Source of the DNA: Coraliomargarita sp.
Lineage (GTDB): Bacteria > Verrucomicrobiota > Verrucomicrobiia > Opitutales > Coraliomargaritaceae
Direction: 5' to 3'
Length of the DNA: 64,000 nt
NCBI GenBank assembly: GCA_965216325.1
Contig: OZ244160.1
Coordinates: forward strand, 1,536,001-1,600,000
Shown: positions 1 to 64,000 of the stretch, one piece after another
Layout: each line of letters starts with the position of its first letter
How positions within the stretch are numbered: the stretch's first letter is position 1
The notes under the pieces: model-generated
The model's database searches: none
Seen by the model: only the letters and a program-made list of their open reading frames with translations
Told to the model about the DNA's origin: nothing
Position numbers and translations under genes: made by a program

Positions 1-340
1 GCACGCCATCAAACTCTTTAACGATGAAGCCGAGGTAACCAATCTCATTCTGATTAATTAATGGTTGCTGCCAGGTCTTTATCTCCCCCCAAGAGGTTTC
101 AATCTGATAACCGTCAATCGAGAAGAACTTTCCAGATTCATGTTCGATGGAGCCGGATTTCGTATTGTAGGCCCAACCTCTCAGATCTTTGAAATCGATT
201 GGTTCGATCTTCGAATAGGTTTTCTCGTTGAGTTCATGCAACCAGCCAATCACGGAATTCAAATCTGTACAGCTGCTTTCAAGCGACTGGGCACTTCGCA
301 AAAATAATGCTGCGTAGTCTGGACTGACAGCGTGATACAT
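1..340 (-). CDS. NDP-hexose 2,3-dehydratase family protein (N-terminal part, runs off window)
   Basis: Not in ORF track. Manual translation from ATG at 340: MYHAVSPDYAALFLRSAQ...HESGKFFSIDG...WQQPLINQNEIGYLGFIVKEFDGV, matching the family motifs (H.SG.FFS..G; W.QP.I.Q.E.G.LG..VKEFDGV); co-oriented downstream of rfbA. Confidence 0.8.
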   Translation of the reverse strand, partial: MYHAVSPDYAALFLRSAQSLESSCTDLNSVIGWLHELNEKTYSKIEPIDFKDLRGWAYNTKSGSIEHESGKFFSIDGYQIETSWGEIKTWQQPLINQNEIGYLGFIVKEFDGV

Positions 341-365
341 ATTCGACCCTAAGATGATACGATTC

Positions 366-1238
366 CTAGCCTTGTGAAGATTCGGCAACTCGACGCAAAT
401 ACGCGCCATAACCGGATTTATCTAACTTAGAAGCGATTTGAAGCAACTGCTCTTTATCGATGAACTTTGAAAAATAGGCCACCTCCTCAATGCAGCCGAT
501 CTTGGTATCCTGACGTTCTTCGATCACCCGTACAAACGTGGAGGCTTCATTGAGCGAGGCGAAGGTGCCGGTATCCAACCAAGCCACACCACGATTCAGC
601 ACCCCGACCTTGAGTTTCTGACGCTTGAGATAGACCTGATTGACCGTAGTGATCTCGTACTCGCCACGCGCCGAGGGCTCGATGGTTTCGGCGATCTCGA
701 CCACATCGTTGTCGTAGAAATACAGCCCCGGCACCGCATAGTTGGACTTGGGCTGGGCGGGTTTTTCTTCAATTGAAATCGCGTTCTTCTGCGCGTCGAA
801 CTCCACCACCCCATAGCGCTCGGGGTCGTGTACGGGAGCGGCAAAGATAACAGCACCCTCGGGGTCCGTGTGCTGGCGAAGCAATCGACCGAATCCGGAG
901 CCGTAAAAGATATTATCGCCGAGCACGAGGGCAACCTTGTCGTCGCCGATGAACTCCTTGCCGATGACAAAGGCCTGGGCCAGACCGTTCGGTACTTCCT
1001 GCACGGCATACTCGAAACGGCAGCCGAGCTCGGCACCGTCACCAAGCAGGCGCTGAAAGGCAGGCTGATCTTCGGGCGTGGTGATGATGAGGATCTCGTT
1101 GATCCCTGCCAGCATGAGAACGGACAGCGGATAGTAGATCATCGGCTTGTCGTAGATCGGCATGAGCTGCTTGGAAACAGCCAACGTGATGGGGTGGAGA
1201 CGGGTGCCGGCGCCGCCGGCGAGTATGATACCTTTCAT
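366..1238 (-). CDS. rfbA: glucose-1-phosphate thymidylyltransferase
   Basis: [44 protein letters not shown] motifs; 290 aa. Confidence 0.97.
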
Positions 1239-1306
1239 AAAATTTAAACCGTTAATTTACATAAATTGACGTTAATATTGAGCGCTCTACTCGTAACCTC
1301 AAGGCA

Positions 1307-2512
1307 TCATGATTTGCCAAGTCTTTCGAGCTGGTAATCACCAGAGAGGATACGCTGCCACCAATCTGTATTGTCCAGATACCATTGAACTGTTTTCCGG
1401 AAACCGGACTCGAAATCCTCTTTAGGCTCCCATCCAAGCTCATCGCGGATCTTAGTCGGATCAATCGCGTAGCGCATGTCGTGGCCGGGGCGGTCGGTGA
1501 CGAAGGTGATCAAATCCTGAAAGGATTTGGATGATGGATGACTGCTTGCGGATGACTGATCTGAAGGTGCGGCGCGGGACGCGCCTGCGCTACCTGAAAT
1601 CTCCTCTTCTAGAATTACACAGATTTTCTTAATCAAATCGAGGTTCGTCTGTTCGTTATTGCCACCGATATTGTAGGTTTCTCCAACACGGCCTTTCGCC
1701 AAAACTGTGTAGAGCGCCTCGGCATGATCGGTGACATAGAGCCAGTCACGAATATTTTCCCCCTTCCCGTAGACTGGTATCGGCTCACCTCGTAGGCACT
1801 TTAGGATCACGACGGGTATCAACTTTTCTGGGAACTGATAGGGACCATAATTATTGGAACAATTCGTCACCAACACAGGCAAGCCATAGGTGTCGCCCCA
1901 GGCACGCGCGAGGTGATCGGAAGCCGCTTTCGACGCCGAATAGGGGGAGTGTGGATCGTAAGGCGTGGTTTCGGAGAAGCCGGGAGCCTCCGCATCTAAA
2001 GAGCCGTAAACTTCGTCGGTGGAAACATGCAAAAATCGGAAGGATTTTTGCGAGGGCTGAGACTTGAGACCTGAGACTTGAGTGGGAAGGTGGGAAGGTT
2101 CTAAGGTGGGAAGGTCCGAAGCGTCGTTACGGGCGTGCGGAACGCTCGCCCCTACAGGCAAACTCCTCCAGTATTCGAGGCTGGCTTGGAGAAGGTTATA
2201 AGTGCCGACGACGTTGGTTTGGATGAACTCTCCGGGGCCATCGATTGAGCGGTCGACATGGCTCTCAGCTGCGAGGTGCATGACAGCATCCGGCTGGTGT
2301 TTTTCGAAAACTTCGGCGAGCGCAGTGGCATCGCAGAGATCGACCTGCTCAAAGGTATAATTCGGATGCTCGGCGAGATCGGCGAGCGACTCCACATTAC
2401 CGGCATAGGTCAGCTTATCGAGATTCACGACCTCACATGCTTTATTTTCAATGAGCAGTCGGACGAGATTGGAGCCGATAAATCCGGCTCCGCCTGTTAC
2501 TAATATTTTCAT
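1307..2512 (-). CDS. rfbB: dTDP-glucose 4,6-dehydratase with two in-frame repeat-derived insertions
   Basis: [52 protein letters not shown] motifs. Confidence 0.95.
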
Positions 2513-2807
2513 AGTAAAAATCGAAGATTTTTGATTAAAGATTACGGATTAGGGATGACTGATGGTGATTGCGGAGAAAAAGGGGTCATGCCGTATATGT
2601 CTATATTTACTGCGGCGAGGCGAAGAGTGGCACTGCGTGCCGTTAAGTGGGAGAGCCTGCGGCTCGGTTAAGTGGTTGGGTAGTTGAGTGGTTCAGCCGA
2701 TGGCTGAGTTAAGTGGTTGGGGCGTTGGGTGGTTGAGTGGGTGCGCGGCGCGCCCTTTGAGTGCCGCGTAAAAGCGCTTTGCGCCACGCGATCGTGCTCA
2801 CTGCCGG

Positions 2808-3166
2808 TTATATTGGGAGCTTTCGAACACGCGAGCGGTCGGGCTCATAGCTCACGAGCGCTCCAGATTTCAAATCGGACTCAAAGGTTTTAAAACATGC
2901 CAGAACGCTGCGCCCCAAGACGCAAGGGCCAAAATTTGGGACCGGATCTGAAAGACACTAGGGCTATCCAAGTGGGAGGCCGCTAGGATGGTGCCAAAGT
3001 CTAAATCGTTGGTAAGGATCACCGCCGTGCGTTGCTTGGCCCATTCCAGAATCTCAGTATCTGGCGCATCTGGCAGCCCGATCCGAGTCCAGTGCTGAAC
3101 CTCGTAATCCTTATCAAATATCGTCTCCCACTCTGGTGAGAGATTCATGTCGATCACAACTCTCAC
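2808..3166 (-). pseudogene. DUF5615/PIN-like toxin, frameshifted near 2920-2935
   Basis: MRVVIDMNLSP..D.EI..WA...ILTNDLDFG; the expected C-terminus (FESDLKSGALVSYEPDRSRVRKLPI*) continues in another frame to TAA at 2808. Confidence 0.7.
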
Positions 3167-3396
3167 GCAGATAACTCAAAGCTGAGTTCCTCTTCGCTCG
3201 CTCGCCATGCAGCGAAACGCAGACAGGCATCTATTTGCTCTGGGGTGATGTAGGGATACATCTCCAAGAGCCGCTCCCGCGAGGTTCCCGCGCCGAGCTG
3301 CCCGACTACACAGCCAACTGTAACCCGAGTGCCACGGATGCAGGGCTTGCCTCCCATAATAGAGGGGGCTGCGCAAATTTCGGGAAAGTGAATCAT
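3163..3396 (-). CDS. DUF433 family antitoxin
   Basis: PSIMGGKPCIRGTRVTV..YP.IT.EQI.ACL.FA; overlaps the PIN-like partner start; ATG at 3396. Confidence 0.85.
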   Translation of the reverse strand: MIHFPEICAAPSIMGGKPCIRGTRVTVGCVVGQLGAGTSRERLLEMYPYITPEQIDACLRFAAWRASEEELSFELSA

Positions 3397-3629
3397 AGTG
3401 GAAAGTCTGGAGGCCACTGCAATTAGGTCAAATGGAAAGAGCTTGTGAGGCTTCAAAGCGGGTCATGTCGTGAATTTTTCCAGAGGCGCTTCGTGGCGTG
3501 GACGCGAGTTTCGGTGGCGGCTGAGTGATTGGGGCGTTGGGTTGGGTGTGTGCCGCGTAAAGCGCTTTGCGCCACGCGGTTGAAGTTCCGCTACTTTGGA
3601 TAGGATTTAGACAGCGAAATTCCTCGCGA

Positions 3630-4058
3630 CTAGTAACTAATTACCTTCTGAAGCAGTTCAGGAACATGGTTCTGAGCCAAGTCCCACAGCGCGGCATCAT
3701 CGATGATATCATACCCGTGAGCCACCAAGTTCCGAAAGCCAATAATCTTACGATACTCGGGGATTCTTTGGGCGAGTCGTTCAGGATCCAAGCGCTCAAG
3801 GCGAACCAAAGCTTCACCGATAATCTGTTCTCTCATCTGCCCAGTGGGCACCCGACTCGATCCTCTCCTCTCAGGAGAGCTGACCATAAAGGGTCAGCCA
3901 TCTACGTGCATTTGCACTGCGTCAAATTCGCGCTCCAAGGCCAATTGGAGCAAACGATCGCAAAGAAAACTCTCAAAAGTTTTACCATCGACAAACCCGC
4001 TCAGCTCTTGGCAGGCAATCCGTATATCGATCAGTAATTTTTCGACGCTATGCGGCAT
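3630..4058 (-). pseudogene. HepT/DUF86 ribonuclease toxin interrupted by a 96-bp insertion
   Basis: MPHSVEKLLIDI...ALEREF | IIGEAL...FRNLVAHGY (Rx4H); insertion 3826-3921 carries an in-frame TGA. Confidence 0.8.
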
Positions 4059-4350
4059 AAACAAGTTGCTTGGAATGCTGGACTGCACGCTCAAAATAGG
4101 GATTCCGAAACTTGCGGTTGACAATCAAATCAACCGGTCGCTCAAGCAATCCCTCAAGATCGTCCTTCAGTCCCATAAATTGCTCAAAGGCGCCTTGGTA
4201 ATCCACACGTTGGAATTCGACCAAAAAATCAATATCGCTCTCTGCACTGAACCGTTCTGAAACAACAGAGCCGAACACAAAAAGTGACTGCACCAAATGC
4301 TTTTCGCAAAGAGCTTTAATGCCTACCTGATGTTGCTCAATAAGGTTCAT
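4048..4350 (-). CDS. MntA-type minimal nucleotidyltransferase antitoxin
   Basis: VFGS......SDIDFLVEF...L.RPVDL. Confidence 0.88.
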   Translation of the reverse strand: MNLIEQHQVGIKALCEKHLVQSLFVFGSVVSERFSAESDIDFLVEFQRVDYQGAFEQFMGLKDDLEGLLERPVDLIVNRKFRNPYFERAVQHSKQLVYAA

Positions 4351-4925
4351 TACCTATATCATTGTGTTGACCTGTGGGGTCCGTCAAGGGCCCCAAATGG
4401 GGTCATGTCATTAGCTTTGTGGGTGTTCCTGGATGATTCTGCGCAAGAACCTAGGGCTTCAGGGGAACGGCGGGGGTGAAGGGGAACCGTTCATTACGTG
4501 AATGGACGTTAATTCTTGGAGGATGGCGGGAGGCACTCAGTTTTAAGGGTTAAGCGATTAAGTTTTAAGCTGCTATAGGACTGAAGGGGGCTGGAGCGCT
4601 ACGCGGGTGAGGCTCTTAATCGTAATCCTACTCTTAATCTTAATCTCTGTAGCGGAGCTTTTCCAGAAGCCGGAAGACAGAGGTCAGAGGACAGACTATT
4701 TTGCTGGAAGTGGGCTTCTACTTTTGAGCGGCCGTAACGAGTTCCTCGTTCCGCTACGGATCAGACGGCCAACTCAGGCCTCAAGTCTCAAACTCATCCT
4801 TCCAAGTCTATCTTAATCTCTGTGGCGGGGGGGAACCGTTCATTGCGTGAATGGACGTTAATTCTTGGAGACTGGTGGTGCTGAGGGGGGGGGACAAGCG
4901 GAACAGAATTCAGAATGATCGATGC

Positions 4926-5267
4926 TCAACCGCAAGCGATCATCGCACGAACTTGCTCAGCAAGCGGCTGGATATCATGCATAACCGTGCTCCACAGGAT
5001 CCGATAATCGATCACATCATAACCGTGTGCTAAAACGTTGCGCATTCCGATAATTTTGCGCCCATTTTCAATCCGCTCAAAAGCAGCTTCATTAAGCCGC
5101 TCCAATCGCTTAAGCGCTTCTCCTATAATCTCCAATTCACGCTCTACAGCAACCTGCTGCAGGCGACTTTGATTGAATACATCCTCGGTAACGCCATGAA
5201 GGAACGATTCAATTTCTTCAATCGCTGTTAAAATATCGACGCAGAGCTTTTCTTCTTTAGGCGGCAT
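4926..5267 (-). CDS. HepT/DUF86 ribonuclease toxin
   Basis: AVERELEIIGEAL, MRNVLAHGY (Rx4H); ATG at 5267 overlaps the MNT stop. Confidence 0.88.
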   Translation of the reverse strand: MPPKEEKLCVDILTAIEEIESFLHGVTEDVFNQSRLQQVAVERELEIIGEALKRLERLNEAAFERIENGRKIIGMRNVLAHGYDVIDYRILWSTVMHDIQPLAEQVRAMIACG

Positions 5268-5559
5268 ATATTGACTCTTTATGTGCATCCACCTCTCTAC
5301 GGAAGATTGGGTTACGAATCGCGCTATCGCACACCAGATCTACTGGCCGCTTTAGCAAGGCCTCCAAGTCAGTCTTCAACCCCCAATAACAATCGAAAAA
5401 ATTCCGATCAGCTTGCCAATTAAACTCAACGAGAAAATCTGCATCGCTGTCAGGCATCTGTTCACCACGAACAATTGAGCCAAAGGCATACAGTGACTGC
5501 ACCGAGTGTTTTCTGCAGAGAGTTTTGATCTCTAATAGATGCGTGTCGTAAAGTCTCAT
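5257..5559 (-). CDS. MntA-type minimal nucleotidyltransferase antitoxin
   Basis: AFGSIVRGE..PDSDADFLVEF...LKRPVDL. Confidence 0.88.
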   Translation of the reverse strand: MRLYDTHLLEIKTLCRKHSVQSLYAFGSIVRGEQMPDSDADFLVEFNWQADRNFFDCYWGLKTDLEALLKRPVDLVCDSAIRNPIFRREVDAHKESIYAA

Positions 5560-6079
5560 TGTGGACTTAAGATGGCTGAGGAGTTCCTCGGCGTCAAACG
5601 TTGAAAACGTAAGAACTCAAGGGAACGGCGGAGCCGTTGATTGAAAGGTGAACCGTTAATTACGTGAATGGACGTTAATTTTGGGAGGGTGACGGGAGGC
5701 ACTCAGTTTTAAGGGTTAAGCGATTAAGTTTTAAGCTGCTATAGGACTGAAGGGGGCTGGAGCGCTGCGCGGGTGAGGCTCTTAATCGTAATCCTACTCT
5801 TAATCTTAATCTCTGTGGCTCTGGGGGAACCGTTCATTACGTGAATGGACGTTAATTTTTGAGGATGAAGGGACACCTAGTTTTTAGTCATTAGGTATTA
5901 GGGTCTAGGCGCTTAATCCTAATCTCTGAGGGAAGCTGAAATGGCTCCTGGGGGAAAGCGGCGACTTCGACTTGTTCAGTGTAGACTAGAGGCACGCTTC
6001 TACTTTGGCTGGGGCTGTCGAAACGAGTTCCTCGTTCCGCGGGCGGATCAGACGGCAGGCGAATACACGAAGTAGACTC

Positions 6080-6277
6080 CTAAGAAGCTACCGCAAACTC
6101 ACAAGCATTTGGCAACTCAGCATGCTTGGACGCATTGAGAATCTCAAGACCAACGATGTTACCGTCAGCATCATAATCCAAGATGACCCCAGGTCGATTT
6201 TCGTCACTCTCCACGATCGCCCGCTCGCTCAATACGATGCGCAATACATCGACTTCTGTATCGTAATTTACTTTCAT
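6080..6277 (-). CDS. DUF2283 family protein (putative antitoxin)
   Basis: MKVNYD.EVDVLRI...ESDE..PGVILDYDADGNIVGLEILNAS; ATGA overlap with upstream gene. Confidence 0.85.
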   Translation of the reverse strand: MKVNYDTEVDVLRIVLSERAIVESDENRPGVILDYDADGNIVGLEILNASKHAELPNACEFAVAS

Positions 6278-6537
6278 TTCAAATCCTCCCAATACTTAGA
6301 GACTTTACTGGTTTGGTAAGCGGTGACAACCACTTTAGGTTCCTTTGAATCATTGACTATGATCCGTAATAAATAGGTTTCACCGTGATCGTTGTTAAAG
6401 CGCGACTGATAACATTGCAGTCCATCCTTAGCGACCACCACTTGCTCTGGGTCCACCAAGGCAGCTTCTATCAGGGAAATTGATAGCCCACGCCGATCAA
6501 TTTCAGTCTGTGCGTGTTTTGATAAGGTAAAATTCAT
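6274..6537 (-). CDS. DUF4258 family protein (putative RelE-like toxin)
   Basis: LSKHA..EI.RRG.S...YLLRIIV...VVVTAY.TSK..KYW; paired with DUF2283. Confidence 0.8.
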   Translation of the reverse strand: MNFTLSKHAQTEIDRRGLSISLIEAALVDPEQVVVAKDGLQCYQSRFNNDHGETYLLRIIVNDSKEPKVVVTAYQTSKVSKYWEDLK

Positions 6538-6862
6538 TATTGTGGTCCCTGAAATAAAAGGATCGTTTCACGATAACGGCTGGGCAAAGTAAAAAGGGTG
6601 CTTGAGACCAAGCTGCAATTCAATGGGAGAACCTGGAGCCCCCAATGCGGTCACGTCATTACCTTTGTGGGTGTTCATGGATGATTCTGCGCAAGAACCT
6701 AGGGCTTCAGGGGAGACGGCGGGGGTGAAGGGGAACCGTTCATTACGTGAATGGACGTTAATTTTTGGAGGATGGCTTAGGGAAAGCGGAGCTTTTCCAG
6801 AAGCCGGAAGACAGAGGTCAGAGGACAGACTATTTTGCTGGAAGTGCGCTGCGCGTGTTGTG

Positions 6863-7153
6863 TCACAATCGGTTCTGCCAATAAGCCGGTTCGCGGTGGA
6901 GCGATGCGATTGCCAGAATTAAGATTTCGTCGTGCCTGATTTGATAGATGATTCCGTATGGAAACACCTTGGTTCGGCACCTACGGACATTGGCAGAAAG
7001 AAGATTCCATGCTTCTGGATAAGCGACGATTCTTTCCACTGAGTTTCTAATTTCTAATAAAAACCGCAGCCCCAAACCAATTTCTTTTTCTTCGTAGTCG
7101 GCAACCGCCTCATCCAACTCAAGTTCGGCGATGCTTAGAAATCGAACGTTCAC
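6863..7153 (-). CDS. RelE/ParE family toxin
   Basis: A..EL.EA..DYE....GLG..F...RRC....FPYGIIY....ILAIA.L.REP.YW. Confidence 0.88.
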   Translation of the reverse strand: MNVRFLSIAELELDEAVADYEEKEIGLGLRFLLEIRNSVERIVAYPEAWNLLSANVRRCRTKVFPYGIIYQIRHDEILILAIASLHREPAYWQNRL

Positions 7154-7383
7154 TGATTATATTTTCTCTCAAGACGCTCAAAAACGGCAGATGCCTCCAC
7201 CGAGGCGATCCGACCAGCATTATATGCGTTAATACGATCTTCGGATTCTGACGCCCATTTTTCGTCAATCGAAATTTGATGCGGTGCATCCAAGCTAGAG
7301 AGCAGTTTCTCCGCAAGACTGGCACGATCCAAGGCCGAAAGACCGAACACTTGATCTTCAAGTTCTTTAGTTAATGCACTCAT
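7150..7383 (-). CDS. addiction module antitoxin (TIGR02574-like)
   Basis: LS..DRA.LAE.LL.SLD......W..E...R; 4-nt overlap with the ParE-like toxin. Confidence 0.85.
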   Translation of the reverse strand: MSALTKELEDQVFGLSALDRASLAEKLLSSLDAPHQISIDEKWASESEDRINAYNAGRIASVEASAVFERLERKYNQ

Positions 7384-8220
7384 GTCTACAGGATCGGTGA
7401 ATACGTTATTTTGTCAATTCCGACCGGCGCTCAGGTTGGGGGAAGAGCAATTCAAAGCCCCAAATGGGGTCCTGTCATTACCTTTGTGGGTGTTCCTGGA
7501 TGATTCTGCGCAAGAACCTAGGGCTTCAGGGGAGACGGCGGGGGTGAAGTGGAACCGTTAATTACGTGAATGGACGTTAATTTTTGGGAAGGTGGCTCTG
7601 AAGGAAACGGCTGGAAGTGGGCTTCTACTTTGGGCTATGTGGCGGGCGCATCAAGTTGCGCCCCTACGGCTGTGCGGAGTCCTGCTACTTTCGATGAAGG
7701 TCCAAATGGGGTCCTGTCATTACCTTTGTGGTAGTTCATGGATGATTCTGCGCAAGAGCCTAGGGCTTCAGGGGAGACGGCGGGGGTGAAGGGGAACCGT
7801 TAATTACGTGAATGGACGTTAATTTTTGGGAAGGTGGCTCTGAAGGAAACGGCTGGAAGTGGGCTTCTACTTTGGGCTATGTGGCGGGCGCATCAAGTTG
7901 CGCCCCTACGGATGGGTTAAGCAAAGGGGTCCTGCTACTTTCGTGGGCCAAAGGGGTCAAACGCAAAATCTAAAGACAGGCGCTGCGTGCCGAGGAGTCG
8001 TCAAGGAGTTGAGTCGTTCGGCGGAGCCAGGCGGCTACGCCGAGTGGTGAGTTTTGACTGGTGAAGGGTGAAGATTGATGAACGATGGAAGACCACAGAG
8101 TGAAGTGGAGACGGTGTAAGCACCGCACTATAACGACTGCTGCGCTTTACGCATTCGACAAACTTATCGACGCGAGGCTTGAACATCGTCGTAGGTCTAT
8201 AGCCTAAGAGCGGGGAGAGG

Positions 8221-8604
8221 CTATTCCATAATTCGTTGAACTAATTGCTGACCGATCTCTTCTGCAAGCGTGCAATACAATCGAGCGTCGCGTATGCTAA
8301 CCTCGGGAAGATCCCCAGGATAGCGTCCATTTACGGCAAACAAAGTAAGTGTATCACAAAGATTCAATAGACCTTCTATTTCCCGCCCCTCAGACTGTTG
8401 CACAAGTCGATTAAGATCGTGAGTCCTTTCAATGTGTCTCCCGCGAGCAATGATTAGGGCCTTCAATAGCTTCTCCAGCATTTGCTGTAGGTGGAACATG
8501 CATGGCACTGTCAGTTCTTCCCCACTACGGATCAGGAGCTCAGCGACTCTCCAGTCCTCGTCGGCTTTATCCAGCCATTCTTGGATCTCCTCAGAAACCG
8601 CCAT
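8221..8604 (-). CDS. HEPN domain protein
   Basis: WL.KA.ED...A, FHLQQ..EK.LKA, THDL, RYPG. Confidence 0.88.
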   Translation of the reverse strand: MAVSEEIQEWLDKADEDWRVAELLIRSGEELTVPCMFHLQQMLEKLLKALIIARGRHIERTHDLNRLVQQSEGREIEGLLNLCDTLTLFAVNGRYPGDLPEVSIRDARLYCTLAEEIGQQLVQRIME

Positions 8605-8917
8605 AGATAAGTTTCCCCGTGTCAACTACTTCGCGCTCAATTGAACTCTGCCATTGAGAGCGTTTCTTGAAGACGCTTTCGTGATCGACTATAATATCTT
8701 TGGCGACTGGCAGCTTACGAGTCGCTCGATATGCTTTGGTGGTATTGGAGAGCTTGTCGCCGTTACCATCTTCAACCACAACGAGCAGGTCGATGTCGCT
8801 TCCAACTCTTGCAGTCCCCCTCGCACAGGAACCAAACAAATAAATCTGCTTCGGATGGAGAGCTCGAATCAGTTCTTGCACCGCTAAATCGATCGACGAT
8901 TGGATCTCTTTGGTCAT
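8591..8917 (-). CDS. minimal nucleotidyltransferase
   Basis: YLFGS.ARG....SDIDLLVV; start is 8917 or 8929. Confidence 0.87.
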   Translation of the reverse strand: MTKEIQSSIDLAVQELIRALHPKQIYLFGSCARGTARVGSDIDLLVVVEDGNGDKLSNTTKAYRATRKLPVAKDIIVDHESVFKKRSQWQSSIEREVVDTGKLIYGGF

Positions 8918-9316
8918 GTATTGATTCATACTGTGGCGATAGAAAGTGAATGCAAGCTTCGTGAGGAGGGCGGCGGAACCGGACGGCTGCGCCGTTGATT
9001 GAAGGGGGAACCGTTCATTACGTGAATGGACGTTAATTTTTGGAGGATGACGGGAGGCACTCAGTTTTAAGGGTTAAGCGATTAAGTTTTAAGCTGCTAT
9101 AGGACTGAAGGGGGCTGGAGCGCTACGCGGGTGAGGCTCTTAATCGTAATCCTACTCTTAATCGTAATCTCTGTGGCTCTGGGGGAACCGTTCATTACGT
9201 TAATGGACGTTAATTCTTGGGAAGGTGGCTCTGGCTGGGGAAGCGAAGCTTTTCCAGAGGCCGGAAGACAGAGGTCAGAGGACAGACTATTATGCTGGAA
9301 GTGGGCTTCTACTTGC

Positions 9317-10579
9317 TCAGGGCTGGTAGGCGTTCGGGTGACGGGCGTGCGGAACGCTCGCCCCTACGGTTGCGCGGAGGCTGGCTTCAAAGACTTTCCG
9401 CGGTTGCCAGCTGAGTTCGCCACGAAGCTTGGAGGAATCAATCGCGTATCGAAGGTCGTGGCCTGGACGGTCAGACACCAAAGTTATGAGGCCCTCATAA
9501 CATTGGTGAGATGATTGATGATCGATGGTAGATGACTGATCTGAAGGTGCGGCGCGGGACGCGCCTGCGCTACCTGAAATCTCCTCCTCTAGAATTACAC
9601 AGATTTTCTTAATCAAATCTAGATTCGTCTGTTCGTTATTGCCGCCGATATTATAGGTTTCTCCAACACGACCTTTCGTCAAAACAGTGTAGAGTGCTTG
9701 GCAATGATCTTCGACAGCAATCCAATCGCGGATGTTTTCACCGGTGCCATAGACCGGAATCGGTTCCTGCTTGAGGCAACATTGGATGACTTTCGGGATG
9801 AGCTTTTCGGGATGCTGGCCAGCACCGTAGTTGTTGCTGCAACGTGTGATGATCGCCGGCAAGCCATAGGTCGTGTGCCACGACTGGACCAGGTGATCGG
9901 CGGCGGCTTTCGATGCGGCGTAGGGCGAACTCGGATTCAGGGGCGAGTCCTCCGTAAAGGGTGGGTCGCTTGGGCCGAGAGAGCCGTAGACTTCGTCGGT
10001 GGAGACGTGCACAAATCGGAACGATTTTTGCGAGGGCTGAGACTTGAGACCTGAGACTTGAGTGGGAAGGTGGGAAGGTTCTAAGGTGGAAAGGTCCGAA
10101 GCGTCGTTACGGGCGTGCGGAACGCTCGCCCCTACAGGCAAACTCCTCCAATACTCGAGACTCGCTTGCAGAAGATTATACGTGCCGACGACGTTGGTTT
10201 GGATGAACTCTCCGGGGCCATCGATTGAGCGGTCGACGTGGCTCTCAGCGGCGAGGTGGAGCACGGCGTGGGGCTTGAAATGCTGAAAGATCTCACTGAG
10301 TGATTTCTCCGAGAATGGTCGATGAGCGGTGGTCGATGCTTGAGCAGTATGGGTTTGCTCGGTGGCGGGCGCCGCAAGCAACGCCCCTACGTTTGGTTGG
10401 CCGAGATCGATGCGTTCGAACTGGTAGTTTGGGTGGCCTTTGAGGTCTTTAAGCGCCTCTGGATTGGCGGCGTAGGTGAGCTTATCCAAATTCAGGACCT
10501 CACAGCCCTTTTCCTCAATTAACATCCGGACCAAATGCGAGCCGATGAAGCCCGAGCCGCCAGTGACTAAAATACGCAT
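9317..10579 (-). CDS. rfbB: second dTDP-glucose 4,6-dehydratase with three in-frame repeat insertions and a REP-derived C-terminus
   Basis: [38 protein letters not shown]; ends [18 protein letters not shown] read from a REP. Confidence 0.88.
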   Translation of the reverse strand: MRILVTGGSGFIGSHLVRMLIEEKGCEVLNLDKLTYAANPEALKDLKGHPNYQFERIDLGQPNVGALLAAPATEQTHTAQASTTAHRPFSEKSLSEIFQHFKPHAVLHLAAESHVDRSIDGPGEFIQTNVVGTYNLLQASLEYWRSLPVGASVPHARNDASDLSTLEPSHLPTQVSGLKSQPSQKSFRFVHVSTDEVYGSLGPSDPPFTEDSPLNPSSPYAASKAAADHLVQSWHTTYGLPAIITRCSNNYGAGQHPEKLIPKVIQCCLKQEPIPVYGTGENIRDWIAVEDHCQALYTVLTKGRVGETYNIGGNNEQTNLDLIKKICVILEEEISGSAGASRAAPSDQSSTIDHQSSHQCYEGLITLVSDRPGHDLRYAIDSSKLRGELSWQPRKVFEASLRATVGASVPHARHPNAYQP

Positions 10580-10908
10580 GTGAGCAACGAAGTTGCAGTT
10601 GAGTGGTTCAGCCTACGGCTGAGTTGGGTGGTTGAGTGCCGCGTAAAGCGCTTTGCGCCACGCGGTTGAAGTGGGAGACTCTTAATCGTAATCCTACTCT
10701 TAATCGTAATCTCTGTGGCTCTGGGGGAACCGTTAATTACGTGAATGGACGTTAATTTTTGGAGGATGGCTTTGCGGGGAAAGCGGAGCTTTTCCAGAGG
10801 CCGGAAGACAGAGGTCAGAGGACAGACTATTTTGCTGGAAGTGGGCTTCTACTTTTGGCTCTGTGGCGGGCGCATCAAGTTGCGCCCCTACGGCTGTGCG
10901 GAGTCCTG

Positions 10909-11280
10909 CTACTTTCGATGCGGAATATACTCTCGGATTTGCGTCGTGCTGACGATCCAGAGTTTACCGTTCATAGTCGTCACCTGGCTGAGTCCACGCA
11001 GCAAGACATCCAATGCTTGCAAGATCTCGGAATACGTGGGGGCTTTGGACGGACGCAATACGATGATGCCTGCATACTTCTCCGGCGGATACTGCACTGG
11101 ATTCGAAAAGTCTAAGTCCAGCGTGACTAAAATGCGCGCTTCGACACGGCAAACTTCAATCAAAACCTCATCAATTGTCCCGGCGAGTTGCTGCGCCGTC
11201 ACCGAGCTCACGTCATAACCTGCTGCAGTCAGCAAAGAAAGGCCGCGCCGACCAAGGTTTTCATCTAACTTAAATTTCAT
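10909..11280 (-). CDS. DUF5615/PIN-like toxin
   Basis: MKFKLDENL...D.......EARILVTLDLDFS...GIIVLR. Confidence 0.85.
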   Translation of the reverse strand: MKFKLDENLGRRGLSLLTAAGYDVSSVTAQQLAGTIDEVLIEVCRVEARILVTLDLDFSNPVQYPPEKYAGIIVLRPSKAPTYSEILQALDVLLRGLSQVTTMNGKLWIVSTTQIREYIPHRK

Positions 11281-11332
11281 CGCGTCGACGATTAACAAGC
11301 ACTTGAGCGGATCGACTCAACGGGGGCTTGAA

Positions 11333-11575
11333 CTAGGCAGTCTGCCCGAGCGGAACTTCGATGTAGCGCTCGCGCGACATCTCAGAACCATAAGCGATAC
11401 ATGCATAGATGTCTTCGCGCTCTAACTGTGGATAGTCTTCGAGGATCTCCTCCAAAGACATCTCAGTAAGCATATCCAGCACCAATGAGACCCAGATTCG
11501 ATGCCCCTTAATGCACGGCTTTCCGAAACAGACATCCGGATGAATCGAGATGCGGTCTAGATATTTTGGGTTCAT
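11333..11575 (-). CDS. DUF433 family antitoxin
   Basis: RISIHPDVCFGKPCIKGHRIWVSLVLD...YPQLEREDI.AC.AY. Confidence 0.9.
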   Translation of the reverse strand: MNPKYLDRISIHPDVCFGKPCIKGHRIWVSLVLDMLTEMSLEEILEDYPQLEREDIYACIAYGSEMSRERYIEVPLGQTA

Positions 11576-12174
11576 GTTACGTTAAAAATGGCAAAGGCAG
11601 GGTAAATGTCAATTGAGAGCCTGCGGCTTGAAGGGGAACGAGCCCCCAATGGGGTCATGTCATTACCTTTGTGGGTGTTCCTGGATGATTCTGCGCAAGA
11701 ACCTAGGGCTTCAGGGGAGACGGCGGGGGTGAAGGGGAACCGTTCATTACGTGAATGGACGTTAATTTTTGGAGGATGAAGGGACACCTAGTTTTTAGTC
11801 ATTAGGTATTAGGGTCTAGGCGCTTAATTTTAATCTCTGCGGCGGAGCTTTTCCAGAGGCCGGAAGACAGAGGTCAGAGGACAGACTATTTTGCTGGAAG
11901 TGCGCTTCTACTTTTGGCTATGTGGCGGGCGCATCAAGTTGCGCCCCTACGGCTGTGCGGAGTCTGCTACTTTCGATGCGGGGGCCCCAATGCGGTCACG
12001 TCATTAGCTTTGTGGGTGTTCATGGATGATTCTGCGCAAGAACCTAGGGCTTCAGGGGTGGTGGCGGAGCCGACGTGTGCGGGTGAACCTTTAATGAACA
12101 TTGATTCTTAGAGGGCAGTGGGCAGAAGTGCGTCCACCGCTCGACAAGCTCGCGACCTTCGGCAAGTGGAGCAC

Positions 12175-12333
12175 CTACGGATTTCGCTTTTTAAGCTGTT
12201 TAGCCAAAGCCAAAGCCTGAGCATTCCATTCCAACTTCTGGCGGAAGCTTAGCTTGCGGTCCGCATCACGGCGAGCTGCCTCTGCTCCGCTCCAAGTTGC
12301 TACCTTCCAACTGGCTGAATTCCCTTCACTCAT
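12175..12333 (-). CDS. 52-aa partner of the nucleotidyltransferase (putative TA component)
   Basis: Not in ORF track. MSEGNSASWKVATWSGAEAARRDADRKLSFRQKLEWNAQALALAKQLKKRNP*; start overlaps the upstream stop. Confidence 0.6.
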   Translation of the reverse strand: MSEGNSASWKVATWSGAEAARRDADRKLSFRQKLEWNAQALALAKQLKKRNP

Positions 12334-12829
12334 GGCCCTCATTCAATTGGTCCAACTCCTCTAAATCAAGCAAATCACGTGGCCGCCCGGCCTGCTGTTT
12401 CATCGCACGCAAGTGCTCTAGGCCAACCACTGGAATTACCGTGTCCGCCCCTAGCTCATACTCAACACGCTCCGCATACATATCGGAGAAAGCAAAGGGT
12501 TCCTCGACGAAAATATCGACGGGGCAATCCATCAGTTGCTCACTGACCAGCTGATAAACCTGCATCCCTTTCTCTTGCTGCCAAATCCGTCGTTTCTCGG
12601 GGTCTGCAAAGTCCATCAAATCTACCGGAATGTTTGGACGATACCCATAGCGTGCAAAGAGTTCGAGTGCGCGTCGCGGGTTATTGCCATCGAGTGCGAT
12701 CACCAAATCGAGGTCACGTGTCACTCGGAGATAGCCATGCGCCAAAACCGCCAGCCCGCCAACCACCAGATAGCGAACGCCTGCTGCGTTCAGCGCGGCA
12801 AACAACTTTTCTAAATGTTCGGGGTTCAT
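12326..12829 (-). CDS. nucleotidyltransferase family protein (DUF6036-like)
   Basis: YLVVGGLAV.AHG..R.T.DLD...L..MK..AGRP.D..D. Confidence 0.85.
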   Translation of the reverse strand: MNPEHLEKLFAALNAAGVRYLVVGGLAVLAHGYLRVTRDLDLVIALDGNNPRRALELFARYGYRPNIPVDLMDFADPEKRRIWQQEKGMQVYQLVSEQLMDCPVDIFVEEPFAFSDMYAERVEYELGADTVIPVVGLEHLRAMKQQAGRPRDLLDLEELDQLNEGHE

Positions 12830-12996
12830 TCTGACAGTGATGAATCGCGAGATACGCTCATAGTTTAAGCTGAAGCGACGAGGATAAAGGAATTACTACA
12901 TTCGGCGGGCGTCGCAATCAACGCCCCTACGATTTCACTTAAAACCTAATTACTTAACACTTAAGACTATCGACCGACCTATTAGCAGCTTTGCTG

Positions 12997-14511
12997 CTAA
13001 TAGGTCGGTCGATACAAATTCCTACTTTTCTGGGAGCGGTAGTCATTCGGCTCTTTCGCGATCGCTTCAAAGTTGAGCGGGCAGTCGTTCAACTCCTGCC
13101 AACGACTGGCAGCCGTGCCCCAGGCCTCGGCGGCAACGTCGGTAATAATCGCGAACTGGTGTTCGGAGAAATTCGCTTTCTCGGCATAGAGCTTCAGCTC
13201 CCCCGTAGCCCCTCCACGCACTGGATGTACATCGAGCCACACCAAGTCGGAGTCCTCATGCGTGTTCCCCGGCAGATAAAACTGGCGAACATCCTCACCG
13301 AGTTGCAGCTCGGCTTTACAAAAGCCCATCTTTTTCAACACAAAGTGAAAGTCCGTCCATAGGTGATTGCCGGAATCGGCACGCTCGACCTCCGCCACAA
13401 ACCAGTTTTTCAAATAGAGCGCATTCCTGGTATCGGCTCGCGCCTGGAAAGAGTCATTCAGCATCGCACGCAAAGAAGCTGCGGTGATTTTTTGACCACG
13501 CAAAATGAAGAGCACGATGACAAAGCCGAAGCCAAAGAAAATGGGTAGGTAACGCCCTTGATCTGCGAAGAAAAGCAGCGCTCCAACCAGTGCGACCAGG
13601 GAGCATCCATAGAGCACCATCACCGTGTTGCGGTGCGAGAGGCCCGTGCGCATGAGCCGGTGGTGAATATGCTGCTTGTCGGGACGAAAGAGCGGCAGGC
13701 CCCGAATTCCCCGACGAATCATCGCGAACGAAACGTCGATGATCGGCAGCGCCAGCGCCAAGACCGGAGCCAGTAAGGCCGCAGCGACCGCGCCCTTCTG
13801 CGAATTCAGCAAGGCCAGCGCGGCAATCACATAGCCGATCATGTAGGCACCCGAATCCCCCATGTATACCTTGGCTGGTGGAAAATTATGAAAGAGAAAT
13901 CCTAGAATCGCTCCGATCATTCCGAGCGCCATAATGAGCGAAAAGCCCCCCCCTCCAGTGGAATAGCTGAGATAGGCCAAGAGCACCATCAACATGAAGC
14001 CCACGCCGCCAGCCAAGCCATCGAGCCCATCAATCAAATTGATCAGGTTCATCACTGCCACAAACCAGAAAACAGTGATCCCCATCGAGAGTGGTCCAAA
14101 GGCGATCATGACATCGGTAAAGGGGATCATGAAGCGCTCGATCGACAAGCCACAGTAATAGGCCATCACACCCAAGCCAATCTGCGCCAGCAACTTGAGC
14201 TTCGCACCCAAGGGCCGCAGGTCATCAATAAAGCCTAGCAAGAAGGCACCCGCCCCCCCCACAAACACCGCATAGTGCATGAGTGTTTTGTTGTCTTTAT
14301 GATCCAACAACAGAAAGCACAGCAGATAGGTAACGCCAAAGCCAGCCACGAGCCCCACACCGCCGATGCGCGGAATGACACCGGTGTGCGTGTGGTGATG
14401 CTGTGGCTGTGCGGTGTTACCCTGCGCAAAACCAACGGCCAACAGACCATGAATCACGATCCACGCCGTGAGACAGCCAAGTAAGATGAAGAATAGGAAA
14501 GGGAAGAGCAT
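12997..14511 (-). CDS. WecA/MraY-family undecaprenyl-phosphate GlcNAc-1-phosphate transferase with C-terminal extension
   Basis: PRIGG, GFIDD, NLINLIDGLDGLA, NFPPAKVYMGDSG, PDKQHIHH; multiple TM segments. Confidence 0.92.
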   Translation of the reverse strand: MLFPFLFFILLGCLTAWIVIHGLLAVGFAQGNTAQPQHHHTHTGVIPRIGGVGLVAGFGVTYLLCFLLLDHKDNKTLMHYAVFVGGAGAFLLGFIDDLRPLGAKLKLLAQIGLGVMAYYCGLSIERFMIPFTDVMIAFGPLSMGITVFWFVAVMNLINLIDGLDGLAGGVGFMLMVLLAYLSYSTGGGGFSLIMALGMIGAILGFLFHNFPPAKVYMGDSGAYMIGYVIAALALLNSQKGAVAAALLAPVLALALPIIDVSFAMIRRGIRGLPLFRPDKQHIHHRLMRTGLSHRNTVMVLYGCSLVALVGALLFFADQGRYLPIFFGFGFVIVLFILRGQKITAASLRAMLNDSFQARADTRNALYLKNWFVAEVERADSGNHLWTDFHFVLKKMGFCKAELQLGEDVRQFYLPGNTHEDSDLVWLDVHPVRGGATGELKLYAEKANFSEHQFAIITDVAAEAWGTAASRWQELNDCPLNFEAIAKEPNDYRSQKSRNLYRPTY

Positions 14512-14635
14512 CGCGAAGCGATGGTCTGGCAAAGCCAGACAAGGTGTGAGGTTTTAGGGTTTAATTGTTAGGGATTAGGAACTGAACCGTTTAGACTGTA
14601 GAAGCAATTGCTTTTTAGGGGCTAGTCCTTACTTT

Positions 14636-15388
14636 CTAGAGCTTGCTTTGACGAGAACGAATTAGCCCCTGTAACATCTTCGCGACTTGTCCACACTCGT
14701 CTATGAGACCTGACAATGCCTCGACATCGCAATCATACACTTCGGCTGCGATCTCCAGTTGCGTGGACAATTCTGCTGCCGATGCTTTGGCAATGTTCAA
14801 AAAGCGGATGGACTCTCTGAGGGCATCACGCGCCTCGCCTTCAGCGAAGCTCCAAATGGGGTCATGTCATTAGCTTTGTGGGTGTTCATGGATGATTCTG
14901 CGCAAGAACCTAGGGCTACAGGGGAACGGCGGGGGTGAAGGGGAACCGTTCATTACGTGAATGGACGTTAATTTTTGGAGGATGGCTTTGCGGGGAAAGC
15001 GGAGCTTTTCCAGAGGCCGGAAGACAGAGGTCAGACTATTTTGCTGGAAGTGCGCTTCTACTTTGGGCTCTGTGGCGGGCGCATCAAGTTGCGCCCCTAC
15101 GGCGGTGCGGAGTCCTGCTACTTTCGTGGGCCAAAGGGGTCAAACGCAAAATCTAAAGACAGGCGCTGCGTGCCGAGGAGTCGTCAAGGAGTTGAGTCGT
15201 TCGGCGGAGCCAGGCGGCTACGCCGAGTGGTGAGTTTTGACTGGTGAAGGGTGAAGATTGATGAACGATGGAAGACCACAGAGTGAAGTGGAGACGGTGT
15301 AAGCACCGCACTATAACGACTGCTGCGCTTTACGCATTCGACAAACTTATCGACGCGAGGCTTGTAAATCTCGATAGCCTTCACTCAC
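14636..15388 (-). pseudogene. four-helix-bundle (TIGR02436/IVP/Avd-like) gene whose middle is replaced by a repeat mosaic
   Basis: N-terminus GTG-SEGYRDLQ at 15388-15362; C-terminus AEGEARD...RFLNIAKASAAELSTQLEIA...KMLQGLIRS..* at 14845-14636. Confidence 0.8.
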
Positions 15389-15451
15389 CACGTGCCTATC
15401 CTAATCCCTAACAACTAAGTCCTAAAAACTCCAGCATGGCAGCTTCGCTGG

Positions 15452-15468
15452 CATGCTGCCGCCCTTGG
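15452..15468 (-). promoter_or_regulatory. ops/JUMPstart-like element
   Basis: Minus strand CCAAGGGCGGCAGCATG resembles ops GGCGGTAGnnTG; lies upstream of and co-oriented with the polysaccharide genes. Confidence 0.4.
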
Positions 15469-15675
15469 TCGCACGGGACATTCCGAAACCAATTTTGGAG
15501 GTGCGCTTGCTATGAATGGATAGCGAATGGCGAAAAATGACTGTTAAAACGCGCTTGAGGCGCGGAGGGAGCGGCAGGGCCGCGATTGAAAATTAAAGAT
15601 TTAAAATTTCAGAGTTACAAAGTTCGGGCAATGCGAGTGGAGTCTTCAATATTCAATCGATAATCTGAAATAAGT

Positions 15676-16236
15676 CTAAATCACACTCTCACTGGAGTCG
15701 TCGGAGGATAATAATTCGGCCCCGCCGAGCACTGCAGTGACCACGGGCAGCAGTTTGACCATGCGCGCCTGCCAATTGATGAGGGTGCCCAAGCGTTGTT
15801 CGGCGTGCTTTCGCTGCGCGGGATCTGGCTCTGCCTCGATTAAGTCGCGGATGCCTTGAATCCTCGCAGCTCCGGACTGCAGGTGCGGATTGAACTGGTC
15901 CTGAATGAAGCCGCGCACCAAACGCTTGATCGAGAGCTCCGGCACGTAGTGATCCTTACGACTTCCAGCCACATACTGCACCTTCACCGCACCAAACTGG
16001 CGTAGCAGCTTTAAGCCCTGGCTGACGGAACCCTTGCTGATTCCCAAGCGCTCAACCTGATCGTCAAAGGTGAGCGGACGCTCCGCACAATACAGCACCC
16101 CATAGATCTCCCCCACCGAGCGCGGTAAGCCAATCAAATTGGCGGCACGGACAAACATCTCGACCATCGCGACTTCCCAGGGCTGCAAGGCTCTGGAGGG
16201 CGCTTCTTCAAAGGGAACTGTGGGCTCCGAGGGCAT
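15676..16236 (-). CDS. GbsR/MarR family transcriptional regulator
   Basis: GLPRSVGEIYGVLY....LTFD....L.ISKGSVSQGLK.L...G.RKD.Y; likely ATG at 16236. Confidence 0.85.
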   Translation of the reverse strand: MPSEPTVPFEEAPSRALQPWEVAMVEMFVRAANLIGLPRSVGEIYGVLYCAERPLTFDDQVERLGISKGSVSQGLKLLRQFGAVKVQYVAGSRKDHYVPELSIKRLVRGFIQDQFNPHLQSGAARIQGIRDLIEAEPDPAQRKHAEQRLGTLINWQARMVKLLPVVTAVLGGAELLSSDDSSESVI

Positions 16237-16336
16237 GAGGAGGGTCCGCGCAGTGGATCCGTTATTAGTCTTTAGGTGTTGGGCATTAGGAGGGCAGGAA
16301 CACTGCAGAACCACTATTCATGAACAATCGCGCCAA

Positions 16337-16360
16337 TTTGTTCAAGTTTTTTTGAACAAA
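16337..16360. promoter_or_regulatory. inverted repeat, candidate operator
   Basis: TTTGTTCAA-N6-TTGAACAAA upstream of the regulator gene. Confidence 0.45.
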
Positions 16361-16499
16361 CCATACAACTAATGCATTTAGCGGCAAAGCTCAAGAGGGC
16401 TTCACCCTAGAATACCGAGGACGCAATCGAGCATTGCGACCACCCACACCAGCGGGCTTCGCAAGCAAAGCCCCTGCTATGTTCGTTTCTGTCAAGAGT

Positions 16500-16790
16500 G
16501 TAGAAGCGTGTGAGTGTTTTTACATAAGATAAGTGGTTTGTTTTGATTGCAATCGTCTTTGAGCGTCCACCGCGCATGGCCTCGGAGTTTCGATGATCCG
16601 GGATAACCTGCTATCCGTGTTTCTGAGTGTTTCTCAGAAGAGCACACTATGACCTATCCATTGGGTCATTCAAAAGCTTGGTGGCGAAGTGGCCTATTCT
16701 ACAAAATCGTTGTGTTGGCAACAGGGGCTTGGTCAGACTCACTCCGCACAAAGGAAAACTGCAAAAGAACGTTAAAATCAGAGGGTGAAG
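16500..16790 (-). ncRNA. candidate bridge RNA/seekRNA (boundaries approximate)
   Basis: Contains AAGCCCCT and TTGTAG (both target halves) around a hairpin, plus a 7-nt match to the IS end. Confidence 0.65.
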
Positions 16791-16811
16791 GCCTTTAGCG
16801 TTGGTTCGGAC

Positions 16812-17900
16812 TTATGGGTTTTGTCTGCTTATCAGTCCGAAGTCTTCGAGACTGCATTGGCCAGTGCGTATGCGCCACCAGTCCACGGCGAACTGCCGGG
16901 CGATGGCCACGGCAATTTTCTTGCGGGTCGCCTTACTGGTGGTCTCGTCGCTGAGCTTGGCCTGCCATTTACGCACCCCACTGTAGCCGGGATTCCACCG
17001 GATCAATAACCAGGCGCACTCTTGTAGCATATGCCGCAGGCGGGGACTGCCGTGTTTGTTGATCGAGCCCTGGAAACGCCGATTTGCACTAGTGTCTTCG
17101 CTTGGGCACAGTCCGGTAAAGGAACTGACCGCCTTGCGGTTGTTGAATCGCTTCCAGTTGCAGACCTCACGTTCGATCTGTTCATAGAGGACCACCCCCA
17201 TGCCTTTAGGCAGCACCCGTTCCGGCTCGAGCGCTTCGATACGTTCTTCGATGTTGCTGATTAGCTCGCTAAAGTGCAGGCAGTTTAACCGCAGTGGCTC
17301 CAGCAGGCTGATCAAAAAATCGTCGAGCTGTTCGAGTAGCTGCATCCATTTGCGCGGCTTCCACCAGCCGCTGGGTAAGGGTTGATCGTAATACAGTCCC
17401 AGACTCTTACCACGCTTGGCCGCACGGCCACGTTCTTTGACGAAGCTTTCACGCTGCCGGGTTAGGCTGCGGTGACGCTCTTCTTGCTCGCTGGGCACAC
17501 GCACGACACTGAAGCTGCGGTCATTGCCCCGCAGATAGCCGTCCAGACTCAAGACCATTTGCAACGCATCACGCGCGTCGGTCTTTACCTTCTTACCATG
17601 AGTGTCCCAGTTGATCGGGCGGATTACGTGGTTGTTCACGCCCATCGCCTTGAGCTTGCGGTGCAGGCTGTAACCAAAAGGACCGGCCTCGTAGCAACTT
17701 TGCAACTGCTCGCACTGAGTGCTCAGCTGCTTAATCCATCGAAGGAAGATATCAGGCTTCATGCGCTTCGCGCGTGAAGGGGCGCTGCTATCGATCTTCA
17801 TGACCACCACGTAGGTGCTCGCATGCACGTCAATGCCAAGCTTGATTACTGTGCCCAGTGCGTTCTTAGTTGTCCGTGTAGATGATGTGGGGTTTTGCAT
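16812..17900 (-). CDS. IS110-family DEDD transposase/recombinase
   Basis: GIDVH, YEAG, KTDARDA (DEDD) and GLCPSEDTSA...GSINKHG C-terminal domain. Confidence 0.93.
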   Translation of the reverse strand: MQNPTSSTRTTKNALGTVIKLGIDVHASTYVVVMKIDSSAPSRAKRMKPDIFLRWIKQLSTQCEQLQSCYEAGPFGYSLHRKLKAMGVNNHVIRPINWDTHGKKVKTDARDALQMVLSLDGYLRGNDRSFSVVRVPSEQEERHRSLTRQRESFVKERGRAAKRGKSLGLYYDQPLPSGWWKPRKWMQLLEQLDDFLISLLEPLRLNCLHFSELISNIEERIEALEPERVLPKGMGVVLYEQIEREVCNWKRFNNRKAVSSFTGLCPSEDTSANRRFQGSINKHGSPRLRHMLQECAWLLIRWNPGYSGVRKWQAKLSDETTSKATRKKIAVAIARQFAVDWWRIRTGQCSLEDFGLISRQNP

Positions 17901-17949
17901 AAGTTTATCATCATAGCACTTCCGTGCTCCTGATAAACGCCCATGTCAT

Positions 17950-19570
17950 CTACAACGCAAGGTAGGGGCGCGACTCGACGCGCCCGCCGACAGAGTAGCA
18001 ACCCGCCACACGTAAACGGGCGTGCGCGAGGCCCGCCCCTACAATACACGGGCCGAAAACAGAGACAGAGCCTATCCGGAGCATGGCAATGGCGGAGCAT
18101 TGCCCTCCAGCCAAATAGCACAAAGTTAAGCGCCTGGAGTTAAGAACGTAGGGCTTCTGCTTGCAGAATGCCGCAGCGTTGTAAGCCACGTCAGCGGCTC
18201 CGCCATTCGGCCTAAGCTCAGGATCGAAGGCAAGCAAAGCCCTACAACGCAAGGTAGGGGCGCGACTCGACGCGCCCGCCAACAGAGCAGCAACCCGTCA
18301 TACGTAACCGGGCGTGCGCGAGGCCCGCCCCTACAATACACGGGCCGACCACAGAGACAGAGCCTATCCGGAGCATGGCAATGGCGGAGCATTGCCCTCC
18401 ACCCAAATGACACAAAGTTAAGCGTCTGGAGTTCAGAACGTAGGGCTTCTGCTTGCAGAATGCCGCAGCGTTGTAAGCCACGTCAGCGGCTCCGCCATTC
18501 GGCCTAAGCTCAGGATCGAAGGCAAGCAAAGCCCTACAACGCAAGGTAGGGGCGCGACTCGACGCGCCCGCCGACAGAGCAGCAACCCGTCATACGTAAC
18601 CGGGCGTGCGCGAGGCCCGCCCCTACAATACACGGGCCGAAAACAGAGACAGAGCCTATCAGGAGCATGGCAATGGCGGAGCATTGCCCTCCACCCAAAT
18701 GGCACAAAGTTAAGCGTCTGGAGTTCAGAACGTAGGGCTTCTGCTTGCAGAATGCCGCAGCGTTGTAAGCCACGTCAGCGGCTCCGCCATTCGGCCTAAG
18801 CTCAGGATCGAAGGCAAGCAAAGCCCCTACAACGCAAGGTAGGGGCGCGACTCGACGCGCCCGCCAACAAAGCAGCAACCCGTCATACGTAAACGGGCGT
18901 GCGCGAGGCCCGCCCCTACAGTACACGGGCCGACCACAGAGACAGAGCCATCCGGAGCATGGCAATGGCGGAGCATTGCCCTCCAGCCAAATAGCACAAA
19001 GTTAAGCGTCTGGAGTTCAGAACGTAGGGCTTCTGCTTGCAGAATGCCGCAGCGTTGTAAGCCACGTCAGCTCGCCATTCGGCCTAAGCTCAGGATCGAA
19101 GGCAAGCAAAGCCCTACAACGCAAGGTAGGGGCGCGACTCGACGCGCCCGCCAACAAAGCAGCAACCCGTCATACGTAAACGGGCGTGCGCGAGGCCCGC
19201 CCCTACAATACACGGGCCGACCACAGAGACAGAGCCTATCCGGAGCATGGCAATGGCGGAGCATTGCCCTCCAGCCAAATGACACAAAGTTAAGCGCCTG
19301 AGTTCAGAACGTAGGGCTTCTGCTTGCAGAATGCCACAGCGTTGTAAGCCACGTCAGCGGCTCCGCCATTCGGCCTAAGCTCAGGATCGAAGGCAAGCAA
19401 AGCCCCTACAACGCAAGGTAGCGGCGCGACTCGACGCGCCCGCCAACAAAGCAGCAACCCGTCATACGTAAACGGGCGTGCGCGAGGCCCGCCCCTACAG
19501 TACACGGGCCGACCACAGAGACAGAGCCATCCGGAGCATGGCAATGGCGGAGCATTGCCCTCCAGCCAAA
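17950..19570. repeat. tandem array, ~5.6 copies of a ~292-bp BIME-like REP composite
   Basis: Unit starts at 17950, 18242, 18534, 18827, 19114, 19406; near-identical; five REP-like hairpins per unit. Confidence 0.95.
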
Positions 19571-19756
19571 AACAAACACCTAACTAAGTTCCGAACGAAG
19601 CAATGAAGTGCGTTGAGCACGTAAATAGTGCACCGTAGGTGTGCCCGTAGTGTAATGGAGAGTGACCAAACTGGGTGCCCTCTGGGCGAGTGAGGAAACA
19701 CAAGACCGGATGCGGAGCAGACCGGACCACTTAAAACTAAAGCAGCTACGCTGCGC

Positions 19757-20029
19757 TTACCCCTTCGCGACGATCGGCGCAATCAGCAAGAACCACGAAG
19801 CGACACCGCTAAACAACAGCATAAACACCCCGCATGTGCCCATAAAACGCGCAAACTTTTTATACTCGATGGCATTGCTCACACCAAAAAGTTTCGAGCA
19901 CACCGTGCCACGCAATTTGCGCTTGGACTCCTCCGATGCAGCAATGCAGTAAATCCCGATCACGCCCGGCATGAAGCTGATGAAGACTTTAACTAGAAGT
20001 ATTACGAATCCGACGTTTAGGAGTTCCAT
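19757..20029 (-). CDS. small membrane protein, unknown function
   Basis: 90 aa, two hydrophobic segments, ATG start. Confidence 0.6.
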   Translation of the reverse strand: MELLNVGFVILLVKVFISFMPGVIGIYCIAASEESKRKLRGTVCSKLFGVSNAIEYKKFARFMGTCGVFMLLFSGVASWFLLIAPIVAKG

Positions 20030-20455
20030 GGCAATAAATGTTAGGAGGAATCAGGTGGCATGAGCGGGAAACCGCCACTTGCCAATCTTAAAATGGGAGC
20101 CAGCGCAGCTGGCAGCATTAAGTCTTAAGTTTTTAGGTGTTAGGAAAATTGGGCGCTCGCGCCGCTTAAAGCGACGCCCCGTGCAGGACAATAAAGGCCC
20201 GAACTCCTGGCGCGAACATGACCGGACGCGGAACAGACCAACCTCGCCCCGAGGTCTAGGGGCCATGGCAAGGAAATGCATCCACCGCTCGACAAGCTCG
20301 GGACCCGTGGCAAGTGGAGCATCTACCCCCAGCAAGAAATCGACCCCCTCTCCAACAACTAACAGCTAAATCCTCCTCATCGCCCGCATTGTTAAATGAA
20401 TCAATTTTAAACTTAATAATTGATTCCTAGCGGCCGAACCACTTTTACTGCTCAG

Positions 20456-22333
20456 ATGCATACACAACTGCAGCCAACCTTACGAATTCTTGCGAGCCTG
20501 CCGCTCCTCACACTTGCATCCGCAGTTTCCCATGCGGATGAAGCAGCTGTCGAAGAGACCGTCGAACTACCGACGCTCTACATCCAGGGGCAAGAAACCG
20601 CGAACAAACGCCCAGTGACGACTTACGCCACTCCGGTCTCCAATCTGGAATTTAATCCACGCGTCGACTTTCAATCACGCAATATGGCTGAAGCTCAGGG
20701 CGACGTCACCATTCGCGGTGGCATCTTTGAAAACACCGGCTTCCGTCTGGGGAGTGCGACGCTGGTCGACCCACAGACCGGCCACTACTTTGCGGAAATT
20801 CCGGTCGCGCCGGAAATGCTCACCGAACCGGACGTGCTGGTTGCAGGCGACAATGCACTGTATGGCTTCAACAGCACCGTTGGCACCATCAGCTACGGCT
20901 GGACCCAAATCCAAAATGGCGGCAGCGCCACCATCGGCGGCGGCGATCACGACCTCAACTTCCAGCGCATTCACCACGGCCAAACCGGCCAGCTCGGCGA
21001 CAGCGCCGACTGGACCTGGGGTGCAGAGGCCGAATACTCCCGCTCCGAGAGCGACGGCACCATCAAGAATGGCGATCACGACTTCGAACGTGTGAGCGGG
21101 CGCGTGCAACTGGTTGGCCCAAGCTCGCAAACCGATCTCTTTGCAGGCTATCAGTCAAAATTCTTCGGCTGGCCCAACATGTATACTCCATTCGGCTTCA
21201 ATGAGACCGAAAACCTGAAGACCAGCCTCTTCCTGCTGAATCACAAGCAGTCCTACAACGAACGCAGCTACATCGAGGCGACCGCCTACTACCGCGAACA
21301 CAAGGACCACTACGTGTTCTCCCGGGAAAACCCCGGCATCTTCCAAGCGAAGCACACAACCGACGTCACTGCATTGGGCATTTCAGGTCTACATGCCTTC
21401 GACGCTCAGTGGGGACTCCACTACGCGGGCCAAATCACCGCCGACGAAATTGAATCGACGTCATTGGAACGCGGCGACTTCCAATCCCGCACCTACAGCA
21501 AGCTCAGTCTGCTTCCGGAGTATCGCATGGAGCTAAATGCCAACGAGACGCTGACCTTCCGCGCCGGCGCCAGCTTCGACGACACCAACCGTGACGACTC
21601 CGAGCTCTCGGCAATTGGTGACATCACCTGGACACGTATCAATAACGATGGCAGTTCCGACAGCGTGTATCTCTCCTACTCGGAGGCGAGCCAAGTGGCA
21701 GGCTACACCGCAATCGGCGGCAGTGACAGTGGCGGCCTGTTCCGCAGCAACTACGACCTCGACCGCGAAACCAGCCAAAACCTTGAACTTGGAGGTGCCC
21801 TCAAGCGTGCCGACTGGAGCCTCGAAGGCGCCATTTTCTATCGCTGGGACGACGACCTAGTGGACTGGACCTACTCTGCAGCCAGCCCAACAGCACGATC
21901 CGCCAACCCCGTCGACATCGACACCTTCGGCATCGAGCTGATCGGCACCAAGCGCTGGAACACAATCGAAGCCATCGCGAGCTATACCTTCCTCGACAAA
22001 GACGAAGACTATGGCGATGACAGCATCGACGCCAGCTTCTACGCGCTCAATTATGCCAATCACCGCGTGACACTCGGTGCGATTTGGACACCAATCGACA
22101 TGATCCAAGTGCGCATCGACAATGAATGGCGCAGCCAAGAGGACAACGAGCTCCGCAGCAGCGATGACGAAGCTTTTTTCACCCACGCAAGCGTCAGCTT
22201 CTTTCCCCCGCAAGTTGAAGGCCTCGAGCTCTTTGTGGCGGTCGACAATGCCTGGGACGACGACTACGAAGAAGTACCCGGCACTCCTGGCCGCGGCGAC
22301 CAATACTCTGCAGGCGCAACGTATCGCTGGTAG
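20456..22333 (+). CDS. TonB-dependent receptor
   Basis: Signal peptide, plug-like region (IRGG..., G.NA.YG), beta-strand pattern, C-terminal YRW. Confidence 0.85.
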   Translation: MHTQLQPTLRILASLPLLTLASAVSHADEAAVEETVELPTLYIQGQETANKRPVTTYATPVSNLEFNPRVDFQSRNMAEAQGDVTIRGGIFENTGFRLGSATLVDPQTGHYFAEIPVAPEMLTEPDVLVAGDNALYGFNSTVGTISYGWTQIQNGGSATIGGGDHDLNFQRIHHGQTGQLGDSADWTWGAEAEYSRSESDGTIKNGDHDFERVSGRVQLVGPSSQTDLFAGYQSKFFGWPNMYTPFGFNETENLKTSLFLLNHKQSYNERSYIEATAYYREHKDHYVFSRENPGIFQAKHTTDVTALGISGLHAFDAQWGLHYAGQITADEIESTSLERGDFQSRTYSKLSLLPEYRMELNANETLTFRAGASFDDTNRDDSELSAIGDITWTRINNDGSSDSVYLSYSEASQVAGYTAIGGSDSGGLFRSNYDLDRETSQNLELGGALKRADWSLEGAIFYRWDDDLVDWTYSAASPTARSANPVDIDTFGIELIGTKRWNTIEAIASYTFLDKDEDYGDDSIDASFYALNYANHRVTLGAIWTPIDMIQVRIDNEWRSQEDNELRSSDDEAFFTHASVSFFPPQVEGLELFVAVDNAWDDDYEEVPGTPGRGDQYSAGATYRW

Positions 22334-22467
22334 AGAGAAAGAGAGAGGGCTGAGACTTGAGTTTGTTCCGAGGAGCGTAGCGACGACAAGACCGAGCGCG
22401 AAACGAATCGGGCCAACCTGAAGCCACCAATTCGTGACTCATAAATTCAGGTCTCAAGTTTCAGCCT

Positions 22468-23238
22468 TCATCCCTCTCGCATGTTCCATGCGACGCAGTC
22501 TTCGTAGTTCACCTTGTCCCCACCGAAGAGATCCAAAGCGCTGCCGATCGTCAGGTCAACCTTGCCGCCACTGAGATCCTGCACCACCTGTAAATCATCA
22601 AAGCCCTTTACGCCGCCAGCATACGTAACCGGGATCGGGCAATGCTCACCTAGAAAACGCACCAAGGCGGCATCGATCCCCTCACATTTGCCCTCGACAT
22701 CTGCGGCGTGGATGAGGAACTCGTCACAGGAGCTGCTCAATTGCTCGAGCGTTTCAGAAGTTACCGCAAGGTCCGTCGGCGTCTGCCAGCGATTCATCGC
22801 AACAACCCAGCCTTCATCGCCTTCACGGCAACTCAGATCGATCACCAGACGACCTTTCCCGACTTCAGCCACCAGCGCGTCGAGACGGTCCGGCCTGAAA
22901 TGCGCCGCCTCATCAAAGAGCCAAGAGGTGACAATCACGTGACTCGCACCCGCACGCAGCCAGTCCACCGCATTCTCAAGCCGAATACCTCCCCCGATTT
23001 GCAAGCCGTGTGGATACGAAGCCAAGGCCTGACGAGCCGCATCATCGTTATTGGGGCCCAGCTTAATCACATGCCCGCCTGTAATGCCATCCTGCCGATA
23101 GCGATCCGCAAAATAGCCCGCAGGCCGATCGCTTTCAAAATTAGTGCGCAGCTCGTCGCCCGAATCCGTTAGCGTGCCGCCAACGATTTGCTTCACTTTT
23201 CCATCATGCAGATCAATACAGGGGCGAAATTTAGTCAT
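22468..23238 (-). CDS. hisA: ProFAR isomerase, His6/eukaryotic-type HisA
   Basis: FRPCIDLHDGKVKQIVGGTL, GGHVIKLG, HAADVEG, DLTIGSALDLFGG. Confidence 0.93.
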   Translation of the reverse strand: MTKFRPCIDLHDGKVKQIVGGTLTDSGDELRTNFESDRPAGYFADRYRQDGITGGHVIKLGPNNDDAARQALASYPHGLQIGGGIRLENAVDWLRAGASHVIVTSWLFDEAAHFRPDRLDALVAEVGKGRLVIDLSCREGDEGWVVAMNRWQTPTDLAVTSETLEQLSSSCDEFLIHAADVEGKCEGIDAALVRFLGEHCPIPVTYAGGVKGFDDLQVVQDLSGGKVDLTIGSALDLFGGDKVNYEDCVAWNMREG

Positions 23239-23587
23239 GCCGCAGTGTCTGGAAATTCCCGCTCAGCTGGCAATCTTGAAAATTAACCGACTCTCAGAGC
23301 AACAGACTTCAGGAAGGGGCGATCGCTAAAGTAGGCGCGCGCTTTCAGTCAAGCCCAGTCAAAAGCGGCATCTTGACACCACACGTAAACGGGCGTGCAC
23401 CCCTCGATGGACTCGGCCCCTTGAGCTTGTCGAAACGGCAAAGCTCGCCTGGGCGTTTGCTGAAGCTGCACGCCACAACAAGATCAAGTTACATTCAGGA
23501 AACTAGGGAATGAGCCTCAGGGAAAAAGCTTGAATCCTATGTTCCGCGAAATAAGGTACATACTCCAGCTTAGTCTCTTTTTACATT

Positions 23588-24487
23588 ATGAAAAATCTAC
23601 GTCTCCCATTTCTGATCTTGAGCCTGCTTGCATTCACTGCATCGGCAACACAAGCGGCCCAACTTGCGAGCGCTAAAGTGCTCTCAACAACCGGAACCGT
23701 CACCAAATATTTAGCAGATGGTAGCGAGGCCCCAGCCAACTCTGGCGACATTTTGAAACAAGGCGATAGCATCGTCACCACAGCACTGAGCACAGCCGAA
23801 CTCGTCTTTTCCAACGGCTCCACATTGACTGTGAAAGAGAACACCAGTCTGACCTTCAAACAACTCGAGCAAGCAGCCTTCGGTGGCAACAAGAGCTACG
23901 AGCAACTCGCAGGCGACCCAAGCAAGTCACAAACGCTGCTCGAACTCAATTACGGTGTGGTTGATGGCCACGTAAAGAGCCTCAAGTCCGGCTCCACGTT
24001 CGACATCGAAACCCCCCTCGGCACGGCTGCCATCCGCGGCACTAAGTTCAGCGTTGAAATACGCTACAACCCAGTCACTGGTGAGTTCCTGCTCTTCATC
24101 ACCAACAAGGACGGCAAGGTCGACGTCATTTCCCGCTATGCCGGCAAGGTTGAATTTGGTCGCGGCAGCGTAGGTGACAAGACCTACGATAGCAGCATCA
24201 CCAACGACACCAACGAACCGATCCCACCGGCACACAAGATCATCATTCGCATCAGCCCGAGCGATCCATACTACGATGACATCATCGACTACCTCAAGAA
24301 CTTGACTGTCGGCGACTTCGCCAAAGCAGCAAACCCAACTGGCGACACCCCAGGCGACATCCCCGGCGGCAATACCGGTGCAGGCAACTCCAACGGAGTC
24401 CACACCGACGGCCCTGGTGACGGTAAGCCAGGTGACGACTTCGGCATCATCGTTGTCAGCCCTGAGGGTCCAGACGAAGACTCCTAA
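23588..24487 (+). CDS. secreted FecR-domain protein
   Basis: Signal peptide; L.QGD.I.T, L.F.NGS, I.TP.GTAAIRGT.F. Confidence 0.82.
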   Translation: MKNLRLPFLILSLLAFTASATQAAQLASAKVLSTTGTVTKYLADGSEAPANSGDILKQGDSIVTTALSTAELVFSNGSTLTVKENTSLTFKQLEQAAFGGNKSYEQLAGDPSKSQTLLELNYGVVDGHVKSLKSGSTFDIETPLGTAAIRGTKFSVEIRYNPVTGEFLLFITNKDGKVDVISRYAGKVEFGRGSVGDKTYDSSITNDTNEPIPPAHKIIIRISPSDPYYDDIIDYLKNLTVGDFAKAANPTGDTPGDIPGGNTGAGNSNGVHTDGPGDGKPGDDFGIIVVSPEGPDEDS

Positions 24488-24517
24488 ATCATAAGCTTCT
24501 AAACGAAACACTTTTCT

Positions 24518-24557
24518 AACCCCGGATTCGCACTCGTCGGATTCGGGGTTTTTCTTT
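24518..24557 (+). terminator. rho-independent terminator
   Basis: aaccccggattc...ggattcggggtt followed by a T run. Confidence 0.6.
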
Positions 24558-24568
24558 AGCCACACAGC

Positions 24569-25420
24569 ATGATCTATCTCGCTATTGTTTCGCTGATCTG
24601 GGCCTTCTCGTTCGGGCTGATCGGTAACACACTCCAAGGCATCGACTCGCTCTACATTGCGAGCATGCGGCTCGGCGTTGCGCTATTGATCTTTCTCCCC
24701 TTCCTGCGCCCCAAGCGGCTCAAGCAGCTCGACATGGGCAAACTGATCGGCTGCGGCGCGATCCAATTCGGCATGATGTATGTGTGCTACCTCTCGGCCT
24801 TTCGCTACATTCCCTCGCACCTCGTCGCCCTGTTCAGCATTCTAACCCCTGTCTACGTGGTGCTGATCCATGACCTAAAGCAGGCGAAGTGGACACCGCG
24901 TTATTTCATCGCAGCGCTCTTCTCCGTGCTGGGTGCGGCAGCCATCAAAGCAAAAGCCGGCGATAGCGGCGACCTCTGGATCGGCTTCGGACTCATGCAA
25001 CTGGCGGGCATCGCCTTCGCCTTTGGTCAAGTGACCTATCGCGACTGGAAGCGTGCACACAAATCCATCCACGACCGCGAAGTGTTTGCCCTACTCACTC
25101 TGGGCGGCGCCACGCTTGCCCTAGTCTTCTTTGGCTTCAGCGGCAACGAATGGCCCAAGCCTTCGATCTCACAATGGGGTGTCATCGCCTATCTCGGTAT
25201 CGTAGCCAGCGGGTTGGGCTTCTTTCTCTGGAATAAAGGCGCAGCGCTCACGAATCCGGGAACACTGGCCGCCTTCAATAATGTAGTCGTGCCCCTGGCA
25301 ATGTTCGCCTCTCTCTTTGTATTCGGCGAAGCAAAAGGAGCCAGCCCCGAAGAGCTGACCCGCCTAGTAATTGGTTCGGTCCTGATCGGCGCGGCACTGA
25401 TTGTCGGCCAACGGAAATAA
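24569..25420 (+). CDS. EamA/DMT family transporter
   Basis: ~10 TM segments, IWAFSFGLIG, YLGIVASGLGFFLWNKGA. Confidence 0.9.
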   Translation: MIYLAIVSLIWAFSFGLIGNTLQGIDSLYIASMRLGVALLIFLPFLRPKRLKQLDMGKLIGCGAIQFGMMYVCYLSAFRYIPSHLVALFSILTPVYVVLIHDLKQAKWTPRYFIAALFSVLGAAAIKAKAGDSGDLWIGFGLMQLAGIAFAFGQVTYRDWKRAHKSIHDREVFALLTLGGATLALVFFGFSGNEWPKPSISQWGVIAYLGIVASGLGFFLWNKGAALTNPGTLAAFNNVVVPLAMFASLFVFGEAKGASPEELTRLVIGSVLIGAALIVGQRK

Positions 25421-25421
25421 C

Positions 25422-26380
25422 GGAGGACGGACATTCCTGTCCGTCACAGAACTTGCCAGAGCAGGACAGGAATGTCCTGCCTCCTCACAATACACCCGTC
25501 AAAGCTTACAACGGGGGACGGACATTCTTGTCCGTCACCTATATGAGAAACAAAGGTAATTCCAAGATAGCGAAAACATGCAGGACAAGTATAGCCTCCC
25601 TTCTTTACGCATTAGCATAACTTTGTTAGCCTATGTAAATGAAATTCTTCAACCCACGCCTACTCGTGAAAATGCATGGTGGCAAATTACCACACTGGCA
25701 ACAAGAACACTGCCCACAATTCATTACCTTTCGTGAGCATGATTCGCTGCCACAAGCACTCCTAAGCCAGTGGCGAGAAGAGAAACAAATCTGGCTTAAA
25801 AAGCACCCGGAACCACACGATGAAACTACCCGCAATGCTTTCCATGCTAGATTCACTCAGTCGATTGAAGACGCACTCGATCAAGGGATGGGCACCTGCG
25901 TAATGCGCGATGGGAAGAATCGACAAAAGCTCGAAGTGGCTCTGATGCTGGCACAAAACGATCAAGTCGAGCAACTCTCATGGGTAATAATGCCGAACCA
26001 TGTCCACATACTCTGCATACCAAGACTACCTCTGCCCAATCTAATCAAAATCTGGAAAGGTGTCTCTGCGAGGAAAGTTGGCAGAGGCAAACTTTGGCAA
26101 GCCAACTACCGAGACACTCTCATTCGAAATGAAACACACTTCAAGCGAGTCGTGCACTACATTCGAAACAACCCCAGCAAGCTACCCACCTCACAGTATA
26201 CACTATGGGAGTCCGACATAGTTAAAAAGATATGAGGCTGTGTCCGGGTCCTGATCTGACGCGCAGGACAGGAATGTCCTGCCTCCTCACACTACACCCA
26301 CTGGCTTTAGCAAAGGAGGACGGACATTCTTGTCCGTCGCAAACCTTGCCGACGCGCAGGACAGGAATGTCCTGCCTCCT
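25422..26380. repeat. GGAG-type REP clusters flanking the RAYT gene (REPtron)
   Basis: ggaggacggacattc(c/t)tgtccgtc and inverted gcaggacaggaatgtcctgcctcct at ~25422, 25461, 25513, 26263, 26313, 26356. Confidence 0.9.
25639..26235 (+). CDS. REP-associated tyrosine transposase (RAYT/TnpA-REP, HUH Y1)
   Basis: LPHW, FITFR..DSLP, WVIMPNHVH (HUH), WQ..Y.D..IR, YIRNNP (catalytic Tyr). Confidence 0.9.
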   Translation: MKFFNPRLLVKMHGGKLPHWQQEHCPQFITFREHDSLPQALLSQWREEKQIWLKKHPEPHDETTRNAFHARFTQSIEDALDQGMGTCVMRDGKNRQKLEVALMLAQNDQVEQLSWVIMPNHVHILCIPRLPLPNLIKIWKGVSARKVGRGKLWQANYRDTLIRNETHFKRVVHYIRNNPSKLPTSQYTLWESDIVKKI

Positions 26381-26381
26381 T

Positions 26382-29120
26382 TTACAAGCTTTCCAGAATT
26401 CGCTTGGTTTCGTCGCGCTTCTCAGTCGTTTCGGCGAGCTGCTTGCGCGCGCCTTCAACCACCTTCTCGGGAGCACTTTCAACAAACTTCGGATTCTTGA
26501 GCTTGCCCTCGCCCGCAGCGACCAGCTTCTCGAGTTTAGCCAGCTCCTTGGTTAGACGTGCTTTCTCAGCTTCAACATCGATACTGCTGCTCAGATCGAG
26601 ATAGAGTGAACCGAGCGGAGTCACCACCGCCGGCAGACCATCTGCAGACTGACCGCCCAGTGCTTCAAGCTTACCGAGACCCGCGAGGGTTTTAATCAGA
26701 CCTGAGTTGTCAGTGATCACCTTCGCTTGCTCACCTTCGGCACCGAAGAAGACTTCGACGTCGCGCTTGCTTGCAAGATTGTATTGCGCCTTCAAAGCAC
26801 GCGCTTGCGAGATGAGCTCCTGCAAATTGATCACACGCTCAACCGCGCTCTTATCAACAGGCAATTGCTCGGCGAGCGTTGCTGCTTCAGTGAGCTTGGT
26901 GTTTTGAATAAACGGCGTATTCGCATCGTAACCGAGGCCCTGCCAGAGCTCTTCAGTTATGTGCGGCATGATTGGATTCGCGAGCTGGAGGACTTGACGG
27001 ATCACTAGGTCCTGGATCGCCAGACAGTTATCACGCAGGGCTTCGTCGCCCTTCAGCTTGCCCTTAGATGCTTCCACATACCAATCGCAGAAGTCACCCC
27101 AAAAGAACTCGTAAATCTTATGCGTGAGCGGTGCGATTTCGTAGTTCTTAAAGCACTTCTCCAAATCCGCAGTGAGGTCGATCAAGCGGCCAACAATCCA
27201 TTGGTCATAGTCATCGAACAGGCTGGCGTCGATTCGGCCAAGAATTGCATCAAGGCTCGAGTTGTCGGCCATCGGGCCCGACATCTGACGGAAGCGCGAT
27301 GCGTTCCACAGCTTGTTGCAGAAGTTACGGCCGATTTGAATGCGCTCCTCAGAAAACAGAATATCCGAGCCCGACGGCGCGATGTTGCAGATACCGAAAC
27401 GCAGACCATCGGCACCGAATTTCTCGATCAGATCAAGCGGATCCGGCGAGTTACCCAGAGACTTGGACATCTTGCGCCCCTTCTCGTCGCGAATCAGACC
27501 GTGAATGAAGATGTTCTTGAACGGAATGCGCTGCGCGATCTCTTCGTCGGTCAGCTCTTTCTTGTCCTCACCGTAGAGCTCCAAGCCCGCCATGATCATA
27601 CGAGCCACCCAGAAGAAGATGATGTCGAAACCGGTGACCAGCGTTGAAGTCGGATACCAGTAATCGAGCTCCTTCTGCTGGTCACCATCCGGCTGTGGCC
27701 AGCCAAGGTTCGCCATTGGCCAGAGGTAAGAGGATGCCCAGGTGTCGAGCACGTCTTCTTCCTGTTCCCAGTTTTCCGGATCAGATGGACCTTCAACGGA
27801 AACGTGCACGTGCTCTGGGTTCTTAAAGTCGAGCTCGTTGATCGGCATGCCCTTCTTATACCAGACAGGGATGCGGTGGCCCCACCAGAGCTGACGGCTG
27901 ATGCACCAGTCCTGAATACCGTTGAGCCAGTGCAGGTAAGTCTTCTTCCAGCGATCCGGGTGGAACTTGATAATCCCCTTCTCTACGGCGCGCTTTGCCT
28001 CCTCAACCTTCGGGTATTTGAGGAACCACTGCTCAGACAGACGCGGCTCGATGGGCACATCACCACGCTCCGAGAAACCGACGGTGTTTTCGTAGGGCTC
28101 GCGCTCAATCAAAAGCCCCATGTCTTCGAGCTTCTGTGCGGCAACCTTACGCGCCTTGAAGCGATCCATACCGTCAAACTCTTCGCCCGCGAGGTGGTTG
28201 AGCTTACCGTCGTGGTCGATCACCTCGATGATCTCGAGGCCGTGGCGTTGGCCGATCTCAAAGTCATTCTTATCGTGCGCCGGTGTGACCTTCAGGCAGC
28301 CAGTTCCGAACTCACGGTCCACATACTCGTCGCCGATGATTGGAATTTCAGCCTTCGGGAATGGACGCCAGACCTTCTTACCGATGAGGTGCTTGTAGCG
28401 CTCATCTTCTGGGTGAACCGCAACCGCGGAGTCGCCCATGAGTGTTTCCGGGCGTGTGGTGGAAATTTCGAGGTGGGTGCGCTCGCCGTCGGCTTCGACC
28501 AGCTCGTAACGCATCTTATAGAAGAAGCCGTTCTGTGGCTTCATGTTGACCTCTTCATCAGAGATCGCGGTATGCGTCGCAGGGCACCAGTTGACCATGC
28601 GCTGGCCACGGTAGATGTAGCCGCGTTTGTAGAATTCGACGAAGGCAGTCAGCACAGCCTTCGAGTAGTCTTCGTCGAGCGTGAAGCTGGTGCGATCCCA
28701 GTCGCAGGACGCGCCGAGCTTTTCAAGTTGGTTCAAAATCACACCACCGGACTGCTCGCGGAACTCCCAGACCTTCTCCAGGAAACCCTCGCGGCCGAGA
28801 TCATACTTGGTTTCGCCAGTCGCTTCGCGCAGTTGCTTTTCGACCTTGGTTTGCGTCGCGATACCCGCGTGATCGGTGCCTGGCTGCCAGAGCACGGACT
28901 TGCCTTCAAGGCGCGCACGCCGAATGAAGATGTCCTGCAGGGTGTTATCCAGCACGTGGCCCATGTGCAGCATGCCCGTCACATTCGGCGGCGGAATCAT
29001 GATCGCATAGGGTTCACGCTCGGAATCAGCGACAGCCTTGAAGCATCCAGCTTCAAGCCAGTTCTGATACCAGCGTTGTTCGACTTCTTTGGGTTCGTAG
29101 GCTTTTGCGATCTCGGACAT
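26382..29120 (-). CDS. valS: valine--tRNA ligase
   Basis: PPPNVTGMLHMGH, DHAGIATQ, DWCISRQLWWGH, KMSKS, C-terminal coiled coil. Confidence 0.98.
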   Translation of the reverse strand: MSEIAKAYEPKEVEQRWYQNWLEAGCFKAVADSEREPYAIMIPPPNVTGMLHMGHVLDNTLQDIFIRRARLEGKSVLWQPGTDHAGIATQTKVEKQLREATGETKYDLGREGFLEKVWEFREQSGGVILNQLEKLGASCDWDRTSFTLDEDYSKAVLTAFVEFYKRGYIYRGQRMVNWCPATHTAISDEEVNMKPQNGFFYKMRYELVEADGERTHLEISTTRPETLMGDSAVAVHPEDERYKHLIGKKVWRPFPKAEIPIIGDEYVDREFGTGCLKVTPAHDKNDFEIGQRHGLEIIEVIDHDGKLNHLAGEEFDGMDRFKARKVAAQKLEDMGLLIEREPYENTVGFSERGDVPIEPRLSEQWFLKYPKVEEAKRAVEKGIIKFHPDRWKKTYLHWLNGIQDWCISRQLWWGHRIPVWYKKGMPINELDFKNPEHVHVSVEGPSDPENWEQEEDVLDTWASSYLWPMANLGWPQPDGDQQKELDYWYPTSTLVTGFDIIFFWVARMIMAGLELYGEDKKELTDEEIAQRIPFKNIFIHGLIRDEKGRKMSKSLGNSPDPLDLIEKFGADGLRFGICNIAPSGSDILFSEERIQIGRNFCNKLWNASRFRQMSGPMADNSSLDAILGRIDASLFDDYDQWIVGRLIDLTADLEKCFKNYEIAPLTHKIYEFFWGDFCDWYVEASKGKLKGDEALRDNCLAIQDLVIRQVLQLANPIMPHITEELWQGLGYDANTPFIQNTKLTEAATLAEQLPVDKSAVERVINLQELISQARALKAQYNLASKRDVEVFFGAEGEQAKVITDNSGLIKTLAGLGKLEALGGQSADGLPAVVTPLGSLYLDLSSSIDVEAEKARLTKELAKLEKLVAAGEGKLKNPKFVESAPEKVVEGARKQLAETTEKRDETKRILESL

Positions 29121-29335
29121 AGCGGAAAATTTGGAAAGTTGCTCAAACTGAGGGCAATGCCACAGCTTTCAAGCCCGAATCTACCTGCAAGTGCTTATGT
29201 GGAAGCGGCATCGTGCCGATGCAGAGCTTGTCGAACAGCCGCTTTATTTCACGATCTGATTGGAAGCGGCTGGAAGCCGCTTCTACTTTATTCTAGCCCT
29301 GTAATGTGACTGAGCAAAGTCCGATGATTTAGAAG

Positions 29336-30055
29336 ATGGACCCTTCAGCACAGCAAAAAGTAATCGTCATCGGCGGCATCAGCGGGGGCATCGGCTCCAT
29401 AATCGCGCAGCTCTGCAAGGAGAGCAGCTACACCGTCGTTGGATTTTCCCGCACCAGCAGCGAGGCAGTCGACGCAACCAACTCCAGCGCACTGGAGGAC
29501 TACATCGCTAAAATTCATGCCGAACAGGGCCGTATCGATGGGTATGTGCATGCGATCGGCTCGATTTTCCTCAAACCAGCGCACCTGACCCGCGACGAGG
29601 ATTGGATCCAAACCATCCAGACCAACTTGAGTTCTGCCTTCTACGCATTACGCGCCTGCACCAAACACATGCAAAAGCAAGGCTCCGGCAGCTGTCTCTT
29701 TTTTAGCACGACCGCGGCACAGATTGGCATCGCCAATCACGAAGCCATCGCCGCAGCAAAGGGCGGCATCGAAGCCATGGTCCGCTCCGCCGCCGCCACC
29801 TACGCCCCTCGCGGTTTGCGCATCAATGCGATTGCTCCGAGCCTTACAGATACTCCTCTCGCTCAACCACTCATTGGCAGCCCTCAAGGACTCGAAATCT
29901 CCAAGCGCATGCACCCGCTTGGAGACATCATGCATGCCGAACAAGTCGCCAGCCTTGCACACTGGCTCCTCAGCGATGCGGCTGCCAGCGTCACCGGACA
30001 AACCTTCGTCATGGATGGCGGCCTCTCCTCAATCGCGCCTAAGCCGCGCGCATAG
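29336..30055 (+). CDS. SDR family oxidoreductase
   Basis: GGISGGIG, AAAKGG, RINAIAP, VTGQ...DGG. Confidence 0.9.
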   Translation: MDPSAQQKVIVIGGISGGIGSIIAQLCKESSYTVVGFSRTSSEAVDATNSSALEDYIAKIHAEQGRIDGYVHAIGSIFLKPAHLTRDEDWIQTIQTNLSSAFYALRACTKHMQKQGSGSCLFFSTTAAQIGIANHEAIAAAKGGIEAMVRSAAATYAPRGLRINAIAPSLTDTPLAQPLIGSPQGLEISKRMHPLGDIMHAEQVASLAHWLLSDAAASVTGQTFVMDGGLSSIAPKPRA

Positions 30056-30063
30056 ACAGACCA

Positions 30064-30735
<672 letters not shown>

Positions 30736-30755
30736 CAATGAGCTACCGCGCCTAG

Positions 30756-31160
30756 GTAGGGGCGCGACTTGACGCGCCCGTCAGAACAATCGCTCACCAA
30801 CACGATCCGCTAGGGGCACCAGCTACCAGACGCAAACGGGCGTGCGTTCCGAGCCGAAGGCGACAAGACCGGACGATTGCGGACCGGACCAACCCCGCGC
30901 CTACGTAGGGGCGCGACTTGACGCGCCCGTCAGAACAATCGCTCACCAACACGATCCGCTAGGGGCACCAGCTACCAGACGCATAAGGGCGTGCGTTCCG
31001 AGCCGAAGGCGACAAGACCGGACGATTGCGGACCGGACCAACCCCGCGCCTACGTAGGGGCGCGACTTGACGCGCCCGCCAGAGCAATTGCTCACCAACA
31101 CGATCCGCCAGAGCACCAGCTACCATACGCATAAGGGCGTGCACAAGGCCCGCCCCGACA
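30756..31160. repeat. tandem REP composite, ~2.7 copies of 149 bp
   Basis: gtaggggcgcgacttgacgcgccc starts at 30756, 30905, 31054. Confidence 0.92.
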
Positions 31161-31268
31161 GTCCAAAACCTTGAATCAGCGATTCTACTAATAAGACAGA
31201 TGAATCACCCCCATCGGCAAATGGCCGCTATTGTCTTGTCATCAGGAGGATTTGTGCAAACTTCTCTG

Positions 31269-32385
<1,117 letters not shown>

Positions 32386-32435
32386 GATTCAGAAGCCGGA
32401 AGTCAGAGGACAGAAGCCAGCATACAGGAACGGAC

Positions 32436-32819
32436 ATGATCATTAAAACTGCAAAGGAATTGACGGTGTATCAAAAGAGTTACGCCCTCGCCATGCAGAT
32501 CTTTGAGATCAGCAAGACCTTCCCCAAAGAAGAAGTTTTTGCGCTCACTAGCCAAATCCGCCGTTCTTCCCGATCTGTGCCCATGAACCTGCGAGAAGCT
32601 TGGGCGAAGCGCCGCTACGAAGCACACTTCGTCAGTAAGCTGACTGACTGCGACGGCGAAACCAACGAAACCGACACATCCATCGACTTCGCACGTGACT
32701 GCGGCTACATCAGAGACGCACAGCACCGCGAACTCGCAGGACTCAATACAGAAATTGGCAGAATGCTGGGTAAGATGATCAACGACCCGACGCCGTTTCT
32801 GATTTCGACACCCGCATAA
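32436..32819 (+). CDS. four-helix-bundle protein (TIGR02436/IVP/Avd-like)
   Basis: L.VYQK.Y.LAM.IF...K.FPKEE.F.LTSQIRRSSRSV..N..EAW.KRRY..HFVSKL.D. Confidence 0.92.
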   Translation: MIIKTAKELTVYQKSYALAMQIFEISKTFPKEEVFALTSQIRRSSRSVPMNLREAWAKRRYEAHFVSKLTDCDGETNETDTSIDFARDCGYIRDAQHRELAGLNTEIGRMLGKMINDPTPFLISTPA

Positions 32820-32877
32820 TTTATACAAAACATTCAACCATCTGGCCTCTGACTTCTGTCATCTGGCCTCTGAAACG

Positions 32878-33858
<981 letters not shown>

Positions 33859-33904
33859 GAGCCCTTCAAACTTCTAACTTCTAAATTCTAACTTCTCTTA
33901 AGAT

Positions 33905-35185
<1,281 letters not shown>

Positions 35186-35273
35186 TTCAGAGGTCAGAAG
35201 TCGGAAGACAGAGGTCAGTTCCGAGGAGTTCCACGACGACATGACCGGATGCACAGCAGACCGGACCATTTTC

Positions 35274-35301
35274 AAAGCCCGCGCTCGCCGCGGGCTTTTT
35301 T
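35274..35301 (+). terminator. rho-independent terminator of the pdh operon
   Basis: aaagcccgcg-ctcgc-cgcgggcttttt. Confidence 0.75.
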
Positions 35302-35391
35302 ATAGATTCCCAAACCCTAGGGGCGCGACTTGACGCGCCCGCCAGCCCGCCAATCGCCGAACGGGCGCGTCAAGTCGCGCCCCTACAGACT

Positions 35392-35670
35392 ATGCAAAAG
35401 ACTAATCCAATCATTTCCGTCCAAGTCTCTGTTTACGCGCTCGATGGTGATGTGCGTCCAGCCGTTCACGCTTATCTCGATGCCTTGGATGCCACAGGCA
35501 TCGATCGTGACACAGGCACCATGGCAACCGTAGTCTGGGGTGAAGCCGACGCCGTGTGGGCTGCACTGCGTAGTGCTTACGAAGCGGTCGCCGAGGCACA
35601 TCCCGTGATCGTCAACACCACGATGTGCAACGCGGCTCCACTACCGGCCCGAGCCGCAGGCCGCCGGTAA
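35392..35670 (+). CDS. thiamine-binding/YkoF-like small protein
   Basis: QVSVY.L...G.M.T.V.GE...V...L pattern. Confidence 0.65.
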   Translation: MQKTNPIISVQVSVYALDGDVRPAVHAYLDALDATGIDRDTGTMATVVWGEADAVWAALRSAYEAVAEAHPVIVNTTMCNAAPLPARAAGRR

Positions 35671-35771
35671 GTAGCGTAGGCGTCTCGCCTGCGCAATTCA
35701 TTACCAATGAGGAACAGGCAAGATGCCTGTTCTACTTCGTAAGCCGAACCACAAAAAAACGTTCTATTCAC

Positions 35772-36485
35772 GTGGACTACTCAGTCATCATTCCGGCCTA
35801 TAACGAAGCAGAAGAGTTGCCTGCAACGCTGGCAGCCCTCCGAATTGCAATGCGTGCTCAACCCGAGCGCGGCGAGCTCATTGTGGTCGACAACAACTCC
35901 ACCGACGCCACTGCATCCGTGGCAAAAGCCGAAGGCGCCGACCTCGTTGTGTTCGAGCCGATCAACCAGATCTCGCGCGCCCGCAACGCCGGTGCTGCGG
36001 CCAGCTCGGGCACGTATCTCATTTTCGTCGATGCCGACACACGCATTCATCCCGAACTCCTCCGCCAAAGCCTCGCTGGCCTGCAACACGGCAAGCTCGT
36101 CGGTGGCGGCTCGGTCGTGCACTTTGACCAGCCAACCAATGCCATGGGCCGCTTCGGCATCGGCCTCTGGGAGCGCATTTCCAAACTCACCAACACCGCA
36201 GCAGGCAGCTTCCTTTTCTGCCTGCGGGAAGCCTTCGAAGCGGAGGGTGGCTTTGACGAAAAGCTCTACGCCAGCGAAGAAGTCCGCATGTCCAAACGCC
36301 TGAAACGTTGGGGGCGTCAACACAACCTGCGTTTTGAAATTTTGACCGAGCACCCGGCCCTCACCTCTGCTCGCAAGCTCGACTGGTATAGCGGCCCACA
36401 GATGCTCGGCTACATTCTGATGGCCCCCTTCTCCGTATATTCGCGACGACTCTGCGCTTTCTGGTATAAGCGGCCGGTACAATGA
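35772..36485 (+). CDS. glycosyltransferase family 2
   Basis: SVIIPAYNE, VVDNNSTD, ARNAGA, FVDAD, GGFDE; GTG start. Confidence 0.9.
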   Translation: MDYSVIIPAYNEAEELPATLAALRIAMRAQPERGELIVVDNNSTDATASVAKAEGADLVVFEPINQISRARNAGAAASSGTYLIFVDADTRIHPELLRQSLAGLQHGKLVGGGSVVHFDQPTNAMGRFGIGLWERISKLTNTAAGSFLFCLREAFEAEGGFDEKLYASEEVRMSKRLKRWGRQHNLRFEILTEHPALTSARKLDWYSGPQMLGYILMAPFSVYSRRLCAFWYKRPVQ

Positions 36486-36532
36486 CGGGATTGCGCATTG
36501 CACACCCCACCCAATGCGCTAGCTTGAACGGC

Positions 36533-37108
36533 ATGAAACCAATTCGCTACTTTCTTGCACTCATCCTGATCGCCTCCACCTGCACACTTGCACAAGCCGA
36601 ACCAACCGACAGCGCGAAGAAGCCCTCGTGGTTCGAACGCATCTTTGGCTCGAGCAAAACCTCAACCGAAGAAGCAACCGAATCCGAGTCCAGCACTAAG
36701 AAAGCGGCCAAAGCAAAGCCCGAGACCAAAGCAGCAAAGACTCAAAAGGAAGCGCCAAGTAAAGGCTTTACCAAAGAAGAGCGCGAAGCTTTAGAGAGCT
36801 GGCAAAAAGGCAAGGCGAGCTGGAAGAAGAAAGGCAAACCACTGCCCCCCGGCCTACAGAAGAAAGTGGATCGCGGTGGCGAACTGCCTCCGGGCTGGCA
36901 AAAGAAGCTCGAAGTTGGCAGCACGCTCGACAAAGAGCTCAACGAGCAGGCACGCTCACTTCCAGAGGAGATTCTGAAGCGCCTACCCGAAGCTCCTGAA
37001 AACACCGAGATCGTTCAAATCGGCGAGGAAATCGTCCGAGTCATTGAGAACACCCGGGAGATCGTCGACATCCTTGGCGACTTTGGCGGCACTGCTAAAG
37101 AAGACTAA
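36533..37108 (+). CDS. secreted protein with LPPGLQKK/LPPGWQKK motifs
   Basis: Signal peptide; repeated LPPG.QKK motif. Confidence 0.7.
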   Translation: MKPIRYFLALILIASTCTLAQAEPTDSAKKPSWFERIFGSSKTSTEEATESESSTKKAAKAKPETKAAKTQKEAPSKGFTKEEREALESWQKGKASWKKKGKPLPPGLQKKVDRGGELPPGWQKKLEVGSTLDKELNEQARSLPEEILKRLPEAPENTEIVQIGEEIVRVIENTREIVDILGDFGGTAKED

Positions 37109-37357
37109 GGGGTTAAAGGAGCCCCCCGTCTTTCGACAAGCTCTAGCCTAGGTAGCGCGCCGCTTCAGCAAGCGCTCTCCGGGCGGCAATACCACTCTTT
37201 AACTTTTAGGGACACTGGCCCCAGTGTCCGAATCAGACCTGACTGCGGACGACGAGGACGCCGTCCCTCCAGAATGATGACAGCTAAAGCAGCACGATGG
37301 TATCAGTGCATTATTGGGGAGCTAAGCGTTTGCTGAAGCAGCACGCTACATGAACAC

Positions 37358-37390
37358 AAAAAAGCCTCCACGGTGTTCCGGGAGGCTTTG
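37358..37390 (-). terminator. terminator downstream of slyD
   Basis: aaagcctcc...ggaggcttt with an A run on the plus strand. Confidence 0.65.
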
Positions 37391-37411
37391 AAAAGCGTTC
37401 TATGCTAAGAA

Positions 37412-37984
37412 TTAGTGGGAGCAGCCACAGCTGCCTTCGCCGCACTCGCCTTCTTTGGCTTGTGGCTCGTCGTTGCAGCAGCCACCTTCGCCGCCGCCGT
37501 TGCCACCGCAGCAGCCGCCTGCAGCGTGAATGTGACCATGTGCGATTTCGTCTTCAGTCGCTTCACGCACTTCAGTGATCGTGACGTTGAAGTTGAGGTG
37601 CTTGCCCGCCAGTGGGTGGTTGCCGTCAACAGTAACATCGTCGCCTTCGACCTGCACCACGCGCACCGAAACAGGGCCCTGCTCGGTGTTGGCTTGGAAT
37701 TGCATGCCAACGGAAAGGTCTTCGACACCTTGGAAACGGTCGCGTGGCACCACTTGCTGCAGCGCAGGGTTCACCTCGCCGTAGCCTTCAGCTGGCTCAA
37801 CGCGCACTTCGACGGTTTCGCCGACAGTCTTGCCCTCAAGCGCCTTTTCGAGACCTGGAATGATATTCTGGTGGCCCTGGAGGTAGGACAGTGGGTTGCC
37901 CGGCTGAGATTGATCGATGAGTGTGCCCTCATCGTCCTTGAGCGCGTAGTCCATAGAAACGACTGTATTTGCTGCGATTTGCAT
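37412..37984 (-). CDS. slyD: FKBP-type peptidyl-prolyl isomerase SlyD
   Basis: IIPGLEKAL.G, GNHPLAG..L.F, His/Cys-rich tail. Confidence 0.95.
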   Translation of the reverse strand: MQIAANTVVSMDYALKDDEGTLIDQSQPGNPLSYLQGHQNIIPGLEKALEGKTVGETVEVRVEPAEGYGEVNPALQQVVPRDRFQGVEDLSVGMQFQANTEQGPVSVRVVQVEGDDVTVDGNHPLAGKHLNFNVTITEVREATEDEIAHGHIHAAGGCCGGNGGGEGGCCNDEPQAKEGECGEGSCGCSH

Positions 37985-38265
37985 GATCTTAGTAGTTGAT
38001 ATTCTTTGTGTTAAAAGTTTCGAAAGAGGGCTGACAATGCCGCTGAAGGAAAGTTCGTCAAAAGCGAAAACCAATTAATTTGCAATCGAGCTGATCGTAG
38101 GTGCTCTACTTGTGGATGCACTGTAGTGGCGCACTCGTGCGCACGCTACGCCCGCATAGTGATCGCACCTTCAATCAAGCTCAACAATTCATCCCATAGC
38201 TTTCAGAATTTCAACGTTTTCAGCTTTTCAGCGTTTCAGTTAAGCAGTTGTGTGTTCCCACTCTC

Positions 38266-41076
38266 ATGCCATTTCGTGACCACCCTCTTTTCCGCCGTCT
38301 TCACAAACACGCCCAAAAGCGTCTCGTGTTCGATCCCGGCGTGCCACGCAACAAGCAACTTCCCGCCTACAAACGTTTCGTCGAACTTGAGAACGAGATG
38401 CTTAAGCGCTACCACCAGCAAGGTGACTCCGGCCTCAAGGTCTGTCAGGCGCGTGCGGTCATGGTCGACGTGGTGATTGAAAACCTCTTTCTCGCCGCCC
38501 TTGACATGTATATGACACAGCACGGCCGCCTGCCCTGCAAACTGGCGATTCTAGCCACTGGCGGCTACGGACGGGGTGAACTCAACCCGCACAGCGACAT
38601 CGACATCATGTTGCTCTACCCGGACCGCATTTCCAACAAGAAGCGTTTTGAACAATTCCAAGAGCTCCTCACCGAGGAGATCCTCTACCCGCTCTGGGAC
38701 CTCGGCTGGAAGATCGGTCATGCCTCACGCAACACCAAGGAGGCGATCGACGAGGCCCGCGCAGAGATTCAGTCCAAAAACGCGATTCTAGAGTCCCGCA
38801 TGATCTGCGGCTCCGAGCCACTGTTTGCGGATATGTATAAGCGCTTCACCGCCTTCTGTCAGAAGGAAGACTCTGCTGCTTACATTAAACAGCGCCTGAT
38901 CGACGAAAAAGAGCGCCACGGCAAAGCCGGCAATACGGTTTATCTGCAAGAACCGGACATCAAGAACGGCGTCGGCGGCCTGCGTGACTACCAAAACATC
39001 CTTTGGATGGCCAACTTGAAGCACGGCTATCGCTCCTTCCGCGATCTGGAAAAGGCCAAGCTGTTGCGTCGTGACGAGCGCATCTCGATGAACGAAGCCT
39101 ACGACTTCCTACTGCGCACCCGCACCGAAGTGCACCTCAACAACCGCCGACCGACCGACAAGCTCAATCTCGAGCAGCAACCCGTCATTGCCGAGGGCCT
39201 CGGCTATCCACAGGAAGACATCTTCAAGCGCGTGGAAGCTTTCATGCAGGACTACTACTCGGCCGCGCGAACCATCTATCACACCTGCGAGCTCCTCAAA
39301 CAACGCCTCGCACTGTCCACCGCCGATGCAAGCGGTAGCGGCGGCAAAATCACTTTTCGCGAGGCACTCCGAGCGCACCAGCATCTCCCCAGTAAAAAGG
39401 TGGATGGCTTCATTCTGCAGGAAAAAGTCCTCAGCGCGTCCAATAAAAAGGTCTTCAAAGAAGCCCCTGTGCGCCTGATCCGCATTTTCCGCTATATGCA
39501 GCAATTCGGTGCCACTCTGGACGTGGAACTCATGTATCTGATTTCGCGCTCAATTCCACTCATTGATAGTGAACTGATCAACAGTCCGGCGGCCGCCAAA
39601 AGCTTTTGCTCGATTTTACGCAGTCCGGGCGAAGTGTATCCTGTGCTCAATTTAATGCACGAACTCGGTGTGCTGGGACGTTATCTGCCCGAATTTGGTC
39701 AGCTCACCTGCATGGTGCAGCACGAATACTACCACCGCTACACCGCGGACCAACACGTGCTCCGCACGATCAAGCACTGCGACGACGTCTTCCTAAAGAG
39801 CGAAGCGGTCTCCACCGCCTACGAAAAAGAGCTACGCAAAAACGATGACCCGCTCTTGCTCTATCTAATCCTGCTCCTGCATGACATCGGCAAGGCCGAG
39901 GGCATCAAAAATCACGATGCCAATGGGGTCCGTATTGCGAAACCAATCTTGGACCGTTATGGTATCAACGAGGAGCAACAGGAACAAATTTTATTTATTA
40001 TCGGCAACCATTTAGAAATGGCACGAATCTGGCAAAGATTTGATCTCGACGATCCCCAAACGGCCGCATCCTTTGCGGAATTTGTCGAGAACCCACAAAA
40101 ACTACGTTTCCTATATGTTCACACCTACTGCGACGCTCGCGGCACAGCACCGACCTTGTGGAATAGCTACAAGGACTCGATGCACCGTGCGCTCTACCTC
40201 GCGACGATGGACCAGTTCCAAGGCCAGGACGTGATCGACCGGAAGCGCAAAGAACAGATCCAAATGCTTCATACCAAACTACTCTCCAAAGACATTGTCG
40301 GCATCTCCAACGATGAGATCGAAGCACACTTCAGTTTACTTCCGGAGCGCTACTTCATCAACACCAGCGAAGAAGAGATCGAGCTACACCTCCGCATGGT
40401 CAACAGCTTGCTGACTCAAATCCAGACCGCTGAATCCGTTGGCAGCCTCACCCCTATCATCGACTGGCGCAATGACCACGACCTCAACATGACAGTCGTC
40501 AACGTGGTCACCTGGGACCGTGCCGGCCTGTTCTACAAACTTGCAGGCGCCCTCACCCTCGCTGGCGTCAACATCGCCAGTACCAAGGCAATCTCCCGCA
40601 ACGACCACATTTCCATCGATACGTTCTACATTGTCGACCCAGACGGGGGTGTTGTCACCAACACTCAAGCCGAGGGCGTGTTCAAGACCCACCTCGACGA
40701 ATCGCTGGTGCAGGGCAAACAGCTCACCGACCTCATCGAAGCACTAGAGAACAAGGCCAAAACCAAGAAGCGCGAACGCGACATGCTACCGGCACCATTC
40801 CCGCCGAGCGTCGATGTTTACCACGAACTGTCGCTCAAGCGCACCATCATCGAGGTCCAAGCCGGTGACGAAATCGGCCTCCTTTATCGTTTGGCTCGCC
40901 TGATCTTCAAGAAAGGCTTCGACATCACCTTCGCGCGTGTTGCGACCGAACACGGTGTGGCGATGGACACCTTCTACATCGAAAAGGCCAACGCCAAGGA
41001 ATCGGCAACACCGGCCGAGCTACTGGAGTTGCGTGAAGCACTTGACGTGATCGTTAAGCTGGAACCAGAAGAATAG
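38266..41076 (+). CDS. glnD: [protein-PII] uridylyltransferase
   Basis: GGYGRGEL.P.SDID, EPDIK.G.GGLRD, YH.YT.D.H, LLHDIGK, two ACT domains. Confidence 0.96.
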   Translation: MPFRDHPLFRRLHKHAQKRLVFDPGVPRNKQLPAYKRFVELENEMLKRYHQQGDSGLKVCQARAVMVDVVIENLFLAALDMYMTQHGRLPCKLAILATGGYGRGELNPHSDIDIMLLYPDRISNKKRFEQFQELLTEEILYPLWDLGWKIGHASRNTKEAIDEARAEIQSKNAILESRMICGSEPLFADMYKRFTAFCQKEDSAAYIKQRLIDEKERHGKAGNTVYLQEPDIKNGVGGLRDYQNILWMANLKHGYRSFRDLEKAKLLRRDERISMNEAYDFLLRTRTEVHLNNRRPTDKLNLEQQPVIAEGLGYPQEDIFKRVEAFMQDYYSAARTIYHTCELLKQRLALSTADASGSGGKITFREALRAHQHLPSKKVDGFILQEKVLSASNKKVFKEAPVRLIRIFRYMQQFGATLDVELMYLISRSIPLIDSELINSPAAAKSFCSILRSPGEVYPVLNLMHELGVLGRYLPEFGQLTCMVQHEYYHRYTADQHVLRTIKHCDDVFLKSEAVSTAYEKELRKNDDPLLLYLILLLHDIGKAEGIKNHDANGVRIAKPILDRYGINEEQQEQILFIIGNHLEMARIWQRFDLDDPQTAASFAEFVENPQKLRFLYVHTYCDARGTAPTLWNSYKDSMHRALYLATMDQFQGQDVIDRKRKEQIQMLHTKLLSKDIVGISNDEIEAHFSLLPERYFINTSEEEIELHLRMVNSLLTQIQTAESVGSLTPIIDWRNDHDLNMTVVNVVTWDRAGLFYKLAGALTLAGVNIASTKAISRNDHISIDTFYIVDPDGGVVTNTQAEGVFKTHLDESLVQGKQLTDLIEALENKAKTKKRERDMLPAPFPPSVDVYHELSLKRTIIEVQAGDEIGLLYRLARLIFKKGFDITFARVATEHGVAMDTFYIEKANAKESATPAELLELREALDVIVKLEPEE

Positions 41077-41332
41077 CGACATTCTGACTCCTAACCCCAC
41101 AACAGAAGAGAGTCAGGTTAGGATTAAGATTACGAGTCAGAGGCCTAAAGTCCGCAGAGTAGGTGCTCCACTTGTGGATGCACTCCATGGAAAAATCCCA
41201 TACGAATGGCCACCAGATGGAGTGACGCACAAGTGCGCACGCTACAGCACAGAACGCCACAAATCTTAATCAGATCGCTTCCAGTCAGAATCAGTTCTTG
41301 TCGTCTGAGAGCGTGCCGACCATTTTTAGCGC

Positions 41333-43024
41333 ATGACAGCACGCGCACATGAGACCACTGCGATTGATTCGCTTTATCGAATCAGCAGTATCGTCTCAAA
41401 TACCGACGACCCTAAAGAAGCGCTGGATCTAATTCTAAAAGAGATTGTCAACGTGCTCACGCCCAGCAGCGCCTCAATTGCGCTGATTAACCCGGACACC
41501 AAGAAACTCGAACTCGAGGCGTCTCATGGACTCCCCGAGGACTGGGCCGACATCGACCTCAACCTCGGCCAAGGTATCACTGGCTGGACTGCGCTACATG
41601 GCCAAGCACTCATCGTCCCTGATGTGCGTGAAGAGCCACGCTACATTAGTGTTCGCCCACACGTGCGCTCCGAAATGGCGGTTCCTATGGAGGACCGCGG
41701 CACGGTCATTGGCGTGGTCAATGTCGACAGCGAGGAGATCGATGCCTACGACGATCAGGCCCTAAAAATTCTGACTTTGCTGACCAACGAAGCCAGCCGT
41801 GTTGTCTCGCGCCTCTGGCTCTTCAGGCAACTGCGCACCAAGGCAAACCAACTCGAGTCACTGGTCAACTTAGGCCGCCGCATCAGCGGTGAGCTCGACC
41901 CTGACACGATCCTGGAAAGCCTTGCAAAAGAAGGCCGCACTCTAATGGATTGCCACAGTTGCGCGCTCTTCACTTTAAGCCCGGACGGCACCGAGCTCAC
42001 GGTGCACAGCATGGCTGGGCGCCAAGGCCCAATCGAAGCCAAGGAAGTCATTCAACTGGACAGCAGTGCGGTTCGCGTCGCCATCCAACGCCAACGCCAA
42101 GTCGAAGTCACCGACCTCGCATTCACCGAAGAGAACGACTTCATGCGCATCGTGCAACGTGAAGACCTGGTCTCCATGCTCAGCTCTCCGGTGATTTTCA
42201 ACGATGAGGTCATCGGCGTGCTCAACGCCTATACCCAGCGCAAGCATCGCTTTAACAACGACGAAAAAAAGGTCTTTGCGACACTATCCAGCCTCGGTGC
42301 CATTGCGATCCATAATGCACGCATGTATGGTCGGGTGTTCGCAACCGAAGAGTCCGTGCGCCGCAATGAGAAACTCACCACCCTCGGGATGCTCGCGGCA
42401 GAGATCGCACACGAGATCCGCAACCCACTGACGGTAATCAAGCTGCTGTTTGATTCACTCGACTTGCACTTCCCCGGCGACGACGCACGCCAAACCGACG
42501 TCAGCGTCATTGGCGACAAACTCAACCAACTGGAAGAGATCGTGGAGCGTGTGCTGAGCTTTGGCCGCAATCGTGAGGGCATGAACGCCCGCTACGACCT
42601 CAACCTGCTCTGCAAAGAGACCTTGCATTTGGTCCGTTTAAAACTGCAGCAACAAAAGACTGAGATCGAATTCTCGCCCTGCAGCACCGGTTTGTTTGTC
42701 GAAGTCAACAAAGGCCAGATTCAACAGGTCATGCTCAATCTGATTCTGAATGCCACACAGGCCATGCCAGACGGAGGACGTATCCATATTTCGACTACAA
42801 AGGATGGGGATACCGCAAAATTCATCATCCGCGACACAGGTAGCGGAATGCCCGAACACATTCAAAGCGAAGTCTTCGAGTCCTTCCTAACCAACCGCGC
42901 TGACGGCACTGGGCTCGGCCTTTCAATCAGCAAGCGCATCCTGCGCGAGCATCATGGTGACATCGCACTCGATTCATCCACCCCCGAAGGCACCACCTTC
43001 AGCTTCTGGCTACCGGCAGGATAG
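41333..43024 (+). CDS. GAF-GAF sensor histidine kinase
   Basis: Two GAF domains, AHEIRNPL, NLILNA, DTGSG, GTGLGL. Confidence 0.92.
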   Translation: MTARAHETTAIDSLYRISSIVSNTDDPKEALDLILKEIVNVLTPSSASIALINPDTKKLELEASHGLPEDWADIDLNLGQGITGWTALHGQALIVPDVREEPRYISVRPHVRSEMAVPMEDRGTVIGVVNVDSEEIDAYDDQALKILTLLTNEASRVVSRLWLFRQLRTKANQLESLVNLGRRISGELDPDTILESLAKEGRTLMDCHSCALFTLSPDGTELTVHSMAGRQGPIEAKEVIQLDSSAVRVAIQRQRQVEVTDLAFTEENDFMRIVQREDLVSMLSSPVIFNDEVIGVLNAYTQRKHRFNNDEKKVFATLSSLGAIAIHNARMYGRVFATEESVRRNEKLTTLGMLAAEIAHEIRNPLTVIKLLFDSLDLHFPGDDARQTDVSVIGDKLNQLEEIVERVLSFGRNREGMNARYDLNLLCKETLHLVRLKLQQQKTEIEFSPCSTGLFVEVNKGQIQQVMLNLILNATQAMPDGGRIHISTTKDGDTAKFIIRDTGSGMPEHIQSEVFESFLTNRADGTGLGLSISKRILREHHGDIALDSSTPEGTTFSFWLPAG

Positions 43025-43054
43025 ACGATGAAAGGGTTCGTTTACTTCGAACAG

Positions 43055-43144
43055 GTAGGGTCGCCTCGCCGAGGCGACCGTTCGGCAGTATGGCGACATC
43101 CGAAGCGTTGAACCACTGCGGCTGCCTCGGCGAGACAGCCCTAC
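43055..43144. repeat. GTAG REP doublet
   Basis: gtagggtcgcctcgccgaggcgacc ... ggctgcctcggcgagacagccctac. Confidence 0.85.
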
Positions 43145-43157
43145 CCTCTACGACATA

Positions 43158-43595
43158 ATGCCCATTCCACACGTCCACCCTCAACGCGCCAAAGTATGGC
43201 CATTTCTGATCATGATGGCGGTCATCGCGGCCTCCAGCAGCTCGCGCTTAGCGACTCCCGACCTGAGCTTCACGATGTCGCCCGACAAGCTCGCGCACTT
43301 CCTCGTATTTGGCCTGCTCGCCACTTCCGTGCTGCGCATCCCCTTCTTTTTCAAACTCGGCTGGCGTGGAGCACTGGCTGCAGCCTGCATCGTATCCATC
43401 TGCGGCATGCTGGATGAATTTCGTCAATCGATGACCCCCGGCCGAGCCGTCGAACTGAACGACTGGATCGCAGATACCAGCGGGGCAATCGTTGCCGTCA
43501 TCGTTTACCGCTACTGGGCACTCTATCGTAGCATTCTCGAGTGGTCGCCGGTCACAAAAAAAAAGTCGCGCACAAGCCAACCCTTAAAAAGGTAG
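43158..43595 (+). CDS. VanZ family membrane protein
   Basis: DKLAHF..FG.L, DE..Q...PGR....DW.AD..G. Confidence 0.88.
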   Translation: MPIPHVHPQRAKVWPFLIMMAVIAASSSSRLATPDLSFTMSPDKLAHFLVFGLLATSVLRIPFFFKLGWRGALAAACIVSICGMLDEFRQSMTPGRAVELNDWIADTSGAIVAVIVYRYWALYRSILEWSPVTKKKSRTSQPLKR

Positions 43596-43628
43596 GGCGC
43601 GTTATCCTTAACGCGCAGCCGACCTAAA

Positions 43629-43662
<34 letters not shown>

Positions 43663-43676
43663 GCACAATGGGCGCT

Positions 43677-44276
43677 CTAGTATTTAATGCCACAGCCGTA
43701 AGCAGCCGTGCTGCTAGGATCAACGGGCTTGCCAGCTTTCGCGTTTTCGTAGGCAGCCTTCACGTAATTCGTCGCCTTGGGAATATCCTTCGCCTTCGTT
43801 GACTTAATACTGTCGATGGCTCCCTGGTAGATTAGCACACCTTCGGGATTAATCACGAACATGTGCGGCGTGGCTTTTGCCCCATAGGAACGCCCAACCG
43901 CGCCCGACTCATCCAGCAGCAGTGCGGTTGAGTGGTGTCCACCTTGCGAGCGCAGGAGCTCGCCCTGCTTCGGAGACAAATGCCCCTGCTTGCCCGGAGC
44001 CGATGAATTGATCTGCAACCAAATAGCGCCGTCATCAGTCATCGCCTTTTGTAGCGCTTGCATGTCGCCCTCGCTGTAGTGTTTGGCTACAAAGGGGCAG
44101 CGGTGGTTAGTCCACTCCAGCACCACATACTTGCCCTTAAAATCAGACAAGCTATGCTCGGTGCCGGTGGTGTCAGTAAGTGTGAAATCAGGAGCTACAG
44201 CCCCCGTATCGACTGCAGCGGTAGCAGTGAGAGATAGCGCAACCAGCGCGAGGAATGAGGTCAGTGACTTTTTCAT
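43677..44276 (-). CDS. exported thioredoxin-like/AhpC-TSA redoxin
   Basis: APDFTL.D, VVLEW.N..CPFV.KHY, TPHM, YGC.IKY. Confidence 0.9.
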   Translation of the reverse strand: MKKSLTSFLALVALSLTATAAVDTGAVAPDFTLTDTTGTEHSLSDFKGKYVVLEWTNHRCPFVAKHYSEGDMQALQKAMTDDGAIWLQINSSAPGKQGHLSPKQGELLRSQGGHHSTALLLDESGAVGRSYGAKATPHMFVINPEGVLIYQGAIDSIKSTKAKDIPKATNYVKAAYENAKAGKPVDPSSTAAYGCGIKY

Positions 44277-44438
44277 GGTCTTTCAGCAGTTGGAAAGCAG
44301 GCGTCAAAAGTTAACTTTGGTCACAGAATAGGCGGCATTTACATGCACCCGAATCTGATATTCTATCTTCTGACCTCCGGCCTCTGATTTTTGGTAGGAA
44401 TTGCGCATCGCTCCGATAACGCTACTCCTTACAGAGAA

Positions 44439-46592
44439 TCAGTTCAGGTGTTTTTCAACCGCGCTGCGTATATTTCCCTTCGTGAGCTGCTGTGGCAGCA
44501 CGGTCACCTCACCATCGGCATTATAGAGCAAATACAACGGCACTCCGGCGCGGCCATAGTCCTGCAGCACCGTTGCGATCACTGGATCACGTAAGGTCCA
44601 ATCAGCCTCTAAAGTCACAACGCCGCGCGCCTCAAACAGTTCAGTGATTTCGTCGCTGCGCAACGGGACCTTATTCACCTGGCAAATCGCACACCAACTC
44701 GCGGTAAAATCGACAAAGACGGGATTTCCTTCAACCAGTTCGGTTTCCACTCGTTCGGGAGACCAGGTAGCCCAGGCGCCTGCAGTCTTCACAGTCGAAT
44801 GCGCGCTGACATAGGCAGCCTTGAGCTTTTGTGCGCCCACAAAGGTGCCCCCCACGATTGCCAGCAGTGCCAACGCGAGGGCAATCCGTTGCGTCGACTT
44901 CGGCTTCACCGGGGCGCCCCAGCGACCATAAATCCACGCGCCGATGGCAGCAGCCAAAATCACGATCAAAAGAATCAACATGCCATCCGTGCCCCCGGAC
45001 TTACCAATGATCCAAGCAACCGCGAGCACCGCGAACATCAGCGAGAAGCCCATGATCTGCTTAACCGTCTCCATCCATGCGCCCGGCTTCGGCATAAACT
45101 CAATCAGCTTCGGAAAGATCGCGAACAACAGGAACGGCGACGCCAGGCCGAGGCCCATCGTGCCAAAGACGAGCAGTCCTTGCGGCACCGTCGCCTGGAT
45201 CGCGATACCGCTGACACCTGCAAGTAATGGCCCAATGCACGGTGCGCCCACGACCGCGGCAAACACACCCATGCCAAACGAACCCAACACATCGTTGCGC
45301 TGCGATACCTTGGCATCCGCGCCAACCAGACCCATGCCGACCTCAAACACGCCCAGTAAATTCAAACCGAACACAAAAAACAGCACGCCCAAGGTTAACA
45401 TGAAGCCCGGGCTTTGTAGTTGGAAGCCCCAGCCTACTAATTCCCCTCCAGCACGCAGCGCAAACAACAAGCCCGCCAAGGCGAGGAAACAAACCACCAC
45501 CCCAGCCGTGTAAGCCAAGCCATGCGCCATCGCATGACTGCGCGACTGACCGCTATGCTTCAGTAAAGAAAATACCTTCAGCGACAACACCGGCAACACA
45601 CAGGGCATCACGTTGAGAATCAAACCACCGAGGAAGGCCAGCACCAACCAGCCAACCAGACCCACACTCAACAGGTAGGCCTCAAAACCACTCGCATCCT
45701 CCTCTGTACCAACGGGCGCCTCGACGGCAGCCGCTGTGGAAACCTTCCCGACCAAGGCAGTATTCATCGGCACGCTCACCTCCCAGTAGCTGCCATCCAC
45801 ATACAGCAGTCCCTCAATACGCTCAGGCTGCTGCTCAAAAAACGGCGCACTTAACTCCAGAGTCATTTGCACTGTGCCATCCTCAGCAAAGGCAAGGGCC
45901 TGTTTTGCATCCGGATTAATCAAGCCCACCGGCTCCGCGAAAAAATACACATCCGTGCCGGCTTCAAGCGGCCTGCCATCCAGACTGCGCACGCTGACGA
46001 TCAACTGCTTCACCGCGTCATCCACCACCGAAGCGAGCGCCCATGCTGAATCCGTCAAGGCCAGCTTGGCTCGCGCCGCCGTAAATGCGTCCACATGCTC
46101 ACTTGCTTGACTCTCCGTACCAACAGCCAGGCTCAAGCTCAACTCTGCCTCATCCGGCAGACAAAAATCCTTACAAATCAACCAGCTTGCTTCGACCTTT
46201 AAGTCGACACGCTCTCCAGCAAAATCGGGCGAAATCGTGATCGGCACGAGATAAAGCACTTCGTCTTCGTAACCATAATTAACAAAGATATCGAGGGGGA
46301 TGCGCTCAGGGACCTGCCACTGAATGTCACCAGCAGTCACGCCATCAGGCAGATCCCACTCCAGTTCGATCGGCAAGCCATTCGAGCCCGGATTCGCCCA
46401 ATAGAGGTGCCAGTGTGGCTCGAGGACAAAGCGTAGGGCCACATCTACCGTATCACCCGCCACGACCTGTTGTTGCTCCGCAATCAACTCAACCGTCGCA
46501 CTCTCCACCTCAATCAGCTCCGCTCGCAATGCTAGCAATGGCATTAGCATCAAGCCCAACAGAGAGAATACTCGTAATTTTAAAAGTCGCAT
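44439..46592 (-). CDS. DsbD family thiol:disulfide interchange protein
   Basis: WH.YW.NPG, C...C, LNVMPCVLPVLSLK, PC.GP, WCAIC. Confidence 0.92.
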   Translation of the reverse strand: MRLLKLRVFSLLGLMLMPLLALRAELIEVESATVELIAEQQQVVAGDTVDVALRFVLEPHWHLYWANPGSNGLPIELEWDLPDGVTAGDIQWQVPERIPLDIFVNYGYEDEVLYLVPITISPDFAGERVDLKVEASWLICKDFCLPDEAELSLSLAVGTESQASEHVDAFTAARAKLALTDSAWALASVVDDAVKQLIVSVRSLDGRPLEAGTDVYFFAEPVGLINPDAKQALAFAEDGTVQMTLELSAPFFEQQPERIEGLLYVDGSYWEVSVPMNTALVGKVSTAAAVEAPVGTEEDASGFEAYLLSVGLVGWLVLAFLGGLILNVMPCVLPVLSLKVFSLLKHSGQSRSHAMAHGLAYTAGVVVCFLALAGLLFALRAGGELVGWGFQLQSPGFMLTLGVLFFVFGLNLLGVFEVGMGLVGADAKVSQRNDVLGSFGMGVFAAVVGAPCIGPLLAGVSGIAIQATVPQGLLVFGTMGLGLASPFLLFAIFPKLIEFMPKPGAWMETVKQIMGFSLMFAVLAVAWIIGKSGGTDGMLILLIVILAAAIGAWIYGRWGAPVKPKSTQRIALALALLAIVGGTFVGAQKLKAAYVSAHSTVKTAGAWATWSPERVETELVEGNPVFVDFTASWCAICQVNKVPLRSDEITELFEARGVVTLEADWTLRDPVIATVLQDYGRAGVPLYLLYNADGEVTVLPQQLTKGNIRSAVEKHLN

Positions 46593-46658
46593 AGAGCACA
46601 AGATAGCTCAGCTGATGTTTTATTCCAGCTTTCTAAACCGCTCTTTCTCCACTCAAAG

Positions 46659-46761
46659 GTAGGGGCGCGACTTGCCTGCCCTGAGCCTGTCGAAGGAGAC
46701 GCGCCCACCCGAGCATCAACACCAAGCACGCAAAACGGGCGTGCAGAACGCCCACCCCTAC
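46659..46761. repeat. GTAG REP doublet with nested mini-hairpin
   Basis: gtaggggcgcgacttg[cctgccctgagcctgtcgaagga]gacgcgccc ... gggcgtgcagaacgcccacccctac. Confidence 0.8.
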
Positions 46762-46770
46762 AATTCCACC

Positions 46771-47721
46771 TCATCGCAATACCCGCTTGACCGTTACGCT
46801 CGGCAACTCACCAAAGCTGCGCTTATAATCCGCTGAGAACTGCCCCATGTGCCAGAAGCCCCACTCTGCGGCTACATCACCAATCGACCGCTGCGGCTGC
46901 CGCAAAAGATCCCGTCGCACACCCTGTAGGCGCCGATGCTGGAGATACTGCTTCGGTGTCATGTGCAATTGCTGTTTAAAGGTATACTGCAAGGTGCGCT
47001 CACTTGTGCCAGCAATACGGCAAAGCTCATCGAGTGTGATCGGCTCTCGCAGATGCTGGTCCACATAGGCCAATACTTCTCTGAGAACACGCATCCGCGA
47101 CGAATTCCTTGAAGCTTTCTTGAGTGTCCCGGGCCTGCTCCATACATTCAGCATCAAACTGAGCAACTGATCCAAGCCCTCGCTAATACGCTGCTGATTC
47201 CGCAGAAATTGGTCGTCCGATAATTGATGTATGCGATTCAACTGCATCCGCATGGCCAGTAACGCACGCGAATCCACGTGACACAACTCGTAGCGGTTCA
47301 ACAACTGGGCCCCATCCGATAACTCTAGCTGCTCCAACTTCTTCGCAATGCGCTCTTCCGAAATCGTCACCGTCAGAATATCAAAACAAGTATTCGACAT
47401 CGACTCCAGCTGACGATCCTTCGGGAAACACATCAACTGATCGCCGCCCACTTGATGGCCACGCCAATTCAGATTCAAATTCGGGGTGTTCGGAAGGACA
47501 AAGGTCCGGCCGCCTTCAGGCGCAAGCCCGCGCTGATGCAAGCGACTCCGAAATCGTGCCTTGCCCAATTGAAAGTCCGGCAATCCGACCTGACTAAGCT
47601 GTGCATCAAAGCCACCACCCTCCAGCTGGCAGAAGTCCAAATCCCACGCCCGAGTGGACTCAGTGAAATGGTCCACATCGTCGAAGTGCATCTGAAACTT
47701 ATAGCTGGTCGAGACGGACAT
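46771..47721 (-). CDS. AraC family regulator (EutR-like)
   Basis: SERTLQY.F, P..YL..RRL, WGFWHMGQFS.DY...FGELPS. Confidence 0.92.
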   Translation of the reverse strand: MSVSTSYKFQMHFDDVDHFTESTRAWDLDFCQLEGGGFDAQLSQVGLPDFQLGKARFRSRLHQRGLAPEGGRTFVLPNTPNLNLNWRGHQVGGDQLMCFPKDRQLESMSNTCFDILTVTISEERIAKKLEQLELSDGAQLLNRYELCHVDSRALLAMRMQLNRIHQLSDDQFLRNQQRISEGLDQLLSLMLNVWSRPGTLKKASRNSSRMRVLREVLAYVDQHLREPITLDELCRIAGTSERTLQYTFKQQLHMTPKQYLQHRRLQGVRRDLLRQPQRSIGDVAAEWGFWHMGQFSADYKRSFGELPSVTVKRVLR

Positions 47722-47965
47722 CAGGGCAGGTCAATTTTGCGGTTTTTTGATAGTCAGGCAGTAAATTGCTTAGAGTGCGTCGGACGTGTTACCGAAGCGT
47801 TATAAACTTCTCGCCCAAAGCGCAAATAAAGACTCCGGAATTTGACTCATATCTGAGCTAAAGCATGATTGAGAGCACTGCTTTACTGATTTCGACATGG
47901 TTGACGCCGCGCTCAATACAGCCCGTAGCAACCACTACGCTCACCCAACAACTACACCACACGAT

Positions 47966-49660
47966 ATGAAGCTAAAGGCCACCCTCACTGCGGTCTCTGC
48001 GCTAGGATTTGCTGCCAGCGCTCAAGCCGCCGAACTGATCCACGACGCCGAACACTACCTCCTCGAAGCGCAACACGGCGACCGTTGGGCACAAGAAGAT
48101 GCCGACATCACCAAGAAGCTTGCTGCACTTGAAGCGAAGCACGGCACTCGCCCCAACATCATCCACATAATGTGGGACGATATTGCCCTCGGAGAGATCG
48201 GCATTCCTGAAATTCAGAAAGTGCGTGGCTTTGAAACACCGCATATGAATAAGATGGCCGAAGACGGCATCAACTTCATGCGTATGTATACCGAGCCCGC
48301 CTGCACACCGACTCGCGCGGCCTTCCAAACCGGCCGTTATGCGATCCGCAGCGGCATGCACACCGTCTCCTTCCCCGTGGAATACTCCGGCATGGATGCC
48401 GACGAAGTGACCATCGCTGAAGTGCTCAGCAACGAGGGCTACATGACTGCCTTCCACGGCAAATGGCACCTCGGCGACACCGAGTTCAGCTATTGCCACA
48501 AGCAGGGCTATGACGAGGCCTTGTTCACGCCTTACAATCAGGTCCCGAGCATGTGGCAGCCTCAAGCGGAAGCCATGAATGTCATCACCGGCCTCTTCCC
48601 TGAACTCTACGGTGAGGACAAATACGAACTCGATCGTTCACATTGGCCGGTAGGCTCTGTGTGGGCACTCGAAGGCAAAAAGTCAGATGGCAAGACCTAC
48701 GAGTGGCGCGATACTGCCGAAGGCACCAACTATTGGGATCTGATCACCGAAACGCGCTCCCGCACACTCGACTTCATCGACCGTGCCGTGGAGGCGAAGA
48801 AGCCATTCTTCATCGCGCACCATCCGATCATGACTTCCTTCATTCCGGATCCGCGCAATCCAAAGAAGAGCTCTGCCAATAAGAACATTCCAGCCGAGTC
48901 ACTTGAAGACATCGACAGCTTCGTGGGTGAACTCCTTGCACACCTCGAAGAGAAGGGCATCGCCGAAAACACATTGGTAATCGTGCAGGCTGACAACGGC
49001 CCCTTCATTCACTACGGCCCGCGCGGCATGGTCGAAACGCTCTACTCTGGCGGCAAGGGTGACTTCACCGAAGGTGGCGTCCGCGTGCCCTGTATCGCGG
49101 TTTGGCCCGGAGTGATTGAGCCCGGTCAAATCGTTGGCGACATGCTGCATGTGTCCGATTTGTTCACAACATTCGCACGCCTTGGCGGCGCGATGGACCA
49201 CATTCCTACTGACCGCGTGATCGATGGTGTTGATCAGACCTCACTCTTCCTCAACGGAGACGGCTACAGTCGCCGCGACTATGTTATGATCTACGTTGGA
49301 CCTGCACTTGCCGCAGGCGTGAAAGGCCGCTTCAAGCGCGACTGGAAAAACGCCACTCCGGGCCTCTCCAAGAACGAGTTCTACGACCTCTACACTGACC
49401 CACGTGAGCGCACCGGTGAAATGATTCAGCAGTTCCACGTGAAGAGCATGTTCAACCGCCAGCGTCAGCGTCACGAAATGTGGATCGAAAAGTATCCAAA
49501 CCGCCCCGACGCAACCCGCGGACCTGCTCTCACCGGCATTGAAAACGTCCGACCTGAAACGGAGAAGATCTCAACCTGGCCGGTTGATCCGGCGAAGCTG
49601 CCATTCGACCCAGCTGACGTGCTGGATCACGACCTTCCATTCACAGGGAGCGACCTTTAA
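47966..49660 (+). CDS. Cys-type (S1) sulfatase
   Basis: PNII.I..DD, CTPTR, GKWHLG, DNG; signal peptide. Confidence 0.92.
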   Translation: MKLKATLTAVSALGFAASAQAAELIHDAEHYLLEAQHGDRWAQEDADITKKLAALEAKHGTRPNIIHIMWDDIALGEIGIPEIQKVRGFETPHMNKMAEDGINFMRMYTEPACTPTRAAFQTGRYAIRSGMHTVSFPVEYSGMDADEVTIAEVLSNEGYMTAFHGKWHLGDTEFSYCHKQGYDEALFTPYNQVPSMWQPQAEAMNVITGLFPELYGEDKYELDRSHWPVGSVWALEGKKSDGKTYEWRDTAEGTNYWDLITETRSRTLDFIDRAVEAKKPFFIAHHPIMTSFIPDPRNPKKSSANKNIPAESLEDIDSFVGELLAHLEEKGIAENTLVIVQADNGPFIHYGPRGMVETLYSGGKGDFTEGGVRVPCIAVWPGVIEPGQIVGDMLHVSDLFTTFARLGGAMDHIPTDRVIDGVDQTSLFLNGDGYSRRDYVMIYVGPALAAGVKGRFKRDWKNATPGLSKNEFYDLYTDPRERTGEMIQQFHVKSMFNRQRQRHEMWIEKYPNRPDATRGPALTGIENVRPETEKISTWPVDPAKLPFDPADVLDHDLPFTGSDL

Positions 49661-49683
49661 TTCAACTCGAAGTATTTCGAACA

Positions 49684-49712
49684 AGAGCCCGCGGCATCAT
49701 CGCGGGCTCTTT
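49684..49712 (+). terminator. hairpin/terminator
   Basis: aagagcccgcg...cgcgggctcttt. Confidence 0.6.
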
Positions 49713-49721
49713 CATCCATTC

Positions 49722-50111
49722 ATGAAGATCGAACATCTCGCTATTTGGGCACAAGATCTGGAACGCTTGAAGGCCTTCTACGAAACCTACTTTGCAGCCG
49801 TCTCAAATGAGAAATACGTCAACCCAAGCAAAGGCTTTGAATCCTACTTCCTAAGTTTTGAGGATGGTGGTCGCCTTGAGATCATGCAGATGACCAGCAT
49901 TCCGGAATCTAAAAACGATCCGATACAACAAGCTACTGGCATCGCTCATTTCGCCTTTAGTCTGGGCTCAGAACAGCGAGTCAACGAGCTCACCGCTCAA
50001 CTCAAAGCAGACGGCTATAGAGTGATGGACGGCCCACGTCACACGGGCGACGGCTATTACGAAAGTGCTATATTGGACCCCGAGAACAACCGCATCGAGC
50101 TAACCGTATAA
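49722..50111 (+). CDS. VOC/glyoxalase family protein
   Basis: IEH.AIW..DLE, HFAFS.GS, TGDGYYES..LDPE.NRIE. Confidence 0.9.
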   Translation: MKIEHLAIWAQDLERLKAFYETYFAAVSNEKYVNPSKGFESYFLSFEDGGRLEIMQMTSIPESKNDPIQQATGIAHFAFSLGSEQRVNELTAQLKADGYRVMDGPRHTGDGYYESAILDPENNRIELTV

Positions 50112-50127
50112 TCTATCTGGGCGCACC

Positions 50128-51012
50128 ATGATCAAAGCACCCTCACTCATCACACTTTGCCTAACTACCACACTCGCAGCACATGGAGAAGCAGCCGACC
50201 AAGAAGCGCTCTCCCAACAGGAACTCGCCAAAGCCTCCCAGAATCCAATCGGTAACCTCATTAGCGTTCCCTTCGAAAACACCATCTACTTCGACATTGG
50301 CCCCTCGGATTCCACAGTCTTTTCAACCACGATGAAACCGGTGTATCCGGTAAATTTCGGGGATATCAATCTCATCAACCGCTTTATCATTCCATACATA
50401 TACGCGGAAGGTCAGGATAAGGACGACCTTGAGGATTTAATTCCGGAGGATGGTGACGGCGGATTCGACCCCGGCTTCGGCTCCACCATCAACGCTGCAA
50501 CTGGTAGCGCCAACGGTCTCGGCGACGTCACCTATCAAGGCTTCTTCACCGATGCCACACCGGGCCCCATTCTCTGGGGAATCGGTCCCGCCATCACCTT
50601 TCCCACCCACACCGAAGACCGCTTCGGCTCCGATAAGGTGTCTGCAGGCCCCTCGATTGTGGTGCTCGCCAAACCGGGTAAGTGGCTCTTCGGCACCCTC
50701 GTGCAACACCAATGGGATGTTGCGGGCAGCAGCGGCGCAGACGATGTGCACAAAACCAGCATGCAGATCTTTGTAAACTACAACCTGAGCGATGGCTGGT
50801 ATCTCACCAGCGCACCGACGATCACCGCGAATTGGGAGGCCGACAGCGATAATCGCTGGAAAGTCCCCCTCGGAGGAGGCGTCGGCAAACTCCACCGCTT
50901 CGGCAAGATGCCGGTCGACTTCAAGTTGATCGGTTACTCCAACGTCGAGCAATCCGACTTCGGACCCGATTACGAAATTATGTTCAGCGTCAAATTCCTG
51001 TTCCCGAAATGA
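50128..51012 (+). CDS. outer-membrane channel-like protein (often annotated neuromedin U/transporter)
   Basis: LAK.SQNPI.NLISVP, GLGD, W.VPLGGG.GK. Confidence 0.75.
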   Translation: MIKAPSLITLCLTTTLAAHGEAADQEALSQQELAKASQNPIGNLISVPFENTIYFDIGPSDSTVFSTTMKPVYPVNFGDINLINRFIIPYIYAEGQDKDDLEDLIPEDGDGGFDPGFGSTINAATGSANGLGDVTYQGFFTDATPGPILWGIGPAITFPTHTEDRFGSDKVSAGPSIVVLAKPGKWLFGTLVQHQWDVAGSSGADDVHKTSMQIFVNYNLSDGWYLTSAPTITANWEADSDNRWKVPLGGGVGKLHRFGKMPVDFKLIGYSNVEQSDFGPDYEIMFSVKFLFPK

Positions 51013-51038
51013 TTGAATCAACACCACTACCGACTACC

Positions 51039-52685
51039 ATGAAAACGACACTCACCACTCTACTCACCCTAGCGGTAGGCATCTCACTAAGCCATGCCGC
51101 GGATCCAATTATTCACGACGGCGAGTTCAACTTCGTCAAAGCACAATACGCAGACCAATGGGCTGCCGAGGACAAAGAGATCGAAGCGAAGCTTGCGGAC
51201 ATCCGAGAGGCCAATGGCGGCAAGCGCCCCAACATTCTCTACATTTTGATCGACGACGTCAGCTTCGGCCAGATGGGCAGTAAGAAGATGAATTACGTCA
51301 TGGGCATTGAAACGCCCAACCTGAATCAACTGTCCAAGGAAAGCCTTAACTTGATGCGGATGTATACCGAGCCGTCCTGCACACCGACTCGCGCGGCCTT
51401 TCTAACAGGACGCCATCCAGTGCGATCCGGGATCAAGGAAGTGAAGGTCGCACTCGTCGGCGAGGGACTCCCAGCAAACGAAGTGACCATCGCAGAAGTG
51501 CTTAAGGCAGCAGGCTACAACACCGCGCACATTGGTAAATGGCACCAAGGCGACATCGAAGAGGCCTACCCGCACAATCAAGGCTTTGATTATGCCGCAT
51601 TCCCACTGCATCAGCAGGTGCAACTCACCGTCATGACGCCCGAGTCTGGCTACGCCAACAACCAGTTTGGTTACAACCGTATCCTGCAAAACGACCGCTA
51701 TGAGGTAGATAAGAAATTCCGCCCATTCGGTCTAGTCACAGGCGTCGAAGCGGAAGCGGGTGGACTTGCACGTGAAGTCGATCTCGAACCCGGCGAAGAA
51801 TGGACACATCAACACTACGTCGAAATGAATGAGCGCTATCAGCGCCAGATTCTCGAGCAAGTGGATACCTTAGCGGCAAAGGACGAGCCCTTCTTCCTCC
51901 AATACTGGCCACTCTATCCGCTCAACTTCGTCAACGAGCCAAACCCTCAATCACTCAACGCAGGCTTTCATGCTGAAAAGCTGCAACTATTGGATGGCTG
52001 GATCGGCGACCTACTGGACCGCCTTGAAGCAACCGGCGAGGCCGACAACACCATCGTCGTGTTCATGGCCGACAACGGCCTCATGTATCATTACGAAGGC
52101 ACCTCCGGCCTCAATCAGCTGATCTATCGTGGCGGTAAAACCGACTTCACCGAGGGCGCTTTACGTGTCGATGCCTTTGTCCGTTGGCCCGGTGTATTGG
52201 AAGCAGAAAGCTATGTTGGCGACATCGTTCACGTTTCCGACCTCTACACCACCTTCGCACGCATCGCTCAAGCAACTGACTACATTCCGCGTGATCGCAT
52301 CATTGACGGCATCGACCAAACCGCATTGCTGCTTAACGGCGAAACACACGGCCGTCGCGACTACGTCTATGTCTATCAAAACGATATTCTTCGCGCCGTC
52401 GTGAAGCAGGAGTATAAGATGCACACACCGGCACCCGGCATGCCCGGAGCGGCCGCTCCAGTCTTCAACCTATATCGCGACCCGCGCGAAGAGCATCCGC
52501 AAATTGGCACCGCTCTGTGGTCGGGTGCCAGCTTTCAAGACATGGTCTACCGCCACATGTTAATGATCGGAAAGTATCCGCACAACCAGCTGGGTAAAGG
52601 TGTGCCCTATGAAGGCATCGAAAACCTCCGACCTGAAAGCGTCGAGACCGTTGAAACGTTCATGTCGTGGAAGCCTCAGAAGTAG
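51039..52685 (+). CDS. Cys-type (S1) sulfatase
   Basis: PNILYILIDD, CTPTR, GKWHQG, DNG. Confidence 0.92.
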   Translation: MKTTLTTLLTLAVGISLSHAADPIIHDGEFNFVKAQYADQWAAEDKEIEAKLADIREANGGKRPNILYILIDDVSFGQMGSKKMNYVMGIETPNLNQLSKESLNLMRMYTEPSCTPTRAAFLTGRHPVRSGIKEVKVALVGEGLPANEVTIAEVLKAAGYNTAHIGKWHQGDIEEAYPHNQGFDYAAFPLHQQVQLTVMTPESGYANNQFGYNRILQNDRYEVDKKFRPFGLVTGVEAEAGGLAREVDLEPGEEWTHQHYVEMNERYQRQILEQVDTLAAKDEPFFLQYWPLYPLNFVNEPNPQSLNAGFHAEKLQLLDGWIGDLLDRLEATGEADNTIVVFMADNGLMYHYEGTSGLNQLIYRGGKTDFTEGALRVDAFVRWPGVLEAESYVGDIVHVSDLYTTFARIAQATDYIPRDRIIDGIDQTALLLNGETHGRRDYVYVYQNDILRAVVKQEYKMHTPAPGMPGAAAPVFNLYRDPREEHPQIGTALWSGASFQDMVYRHMLMIGKYPHNQLGKGVPYEGIENLRPESVETVETFMSWKPQK

Positions 52686-52731
52686 GCGCTCACGACCCCA
52701 CTGAATTAACGGTTCTCCTTTTCCAAGAGAC

Positions 52732-53628
52732 ATGACCACTCGTTCTTACTTACACCTAAGCACACTCCTCTCAATCACTGCGGTATTCGTTGACTGCTCA
52801 CCGACAGCGGAGGAATCCTCAGCGTCCGACACACCCGTTCGCCATATCCAACTCGAAGGCGAACCCAACTTCCGCGATCTCGGTGGTTACAAAACCGTCG
52901 ACGGTCGCACCGTCATATGGCGACAAGTCTTCCGCACGGGAGAACTCGGCAAATTGACCGATGCCGATGTCGAGAAACTCGAAGAGCTCAAACTGAAGAC
53001 CATGGTCAATTTCCTCTTGCCCGCAGAGATTGAACAACACGGAGAAGACCGCCTTCCCGAAGGCACCGAATCCATTCTCGATCCAATTACAGGCGAGCGC
53101 TCCGCTGAACTCTCGCTCGTGGCACAGAACGCGATCATGACCGCCAACTTCGACGTACTCCCCGCAGAGATCAACCTCGAGATTCACGCGATTTTGATGG
53201 ACGAAGCAAAAGAGCAATATGCTCGGCTCCTCCGCACGCTCGCGGATCCCGACAAACGCCCCGCAGCCTTTCACTGCTCTCACGGCGTGCACCGCACTGG
53301 CACCGCGAGCGCCATTCTCTTGAGTGCACTCGGCGTCCCTTGGGAAACCATTCGTCAGGACTACGTGCTCACCAATGAGGTGCGCGCGGATTACAACGAA
53401 GCCACCTTCGAAAAACTGCGTGCCATGGCCGCCAAGAAGAGAAATACTGCACCCGACGAGGTCGACATGACGAACCTCAAAGCCTTCTACATACTCGAAG
53501 GTGCCTACATCGATGGCGCACTCAAAGCCGCTGAAGCTGAATACGGATCGATGGAAGCTTACATCCGCGATGGACTCGGCATTAGTGACCAAGAAATCCA
53601 AGCACTCCGCGCTGAATTACTCGAATAA
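52732..53628 (+). CDS. protein-tyrosine phosphatase family protein
   Basis: NFRDLGGY, HCSHGVHRTG (Cx5R), DY.LTN. Confidence 0.88.
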   Translation: MTTRSYLHLSTLLSITAVFVDCSPTAEESSASDTPVRHIQLEGEPNFRDLGGYKTVDGRTVIWRQVFRTGELGKLTDADVEKLEELKLKTMVNFLLPAEIEQHGEDRLPEGTESILDPITGERSAELSLVAQNAIMTANFDVLPAEINLEIHAILMDEAKEQYARLLRTLADPDKRPAAFHCSHGVHRTGTASAILLSALGVPWETIRQDYVLTNEVRADYNEATFEKLRAMAAKKRNTAPDEVDMTNLKAFYILEGAYIDGALKAAEAEYGSMEAYIRDGLGISDQEIQALRAELLE

Positions 53629-53798
53629 GCAACTGGAGGGCAACGCTCTTCAAGCCTGAGCCTGTCGATGGCGTCGTTGCCACCTCAGCACAAACTTACA
53701 ACCCCATGGCAATGACGGAGCATTGCCCTCCAGCAAACGTAGAACAGATTTGATTTAAGCCATATCTTCGCCAAGCTAAGCAGAGCGATCTAATCATT

Positions 53799-55472
53799 AT
53801 GAAAAGCCACTACCTACTCACAGGCGCTGCCCTATCATTCGCAGCACTTACGTCGGCTCACGCAGCCGACATAATCCACGACGCCGAGTTCTACATTTCC
53901 AAGCAGCAGAACAGCACGAAGTGGATGGCCGAAGACAACGCACTGGATGCCACCCTTGCGGAGTTCCGCGAAAAAAATGGCGGCAAGCCTCCCAACATCT
54001 TTTACATCCTGATCGACGACATTGGCTTTGGTGACCTCGGCAGCAAGACCCTCAACATGGTGCGCGGCTACGAAACCCCATCGATCAACAAGCTGGCCAA
54101 GGAAGGCATGCGCCTCGGCCGTATGTATACCGAACCCTCCTGCACCCCGACTCGTGTTGCCTTCATGACGGGCCGTCAGCCCTACCGTAACGGCATGGGG
54201 AATACTGCGGTCGACATCTCCGGCTTCGGTCTTGCCGCCAAGGAAGTCACACTCGCGGAAATTCTTTCCGATGTAGGTTATAACACTACGCACATCGGGA
54301 AATGGCACATGGGCGACATTCAGGAAGCATGGCCAAACTACCAAGGCTTCGACTTCGCAGCCTTCCCGATCCACCAACAAGGCCAGTTGACCATCTTCAA
54401 CGACGATGCTGCCAACGAAGAGGTCTCCGTTGGCATTGGCGCGAATAACTACGACGATAAATTCACCCTCGACAACTGGCTGCGCACGGACGCCTCCTCC
54501 ATGGTTTGTGGCGTTGAGGGGCACCGAGACCAACCCGTGCGCGAAGTCGACATGCAACCGGGCGAACGCTGGACCGAAGCCAAATACAAGGAGATGAACT
54601 ATCGCTATCAGGCGCAGACAATGGAGCACCTGCGCAAGCTAGCCAAGCAAGACGAACCCTTCTTCCTGCAATACTGGCCGCTCTATCCGCTCACTGGACC
54701 ACGCACTGCATACGATGAATACACCACACCCAACGGCGGCACTTATGTTGAAAAGATGAAGCTGGTCGACCAATGGATTGGTGAGCTCATGGACGAGATG
54801 GAAACACTCGGCGTCGCAGACAACACCATAGTTATCGTGATGGGCGACAATGGACACTTTACCAAGTATTCTCCGCAGTCCGGTTACACACCGATGATCT
54901 TCCGCGGCGGCAAAGGCTCCACCACCGAAGGGGGCGTGCGCGTCGATGCCTTCGTCCGCTGGCCAGGTATGATCGAAGCCGACTCTGTGGTAGGCGACAT
55001 GGTTCATGTTACCGACCTCTTCACCACACTCGCTCGCGTAGCCGGTGCTTACGACAAGATTCCAACTGACCGGCTGATCGACGGCCTCGACCAGACCTCG
55101 CTTTTGCTCAATGGTGAAACCCACGGCCGTCGCGACTACGTATTCCTCTACAACATCAACGCACTCGAAGCCGTGGTGAAGGAGCAGTTCAAACTCGCCA
55201 TTCCGGGCGGTAAGATTGAGAACGCAATTCTCGCGGACTTCTACGATCTCTATCGCGATCCTCAGGAAAAGTATCCGGTATCGACCGAGATCGGAGCATG
55301 GGGTGGTGCGAAGTTCGTCCGCATGGTCATGCGCCACATAAAGCGCAAGGAACTATATCCTGACGAGGGCCCTGCCATTGGCATGCCCTATCAAGGCATC
55401 GAGAACTTGCGCCCGGAATCTCAAGCTGCCGTCCAGGAATTTCTCTTCATGATGAAGAGCCCAGAAATGTAA
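53799..55472 (+). CDS. Cys-type (S1) sulfatase
   Basis: PNIFYILIDD, CTPTR, GKWHMG, DNG. Confidence 0.92.
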   Translation: MKSHYLLTGAALSFAALTSAHAADIIHDAEFYISKQQNSTKWMAEDNALDATLAEFREKNGGKPPNIFYILIDDIGFGDLGSKTLNMVRGYETPSINKLAKEGMRLGRMYTEPSCTPTRVAFMTGRQPYRNGMGNTAVDISGFGLAAKEVTLAEILSDVGYNTTHIGKWHMGDIQEAWPNYQGFDFAAFPIHQQGQLTIFNDDAANEEVSVGIGANNYDDKFTLDNWLRTDASSMVCGVEGHRDQPVREVDMQPGERWTEAKYKEMNYRYQAQTMEHLRKLAKQDEPFFLQYWPLYPLTGPRTAYDEYTTPNGGTYVEKMKLVDQWIGELMDEMETLGVADNTIVIVMGDNGHFTKYSPQSGYTPMIFRGGKGSTTEGGVRVDAFVRWPGMIEADSVVGDMVHVTDLFTTLARVAGAYDKIPTDRLIDGLDQTSLLLNGETHGRRDYVFLYNINALEAVVKEQFKLAIPGGKIENAILADFYDLYRDPQEKYPVSTEIGAWGGAKFVRMVMRHIKRKELYPDEGPAIGMPYQGIENLRPESQAAVQEFLFMMKSPEM

Positions 55473-55487
55473 TCACCTTTCATATAA

Positions 55488-56633
55488 TTGAATAGAAATT
55501 CAACAGATAGGGACGCTTGCCCCTTATTATGCCCTTGGGTGCAAGTATTCGCTCAGCAGATACACCATTCTACGACGGACGGCTGTAGGCAGCCATCCCT
55601 ACCTTTTTTTAGCCTAACAAGTTTAAAAAAATTGTTTTGTATCAGCACTCTCACTACAGCAGTGCTCGCTGCAGATGAGCTGAGAATGAAGAACGGGTCT
55701 GTTTTGATCGGCGAACTCGTTCGGGTCTCGGATGACAGTGTCATCTTCAATACGCCCTTTGCTGGCGAGATCACCATACAGCAAGCGAACATCGAGCTCA
55801 TCACCACGGAGAGTCCAGTCACGCTCATGATGGAAGACGGCACGGTCCACGAAGATCGGCAAATCGTCTCCACCGAAACCGCGATGCTCGTGAAGACCGA
55901 AGGCGAAGGCACTGCTCTGTTCGACGCAGATGATATCGAAATGGTCAACCCAGAGCCCTGGGAACTCGGCGAAGGCTATGACTGGTCTGGGCGCATCAGC
56001 CTTGCAGTCGAATTTGAGAACGGCAACTCCGACACCGAAGAGTGGAATTTCAAAGCCGACACTCAATGGCTCAGTATCTACGATCGCTACAGCATTGACG
56101 CGAGTATGGAATACGAAGAGGTCAATGGGACAAAGAAAGAGGACAATTGGGATATCACCTTCAAGTATGATCGCTTTATCGAACCGCGCAGTCCCAACTA
56201 TCGTGGAGCCAAGATTGCCTTCATTCACGACGAGTTCAACGACCTCGACCTACGTACAGTCGGCAGCGTCCACGTTGGTCGCCAATTCTATAGCACGAGC
56301 CGCCTAACGCTCTCCGCTGAAGTCGGCCCAGCCTACGTGCACGAACGCTTCATTGTAGCCGACAACGATGATTGGCCCGCCGCGCTCTGGTATCTTGACC
56401 TATCCACGGATGTTCTTGGCTTCGGAACCACCCTTTTCGTCGACCACGAAGGCATCCTGAAAGTTGAAGACCCCTCAGATACGATTTTAAACACGATCAT
56501 CGGCATCCGCTTCCCGCTCACACATGGTTTCGAAACGTCACTCGAAGCCGAGTTTGAATACGATGGGGGCGCAGTCGAAGACGTCGACCAGCTCGACGAA
56601 ACCTACAACTTACGTTTCGGCTATTCTTGGTAG
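55488..56633 (+). CDS. DUF481-like outer-membrane beta-barrel (start uncertain)
   Basis: D.L.MKNG..L.G, W.G.I......GNS, C-terminal FGYSW. Confidence 0.75.
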   Translation: MNRNSTDRDACPLLCPWVQVFAQQIHHSTTDGCRQPSLPFFSLTSLKKLFCISTLTTAVLAADELRMKNGSVLIGELVRVSDDSVIFNTPFAGEITIQQANIELITTESPVTLMMEDGTVHEDRQIVSTETAMLVKTEGEGTALFDADDIEMVNPEPWELGEGYDWSGRISLAVEFENGNSDTEEWNFKADTQWLSIYDRYSIDASMEYEEVNGTKKEDNWDITFKYDRFIEPRSPNYRGAKIAFIHDEFNDLDLRTVGSVHVGRQFYSTSRLTLSAEVGPAYVHERFIVADNDDWPAALWYLDLSTDVLGFGTTLFVDHEGILKVEDPSDTILNTIIGIRFPLTHGFETSLEAEFEYDGGAVEDVDQLDETYNLRFGYSW

Positions 56634-56695
56634 GCGCAACAACACGCCAGCTTTACACTTAACTCCTAACACTTAAAACTGAACACACACCATCC

Positions 56696-57397
56696 ATGAA
56701 AAAGACACTCATCGCCTCCGCACTCTGCGCACTCACCGCCACAGCATTCTTCACCGGTTGCGCAAGCTCCACCAATAGCGCTGAACAGAGCGGATTCCTC
56801 GGCGACTACGCAGACCTAAAGGAAGGCAGCAAAGGCGAAGCTCAATATGTCTACATCAACGAGCAAGCCGACTTCACCCAATACACCAAAGTCCGCTTCG
56901 CTCCCATCACTGTCTGGAGAACCGAAGACAGCAAGCTCGACGACCTGGATGATGCCACCGCACAAGAGCTTGCCAATGCACTCTTTGCATCGGTCTATGA
57001 GGCACTCAAAGACGACTACGAAATCGTCAACGAGAACGGCGCAGACACCATGTTAATCCGCATCGCTCTGACTGAGGCGGTTGGCGCGAAGCGGGTCATG
57101 AACTCCGTCTCCACGGTGATTCCAGTTGGCCTCGTCGCCTCCGTCGGCACAAAGGCAGTCACCGGCAGCCATGCATTCGTCGGCAAAGCCTCCGTTGAAA
57201 TGGAAATCCTCGACTCGGCCACCAGTGAACGCCTAGCCGCAGCCATTGACGAACGTGCCGGCAGTAAAGGCGTCGAAGCCGAGTGGACTCAGGTAAAAAA
57301 GGCCTTCGACTACTGGGCAAACGGCCTCAAAGACCGCCTGCAACGCCTCAACCGCGCCAGTCGTATGAAGGAGAGCCTCATCGACGTCGTCATTTAA
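56696..57397 (+). CDS. DUF3313-like lipoprotein
   Basis: Lipobox FTGC, SGFL.DY..L, E.E..DS.T.E.LAA..D. Confidence 0.8.
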   Translation: MKKTLIASALCALTATAFFTGCASSTNSAEQSGFLGDYADLKEGSKGEAQYVYINEQADFTQYTKVRFAPITVWRTEDSKLDDLDDATAQELANALFASVYEALKDDYEIVNENGADTMLIRIALTEAVGAKRVMNSVSTVIPVGLVASVGTKAVTGSHAFVGKASVEMEILDSATSERLAAAIDERAGSKGVEAEWTQVKKAFDYWANGLKDRLQRLNRASRMKESLIDVVI

Positions 57398-57545
57398 CAC
57401 CCATACTTCTCGCCTGAAAATAAGAAGCTCCTCCCCTAACAAGGAGAGGCCATCTGCTCGCAGTTCGACAAGCTCACTGTCCTGAGTTAGTCGAAGGGCC
57501 AGATGCGAAAGGCCCGCAATCTGCAAATCTGAACAAACCCAAGCT

Positions 57546-58781
57546 ATGAAATCGCCCAAAACTCTGACACTCCTCGCCCTTGGTAGTCTAACCAGCATCG
57601 CGCACGGCGCAGGCTTCTACCTCTCGGAGGTAGGCACACCCGGCAGCCTTGGTACCGCTGGCGTCGCTAACCCAGTCAACACTGCAGCCGCTGATGCATC
57701 ATGGACCAACCCAGCGGGAATGACCGGCCTCGACAGCGACCAAGTTCTACTGGGCGCTCAACTTCTCATCCCAACCATGCGCTTTGACTCTAACGACAAC
57801 AACGAAGTGGATGGCAGTGATGGTGGTAATGCAGGCGTAATTGCTCCCATCCCTAGCGTCTTCGTCGCAAAGCAATTCACTGACAATCTGTGGGGAGGTT
57901 TCTCCATTGTTGGAGCTATGGGTGGCGGTTCCGATTACGGTAGAGACTTTGTCGGACGCTATGGGGCAGTTGAGGTCGAGCTGATGGGTGTTGCAATCTC
58001 CCCCTCGCTTGGATGGCAAGTCAACGAGCGCCTCTCCATCGGCGCCGGGGTAAGTGTATTGTATACACAGTTCTATCAGGAAATCGCCGTCCCCTCGCCC
58101 TTACCTTTTGGCGATGACGCATTTGTTGAATTCGATGAATTGGACGATTGGGGCTATCAGCCCTTTTTCGGCCTAACTTATAAGATCAACGATAAGGCGA
58201 CTTTTGGACTCGTCTATCGCGCTGAAGCGGATGTCGAGCTAGAAGGAGATCTGAACTTTAAGAATTTCACGGTCACTCCACCTGTCGACGACATCAAACT
58301 GGAATGGGACAATCCACAGTGGCTCGAAATCGGCATCAGTTATCAATTCAACGACGAATGGATGGCGGCGATCAATATCGGTTGGCAAGAATGGTCCACC
58401 TTTAGCGAAAACGTAATTACCATTCCAGCCAGTGATGGTGTCCCCGTAGTTCTCGATCGTGACTGGGACGACACTTGGCACGCAGGCATTGCAGTATCAC
58501 GCATTGGCGAACGCCACCAATGGAGTCTCGGTTTTAGCTACGAGAGTTCTCCTGTAAGCGACAGTAAGCGCACCATCGACTTCCCTGTCGATGAACAGTT
58601 CAAGTTCTCCGGAGCTTACGGCTGGCAGATCAACGATAACTGGGACATGGCACTCGGTGCGACCGTCATCCTCTTTGGAGATGGTGCAGTCAGTCAGGAA
58701 ACCTCAGGCGGACTCGTCGAGGGTGACTTCAGCACCTACATGATAGTCATCGGCGGCGCGACTTTCCGCTATCACTTCTAA
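57546..58781 (+). CDS. FadL/OmpP1 family outer-membrane transporter
   Basis: GFYL.E.G, NPAGM, W.DTW..G, C-terminal F. Confidence 0.88.
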   Translation: MKSPKTLTLLALGSLTSIAHGAGFYLSEVGTPGSLGTAGVANPVNTAAADASWTNPAGMTGLDSDQVLLGAQLLIPTMRFDSNDNNEVDGSDGGNAGVIAPIPSVFVAKQFTDNLWGGFSIVGAMGGGSDYGRDFVGRYGAVEVELMGVAISPSLGWQVNERLSIGAGVSVLYTQFYQEIAVPSPLPFGDDAFVEFDELDDWGYQPFFGLTYKINDKATFGLVYRAEADVELEGDLNFKNFTVTPPVDDIKLEWDNPQWLEIGISYQFNDEWMAAINIGWQEWSTFSENVITIPASDGVPVVLDRDWDDTWHAGIAVSRIGERHQWSLGFSYESSPVSDSKRTIDFPVDEQFKFSGAYGWQINDNWDMALGATVILFGDGAVSQETSGGLVEGDFSTYMIVIGGATFRYHF

Positions 58782-58809
58782 AAAAGCTCCCACCAAATGG
58801 GAGCTTTTG
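58781..58809. terminator. bidirectional terminator between convergent genes
   Basis: aaaagctccca-ccaaa-tgggagctttt. Confidence 0.75.
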
Positions 58810-58840
58810 AATCATCTGATCGCCATTCACATTAACGCGG

Positions 58841-60418
58841 CTACTTCCGAAACTCTTCTGGTATAGACTCCTTCGGGTCTCGATTAGGAAACTGCTGCAT
58901 CATGCTCATGTGCGCGTTCATAAAGGCCTGAATCGGTGTAACCGCAAAGAGGCCGGCGTAGAGTGCCCCGTAGCGCTCGCCTGGATCCCGTTTCACATTA
59001 TAGAAGTCCATATCGGGAAGGCCGCCCTTGTTGCCTTTAATGATGACCTTAAAATTCTCATAGCGTAGCGCTCCGAGTGTGCCCCCGGAATAGTGAGTCA
59101 TATAGTTGCGTCGGCCGTGCCCTTCGCCGTTCAGAAGCAAGGACAACTGATCGATACCATCGGTCACACGGTCGCTAGGCATCTTATCGGTAATGCCAGC
59201 AACACGACAAGCGGTCGTATGCAAATCGACAATATGTAGCATATCCATCGGATCCTGGTCCGGCTCAATCATGCCCGGCCACCACGCCATGGCTGGAACA
59301 CGCACACCGCCTTCAAGAATATCCCCCTTACCCCCACGCAATAGCGTGTAGCCGGAGGTAGGATAGAAGGCATACATCGGACCATTGTCACTGATCCAGA
59401 CCAGCAGTGTATTCTCGGCAATGCCTTCCGCCTTCAATGCGTCCATCAGCCTTTGAACATGCTTATTATGCAGCACCATCATCGAGGCCTGCGCATTGTT
59501 GCGGTCGACTCCTGAATCGCTCTGATGCTCTTCAGAACCTGTGATCTGTAGCGCGTAGGATGCCCAATAAATGTAGAAGGGCCTGTCCGTACCTGCTTTC
59601 TCTTTGATGTAAGCAAGCATCTGTTTATTGCTTTCATTCTCAAAGGCTTCCTGTCGATGAATACCAAGTTCACCTGCAGGCCCTTCGATCGGCCTGCGTG
59701 GTTCCCCTTTCTCCGCCACGAAGCCAGCAACACTCAGATCTATGCCTGTCAGAGCCTCATACTCTTCATAGCCGAGGAAATCGCCGAATGGCGTCTTGGC
59801 TGGAGTCGGACTGTCGTAGAGTGCATGCGAATACTGCCACGCATCGGGAGCACCGTTGAAGAGACCATAGTAAGCATAGTCATAACCTTGATTGGTTGGG
59901 CAGTGCTCTTCGTGCTCTCCGATATGCCACTTGCCCCACATTGCCGTATGGTAACCCGCATCGGATAGGAGCTCCGCAGTGGTGATCTCATTCGGGCTGA
60001 GGCCTTCATACTGCCCGGGCCAAAGCACAGAGAGCAGCCCGGTGCGGACCGGGTGGCGACCGGTATTGATGGCAATTCGTGAGGGCGTGCAACTAGGTTC
60101 CGCATATGCCGACCAGAAGCGCATCCCCTCTTCAGCCATACGATCCAGCGCAGGAGTCGGCGTGCCGCGGTGCTTGCCGCCACCTTGCCAGCCCATCTCA
60201 CCCCAAGCAATATCGTCGGTCAGAATGTAGATGATATTCGGCTTCTTACCAAACTTGGCTTCAAGTTCGGCAAGTTTACGATCAATTGCTTTATCTTCAG
60301 CAGCCCAAGCCTCGGCATTCCGCTCGTGGAGCCAATAGTAGGGCGCATCGTTTTGCTGTGCATTCAGTTGAAGGCCTAACACTAGACCAAATCCAGCCAT
60401 TAGAATATTCTCTTTCAT
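58841..60418 (-). CDS. Cys-type (S1) sulfatase
   Basis: PNIIYILTDD, CTPSR, GKWHIG, DNG. Confidence 0.92.
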   Translation of the reverse strand: MKENILMAGFGLVLGLQLNAQQNDAPYYWLHERNAEAWAAEDKAIDRKLAELEAKFGKKPNIIYILTDDIAWGEMGWQGGGKHRGTPTPALDRMAEEGMRFWSAYAEPSCTPSRIAINTGRHPVRTGLLSVLWPGQYEGLSPNEITTAELLSDAGYHTAMWGKWHIGEHEEHCPTNQGYDYAYYGLFNGAPDAWQYSHALYDSPTPAKTPFGDFLGYEEYEALTGIDLSVAGFVAEKGEPRRPIEGPAGELGIHRQEAFENESNKQMLAYIKEKAGTDRPFYIYWASYALQITGSEEHQSDSGVDRNNAQASMMVLHNKHVQRLMDALKAEGIAENTLLVWISDNGPMYAFYPTSGYTLLRGGKGDILEGGVRVPAMAWWPGMIEPDQDPMDMLHIVDLHTTACRVAGITDKMPSDRVTDGIDQLSLLLNGEGHGRRNYMTHYSGGTLGALRYENFKVIIKGNKGGLPDMDFYNVKRDPGERYGALYAGLFAVTPIQAFMNAHMSMMQQFPNRDPKESIPEEFRK

Positions 60419-60540
60419 AACTGAGTCATTGTGGGGTTAGCAGACTGCACGACCTCAGTGTAAGGCCGCCTATGAATAGATATACGCCCTCAAAGAAAAC
60501 GCAACTAAGCCAAGGATTTCACATGATAAACAAGGCTACC

Positions 60541-61806
60541 TTACCACGGCTGCCCAACCGTCATCTGCACGCCGAAGGTGTCTTCCGCTGCCGCGAAATC
60601 GGCACGCACGGTCACACCCAGCACATTCATACGAACACCCGCCCCAGCGTTCCACTGCATGTCTTCGTGGAGCTCACTCAAATCGTAATCGTCGGCCACA
60701 CGGCCGACTTCGGCAAAGGCGACCCACTGCCACCACGGGATGTAGAGCTTCTCGACCAGCCACATATCGGTAAAAGGATTCCAACGCGGCGTGTAGCGAT
60801 ACTCGGCTCCGTAGTAGATTGCAGAGCGGTCATTATAGCGCGCTTCTGGATACGCACGCATACGCTCCCAACCACCTAGTGTCGAACCGGCAAACACTGG
60901 CGGGCGATTGCCGCTATCCCATGTCGGTACATCCGAGGTCCAAAAGTTCAATGCGATCACCCGTTGACGCGCATCCTCGGACTCGCCGAGTGAAATGAAC
61001 TTCGTGTAATCGAAACGCACCGCAGTCCAGGTGCTATCGCTATCACCGATACCAAAGTCGCGTGATACTTCGAGCGCAGTGCGCGAGCCGCGAGTCGGGT
61101 TCGCGTAAAAATCGCGGTTGTCGTAGATGATTGCCCAGTTAATGCCACTGGTCGTGGACTCAAAGTTATTGCCCAACTCATCATCAAAATCCTGCGAGCG
61201 GAAGAAGAACTCGTTCTCCAGGAACACACGGCCCGACTCAAACGGATTCCAAGAAACCGCACCAGCCGCGGACTCCGGAAGTAACAAACCACCCTCAGTC
61301 TGGTAGGTATGAATCACGTTCTTGCCATGACCGATCGGCAATAGGTAACGAAAGTTGTAGCGGAGGTAGTAATCCGTGCCGTCCGATTCCAGATAGTCGT
61401 CGATGTCCGAATCGTTGGAGCCCGCGTCGTCGCCGGGGAAATCCGGATTGCCGGGACGGTAGCTGTTTACGTCCTTGTAATCGCCAAGGATCATACGCGT
61501 ATCGACATAGAGTCGCTCGAAGAAAGGCACACGGGTATCCTGACCATAGGCAAAGAAGGCCAAGGAGCCATTGGTGCCGGCAAAGCCATTAAGTAACAGC
61601 TTCTGCTGTGGCTGCCCGTATCCGGAAGCAATCCAACTCGCACCAAATGCCAGCTCTGTGGTTTCCGAATAGAACCCATAGGGCACCGCAAAGGTAAACT
61701 TCTCCTCCTGATCGGGGATCGTCACCTCATCGATCATATTGAAGGCCGCGAGGGGCGAGGTAAGCAGTAGCGCCAGCAGTACTGAAAGTAGCGTGCGTGT
61801 TTTCAT
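60541..61806 (-). CDS. BamA/TamA (Omp85-like) barrel protein
   Basis: YDNRDF..NP..G, LGG..RMR.Y...RY, C-terminal GQPW. Confidence 0.78.
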   Translation of the reverse strand: MKTRTLLSVLLALLLTSPLAAFNMIDEVTIPDQEEKFTFAVPYGFYSETTELAFGASWIASGYGQPQQKLLLNGFAGTNGSLAFFAYGQDTRVPFFERLYVDTRMILGDYKDVNSYRPGNPDFPGDDAGSNDSDIDDYLESDGTDYYLRYNFRYLLPIGHGKNVIHTYQTEGGLLLPESAAGAVSWNPFESGRVFLENEFFFRSQDFDDELGNNFESTTSGINWAIIYDNRDFYANPTRGSRTALEVSRDFGIGDSDSTWTAVRFDYTKFISLGESEDARQRVIALNFWTSDVPTWDSGNRPPVFAGSTLGGWERMRAYPEARYNDRSAIYYGAEYRYTPRWNPFTDMWLVEKLYIPWWQWVAFAEVGRVADDYDLSELHEDMQWNAGAGVRMNVLGVTVRADFAAAEDTFGVQMTVGQPW

Positions 61807-61835
61807 ACAGATCGGTTATTTAGAGGGAAGAGAAC

Positions 61836-61925
61836 GTAGCGTGTAGCTTTAGCAAACGCTCTTCCGCGACAAGCTTTCAGTGGTTCAATTAGAAACAGGG
61901 AGCGTTTGCTAAAGCGGCACGCTAC
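61836..61925. repeat. GTAG REP doublet
   Basis: gtagcgtgtagctttagcaaacgc ... gcgtttgctaaagcggcacgctac; same family at ~37151-37350. Confidence 0.82.
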
Positions 61926-61933
61926 TTCCCGAA

Positions 61934-63427
61934 TTAAACCGCTGTCTCCTGGAAGCGCTGCTCGCGGATCACGGTAATCTCAATCGTGCCCGGATAATTC
62001 AACTCGTCCTCAATACGACCACGGATATGACGCGCCAACTGACGAGCTTCCTCATCCCCAACCTTGGTCGGCTCCACGATGACACGCACCTCACGACCAG
62101 CCTGAATTGCATAGGCATCAATCACACCGCGTTGAGCTTGGGCGATCTCTTCAATGCTACGCACACGCTGGATAAAGCCATCGATGGACGAAGCACGTGC
62201 GCCCGGGCGCACGGCCGACAAGGAATCAGCCACCATAACCAGACCTGCATAAGTGCTCTCTGCCGGCACTTCCTTGTGGTGCGCAGCGACCGCATTGACC
62301 ACACGCGGGTCTTCACCGTGTTGTTTGATCACATCCGCACCCACGATCGCGTGGCTACCGGAGTAATCTTCGTCGATGGCCTTGCCCAAATCATGGAACA
62401 GGCCTGCGCGCTTCGCGAGGTCCGGATCCATACCGATTTCGGAGGCAATCAATGCACAGAGATTGGCCACTTCAACTGAGTGCGCCAAGGTGTTCTGGTT
62501 GTTCGAAAGACGGTAGTGTAACTTACCCAGAATGCCGACGACTTCCGGGTGTACATTATTCAGGCGCAGCTTACGAATCGCGGCCTCCCCGAGTTCGATA
62601 ACATTGGCCGCCATATCTTCCTCGGCCTTGATCACCTCTTCTTCGATGCTGGCAGGGTGGATGCGGCCATCGCGTAGGAGCGCCTCCAACGCAATGCGGG
62701 CAATTTCACGGCGCACCGGATCAAAGCAGGAGATCAGCACCGAGTCCGGAGTCTCATCGATCATCAGCGTAGTGCCCGTCGCGTGCTCAAAGGTGCGGAT
62801 GTTACGTCCTTCACGACCAATGATGCGACCTTTCATTTCTTCACTGGGAAGCGTCACCACGGTCGCGGTGGCATCGTTCATTGGCTGGGAGGTGATGCGC
62901 TGCATGGAGGCCAACAACACACGGCGCGACTCCTCCATCAGCTCCTTCTCAGTCTTCCCGAGTAGTTTTTCGCGCAAGTCACGGATCTCAGATTCACATT
63001 CCCGCTCGGTATTGCGCAGCAATAGCTGACGAGCTTCATCCTGATCCATCTGCGTAATATGGTGCAGTTTCATCCGATAGAGACGGCGAATCTTTTCAGC
63101 CTCGTGCTCCGCGTCTTCTAACACACGCTGCTCACGAACGACCTCTTTCTCCTTCTTCTCAAGTACGTCCGCTTCCTCAGCGAGGCGCTGAGACGTGCGT
63201 TCGAGTTCCCGAGCCTTAGCGTCAAGGTCAGCCTCCTTGGTTTTGTATTCCAAGTCGATGGTCGCACGCTCCTCGCGCAAATTGAGCTGTGCCTCACGCG
63301 CTTCGACTTCGAGGGTTTGGCGGAGTCCCCTTTCAGCAGTCGCCGCGCGGCGCTTCATGACATATGCACCAATTGCAGCGCCAACACCGGCACCAATTGC
63401 AACCCCCGTTATAATCTCGTAATTCAT
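61934..63427 (-). CDS. rny: ribonuclease Y
   Basis: N-terminal TM, coiled coil, KH ([13 protein letters not shown]), HD (HDLGK), [10 protein letters not shown]. Confidence 0.95.
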
Positions 63428-63578
63428 GTGTATGCTGAAGCAACGTGGCCGCGTCGGGGTAAACTCCGCGATCTCGTCCTATGGGTAGCGCTGGGGGTAG
63501 TCAGCTCTACTTAATTAATAACACTGATTAATAGGGCTTTGGCTCTATTTCAAGAATTTGTTTAGCGCAGAAAATCCC

Positions 63579-64000
63579 TTAGTTTCGCTCAATGAACCAG
63601 TTCTGCACCCCAGACGCATCGCGACAGTTCAGCACCTGAGCCGCAGTCAACCAGCCTTTACGTGCAATATTCACACCCGCAGCAAAGCAAGCAAGCCCCT
63701 CCGTGCTGTGCGCATCGGGGTTGATGGCACACATCAAACCGCGCTCAGCAGCCCGGCGCCAAAGACGCCAATCAAGGTCGAGCCTGCGCGGGTTCGCGTT
63801 GATCTCAATGATGACTTTATTGGCAATCGCCGCGTCGATCACCTTCTGCAGATCAATCTTATAGGGCTCGCGGCGCAGCAGTAGGCGCCCCGTTGGATGC
63901 CCCAGCATGGCCGTCGCCGGGTGCTCAATGGCGCGAATCACACGGGCGGTCATTTCCTCCTCGGATTGACCAAAACTAGAGTGCACCGACATGACCGCAT
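63579..64000 (-). CDS. PHP domain, likely C-terminus of DNA polymerase X/PHP protein (partial)
   Basis: [27 protein letters not shown]. Confidence 0.85.

Follow-up and report, generated by a model that had tools for sequence, protein, structure and literature searches.

The interval between wecA and rfbB in a surface-glycan locus of Coraliomargarita sp. holds an array that is best read as a new variant of the BIME/TIRtron mosaics. With a probability of about 0.55, we take it for a hotspot in which orphan arms of selfish elements, all pointing one way and homogenised by gene conversion, would supply the direct repeats through which modules are exchanged by homologous recombination. The dedicated capture platform that an earlier note on this DNA had proposed is unsupported: no single site was found at both module ends, and the blocks between modules are orphan arms of several unrelated selfish elements.

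Modules and larger genes of the array

The window (the whole 64,000-nucleotide stretch that was analysed) contains eight two-gene modules, every one on the minus strand. They had been described earlier as eight co-oriented modules of toxin-antitoxin (TA) type, which stands, with Pfam backing seven of the eight pairs. By Pfam, M1 (2808..3399) and M7 (10909..11575) pair DUF433 with DUF5615 (DUF433 of M1 at 3163-3399), M2 (3630..4350, MNT at 4048-4350) and M3 (4926..5559) pair MNT with HepT, M4 (6080..6537) is DUF4258 with DUF2283, M5 (6863..7383) is Unstab_antitox/ParE, its antitoxin also scoring above the TIGR02574 cut-off, and M6 (8221..8929) is MNT with HEPN. M8 (12175..12829) consists of a nucleotidyltransferase with sub-cut-off matches only and a conserved 55-aa ORF belonging to no family; it is a putative TA pair. 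Adjacent small genes of recognised families, the mark of type II/VII TA systems, were found in 7/8 modules, two of them with broken toxins. The M1 toxin is frameshifted (the called ORF spans 2870-3166, while the homologous frame ends near 2808) and the M2 HepT toxin is broken by an insertion of ~96 bp with a stop, near 3825-3920, so addiction cannot now keep these two modules. PADLOC matched the MNTs alone, to PDC-S09 candidate models, and a search for viral relatives of the M6 MNT found none. The organism's own genome (G000) has five short MNT genes and two DUF433 genes, and every one of them sits in the array locus.

The left boundary is formed by rfbB1 (dTDP-glucose 4,6-dehydratase, 1307..2512, minus strand), which carries two repeat-derived in-frame insertions. 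Besides the modules, the array includes three further items on the minus strand: a second rfbB (rfbB2, 9317..10579), a wecA-like glycosyltransferase family 4 gene (12997..14511, below the TIGR02380 cut-off) and the 3′ half of a four-helix-bundle gene (14636..14848). The half gene is cut at the outer end of a block A copy, and the inverted heptamer arms of this gene are still present at 14548-14580 and 15399-15431. Two patches of rfbB2 around the insertions are near-identical to rfbB1 and probably stem from gene conversion: 60 aligned columns hold 50-59 matches there but 20-43 in the rest of the gene pair.

Organisation of the spacers

The modules are separated by mosaic spacers of 170-840 bp, in which repeated blocks account for 3574 of 4900 bases (73%). 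Local alignment gave A7, B12, C3, D6, E5 and F2, exactly the counts of the earlier note, together with H4, G3, I2, J2, K2 and L2. Against 20 shuffles, whose best scores were 22-29, thresholds ranged from 24 to 215; the short E3 word was the sole block not well separated from chance (shuffle score 26, threshold 24). As a third TIR family E3 was discarded: among 251 genomes of the order it occurs in this one alone, and its other matches are two unrelated viral coding sequences. The blocks follow a polar and for the most part collinear order, A-B-[C-H-B]-[I]-D-E-F, in which B is the hub and no block is inverted. The order had been called shuffled; the same few blocks are indeed reused, but they are rearranged less freely than that word implies.

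On the plus strand, a GGGGTC-headed TIR-like end lies at 2582..2605, with a similar copy upstream of the M2 homologue in a related genome, G002. The spacers then run A-B-C-H-D-E1-J-B (4390..4870), K-B-C-H-B-I-J (5625..6056), A-B-D (6638..6846) and A-B-E-A-B-E-F (7457..8181), the last with a 242-bp tandem unit and an F head formed by the TIR that belongs to a second type of TIRYT. These are followed by K-B-C-H-B-D-E1 plus a REP replacing the rfbB2 3′ end (8983..9367), L-G-H-B-D-E overlapping the M7 stop codon (10597..10917), A-B-I-D-E-A (11642..12058), and A-B-D-E-F in place of the 5′ half of the four-helix-bundle gene (14849..15365). Self-comparison returned direct block copies, its inverted matches being two hairpins and the four-helix-bundle arms; inverted ends with a target-site duplication around cargo, as in a composite transposon or MITE, were not found.

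Four E copies besides that of M7 end in 9-15 coding bases of the 10909 toxin gene. Most close homologues of this toxin have their stop in the same place, and one of 90% identity has the same last residues; the simplest reading is therefore that the coding bases in the E copies are gene-derived, which bears out the earlier claim that a gene end was copied into the mosaic. Among the seven A copies, a four-gamete test covered 28 informative pairs of sites and found 14 to be incompatible (8 of 21 once the boundary column is left out), and judged from these SNPs the copies have evidently been homogenised by gene conversion.

Rfam over positions 1-30000 of the window gave one chance match and nothing else, blocks A-F had no plasmid match, and the exact B pattern was found at one locus among metagenome contigs and at none among genome contigs. 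A promoter scan was uninformative (9 sites, 9.5 in shuffles). The idea that a mirrored mosaic closes the locus at its far end was also discarded, as matches there were at most 49 bp long, mostly of 80-95%, and were not accepted as a bracket.

Blocks as arms of one-gene elements

Compared with the rest of the genome, each main block is one arm of a one-gene element that is bracketed by repeats and intact elsewhere. The A head corresponds to the pair of TIRs (G000:2644050/2645123) that encloses an intact Y1 HUH gene of 336 aa (2644054-2645064), and in relatives A-type TIRs flank homologues at 10 of 11 loci; the F head matches the TIRs of the second TIRYT type. Such genes lie between inverted TIRs at G000:2644050-2645123 and 289828-292491, whereas in the array the TIRs are direct and no gene is present. 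The TIR consensus GGGG[AT][CG]A[CG] (section 16 of PMC3733652, and 10.1101/279083) is represented at the A and F heads, most of which read GGGGTCAT or GGGGTCAA, a loose fit at the last motif position. The TIRYT enzyme has a C-terminal extension of ~190 aa with no Pfam or NCBIfam match; subclass 2.1 TnpA-REP enzymes are marked by a C-terminal HTH domain. Many other Y1 HUH genes are present in the genome, and the nearest, RAYT-like and at 25639..26235 on the plus strand, has palindromes of its own and none of the array blocks.

Block B is an arm of a GxxExxY cassette at G000:1944185. It had been considered as a mini-attC or a terminator and is terminator-like on the antisense strand, but its counterpart is the GxxExxY arm. 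Blocks D and H derive their identity from the four-helix-bundle genes at G000:1568388 and 1507819, whose arms they are, and block E contains a GTAG REP found genome-wide (114 matches to a 9-base tag; hairpin -9.1 kcal/mol). Between rfbB1 and 15700 all ten GTAG tags lie on the minus strand, with none of the inverted REP pairs that make up a BIME unit. A lagging-strand bias of REPs, which would have spoken for HUH action, was rejected: outside the array it held for 73 of 135 REPs (p 0.39).

Direct repeats and exchange in relatives

Direct repeats bracket M1, M3, M4, M5, M6, M7 and rfbB2. M1 lies between 32-bp repeats of block G (2758-2790, 3547-3578), M3 between copies of a 195-bp repeat (185 identical), M5 between copies of a 151-bp repeat and M7 between copies of a 140-bp repeat, gene end included. 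M2 and M8 have flanking matches of only 16 and 24 bp, which counts against exchange by homology.

In related marine strains the modules recur, but with other blocks at their joints. Runs X5 and X7, which come from two studies, join 6635 to 2683, 10669 to 10902 and 4822 to 12161; in both, the M4 stretch ends at 6635 and is followed by block L instead of spacer A-B-D, while F-M6-K is kept joined (8 differences in ~955 bases). X5 alone has an extra joint, 7443 to 15134. These data are contigs of related strains, and metagenome joints at 88% likeness may stem from other organisms or repeats. Read depth over wecA is low in both and was set aside as evidence. In a same-genus genome, G002, the wecA-rfbB site is empty, with ~240 bp between the two genes, and the M8 homologue adjoins the M2 homologue. 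The gain, loss and re-joining of modules between relatives, part of the capture and shuffling claimed earlier, thus find support in the new joints and the empty site, and the comparison of relatives for breakpoints that was suggested with that claim places the joints at block edges. HepT matches in relatives fell within 10 kb of wecA in 7 of 46 cases, with at most 0.34 expected, and DUF433 was weakly enriched there (2 of 49, 0.38 expected); kin are not independent. Similar arrays occur in other genera, each with its own blocks.

Alternative explanations

Misassembly of the repeat-rich region is highly improbable. No contig among the pieces listed contains the whole array or M5, and module order rests on the assembly. 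Nonetheless, contigs of runs X2 and X4 cover seven unique stretches, junctions included (M1-M4, M6, M7 and the one from M8 to wecA), with no substitutions and one 1-base gap (X4); single-copy depth is flat, SNPs distinguish the block copies, and arrays of this kind recur in other genomes. A decayed integron array (CALIN) with degenerate attC sites, served by the genome's own integrases, is largely refuted. The earlier note had seen no integrase, which is true locally, but the genome holds three real integrons with intI genes over the cut-off (G000:811175, 2766502 and 2854084), each more than 0.7 Mb from the array. Their cassette arrays include ParE-type pairs, and the units of the array are likewise co-oriented and two-gene. 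A covariance model was built from eight native attC sites, replacing a hand-made scan that picked up very little in the native arrays too; it recovered four further untrained sites beside intI genes but no attC in window positions 1000-17000 (best 5.4 bits, E 6.6), confirming the absence of attC reported earlier. The identity of block B as a GxxExxY arm is a further point against this reading.

A system driven by TIRYT is another alternative. The seven A copies agree from ~9-12 bases upstream of GGGG and beyond that have seven different neighbours, four of which are TA upstream regions ~38-100 bp from a start codon; this hints at TIRYT cutting in trans. In its dedicated form, which we think improbable, the HUH enzyme would nick the outer ends of directly repeated TIRs, with TA pairs as favoured cargo; a second part, to which we give equally little credence, has single-stranded circles of spacer plus module released and re-inserted at other TIR ends. 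In X5, the M5 upstream region is joined to another TIR (an F head), loose ends precede F-head TIRs in four contigs, all TIR heads of the array share one orientation, the cognate gene is intact, and TIRs lie beside large passenger genes in one relative (G026) and in the array of another (G101). Against this, M3, M6 and M8 have no upstream TIR, the 3′ joints share no site, of the family's 58 TA loci only 15 have a TIR-like motif nearby, 1.1 Mb separate the array from the TIRYT gene, and REPtrons are said, in the account in 10.1101/279083, not to move as units. We doubt that TIRYT acting on orphan TIR ends captures, circularises and reorders promoter-bearing TA modules at this locus; were it so, such capture would be a single-stranded-DNA counterpart of integrons, its sites the arms of domesticated selfish elements, spread across Opitutales. 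Passive clutter, with TA pairs and arms inserted independently and a mosaic that records local duplication without aiding movement, is a little less unlikely. M7 and M4 homologues lie in glycan loci of one relative (G075) without match to the array blocks, the blocks are species-specific, ordinary genes in glycan loci can likewise have mosaics in the gaps around them (L059, L054), and two toxins have decayed. The dead toxins, the G075 homologues and the rarity of the TIR-like motif also weaken the dedicated platform. Clutter fits poorly with the related strains, where block edges join the same modules to other blocks from the shared set, and with most modules lying between long near-perfect direct repeats.

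A proposed hotspot with homologous exchange

The preferred reading is that small passengers (TA pairs and four-helix-bundle or GxxExxY genes) land in the wecA-rfbB interval throughout the family. Several kinds of selfish element bracketed by repeats would each have left single arms here, in one orientation, and gene conversion would homogenise the piled-up arms into a strain-specific mosaic; what is shown of this is the identity of the arms, their polarity and the incompatible SNPs. Because the arms piled up the same way and were homogenised, most modules lie between direct repeats of 30-195 bp, and homologous recombination between these could remove a module with part of its spacer, double it or exchange it for another. 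Such exchange, within the chromosome or with incoming DNA, would yield the outcome seen in related strains. The fixed outer end of A and the single polarity are not explained by homologous recombination alone. The cognate TIRYT, acting in trans, probably makes occasional joints at the TIR outer end of block A, by insertions or adjacent deletions. Such deletions could halve a dispensable gene, as with the four-helix-bundle gene, and would halt just upstream of TA operons, where loss of expression would be costly. The result would be tightly trimmed TA operons resembling a cassette array, with neither a dedicated recombinase nor a dedicated site.

The locus offers TIRYT a concrete candidate substrate and event: one TIR end with seven neighbours, one of them mid-gene, and an intact cognate enzyme. 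The role of domesticated transposases thereby becomes directly testable; the literature that we found holds no demonstration of TIRYT activity. The array also shows four repeat classes that seemed unrelated (TIRs, GxxExxY arms, four-helix-bundle arms and REPs) to be, without exception, arms of one-gene elements able to merge into a local recombination substrate, and suggests that TA and defence-like pairs may collect and turn over beside likely phage receptor genes by a non-integron route. If homologous recombination alone acts, the hotspot is tidy but ordinary.

Comparison with known systems

We found no description of this arrangement in the literature searched, a search whose scope stopped short of most subscription journals and supplements. 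The closest likeness is to TIRtrons and TIRYTs (Di Nocera 2013, PMC3733652), which correspond to subclass 2.1 of TnpA-REP as treated in 10.1101/279083: A and F begin with GGGGWSAS-type TIRs, and cognate Y1 HUH genes lie between inverted TIRs in the genome. The array TIRs differ in being single, direct and geneless, and in running straight into TA operons and the arms of other elements. REP/BIME/REPIN sequences share the intergenic palindrome-linker mosaic, GTAG-tagged REPs, local homogenisation and REPs in coding regions. However, BIME units are inverted REP pairs whereas the array's tags all point the same way, and its REPs are a minor part of a mosaic that stays within a single locus, where TA pairs alternate with it. 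Integron arrays and CALINs with TA cassettes (PMC4889954) are likewise co-oriented, tightly trimmed, TA-rich and strain-variable, but the array lacks attC, attI, an adjacent intI and a one-site-per-cassette rule, and has long mosaic spacers. The multicopy hepta-/octanucleotide elements of Geobacter metallireducens (PMC2700814) also have short-period arms, often as inverted pairs, between or inside genes; in the part of that paper concerned with them they are described as putative regulatory sites, with no link to TA arrays. Lastly, in prochlorosin clusters (10.1101/2020.03.09.984088) a subclass 2.1 TnpA-REP enzyme was proposed to diversify neighbouring genes by recombination, although its authors later saw no strong evidence for or against causation; there, transposase genes and fragments are interspersed, whereas here only the ends are present.

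Organisation of the array

The source genome (G000) is a single 3.06-Mb contig (C1), of which the window covers G000:C1:1536001-1600000. The array (window ~2580-15365) occupies the upstream end of a glycan cluster on the minus strand, which extends from ~G000:1512000 to rfbA and rfbB1. Seven of the eight minus-strand modules described as TA-type in the earlier note are backed by Pfam as such pairs (M1 and M7, DUF433/DUF5615; M2 and M3, MNT/HepT; M4, DUF4258/DUF2283; M5, TIGR02574/ParE; M6, MNT/HEPN), but M8 gave only weak nucleotidyltransferase matches and its 55-aa partner belongs to no family. The closest named relatives of M8 are from Opitutales and Coraliomargarita. The M1 toxin gene is frameshifted and that of M2 is interrupted. 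Contigs from two sequencing runs (X2 and X4) are identical to G000 over both stretches, with zero differences, and these lesions are therefore not read errors.

Segmentation of the spacers reproduced exactly the block counts first reported (A, 7; B, 12; C, 3; D, 6; E, 5; F, 2) and added blocks G, H, I, J, K and L. From left to right the order is L-G-M1-G-M2-A-B-C-H-D-E1-J-B-M3-K-B-C-H-B-I-J-M4-A-B-D-M5-A-B-E-A-B-E-F-M6-K-B-C-H-B-D-E1-rfbB2-L-G-H-B-D-E-M7-A-B-I-D-E-A-M8-wecA-half four-helix-bundle gene-A-B-D-E-F. All blocks point the same way and their order is largely collinear, branching at B. Of the 4900 spacer bases, 3574 fall in repeated blocks, and full blocks occur only at this locus.

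A hairpin with a 22-bp stem (window 12968-13014) overlaps the stop codon of the wecA-like gene (12997-14511, minus strand); at the corresponding position G002, a genome from this genus, carries a hairpin whose sequence differs. An IS110-family element with ~8 further genome copies adjoins a 292-bp REP tandem of 5.6 copies (window 16452-17950 and 17950-19570). At the opposite end of this glycan locus (G000:C1:1513700-1517700) lie more genes of TA type, namely two MNT pairs and one PIN pair, of which one pair has a G002 homologue, along with short matches to blocks E and H in reverse orientation. By cumulative GC skew the G000 chromosome falls into two parts of ~0.7 and ~2.35 Mb, which may reflect a large inversion or a join made in assembly.

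Identity of the repeat blocks

A has as its head the terminal inverted repeat (TIR) bracketing an intact 336-aa Y1 HUH gene (G000:2644050-2645123), and an A-type TIR adjoins homologues at 10 of 11 loci in relatives when 4 mismatches in 15 are allowed. The head of F matches a second TIR type, copies of which lie at G000:289828-292491 and flank a homologue in another relative (G003). Both heads fit the TIRtron/TIRYT elements as described in the accessible part of PMC3733652, which the available portion of 10.1101/279083 assigns to subclass 2.1. Block B is a single arm of the inverted pair around a GxxExxY gene (G000:1944286), D and H are likewise arms from pairs around four-helix-bundle genes (G000:1568454 and 1507914), and E contains the genome's GTAG REP, on the minus strand for 10/10 tags in the stretch. 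Given these identities (A, B, D, E, F and H), the mosaic consists of single arms stacked together, lacking their partners and genes. C and I are heptamer runs which, by eye, resemble the four-helix-bundle arms.

Elsewhere, a 492-aa putative transposase gene lies between F-type TIR-like heads (G000:C1:290901-292404 and 963212-964799), once adjoining a TIRYT gene, and in one relative (L071, G026:C8:4000-22000) large genes are found between outward-facing A- and F-type TIRs.

Signs of exchange within the locus

Among the seven A copies, all four combinations were present at 14 of 28 informative site pairs. Near-identity between rfbB1 (window 1307-2512) and rfbB2 (9317-10579), both on the minus strand, is limited to patches around repeat-derived insertions. 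Direct repeats flank M1 (32 bp), M3 (195 bp), M4 (44 bp), M5 (151 bp), M6 (52 bp), M7 (140 bp) and rfbB2 (192 bp); those of M2 and M8 measure only 16 and 24 bp. The M7 repeat takes in the final 15 coding bases. Since most close homologues of the M7 gene stop at the same place, its end was copied into the mosaic, as the earlier note had proposed, with the caveat that other blocks also finish in similar CTACTTT words and that the tail of the homologue in G075 is different.

Across the family, RfbB carries, at two constant loop positions, in-frame insertions that derive from repeats and are variable (both window copies; L048, L050, L051, L057, L129), and those of the two paralogues here are nearly identical to each other.

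Variation between organisms

Contigs from two marine runs belonging to separate studies (X5 and X7) resemble the array at 88% and may stem from related species. In both, M4 ends at 6635, the exact start of A in G000, and is followed by L; G is fused straight to the end of M7, an H/J stretch is fused to the end of M8, and F-M6-K is unchanged. In X5, M5 is joined to the head of F in place of A. The wecA-rfbB gap of G002 is ~240 bp, whereas M8 and M7 lie there in G000; on other short G002 contigs M8 stands beside M2 and runs of TA pairs lie between that genome's own repeated blocks. At least five Pfam-backed TA-type modules surround wecA-rfbB in a genome of another genus (G101), with a different block set, and similar runs of modules occur in G006 and G109. 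The modules of the wecA-rfb interval vary between relatives and their joints differ in the marine contigs, in line with the gain and loss envisaged at the outset.

We inspected 20 wecA loci, drawn from 74 genomes with a located wecA; two of these loci were chosen via TA matches, and the scan of all 20 covered hand-picked small ORFs only. Pfam-backed TA genes lay downstream in 7, M8-like or nucleotidyltransferase-like ORFs without a match in 2, and none were seen in 8; the remaining 3 ended too early. In an unselected count, 7 of 46 HepT matches fell within 10 kb of wecA (expected at most 0.34), as did 2 of 49 DUF433 matches (expected 0.38).

At one locus (L084:3300-3570 and 4270-4340), an M8 homologue is flanked by rfbB-like pieces ending at REPs, the downstream piece matching the REP-fused end of G000 rfbB2. 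Relatives differ in the type of four-helix-bundle gene upstream of wecA, and some lack it (L045-L063), as if it were exchangeable.

Origin of the arrangement

The array is real, varies between relatives and recurs in the family. We put at roughly 0.55 the probability that it is a TA hotspot whose orphan-arm mosaic would support homologous exchange, probably with occasional joining at TIR ends. That the repeats are passive clutter seems unlikely. Misassembly is very improbable: X2 and X4 contigs confirmed seven unique stretches and their junctions, although M5 was absent from the listed pieces and none of these contigs reached across the whole array. Slimmer still is the chance of a decayed integron. 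G000 has three intI genes above the cut-off, each with its own cassettes, and a search model built from eight native attC sites found four further sites beside them yet none in the array, which bears out the original statement that attC sites are lacking there; by the definition in the accessible text of PMC4889954 the array is not a CALIN. The three integrons (G000:C1:811175, 2766502 and 2854084; L143-L145) have short attC sites and TA cassettes, and a long ORF at two of them encodes a putative group II intron protein.

One feature alone is left unexplained by homologous recombination, the fixed outer end of A. The seven copies are alike until 9-12 bases outside GGGG and then meet seven different neighbours, namely sequence 38-100 bp ahead of the start codon of TA genes (four copies), copied M7 ends (two copies) and the interior of a four-helix-bundle gene that still has its outer arms (one copy). 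Transposon ends leave this pattern of a constant end against varying neighbours, and the likeliest agent would be the cognate TIRYT acting in trans. A system dedicated to moving cassettes by TIRYT is nevertheless doubtful, as three modules have no upstream TIR, the 3′ joints share no common site, a TIR-like motif was found at only 15 of 58 TA loci of the family (randomly chosen G000 windows, which serve imperfectly as a background, gave 5 of 60), and G075 has M7 and M4 homologues without these blocks. A similar idea was proposed in the TnpA-REP/prochlorosin preprint (10.1101/2020.03.09.984088), the available part of which later reports no strong evidence in either direction.

No description of this arrangement was found in the literature searched. 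Its known kin are the TIRtron/TIRYT elements and short-period repeats, comparable examples of which appear, without TA arrays, in the accessible part of PMC2700814.

Follow-up and report, generated by a model that had tools for sequence, protein, structure and literature searches.

The 64-kb window (the whole stretch of Coraliomargarita sp. DNA that was analysed) contains an intact IS110-family insertion sequence of IS1111-type layout, in which 336 nt of non-coding sequence lie downstream of the recombinase gene versus 49 nt upstream of it. The element, its flanks and the unoccupied target sites nearby comprise the following features.

16476..17949, minus strand: insertion sequence proper, 1,474 bp, with ends set by the flanks and by empty sites
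16474-16475 and 17950-17951: core dinucleotide CT flanking the insertion sequence
16454..16475, plus strand: REP hairpin (GGGCTT-N8-AAGCCC) and core CT, the target half adjoining the element
16812..17900, minus strand: recombinase (transposase) gene, 362 aa, Pfam PF02371 and PF01548
17901..17949, minus strand: short 49-nt non-coding end preceding the recombinase gene, beginning on the gene strand with ATGACATGGG
16490..16495, minus strand: outward-facing TTGACA, 14 nt from the IS end, candidate -35
18821..18830, plus strand: unoccupied target site AAGCCC-CT-AC, from the empty-site search of genome and window
19400..19409, plus strand: unoccupied target site AAGCCC-CT-AC, from the same search

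The insertion sequence, its copies and its recombinase

The genome holds nine copies of the insertion sequence, eight of them identical and one with a single substitution. AAGCCC-CT adjoins one side of all nine, and the other side reads CT-AC in eight copies and CT-TC in the remaining one; the target AAGCCC-CT-AC, as earlier reconstructed, was correct. Unoccupied AAGCCCCTAC sites number 34 in the genome, including two in the window, one of which has the same downstream sequence as the right flank of the element, and 16 genomic sites fit GGGCTT-N4-12-AAGCCCCTAC. Comparison with the unoccupied sites sets the net gain on insertion at 16476-17949 plus one CT. Insertion is site-specific: only CT is common to the two junctions, and no duplication extends beyond this core in the nine copies when set against the empty sites. 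In the DNA contigs of four runs from one study, the element forms a repeat unitig whose depth is 6.7-10.4 times that of the flank. These contigs contain one short-sided joint (side 24) across 16475-17962, for which a paralogous empty REP site is the simplest explanation. They show no circle joint, and such contigs drop rare forms. Judged from its sequence, the IS110-family element at 16476-17949 is probably active.

The recombinase matches PF02371 with 52.9 bits and PF01548 with 29.2 bits (cut-off 29.0), while its score against the NCBIfam equivalog NF033542 (137.8 bits, E 4.7e-40, positions 2-337 of 343) falls just under the cut-off of 140, which this divergent member narrowly misses. The protein carries DEDD residues and a conserved serine in the motif G(L)xPxxxxS; D24, E71, D108, D111 and S271 are invariant in an alignment of 13 sequences, and their positions suggest that they are catalytic. 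A single-sequence search of the PDB with the recombinase gave no match, and a profile of its relatives matched the transposases of ISCro4 (1.9e-8) and IS621 (1.4e-5). Identity to any searched plasmid-borne IS110-family protein is at most about 31%.

The outward TTGACA (TGTCAA on the plus strand) stands exactly where it had previously been placed, and TTGAC is conserved at the same place in most relatives. As a candidate -35, it would belong to a promoter assembled only at the circle junction, where the -10 candidate TGACAT is weak, with only three of six positions matching; a promoter scan of the linear element returned zero sigma-70-like sites. The sub-terminal inverted repeat, with extensions of 5 nt and 3 nt beyond it, is imperfect (its local score of 21.5 was reached by 71 of 2000 shuffles) and absent from the 25 longest inverted repeats; by eye it is clearer in relatives, as ATGGGG...GTCAGGAG. 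The left IS terminus (17935-17954) may also form a conserved hairpin with codons 4-8 of the gene (17877-17896).

A predicted structured RNA downstream of the recombinase gene

On comparative sequence evidence, the non-coding tail that follows the recombinase gene encodes a predicted structured RNA with two domains, the features of which are listed here in the order of the RNA.

16558..16751, minus strand: conserved structured RNA (bridge RNA or seekRNA), given as the span of covariance model R1 and not as mapped transcript ends
16692..16738, minus strand: target-binding domain, in which a closing stem (16734-16738 with 16692-16696; helix 2, minimum-energy fold) encloses the guides and the inner hairpin
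16723..16730, minus strand: 5'-side target guide, RNA AAGCCC-CU, equal to the plus-strand target half and core, the other strand being its would-be pairing partner
16709..16722, minus strand: inner hairpin of the target loop, GUUG-CCAACA-CAAC (helix 3, compensatory changes in 4 of 6 pairs)
16699..16704, minus strand: 3'-side target guide, RNA UUGU-AG, complementary to plus-strand CT-ACAA
16649..16653, minus strand: donor guide GUCAU, matching the IS end ...GTCAT at 17945-17949
16617..16645, minus strand: inner hairpin of the donor domain (helix 5, compensatory changes in 6 of 7 pairs)
16608..16614, minus strand: donor guide AUAGC-AG, complementary to plus-strand CT-GCTAT (core and IS end 16476-16480)

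The RNA is conserved in relatives from Opitutia (Verrucomicrobiota), and the consensus fold of their alignment has 92.5% of cells paired and compensatory changes in 19 of 33 pairs, a level reached by none of 500 shuffles, with slid controls at 31-50% paired. Compensatory changes are present in helices 2, 3, 4 and 5. The two target guides form opposite sides of one internal loop whose closing stem and inner hairpin both vary in a compensatory manner. When model R1 was run on 33 further loci, 23 matched at E<=1, and for 21 of those E was below 0.001; most of the ten remaining weak loci gave no significant match, nor did three distant plasmid IS110-family loci (Klebsiella, Alicyclobacillus and Roseomonas; best E>1), and R1 is therefore clade-specific. 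No Rfam 15 family was found at E<=1 over 15500-19500.

The minus strand from 16730 to 16699 reads AAGCCCCU-GUUG-CCAACA-CAAC-GAUU-UUGUAG, and the two target-half matches around a hairpin that the sequence-only reading had reported there are thus present as described; the AAGCCC-CU region was also retrieved as repeat I20 in a repeat search. In the donor domain, CTGCTAT was likewise correctly located at 16608-16614, and ATGAC does occur on the plus strand, one base to the left of the 16650-16654 given for it. The AUAGC-AG guide includes the core, whereas after GUCAU the RNA reads AG at the two core positions where CU would be expected, leaving this guide with no core pairing. A conserved hairpin in which an upstream AUGAC would sequester GUCAU was rejected as a general feature, since just 8 of the 26 RNAs have the complete partner and the mean pairing of 3.88 is near the shuffled 3.62.

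It might be argued that the guide matches arose by chance or are a relic of captured target DNA, and that the tail is only a 3' UTR with an end-recognition sequence. The guides are indeed short, at 6-8 nt, and the fold energy of the whole tail is unremarkable, being no more stable than that of shuffles (z = +1.05). However, the 64-kb window has a single instance of the pattern AAGCCCCT-N10-30-TTGTAG versus 0.01 expected from 100 shuffles, covariation supports the RNA structure, and the same RNA positions track differing flanks in many genomes as well as in a second insertion sequence of the same genome. This explanation is accordingly regarded as highly improbable.

Covariation of the guides with target flanks and IS termini

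The guides were compared with the flanks and termini of about 20 elements with different targets (n = 18-22 by test), in which the ends of the relatives were placed by motif homology and not by empty sites. Across this set all four guides, read from aligned sequences, covary with flanks or ends. The 5' target guide scored 7.59 versus 6.26 of 9 against the right-end flank (0 of 20000 permutations, n = 22), and the 3' target guide 2.94 versus 1.77 of 5 against the left-end flank in a position-specific test (0 of 20000, n = 18). For the donor guides, AUAGC-AG scored 6.95 versus 6.42 of 7 against the right IS terminus (0 of 20000, n = 22), and GUCAU scored 4.05 versus 3.61 of 5 against the left IS terminus, again position-specifically (15 of 20000, n = 20). 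The permutations behind these four counts ignore relatedness among elements, and a position-free scan of the whole RNA was not significant for the two short guides (1511 and 1663 of 20000). The comparison of the 3' end with flanks in homologous elements had been proposed as a check on the guides, and its outcome bears out their assignment, both for the REP-target guides and for the donor guides of the non-coding end.

Individual elements illustrate how the target guides follow their flanks. The guides CGACACCG-CU (L041), ACGUGGC-CU (L060), CCCGCUG-CU (L062) and UGACUC-CU (L036) face the flanks AG-CGGTGTCG, AG-GCCACGT, AG-CAGCGGG and AG-GAGTCA, respectively. A second, related insertion sequence in the same genome carries a different guide, CUCCCCUC-CU, which matches its own flank AG-GAGGGGAG. 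For the 3' guide, AG is invariant in the alignment and the preceding 3-5 nt covary with the left-end flank. Poor fits to their own guide were seen in L074 (6 of 9) and L077 (5 of 9), the best match in L038 lies elsewhere, and the 3' guide match is low in L047 and L066. At the termini, 21 of the 22 elements match their own terminus at all 7 positions of AUAGC-AG, and the variants ATAGG, ATAAC and ATAGT are among them; left terminus and guide vary together as ATAAC/GUUAU in L067 and as AAAAC/GUUUU in L074 and L056.

An alternative would be that the RNA guides the target only, and that AUAGC-AG and GUCAU are DNA-level features, for instance internal pseudo-ends comparable to the A'/B' boxes of ISPpu9, or sites of protein binding whose evolution follows that of the termini. 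ISPpu9 is described as having internal copies of its end sequences that give alternative circles (PMC12288879), GUCAU has no complementarity to the core, and, because most termini are conserved, few variants underlie the covariation of the donor guides (ATAGG, ATAAC and ATAGT for one guide, AAAAC and ATAAC for the other). Yet AUAGC-AG and GUCAU directly adjoin the compensatory hairpin of helix 5, just as the target guides are arranged around helix 3; a stem predicted across AUAGCAG (helix 6) lacks covariation, as expected of a single-stranded guide; and donor-binding loops are established for the IS110 family. This DNA-level explanation is therefore considered improbable, and a role of both motifs as RNA donor guides is preferred.

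Proposed mechanism and relation to known systems

We consider it highly likely that the locus represents an RNA-guided IS110-family element with four guides, an IS1111-type layout and a REP foot as its target. By analogy with the family, the DEDD/serine recombinase would bind and be guided by a structured RNA expressed from the 336-nt region downstream of its gene. In the target loop, AAGCCC-CU would match one strand to the left of the CT core and UUGU-AG would be complementary to the other strand on the right, and the two guides may jointly select the REP hairpin foot AAGCCC-CT-ACAA. In the second domain, GUCAU and AUAGC-AG would match both IS ends as joined in an excised circle, with a predicted plus-strand joint ...CATGTCAT-CT-GCTATG... 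The circle would then recombine with a matching site by crossing over at CT, leaving no duplication other than the common CT.

The bridge RNA or seekRNA mechanism was described in 2024 (PMC11208160, PMC11187229), and among the closest published systems are IS1111 elements with a downstream seekRNA, especially the REP-targeting ISPa11 (Siddiquee et al. 2024, PMC11187229), the comparison with ISPa11 being based on its published description. According to that description, both have a long non-coding region downstream of the gene, an RNA that matches both target strands in short segments, the one for the top strand lying 5' of the one for the bottom strand, an outward -35 near the right end and a GL-P----S motif, and ISPa11 shares the REP target. 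Read on the gene strand, AG-GGGCTT is complemented by the 5' guide and TTGT-AG is reproduced in the 3' guide, which is the IS1111 guide order. In contrast to the published IS1111 features (PMC11187229), where near-perfect repeats of 11-13 bp, terminal extensions of 7 and 3 nt, proteins of 330-350 aa and SG/TG after the serine position are reported, the element studied here has weak sub-terminal repeats equalled by shuffles at the frequency given above, extensions of 5 and 3 nt, a protein of 362 aa and SA in both the window protein and its closest relative.

As far as its published account goes, IS621 (Durrant et al. 2024, PMC11208160; PDB 8wt6) likewise combines a CT core at a REP foot (...CC-CT-AC), an RNA of two domains in which each loop has a 5' guide that is longer than the 3' guide, guides overlapping the core and a DEDD and serine recombinase. 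Unlike in IS621, the RNA is here encoded at the other element end, the element itself lies in the opposite orientation with respect to the CT strand, the RNA has a larger, branched donor domain, and one donor guide lacks core pairing; the proteins are similar at a level detectable by profile only (E 1.4e-5). ISPpu9 and ISPpu10 of Pseudomonas putida, as portrayed in PMC12288879 and bioRxiv 10.64898/2026.03.19.712850, also target REPs, have AG (CT) at both junctions and insert beside a GC-rich stem-loop, but are of IS110 type with the RNA upstream of the gene, whereas here it lies downstream.

A bolder proposal is that the Opitutia clade represents a distinct architectural variant of RNA-guided IS110 recombination, with the RNA position and guide order of IS1111 elements but no more than vestigial sub-terminal repeats, a branched donor domain in which one guide is deliberately non-core-pairing, and a hairpin between terminus and gene that blocks read-through translation. 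We regard this as doubtful; if it were true, the hairpin would block read-through translation and the recombinase would be made only from the circle-junction promoter.

The kind of system is already known from the 2024 descriptions, and no new mechanism is opened by this element. What the reading of an RNA-guided element with four guides adds is a well-supported natural bridge RNA or seekRNA system from Verrucomicrobiota, a little-studied group, with a recombinase distant from those characterised so far. Each of the four guides is legible directly in the sequence, and natural reprogramming can be followed both among about 20 elements and inside one genome. The element could thus reasonably be included in orthologue screens for programmable recombinases, and together with its relatives it offers clean data on guide rules for the layout with a 3' RNA.

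Element copies, boundaries and target site

The genome that carries the window is a single contig of 3.06 Mb with nine full-length copies of the IS110-family element. Eight of these agree at every position over 1,478 bp, and the ninth differs by a single substitution. On the window's plus strand the element is preceded by AAGCCC-CT in all nine copies and followed by CT-AC in eight (ACAA in three, ACGA in three, ACGC and ACGG in one each) and by CT-TC in one. Most copies have a REP hairpin, GGGCTT-N8-AAGCCC, on their left side. The genome also contains 34 AAGCCCCTAC sites without the element, 16 of which fit GGGCTT-N4-12-AAGCCCCTAC, and two empty target sites lie within the window (18821 and 19400), where the downstream sequence is the same as the right flank of the element. 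From the copy flanks and the empty sites, the insertion therefore comprises positions 16476-17949 plus one CT, and the coordinates proposed in the sequence-only reading, which include both CTs, proved correct.

The substituted copy (contig G000:C1 of this genome, about 2070236) has C>A at RNA position 133 (corresponding to window 16619), on the 3' side of the hairpin in the donor domain, and is also the sole copy at the off-consensus site, CT-TC rather than CT-AC. Exactly at the right junction of the window's element begins a tandem array (17950-19570; 292-bp unit, 5.6 copies, 96% matches), in which CTAC comes after the REP-like ...AAGCAAAGCCC that closes each unit, and two unit junctions are perfect unoccupied targets; the many overlapping ORFs on both strands of this array look like repeat artefacts.

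Recombinase and related loci

16812-17900, minus strand: recombinase ORF, 362 aa (ORF call)

Both IS110-family recombinase domains in Pfam are present in the protein, PF02371 (52.9 bits) and PF01548 (29.2 bits; cut-off 29), and it scores 137.8 bits, just below the cut-off of 140, against the NCBIfam model "IS110 family RNA-guided transposase". As a single-sequence query it had no match in the PDB; searched with a profile of 13 relatives, the same database returned the transposases of ISCro4 (E 1.9e-8) and IS621 (1.4e-5). Invariant residues in the 13-sequence recombinase alignment are D24, E71, D108, D111 and S271, the last in the context GLCPxxxxS, which agrees with the motif GL-P----S(t)G given for IS1111-type proteins (PMC11187229). 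Where that motif has G after S(t), the window's protein and its closest relative have A, and the length of 362 aa was counted as a difference from the IS1111-type arrangement.

With each species represented by one genome, a scan identified 20 related loci, 18 with Verrucomicrobiota-type names (taxonomy checked), including a Thalassobacterium locus (72% identity), many copies in Candidatus Synoicihabitans (53-65% identity) and loci in Opitutales, Opitutaceae and Puniceicoccaceae MAGs; the remaining two are labelled Candidatus Sulfotelmatobacter and "uncultured bacterium". A homologue at E<=1e-30 was present in 30 of 401 genomes of the window's class, its own genome included, and all matches among 72,556 plasmids fell below 32% identity.

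Conserved RNA and guide-DNA covariation

The region 3' of the recombinase gene is alignable across the relatives' loci, with seven helices predicted by RNAalifold. Scored on a MAFFT alignment fitted to no structure, 92.5% of cells pair and 19 of 33 pairs show compensatory changes, values reached by 0 of 500 shuffles, and sliding the partner columns by 1-3 reduces pairing to 31-50%; helix 6, predicted across AUAGCAG, showed no covariation in this alignment. The target matches pointed out in the sequence-only reading form the two sides of an internal loop bounded by helices 2 and 3, and a larger second domain is framed by helices 4 and 5. The covariance model R1 of this RNA (window 16558-16751, minus strand), built from 15 sequences, was run on 33 further loci and matched 23 at E<=1, of which 21 had E below 0.001; it gave no significant match in three distant plasmid IS110-family loci. 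No Rfam family matches the region. Minimum-energy folding of the complete 342-nt tail gives a structure of unremarkable stability (z = +1.05) that still shows the same target loop. Placement of GUCAU in a conserved hairpin was rejected as a general feature, a full partner being present in 8 of 26 RNAs (mean 3.88 versus 3.62 shuffled).

All strings listed from sequence alone were found in the window, although ATGAC lies one base to the left of its proposed position, at 16649-16653. The pattern AAGCCCCT-N10-30-TTGTAG occurs once in the window versus 0.01 expected, and an independent repeat search also recovered the match between guide and flank, as the perfect 9-nt inverted repeat I20.

The target guides (AAGCCC-CU and UUGU-AG) and donor guides (GUCAU and AUAGC-AG) were compared with the DNA of related elements, whose ends were placed by homology through conserved end motifs, the right by TTGAC...CATAnn plus core and the left by core plus ATGACATG, the latter with <=3 mismatches. 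One representative was retained per group of near-identical RNAs or same target; L031/L052 (the window's target), L053 (like L055), L045 (duplicate of L047) and L043 were dropped and L040 alone was kept among the Synoicihabitans copies; elements without a located end were omitted from the test concerned.

Covariation of guides with element ends and flanks (mean matches, cognate vs non-cognate; permutations reaching the observed value, which ignore relatedness among elements)
Best match in the whole RNA to reverse complement of core + 7 nt right-end flank; n=22; 7.59/9 vs 6.26; 0/20000
Right terminus (5 nt) + core vs RNA; n=22; 6.95/7 vs 6.42; 0/20000
5 nt before invariant AG vs left-end flank, position-specific; n=18; 2.94/5 vs 1.77; 0/20000
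3 nt before invariant AG vs left-end flank, position-specific; n=19; 2.42/3 vs 1.25; 0/20000
GUCAU position vs reverse complement of first 5 nt of left end, position-specific; n=20; 4.05/5 vs 3.61; 15/20000

Of 22 elements, 20 had their best match to the right-end flank within RNA positions 15-25, and the right terminus matched 7/7 in 21 of 22, the variants ATAGG, ATAAC and ATAGT among them. Matching variants at the GUCAU position were ATAAC/GUUAU (L067) and AAAAC/GUUUU (L074, L056). Scanned position-free, the two short guides were not significant (1511/20000 and 1663/20000); the fit was poor for the long target guide in L074, L077 and L038 and for the short one in L047, L056 and L066. Across homologous elements all four guides covary with the flanks or the IS ends, the two short ones in position-specific tests, and the proposal of target and donor guides in the non-coding end is supported.

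In the window's own genome R1 detected a tenth RNA (83.5 bits). It is part of a second, related IS of the same clade, present as one copy outside the window (G000:C1, about 2769468-2771000), whose ORF of about 380 aa is intact. The 5' target guide of this RNA, CUCCCCUC-CU, matches the AG-GAGGGGAG flank of its own IS over 8+2 nt, and the target seems to be a different palindrome, CCCCTCC...GGAGGGG.

Several relatives have unusual ends. The left end of L059 (1351-1460) is tandemly duplicated, with two tgtag-ATGACATGGGTATTGG... copies 50 nt apart, and in L074 four extra bases, GAGG, stand between the right terminus CATAGG-AG and the guide-matching sequence. Tails beyond the RNA are much longer in L064 and L077 and contain large palindromes, and L064 has no recognisable right end within the 243 nt available. 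The right termini of L034, L033 and L035 (Synoicihabitans, Opitutales) are CATGGC, CATAAC and CATAGA, single-copy changes that the RNA does not mirror; the L034 gene has an internal stop, and all three look like decaying copies.

Joined ends and relation to known systems

An outward TTGACA, conserved in relatives, lies 14 nt from the IS end, and joined ends would set it opposite TGACAT at 17-nt spacing. Junction promoters are known for the IS110 family, and a candidate one is plausible here, with TGACAT matching only 3/6. A search for RNA runs covering the stretch returned none. Across four DNA runs of a single study the contigs show the IS as a repeat at 6.7-10.4 times flank depth, and a circle joint was absent from these contigs; neither outcome has a bearing on function. 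A 20-nt inverted repeat of 80% complementarity, I1 (17877-17896 with 17935-17954), lies between recombinase codons 2-8 and the left IS terminus with its flank; the partner CCCC-ACATCAT, encoding PTSS, is kept in relatives with an otherwise variable N-terminus, and I1 may be a leader hairpin masking the start codon in read-through transcripts.

In IS621 the first guide is the longer one and is identical to the left half plus core; a hairpin comes next, and then a shorter guide with complementarity to core plus right half. With the core read as CT, each domain of the window's predicted RNA has the same order. The IS1111-type arrangement is likewise shared: the RNA is downstream of the gene and, relative to the gene's strand, the match to the top strand precedes the other. 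The differences are that sub-terminal inverted repeats are weak in the window's copy (score 21.5, equalled by 71 of 2000 shuffles; extensions of 5 and 3 nt), and that after the GUCAU guide the RNA reads AG rather than the core complement CU. Full-text literature searches listed no paper naming Verrucomicrobia with IS110 or bridge RNA. Judged against the 2024 descriptions (PMC11208160, PMC11187229), the window's element is a newly found case of the bridge RNA / seekRNA kind.
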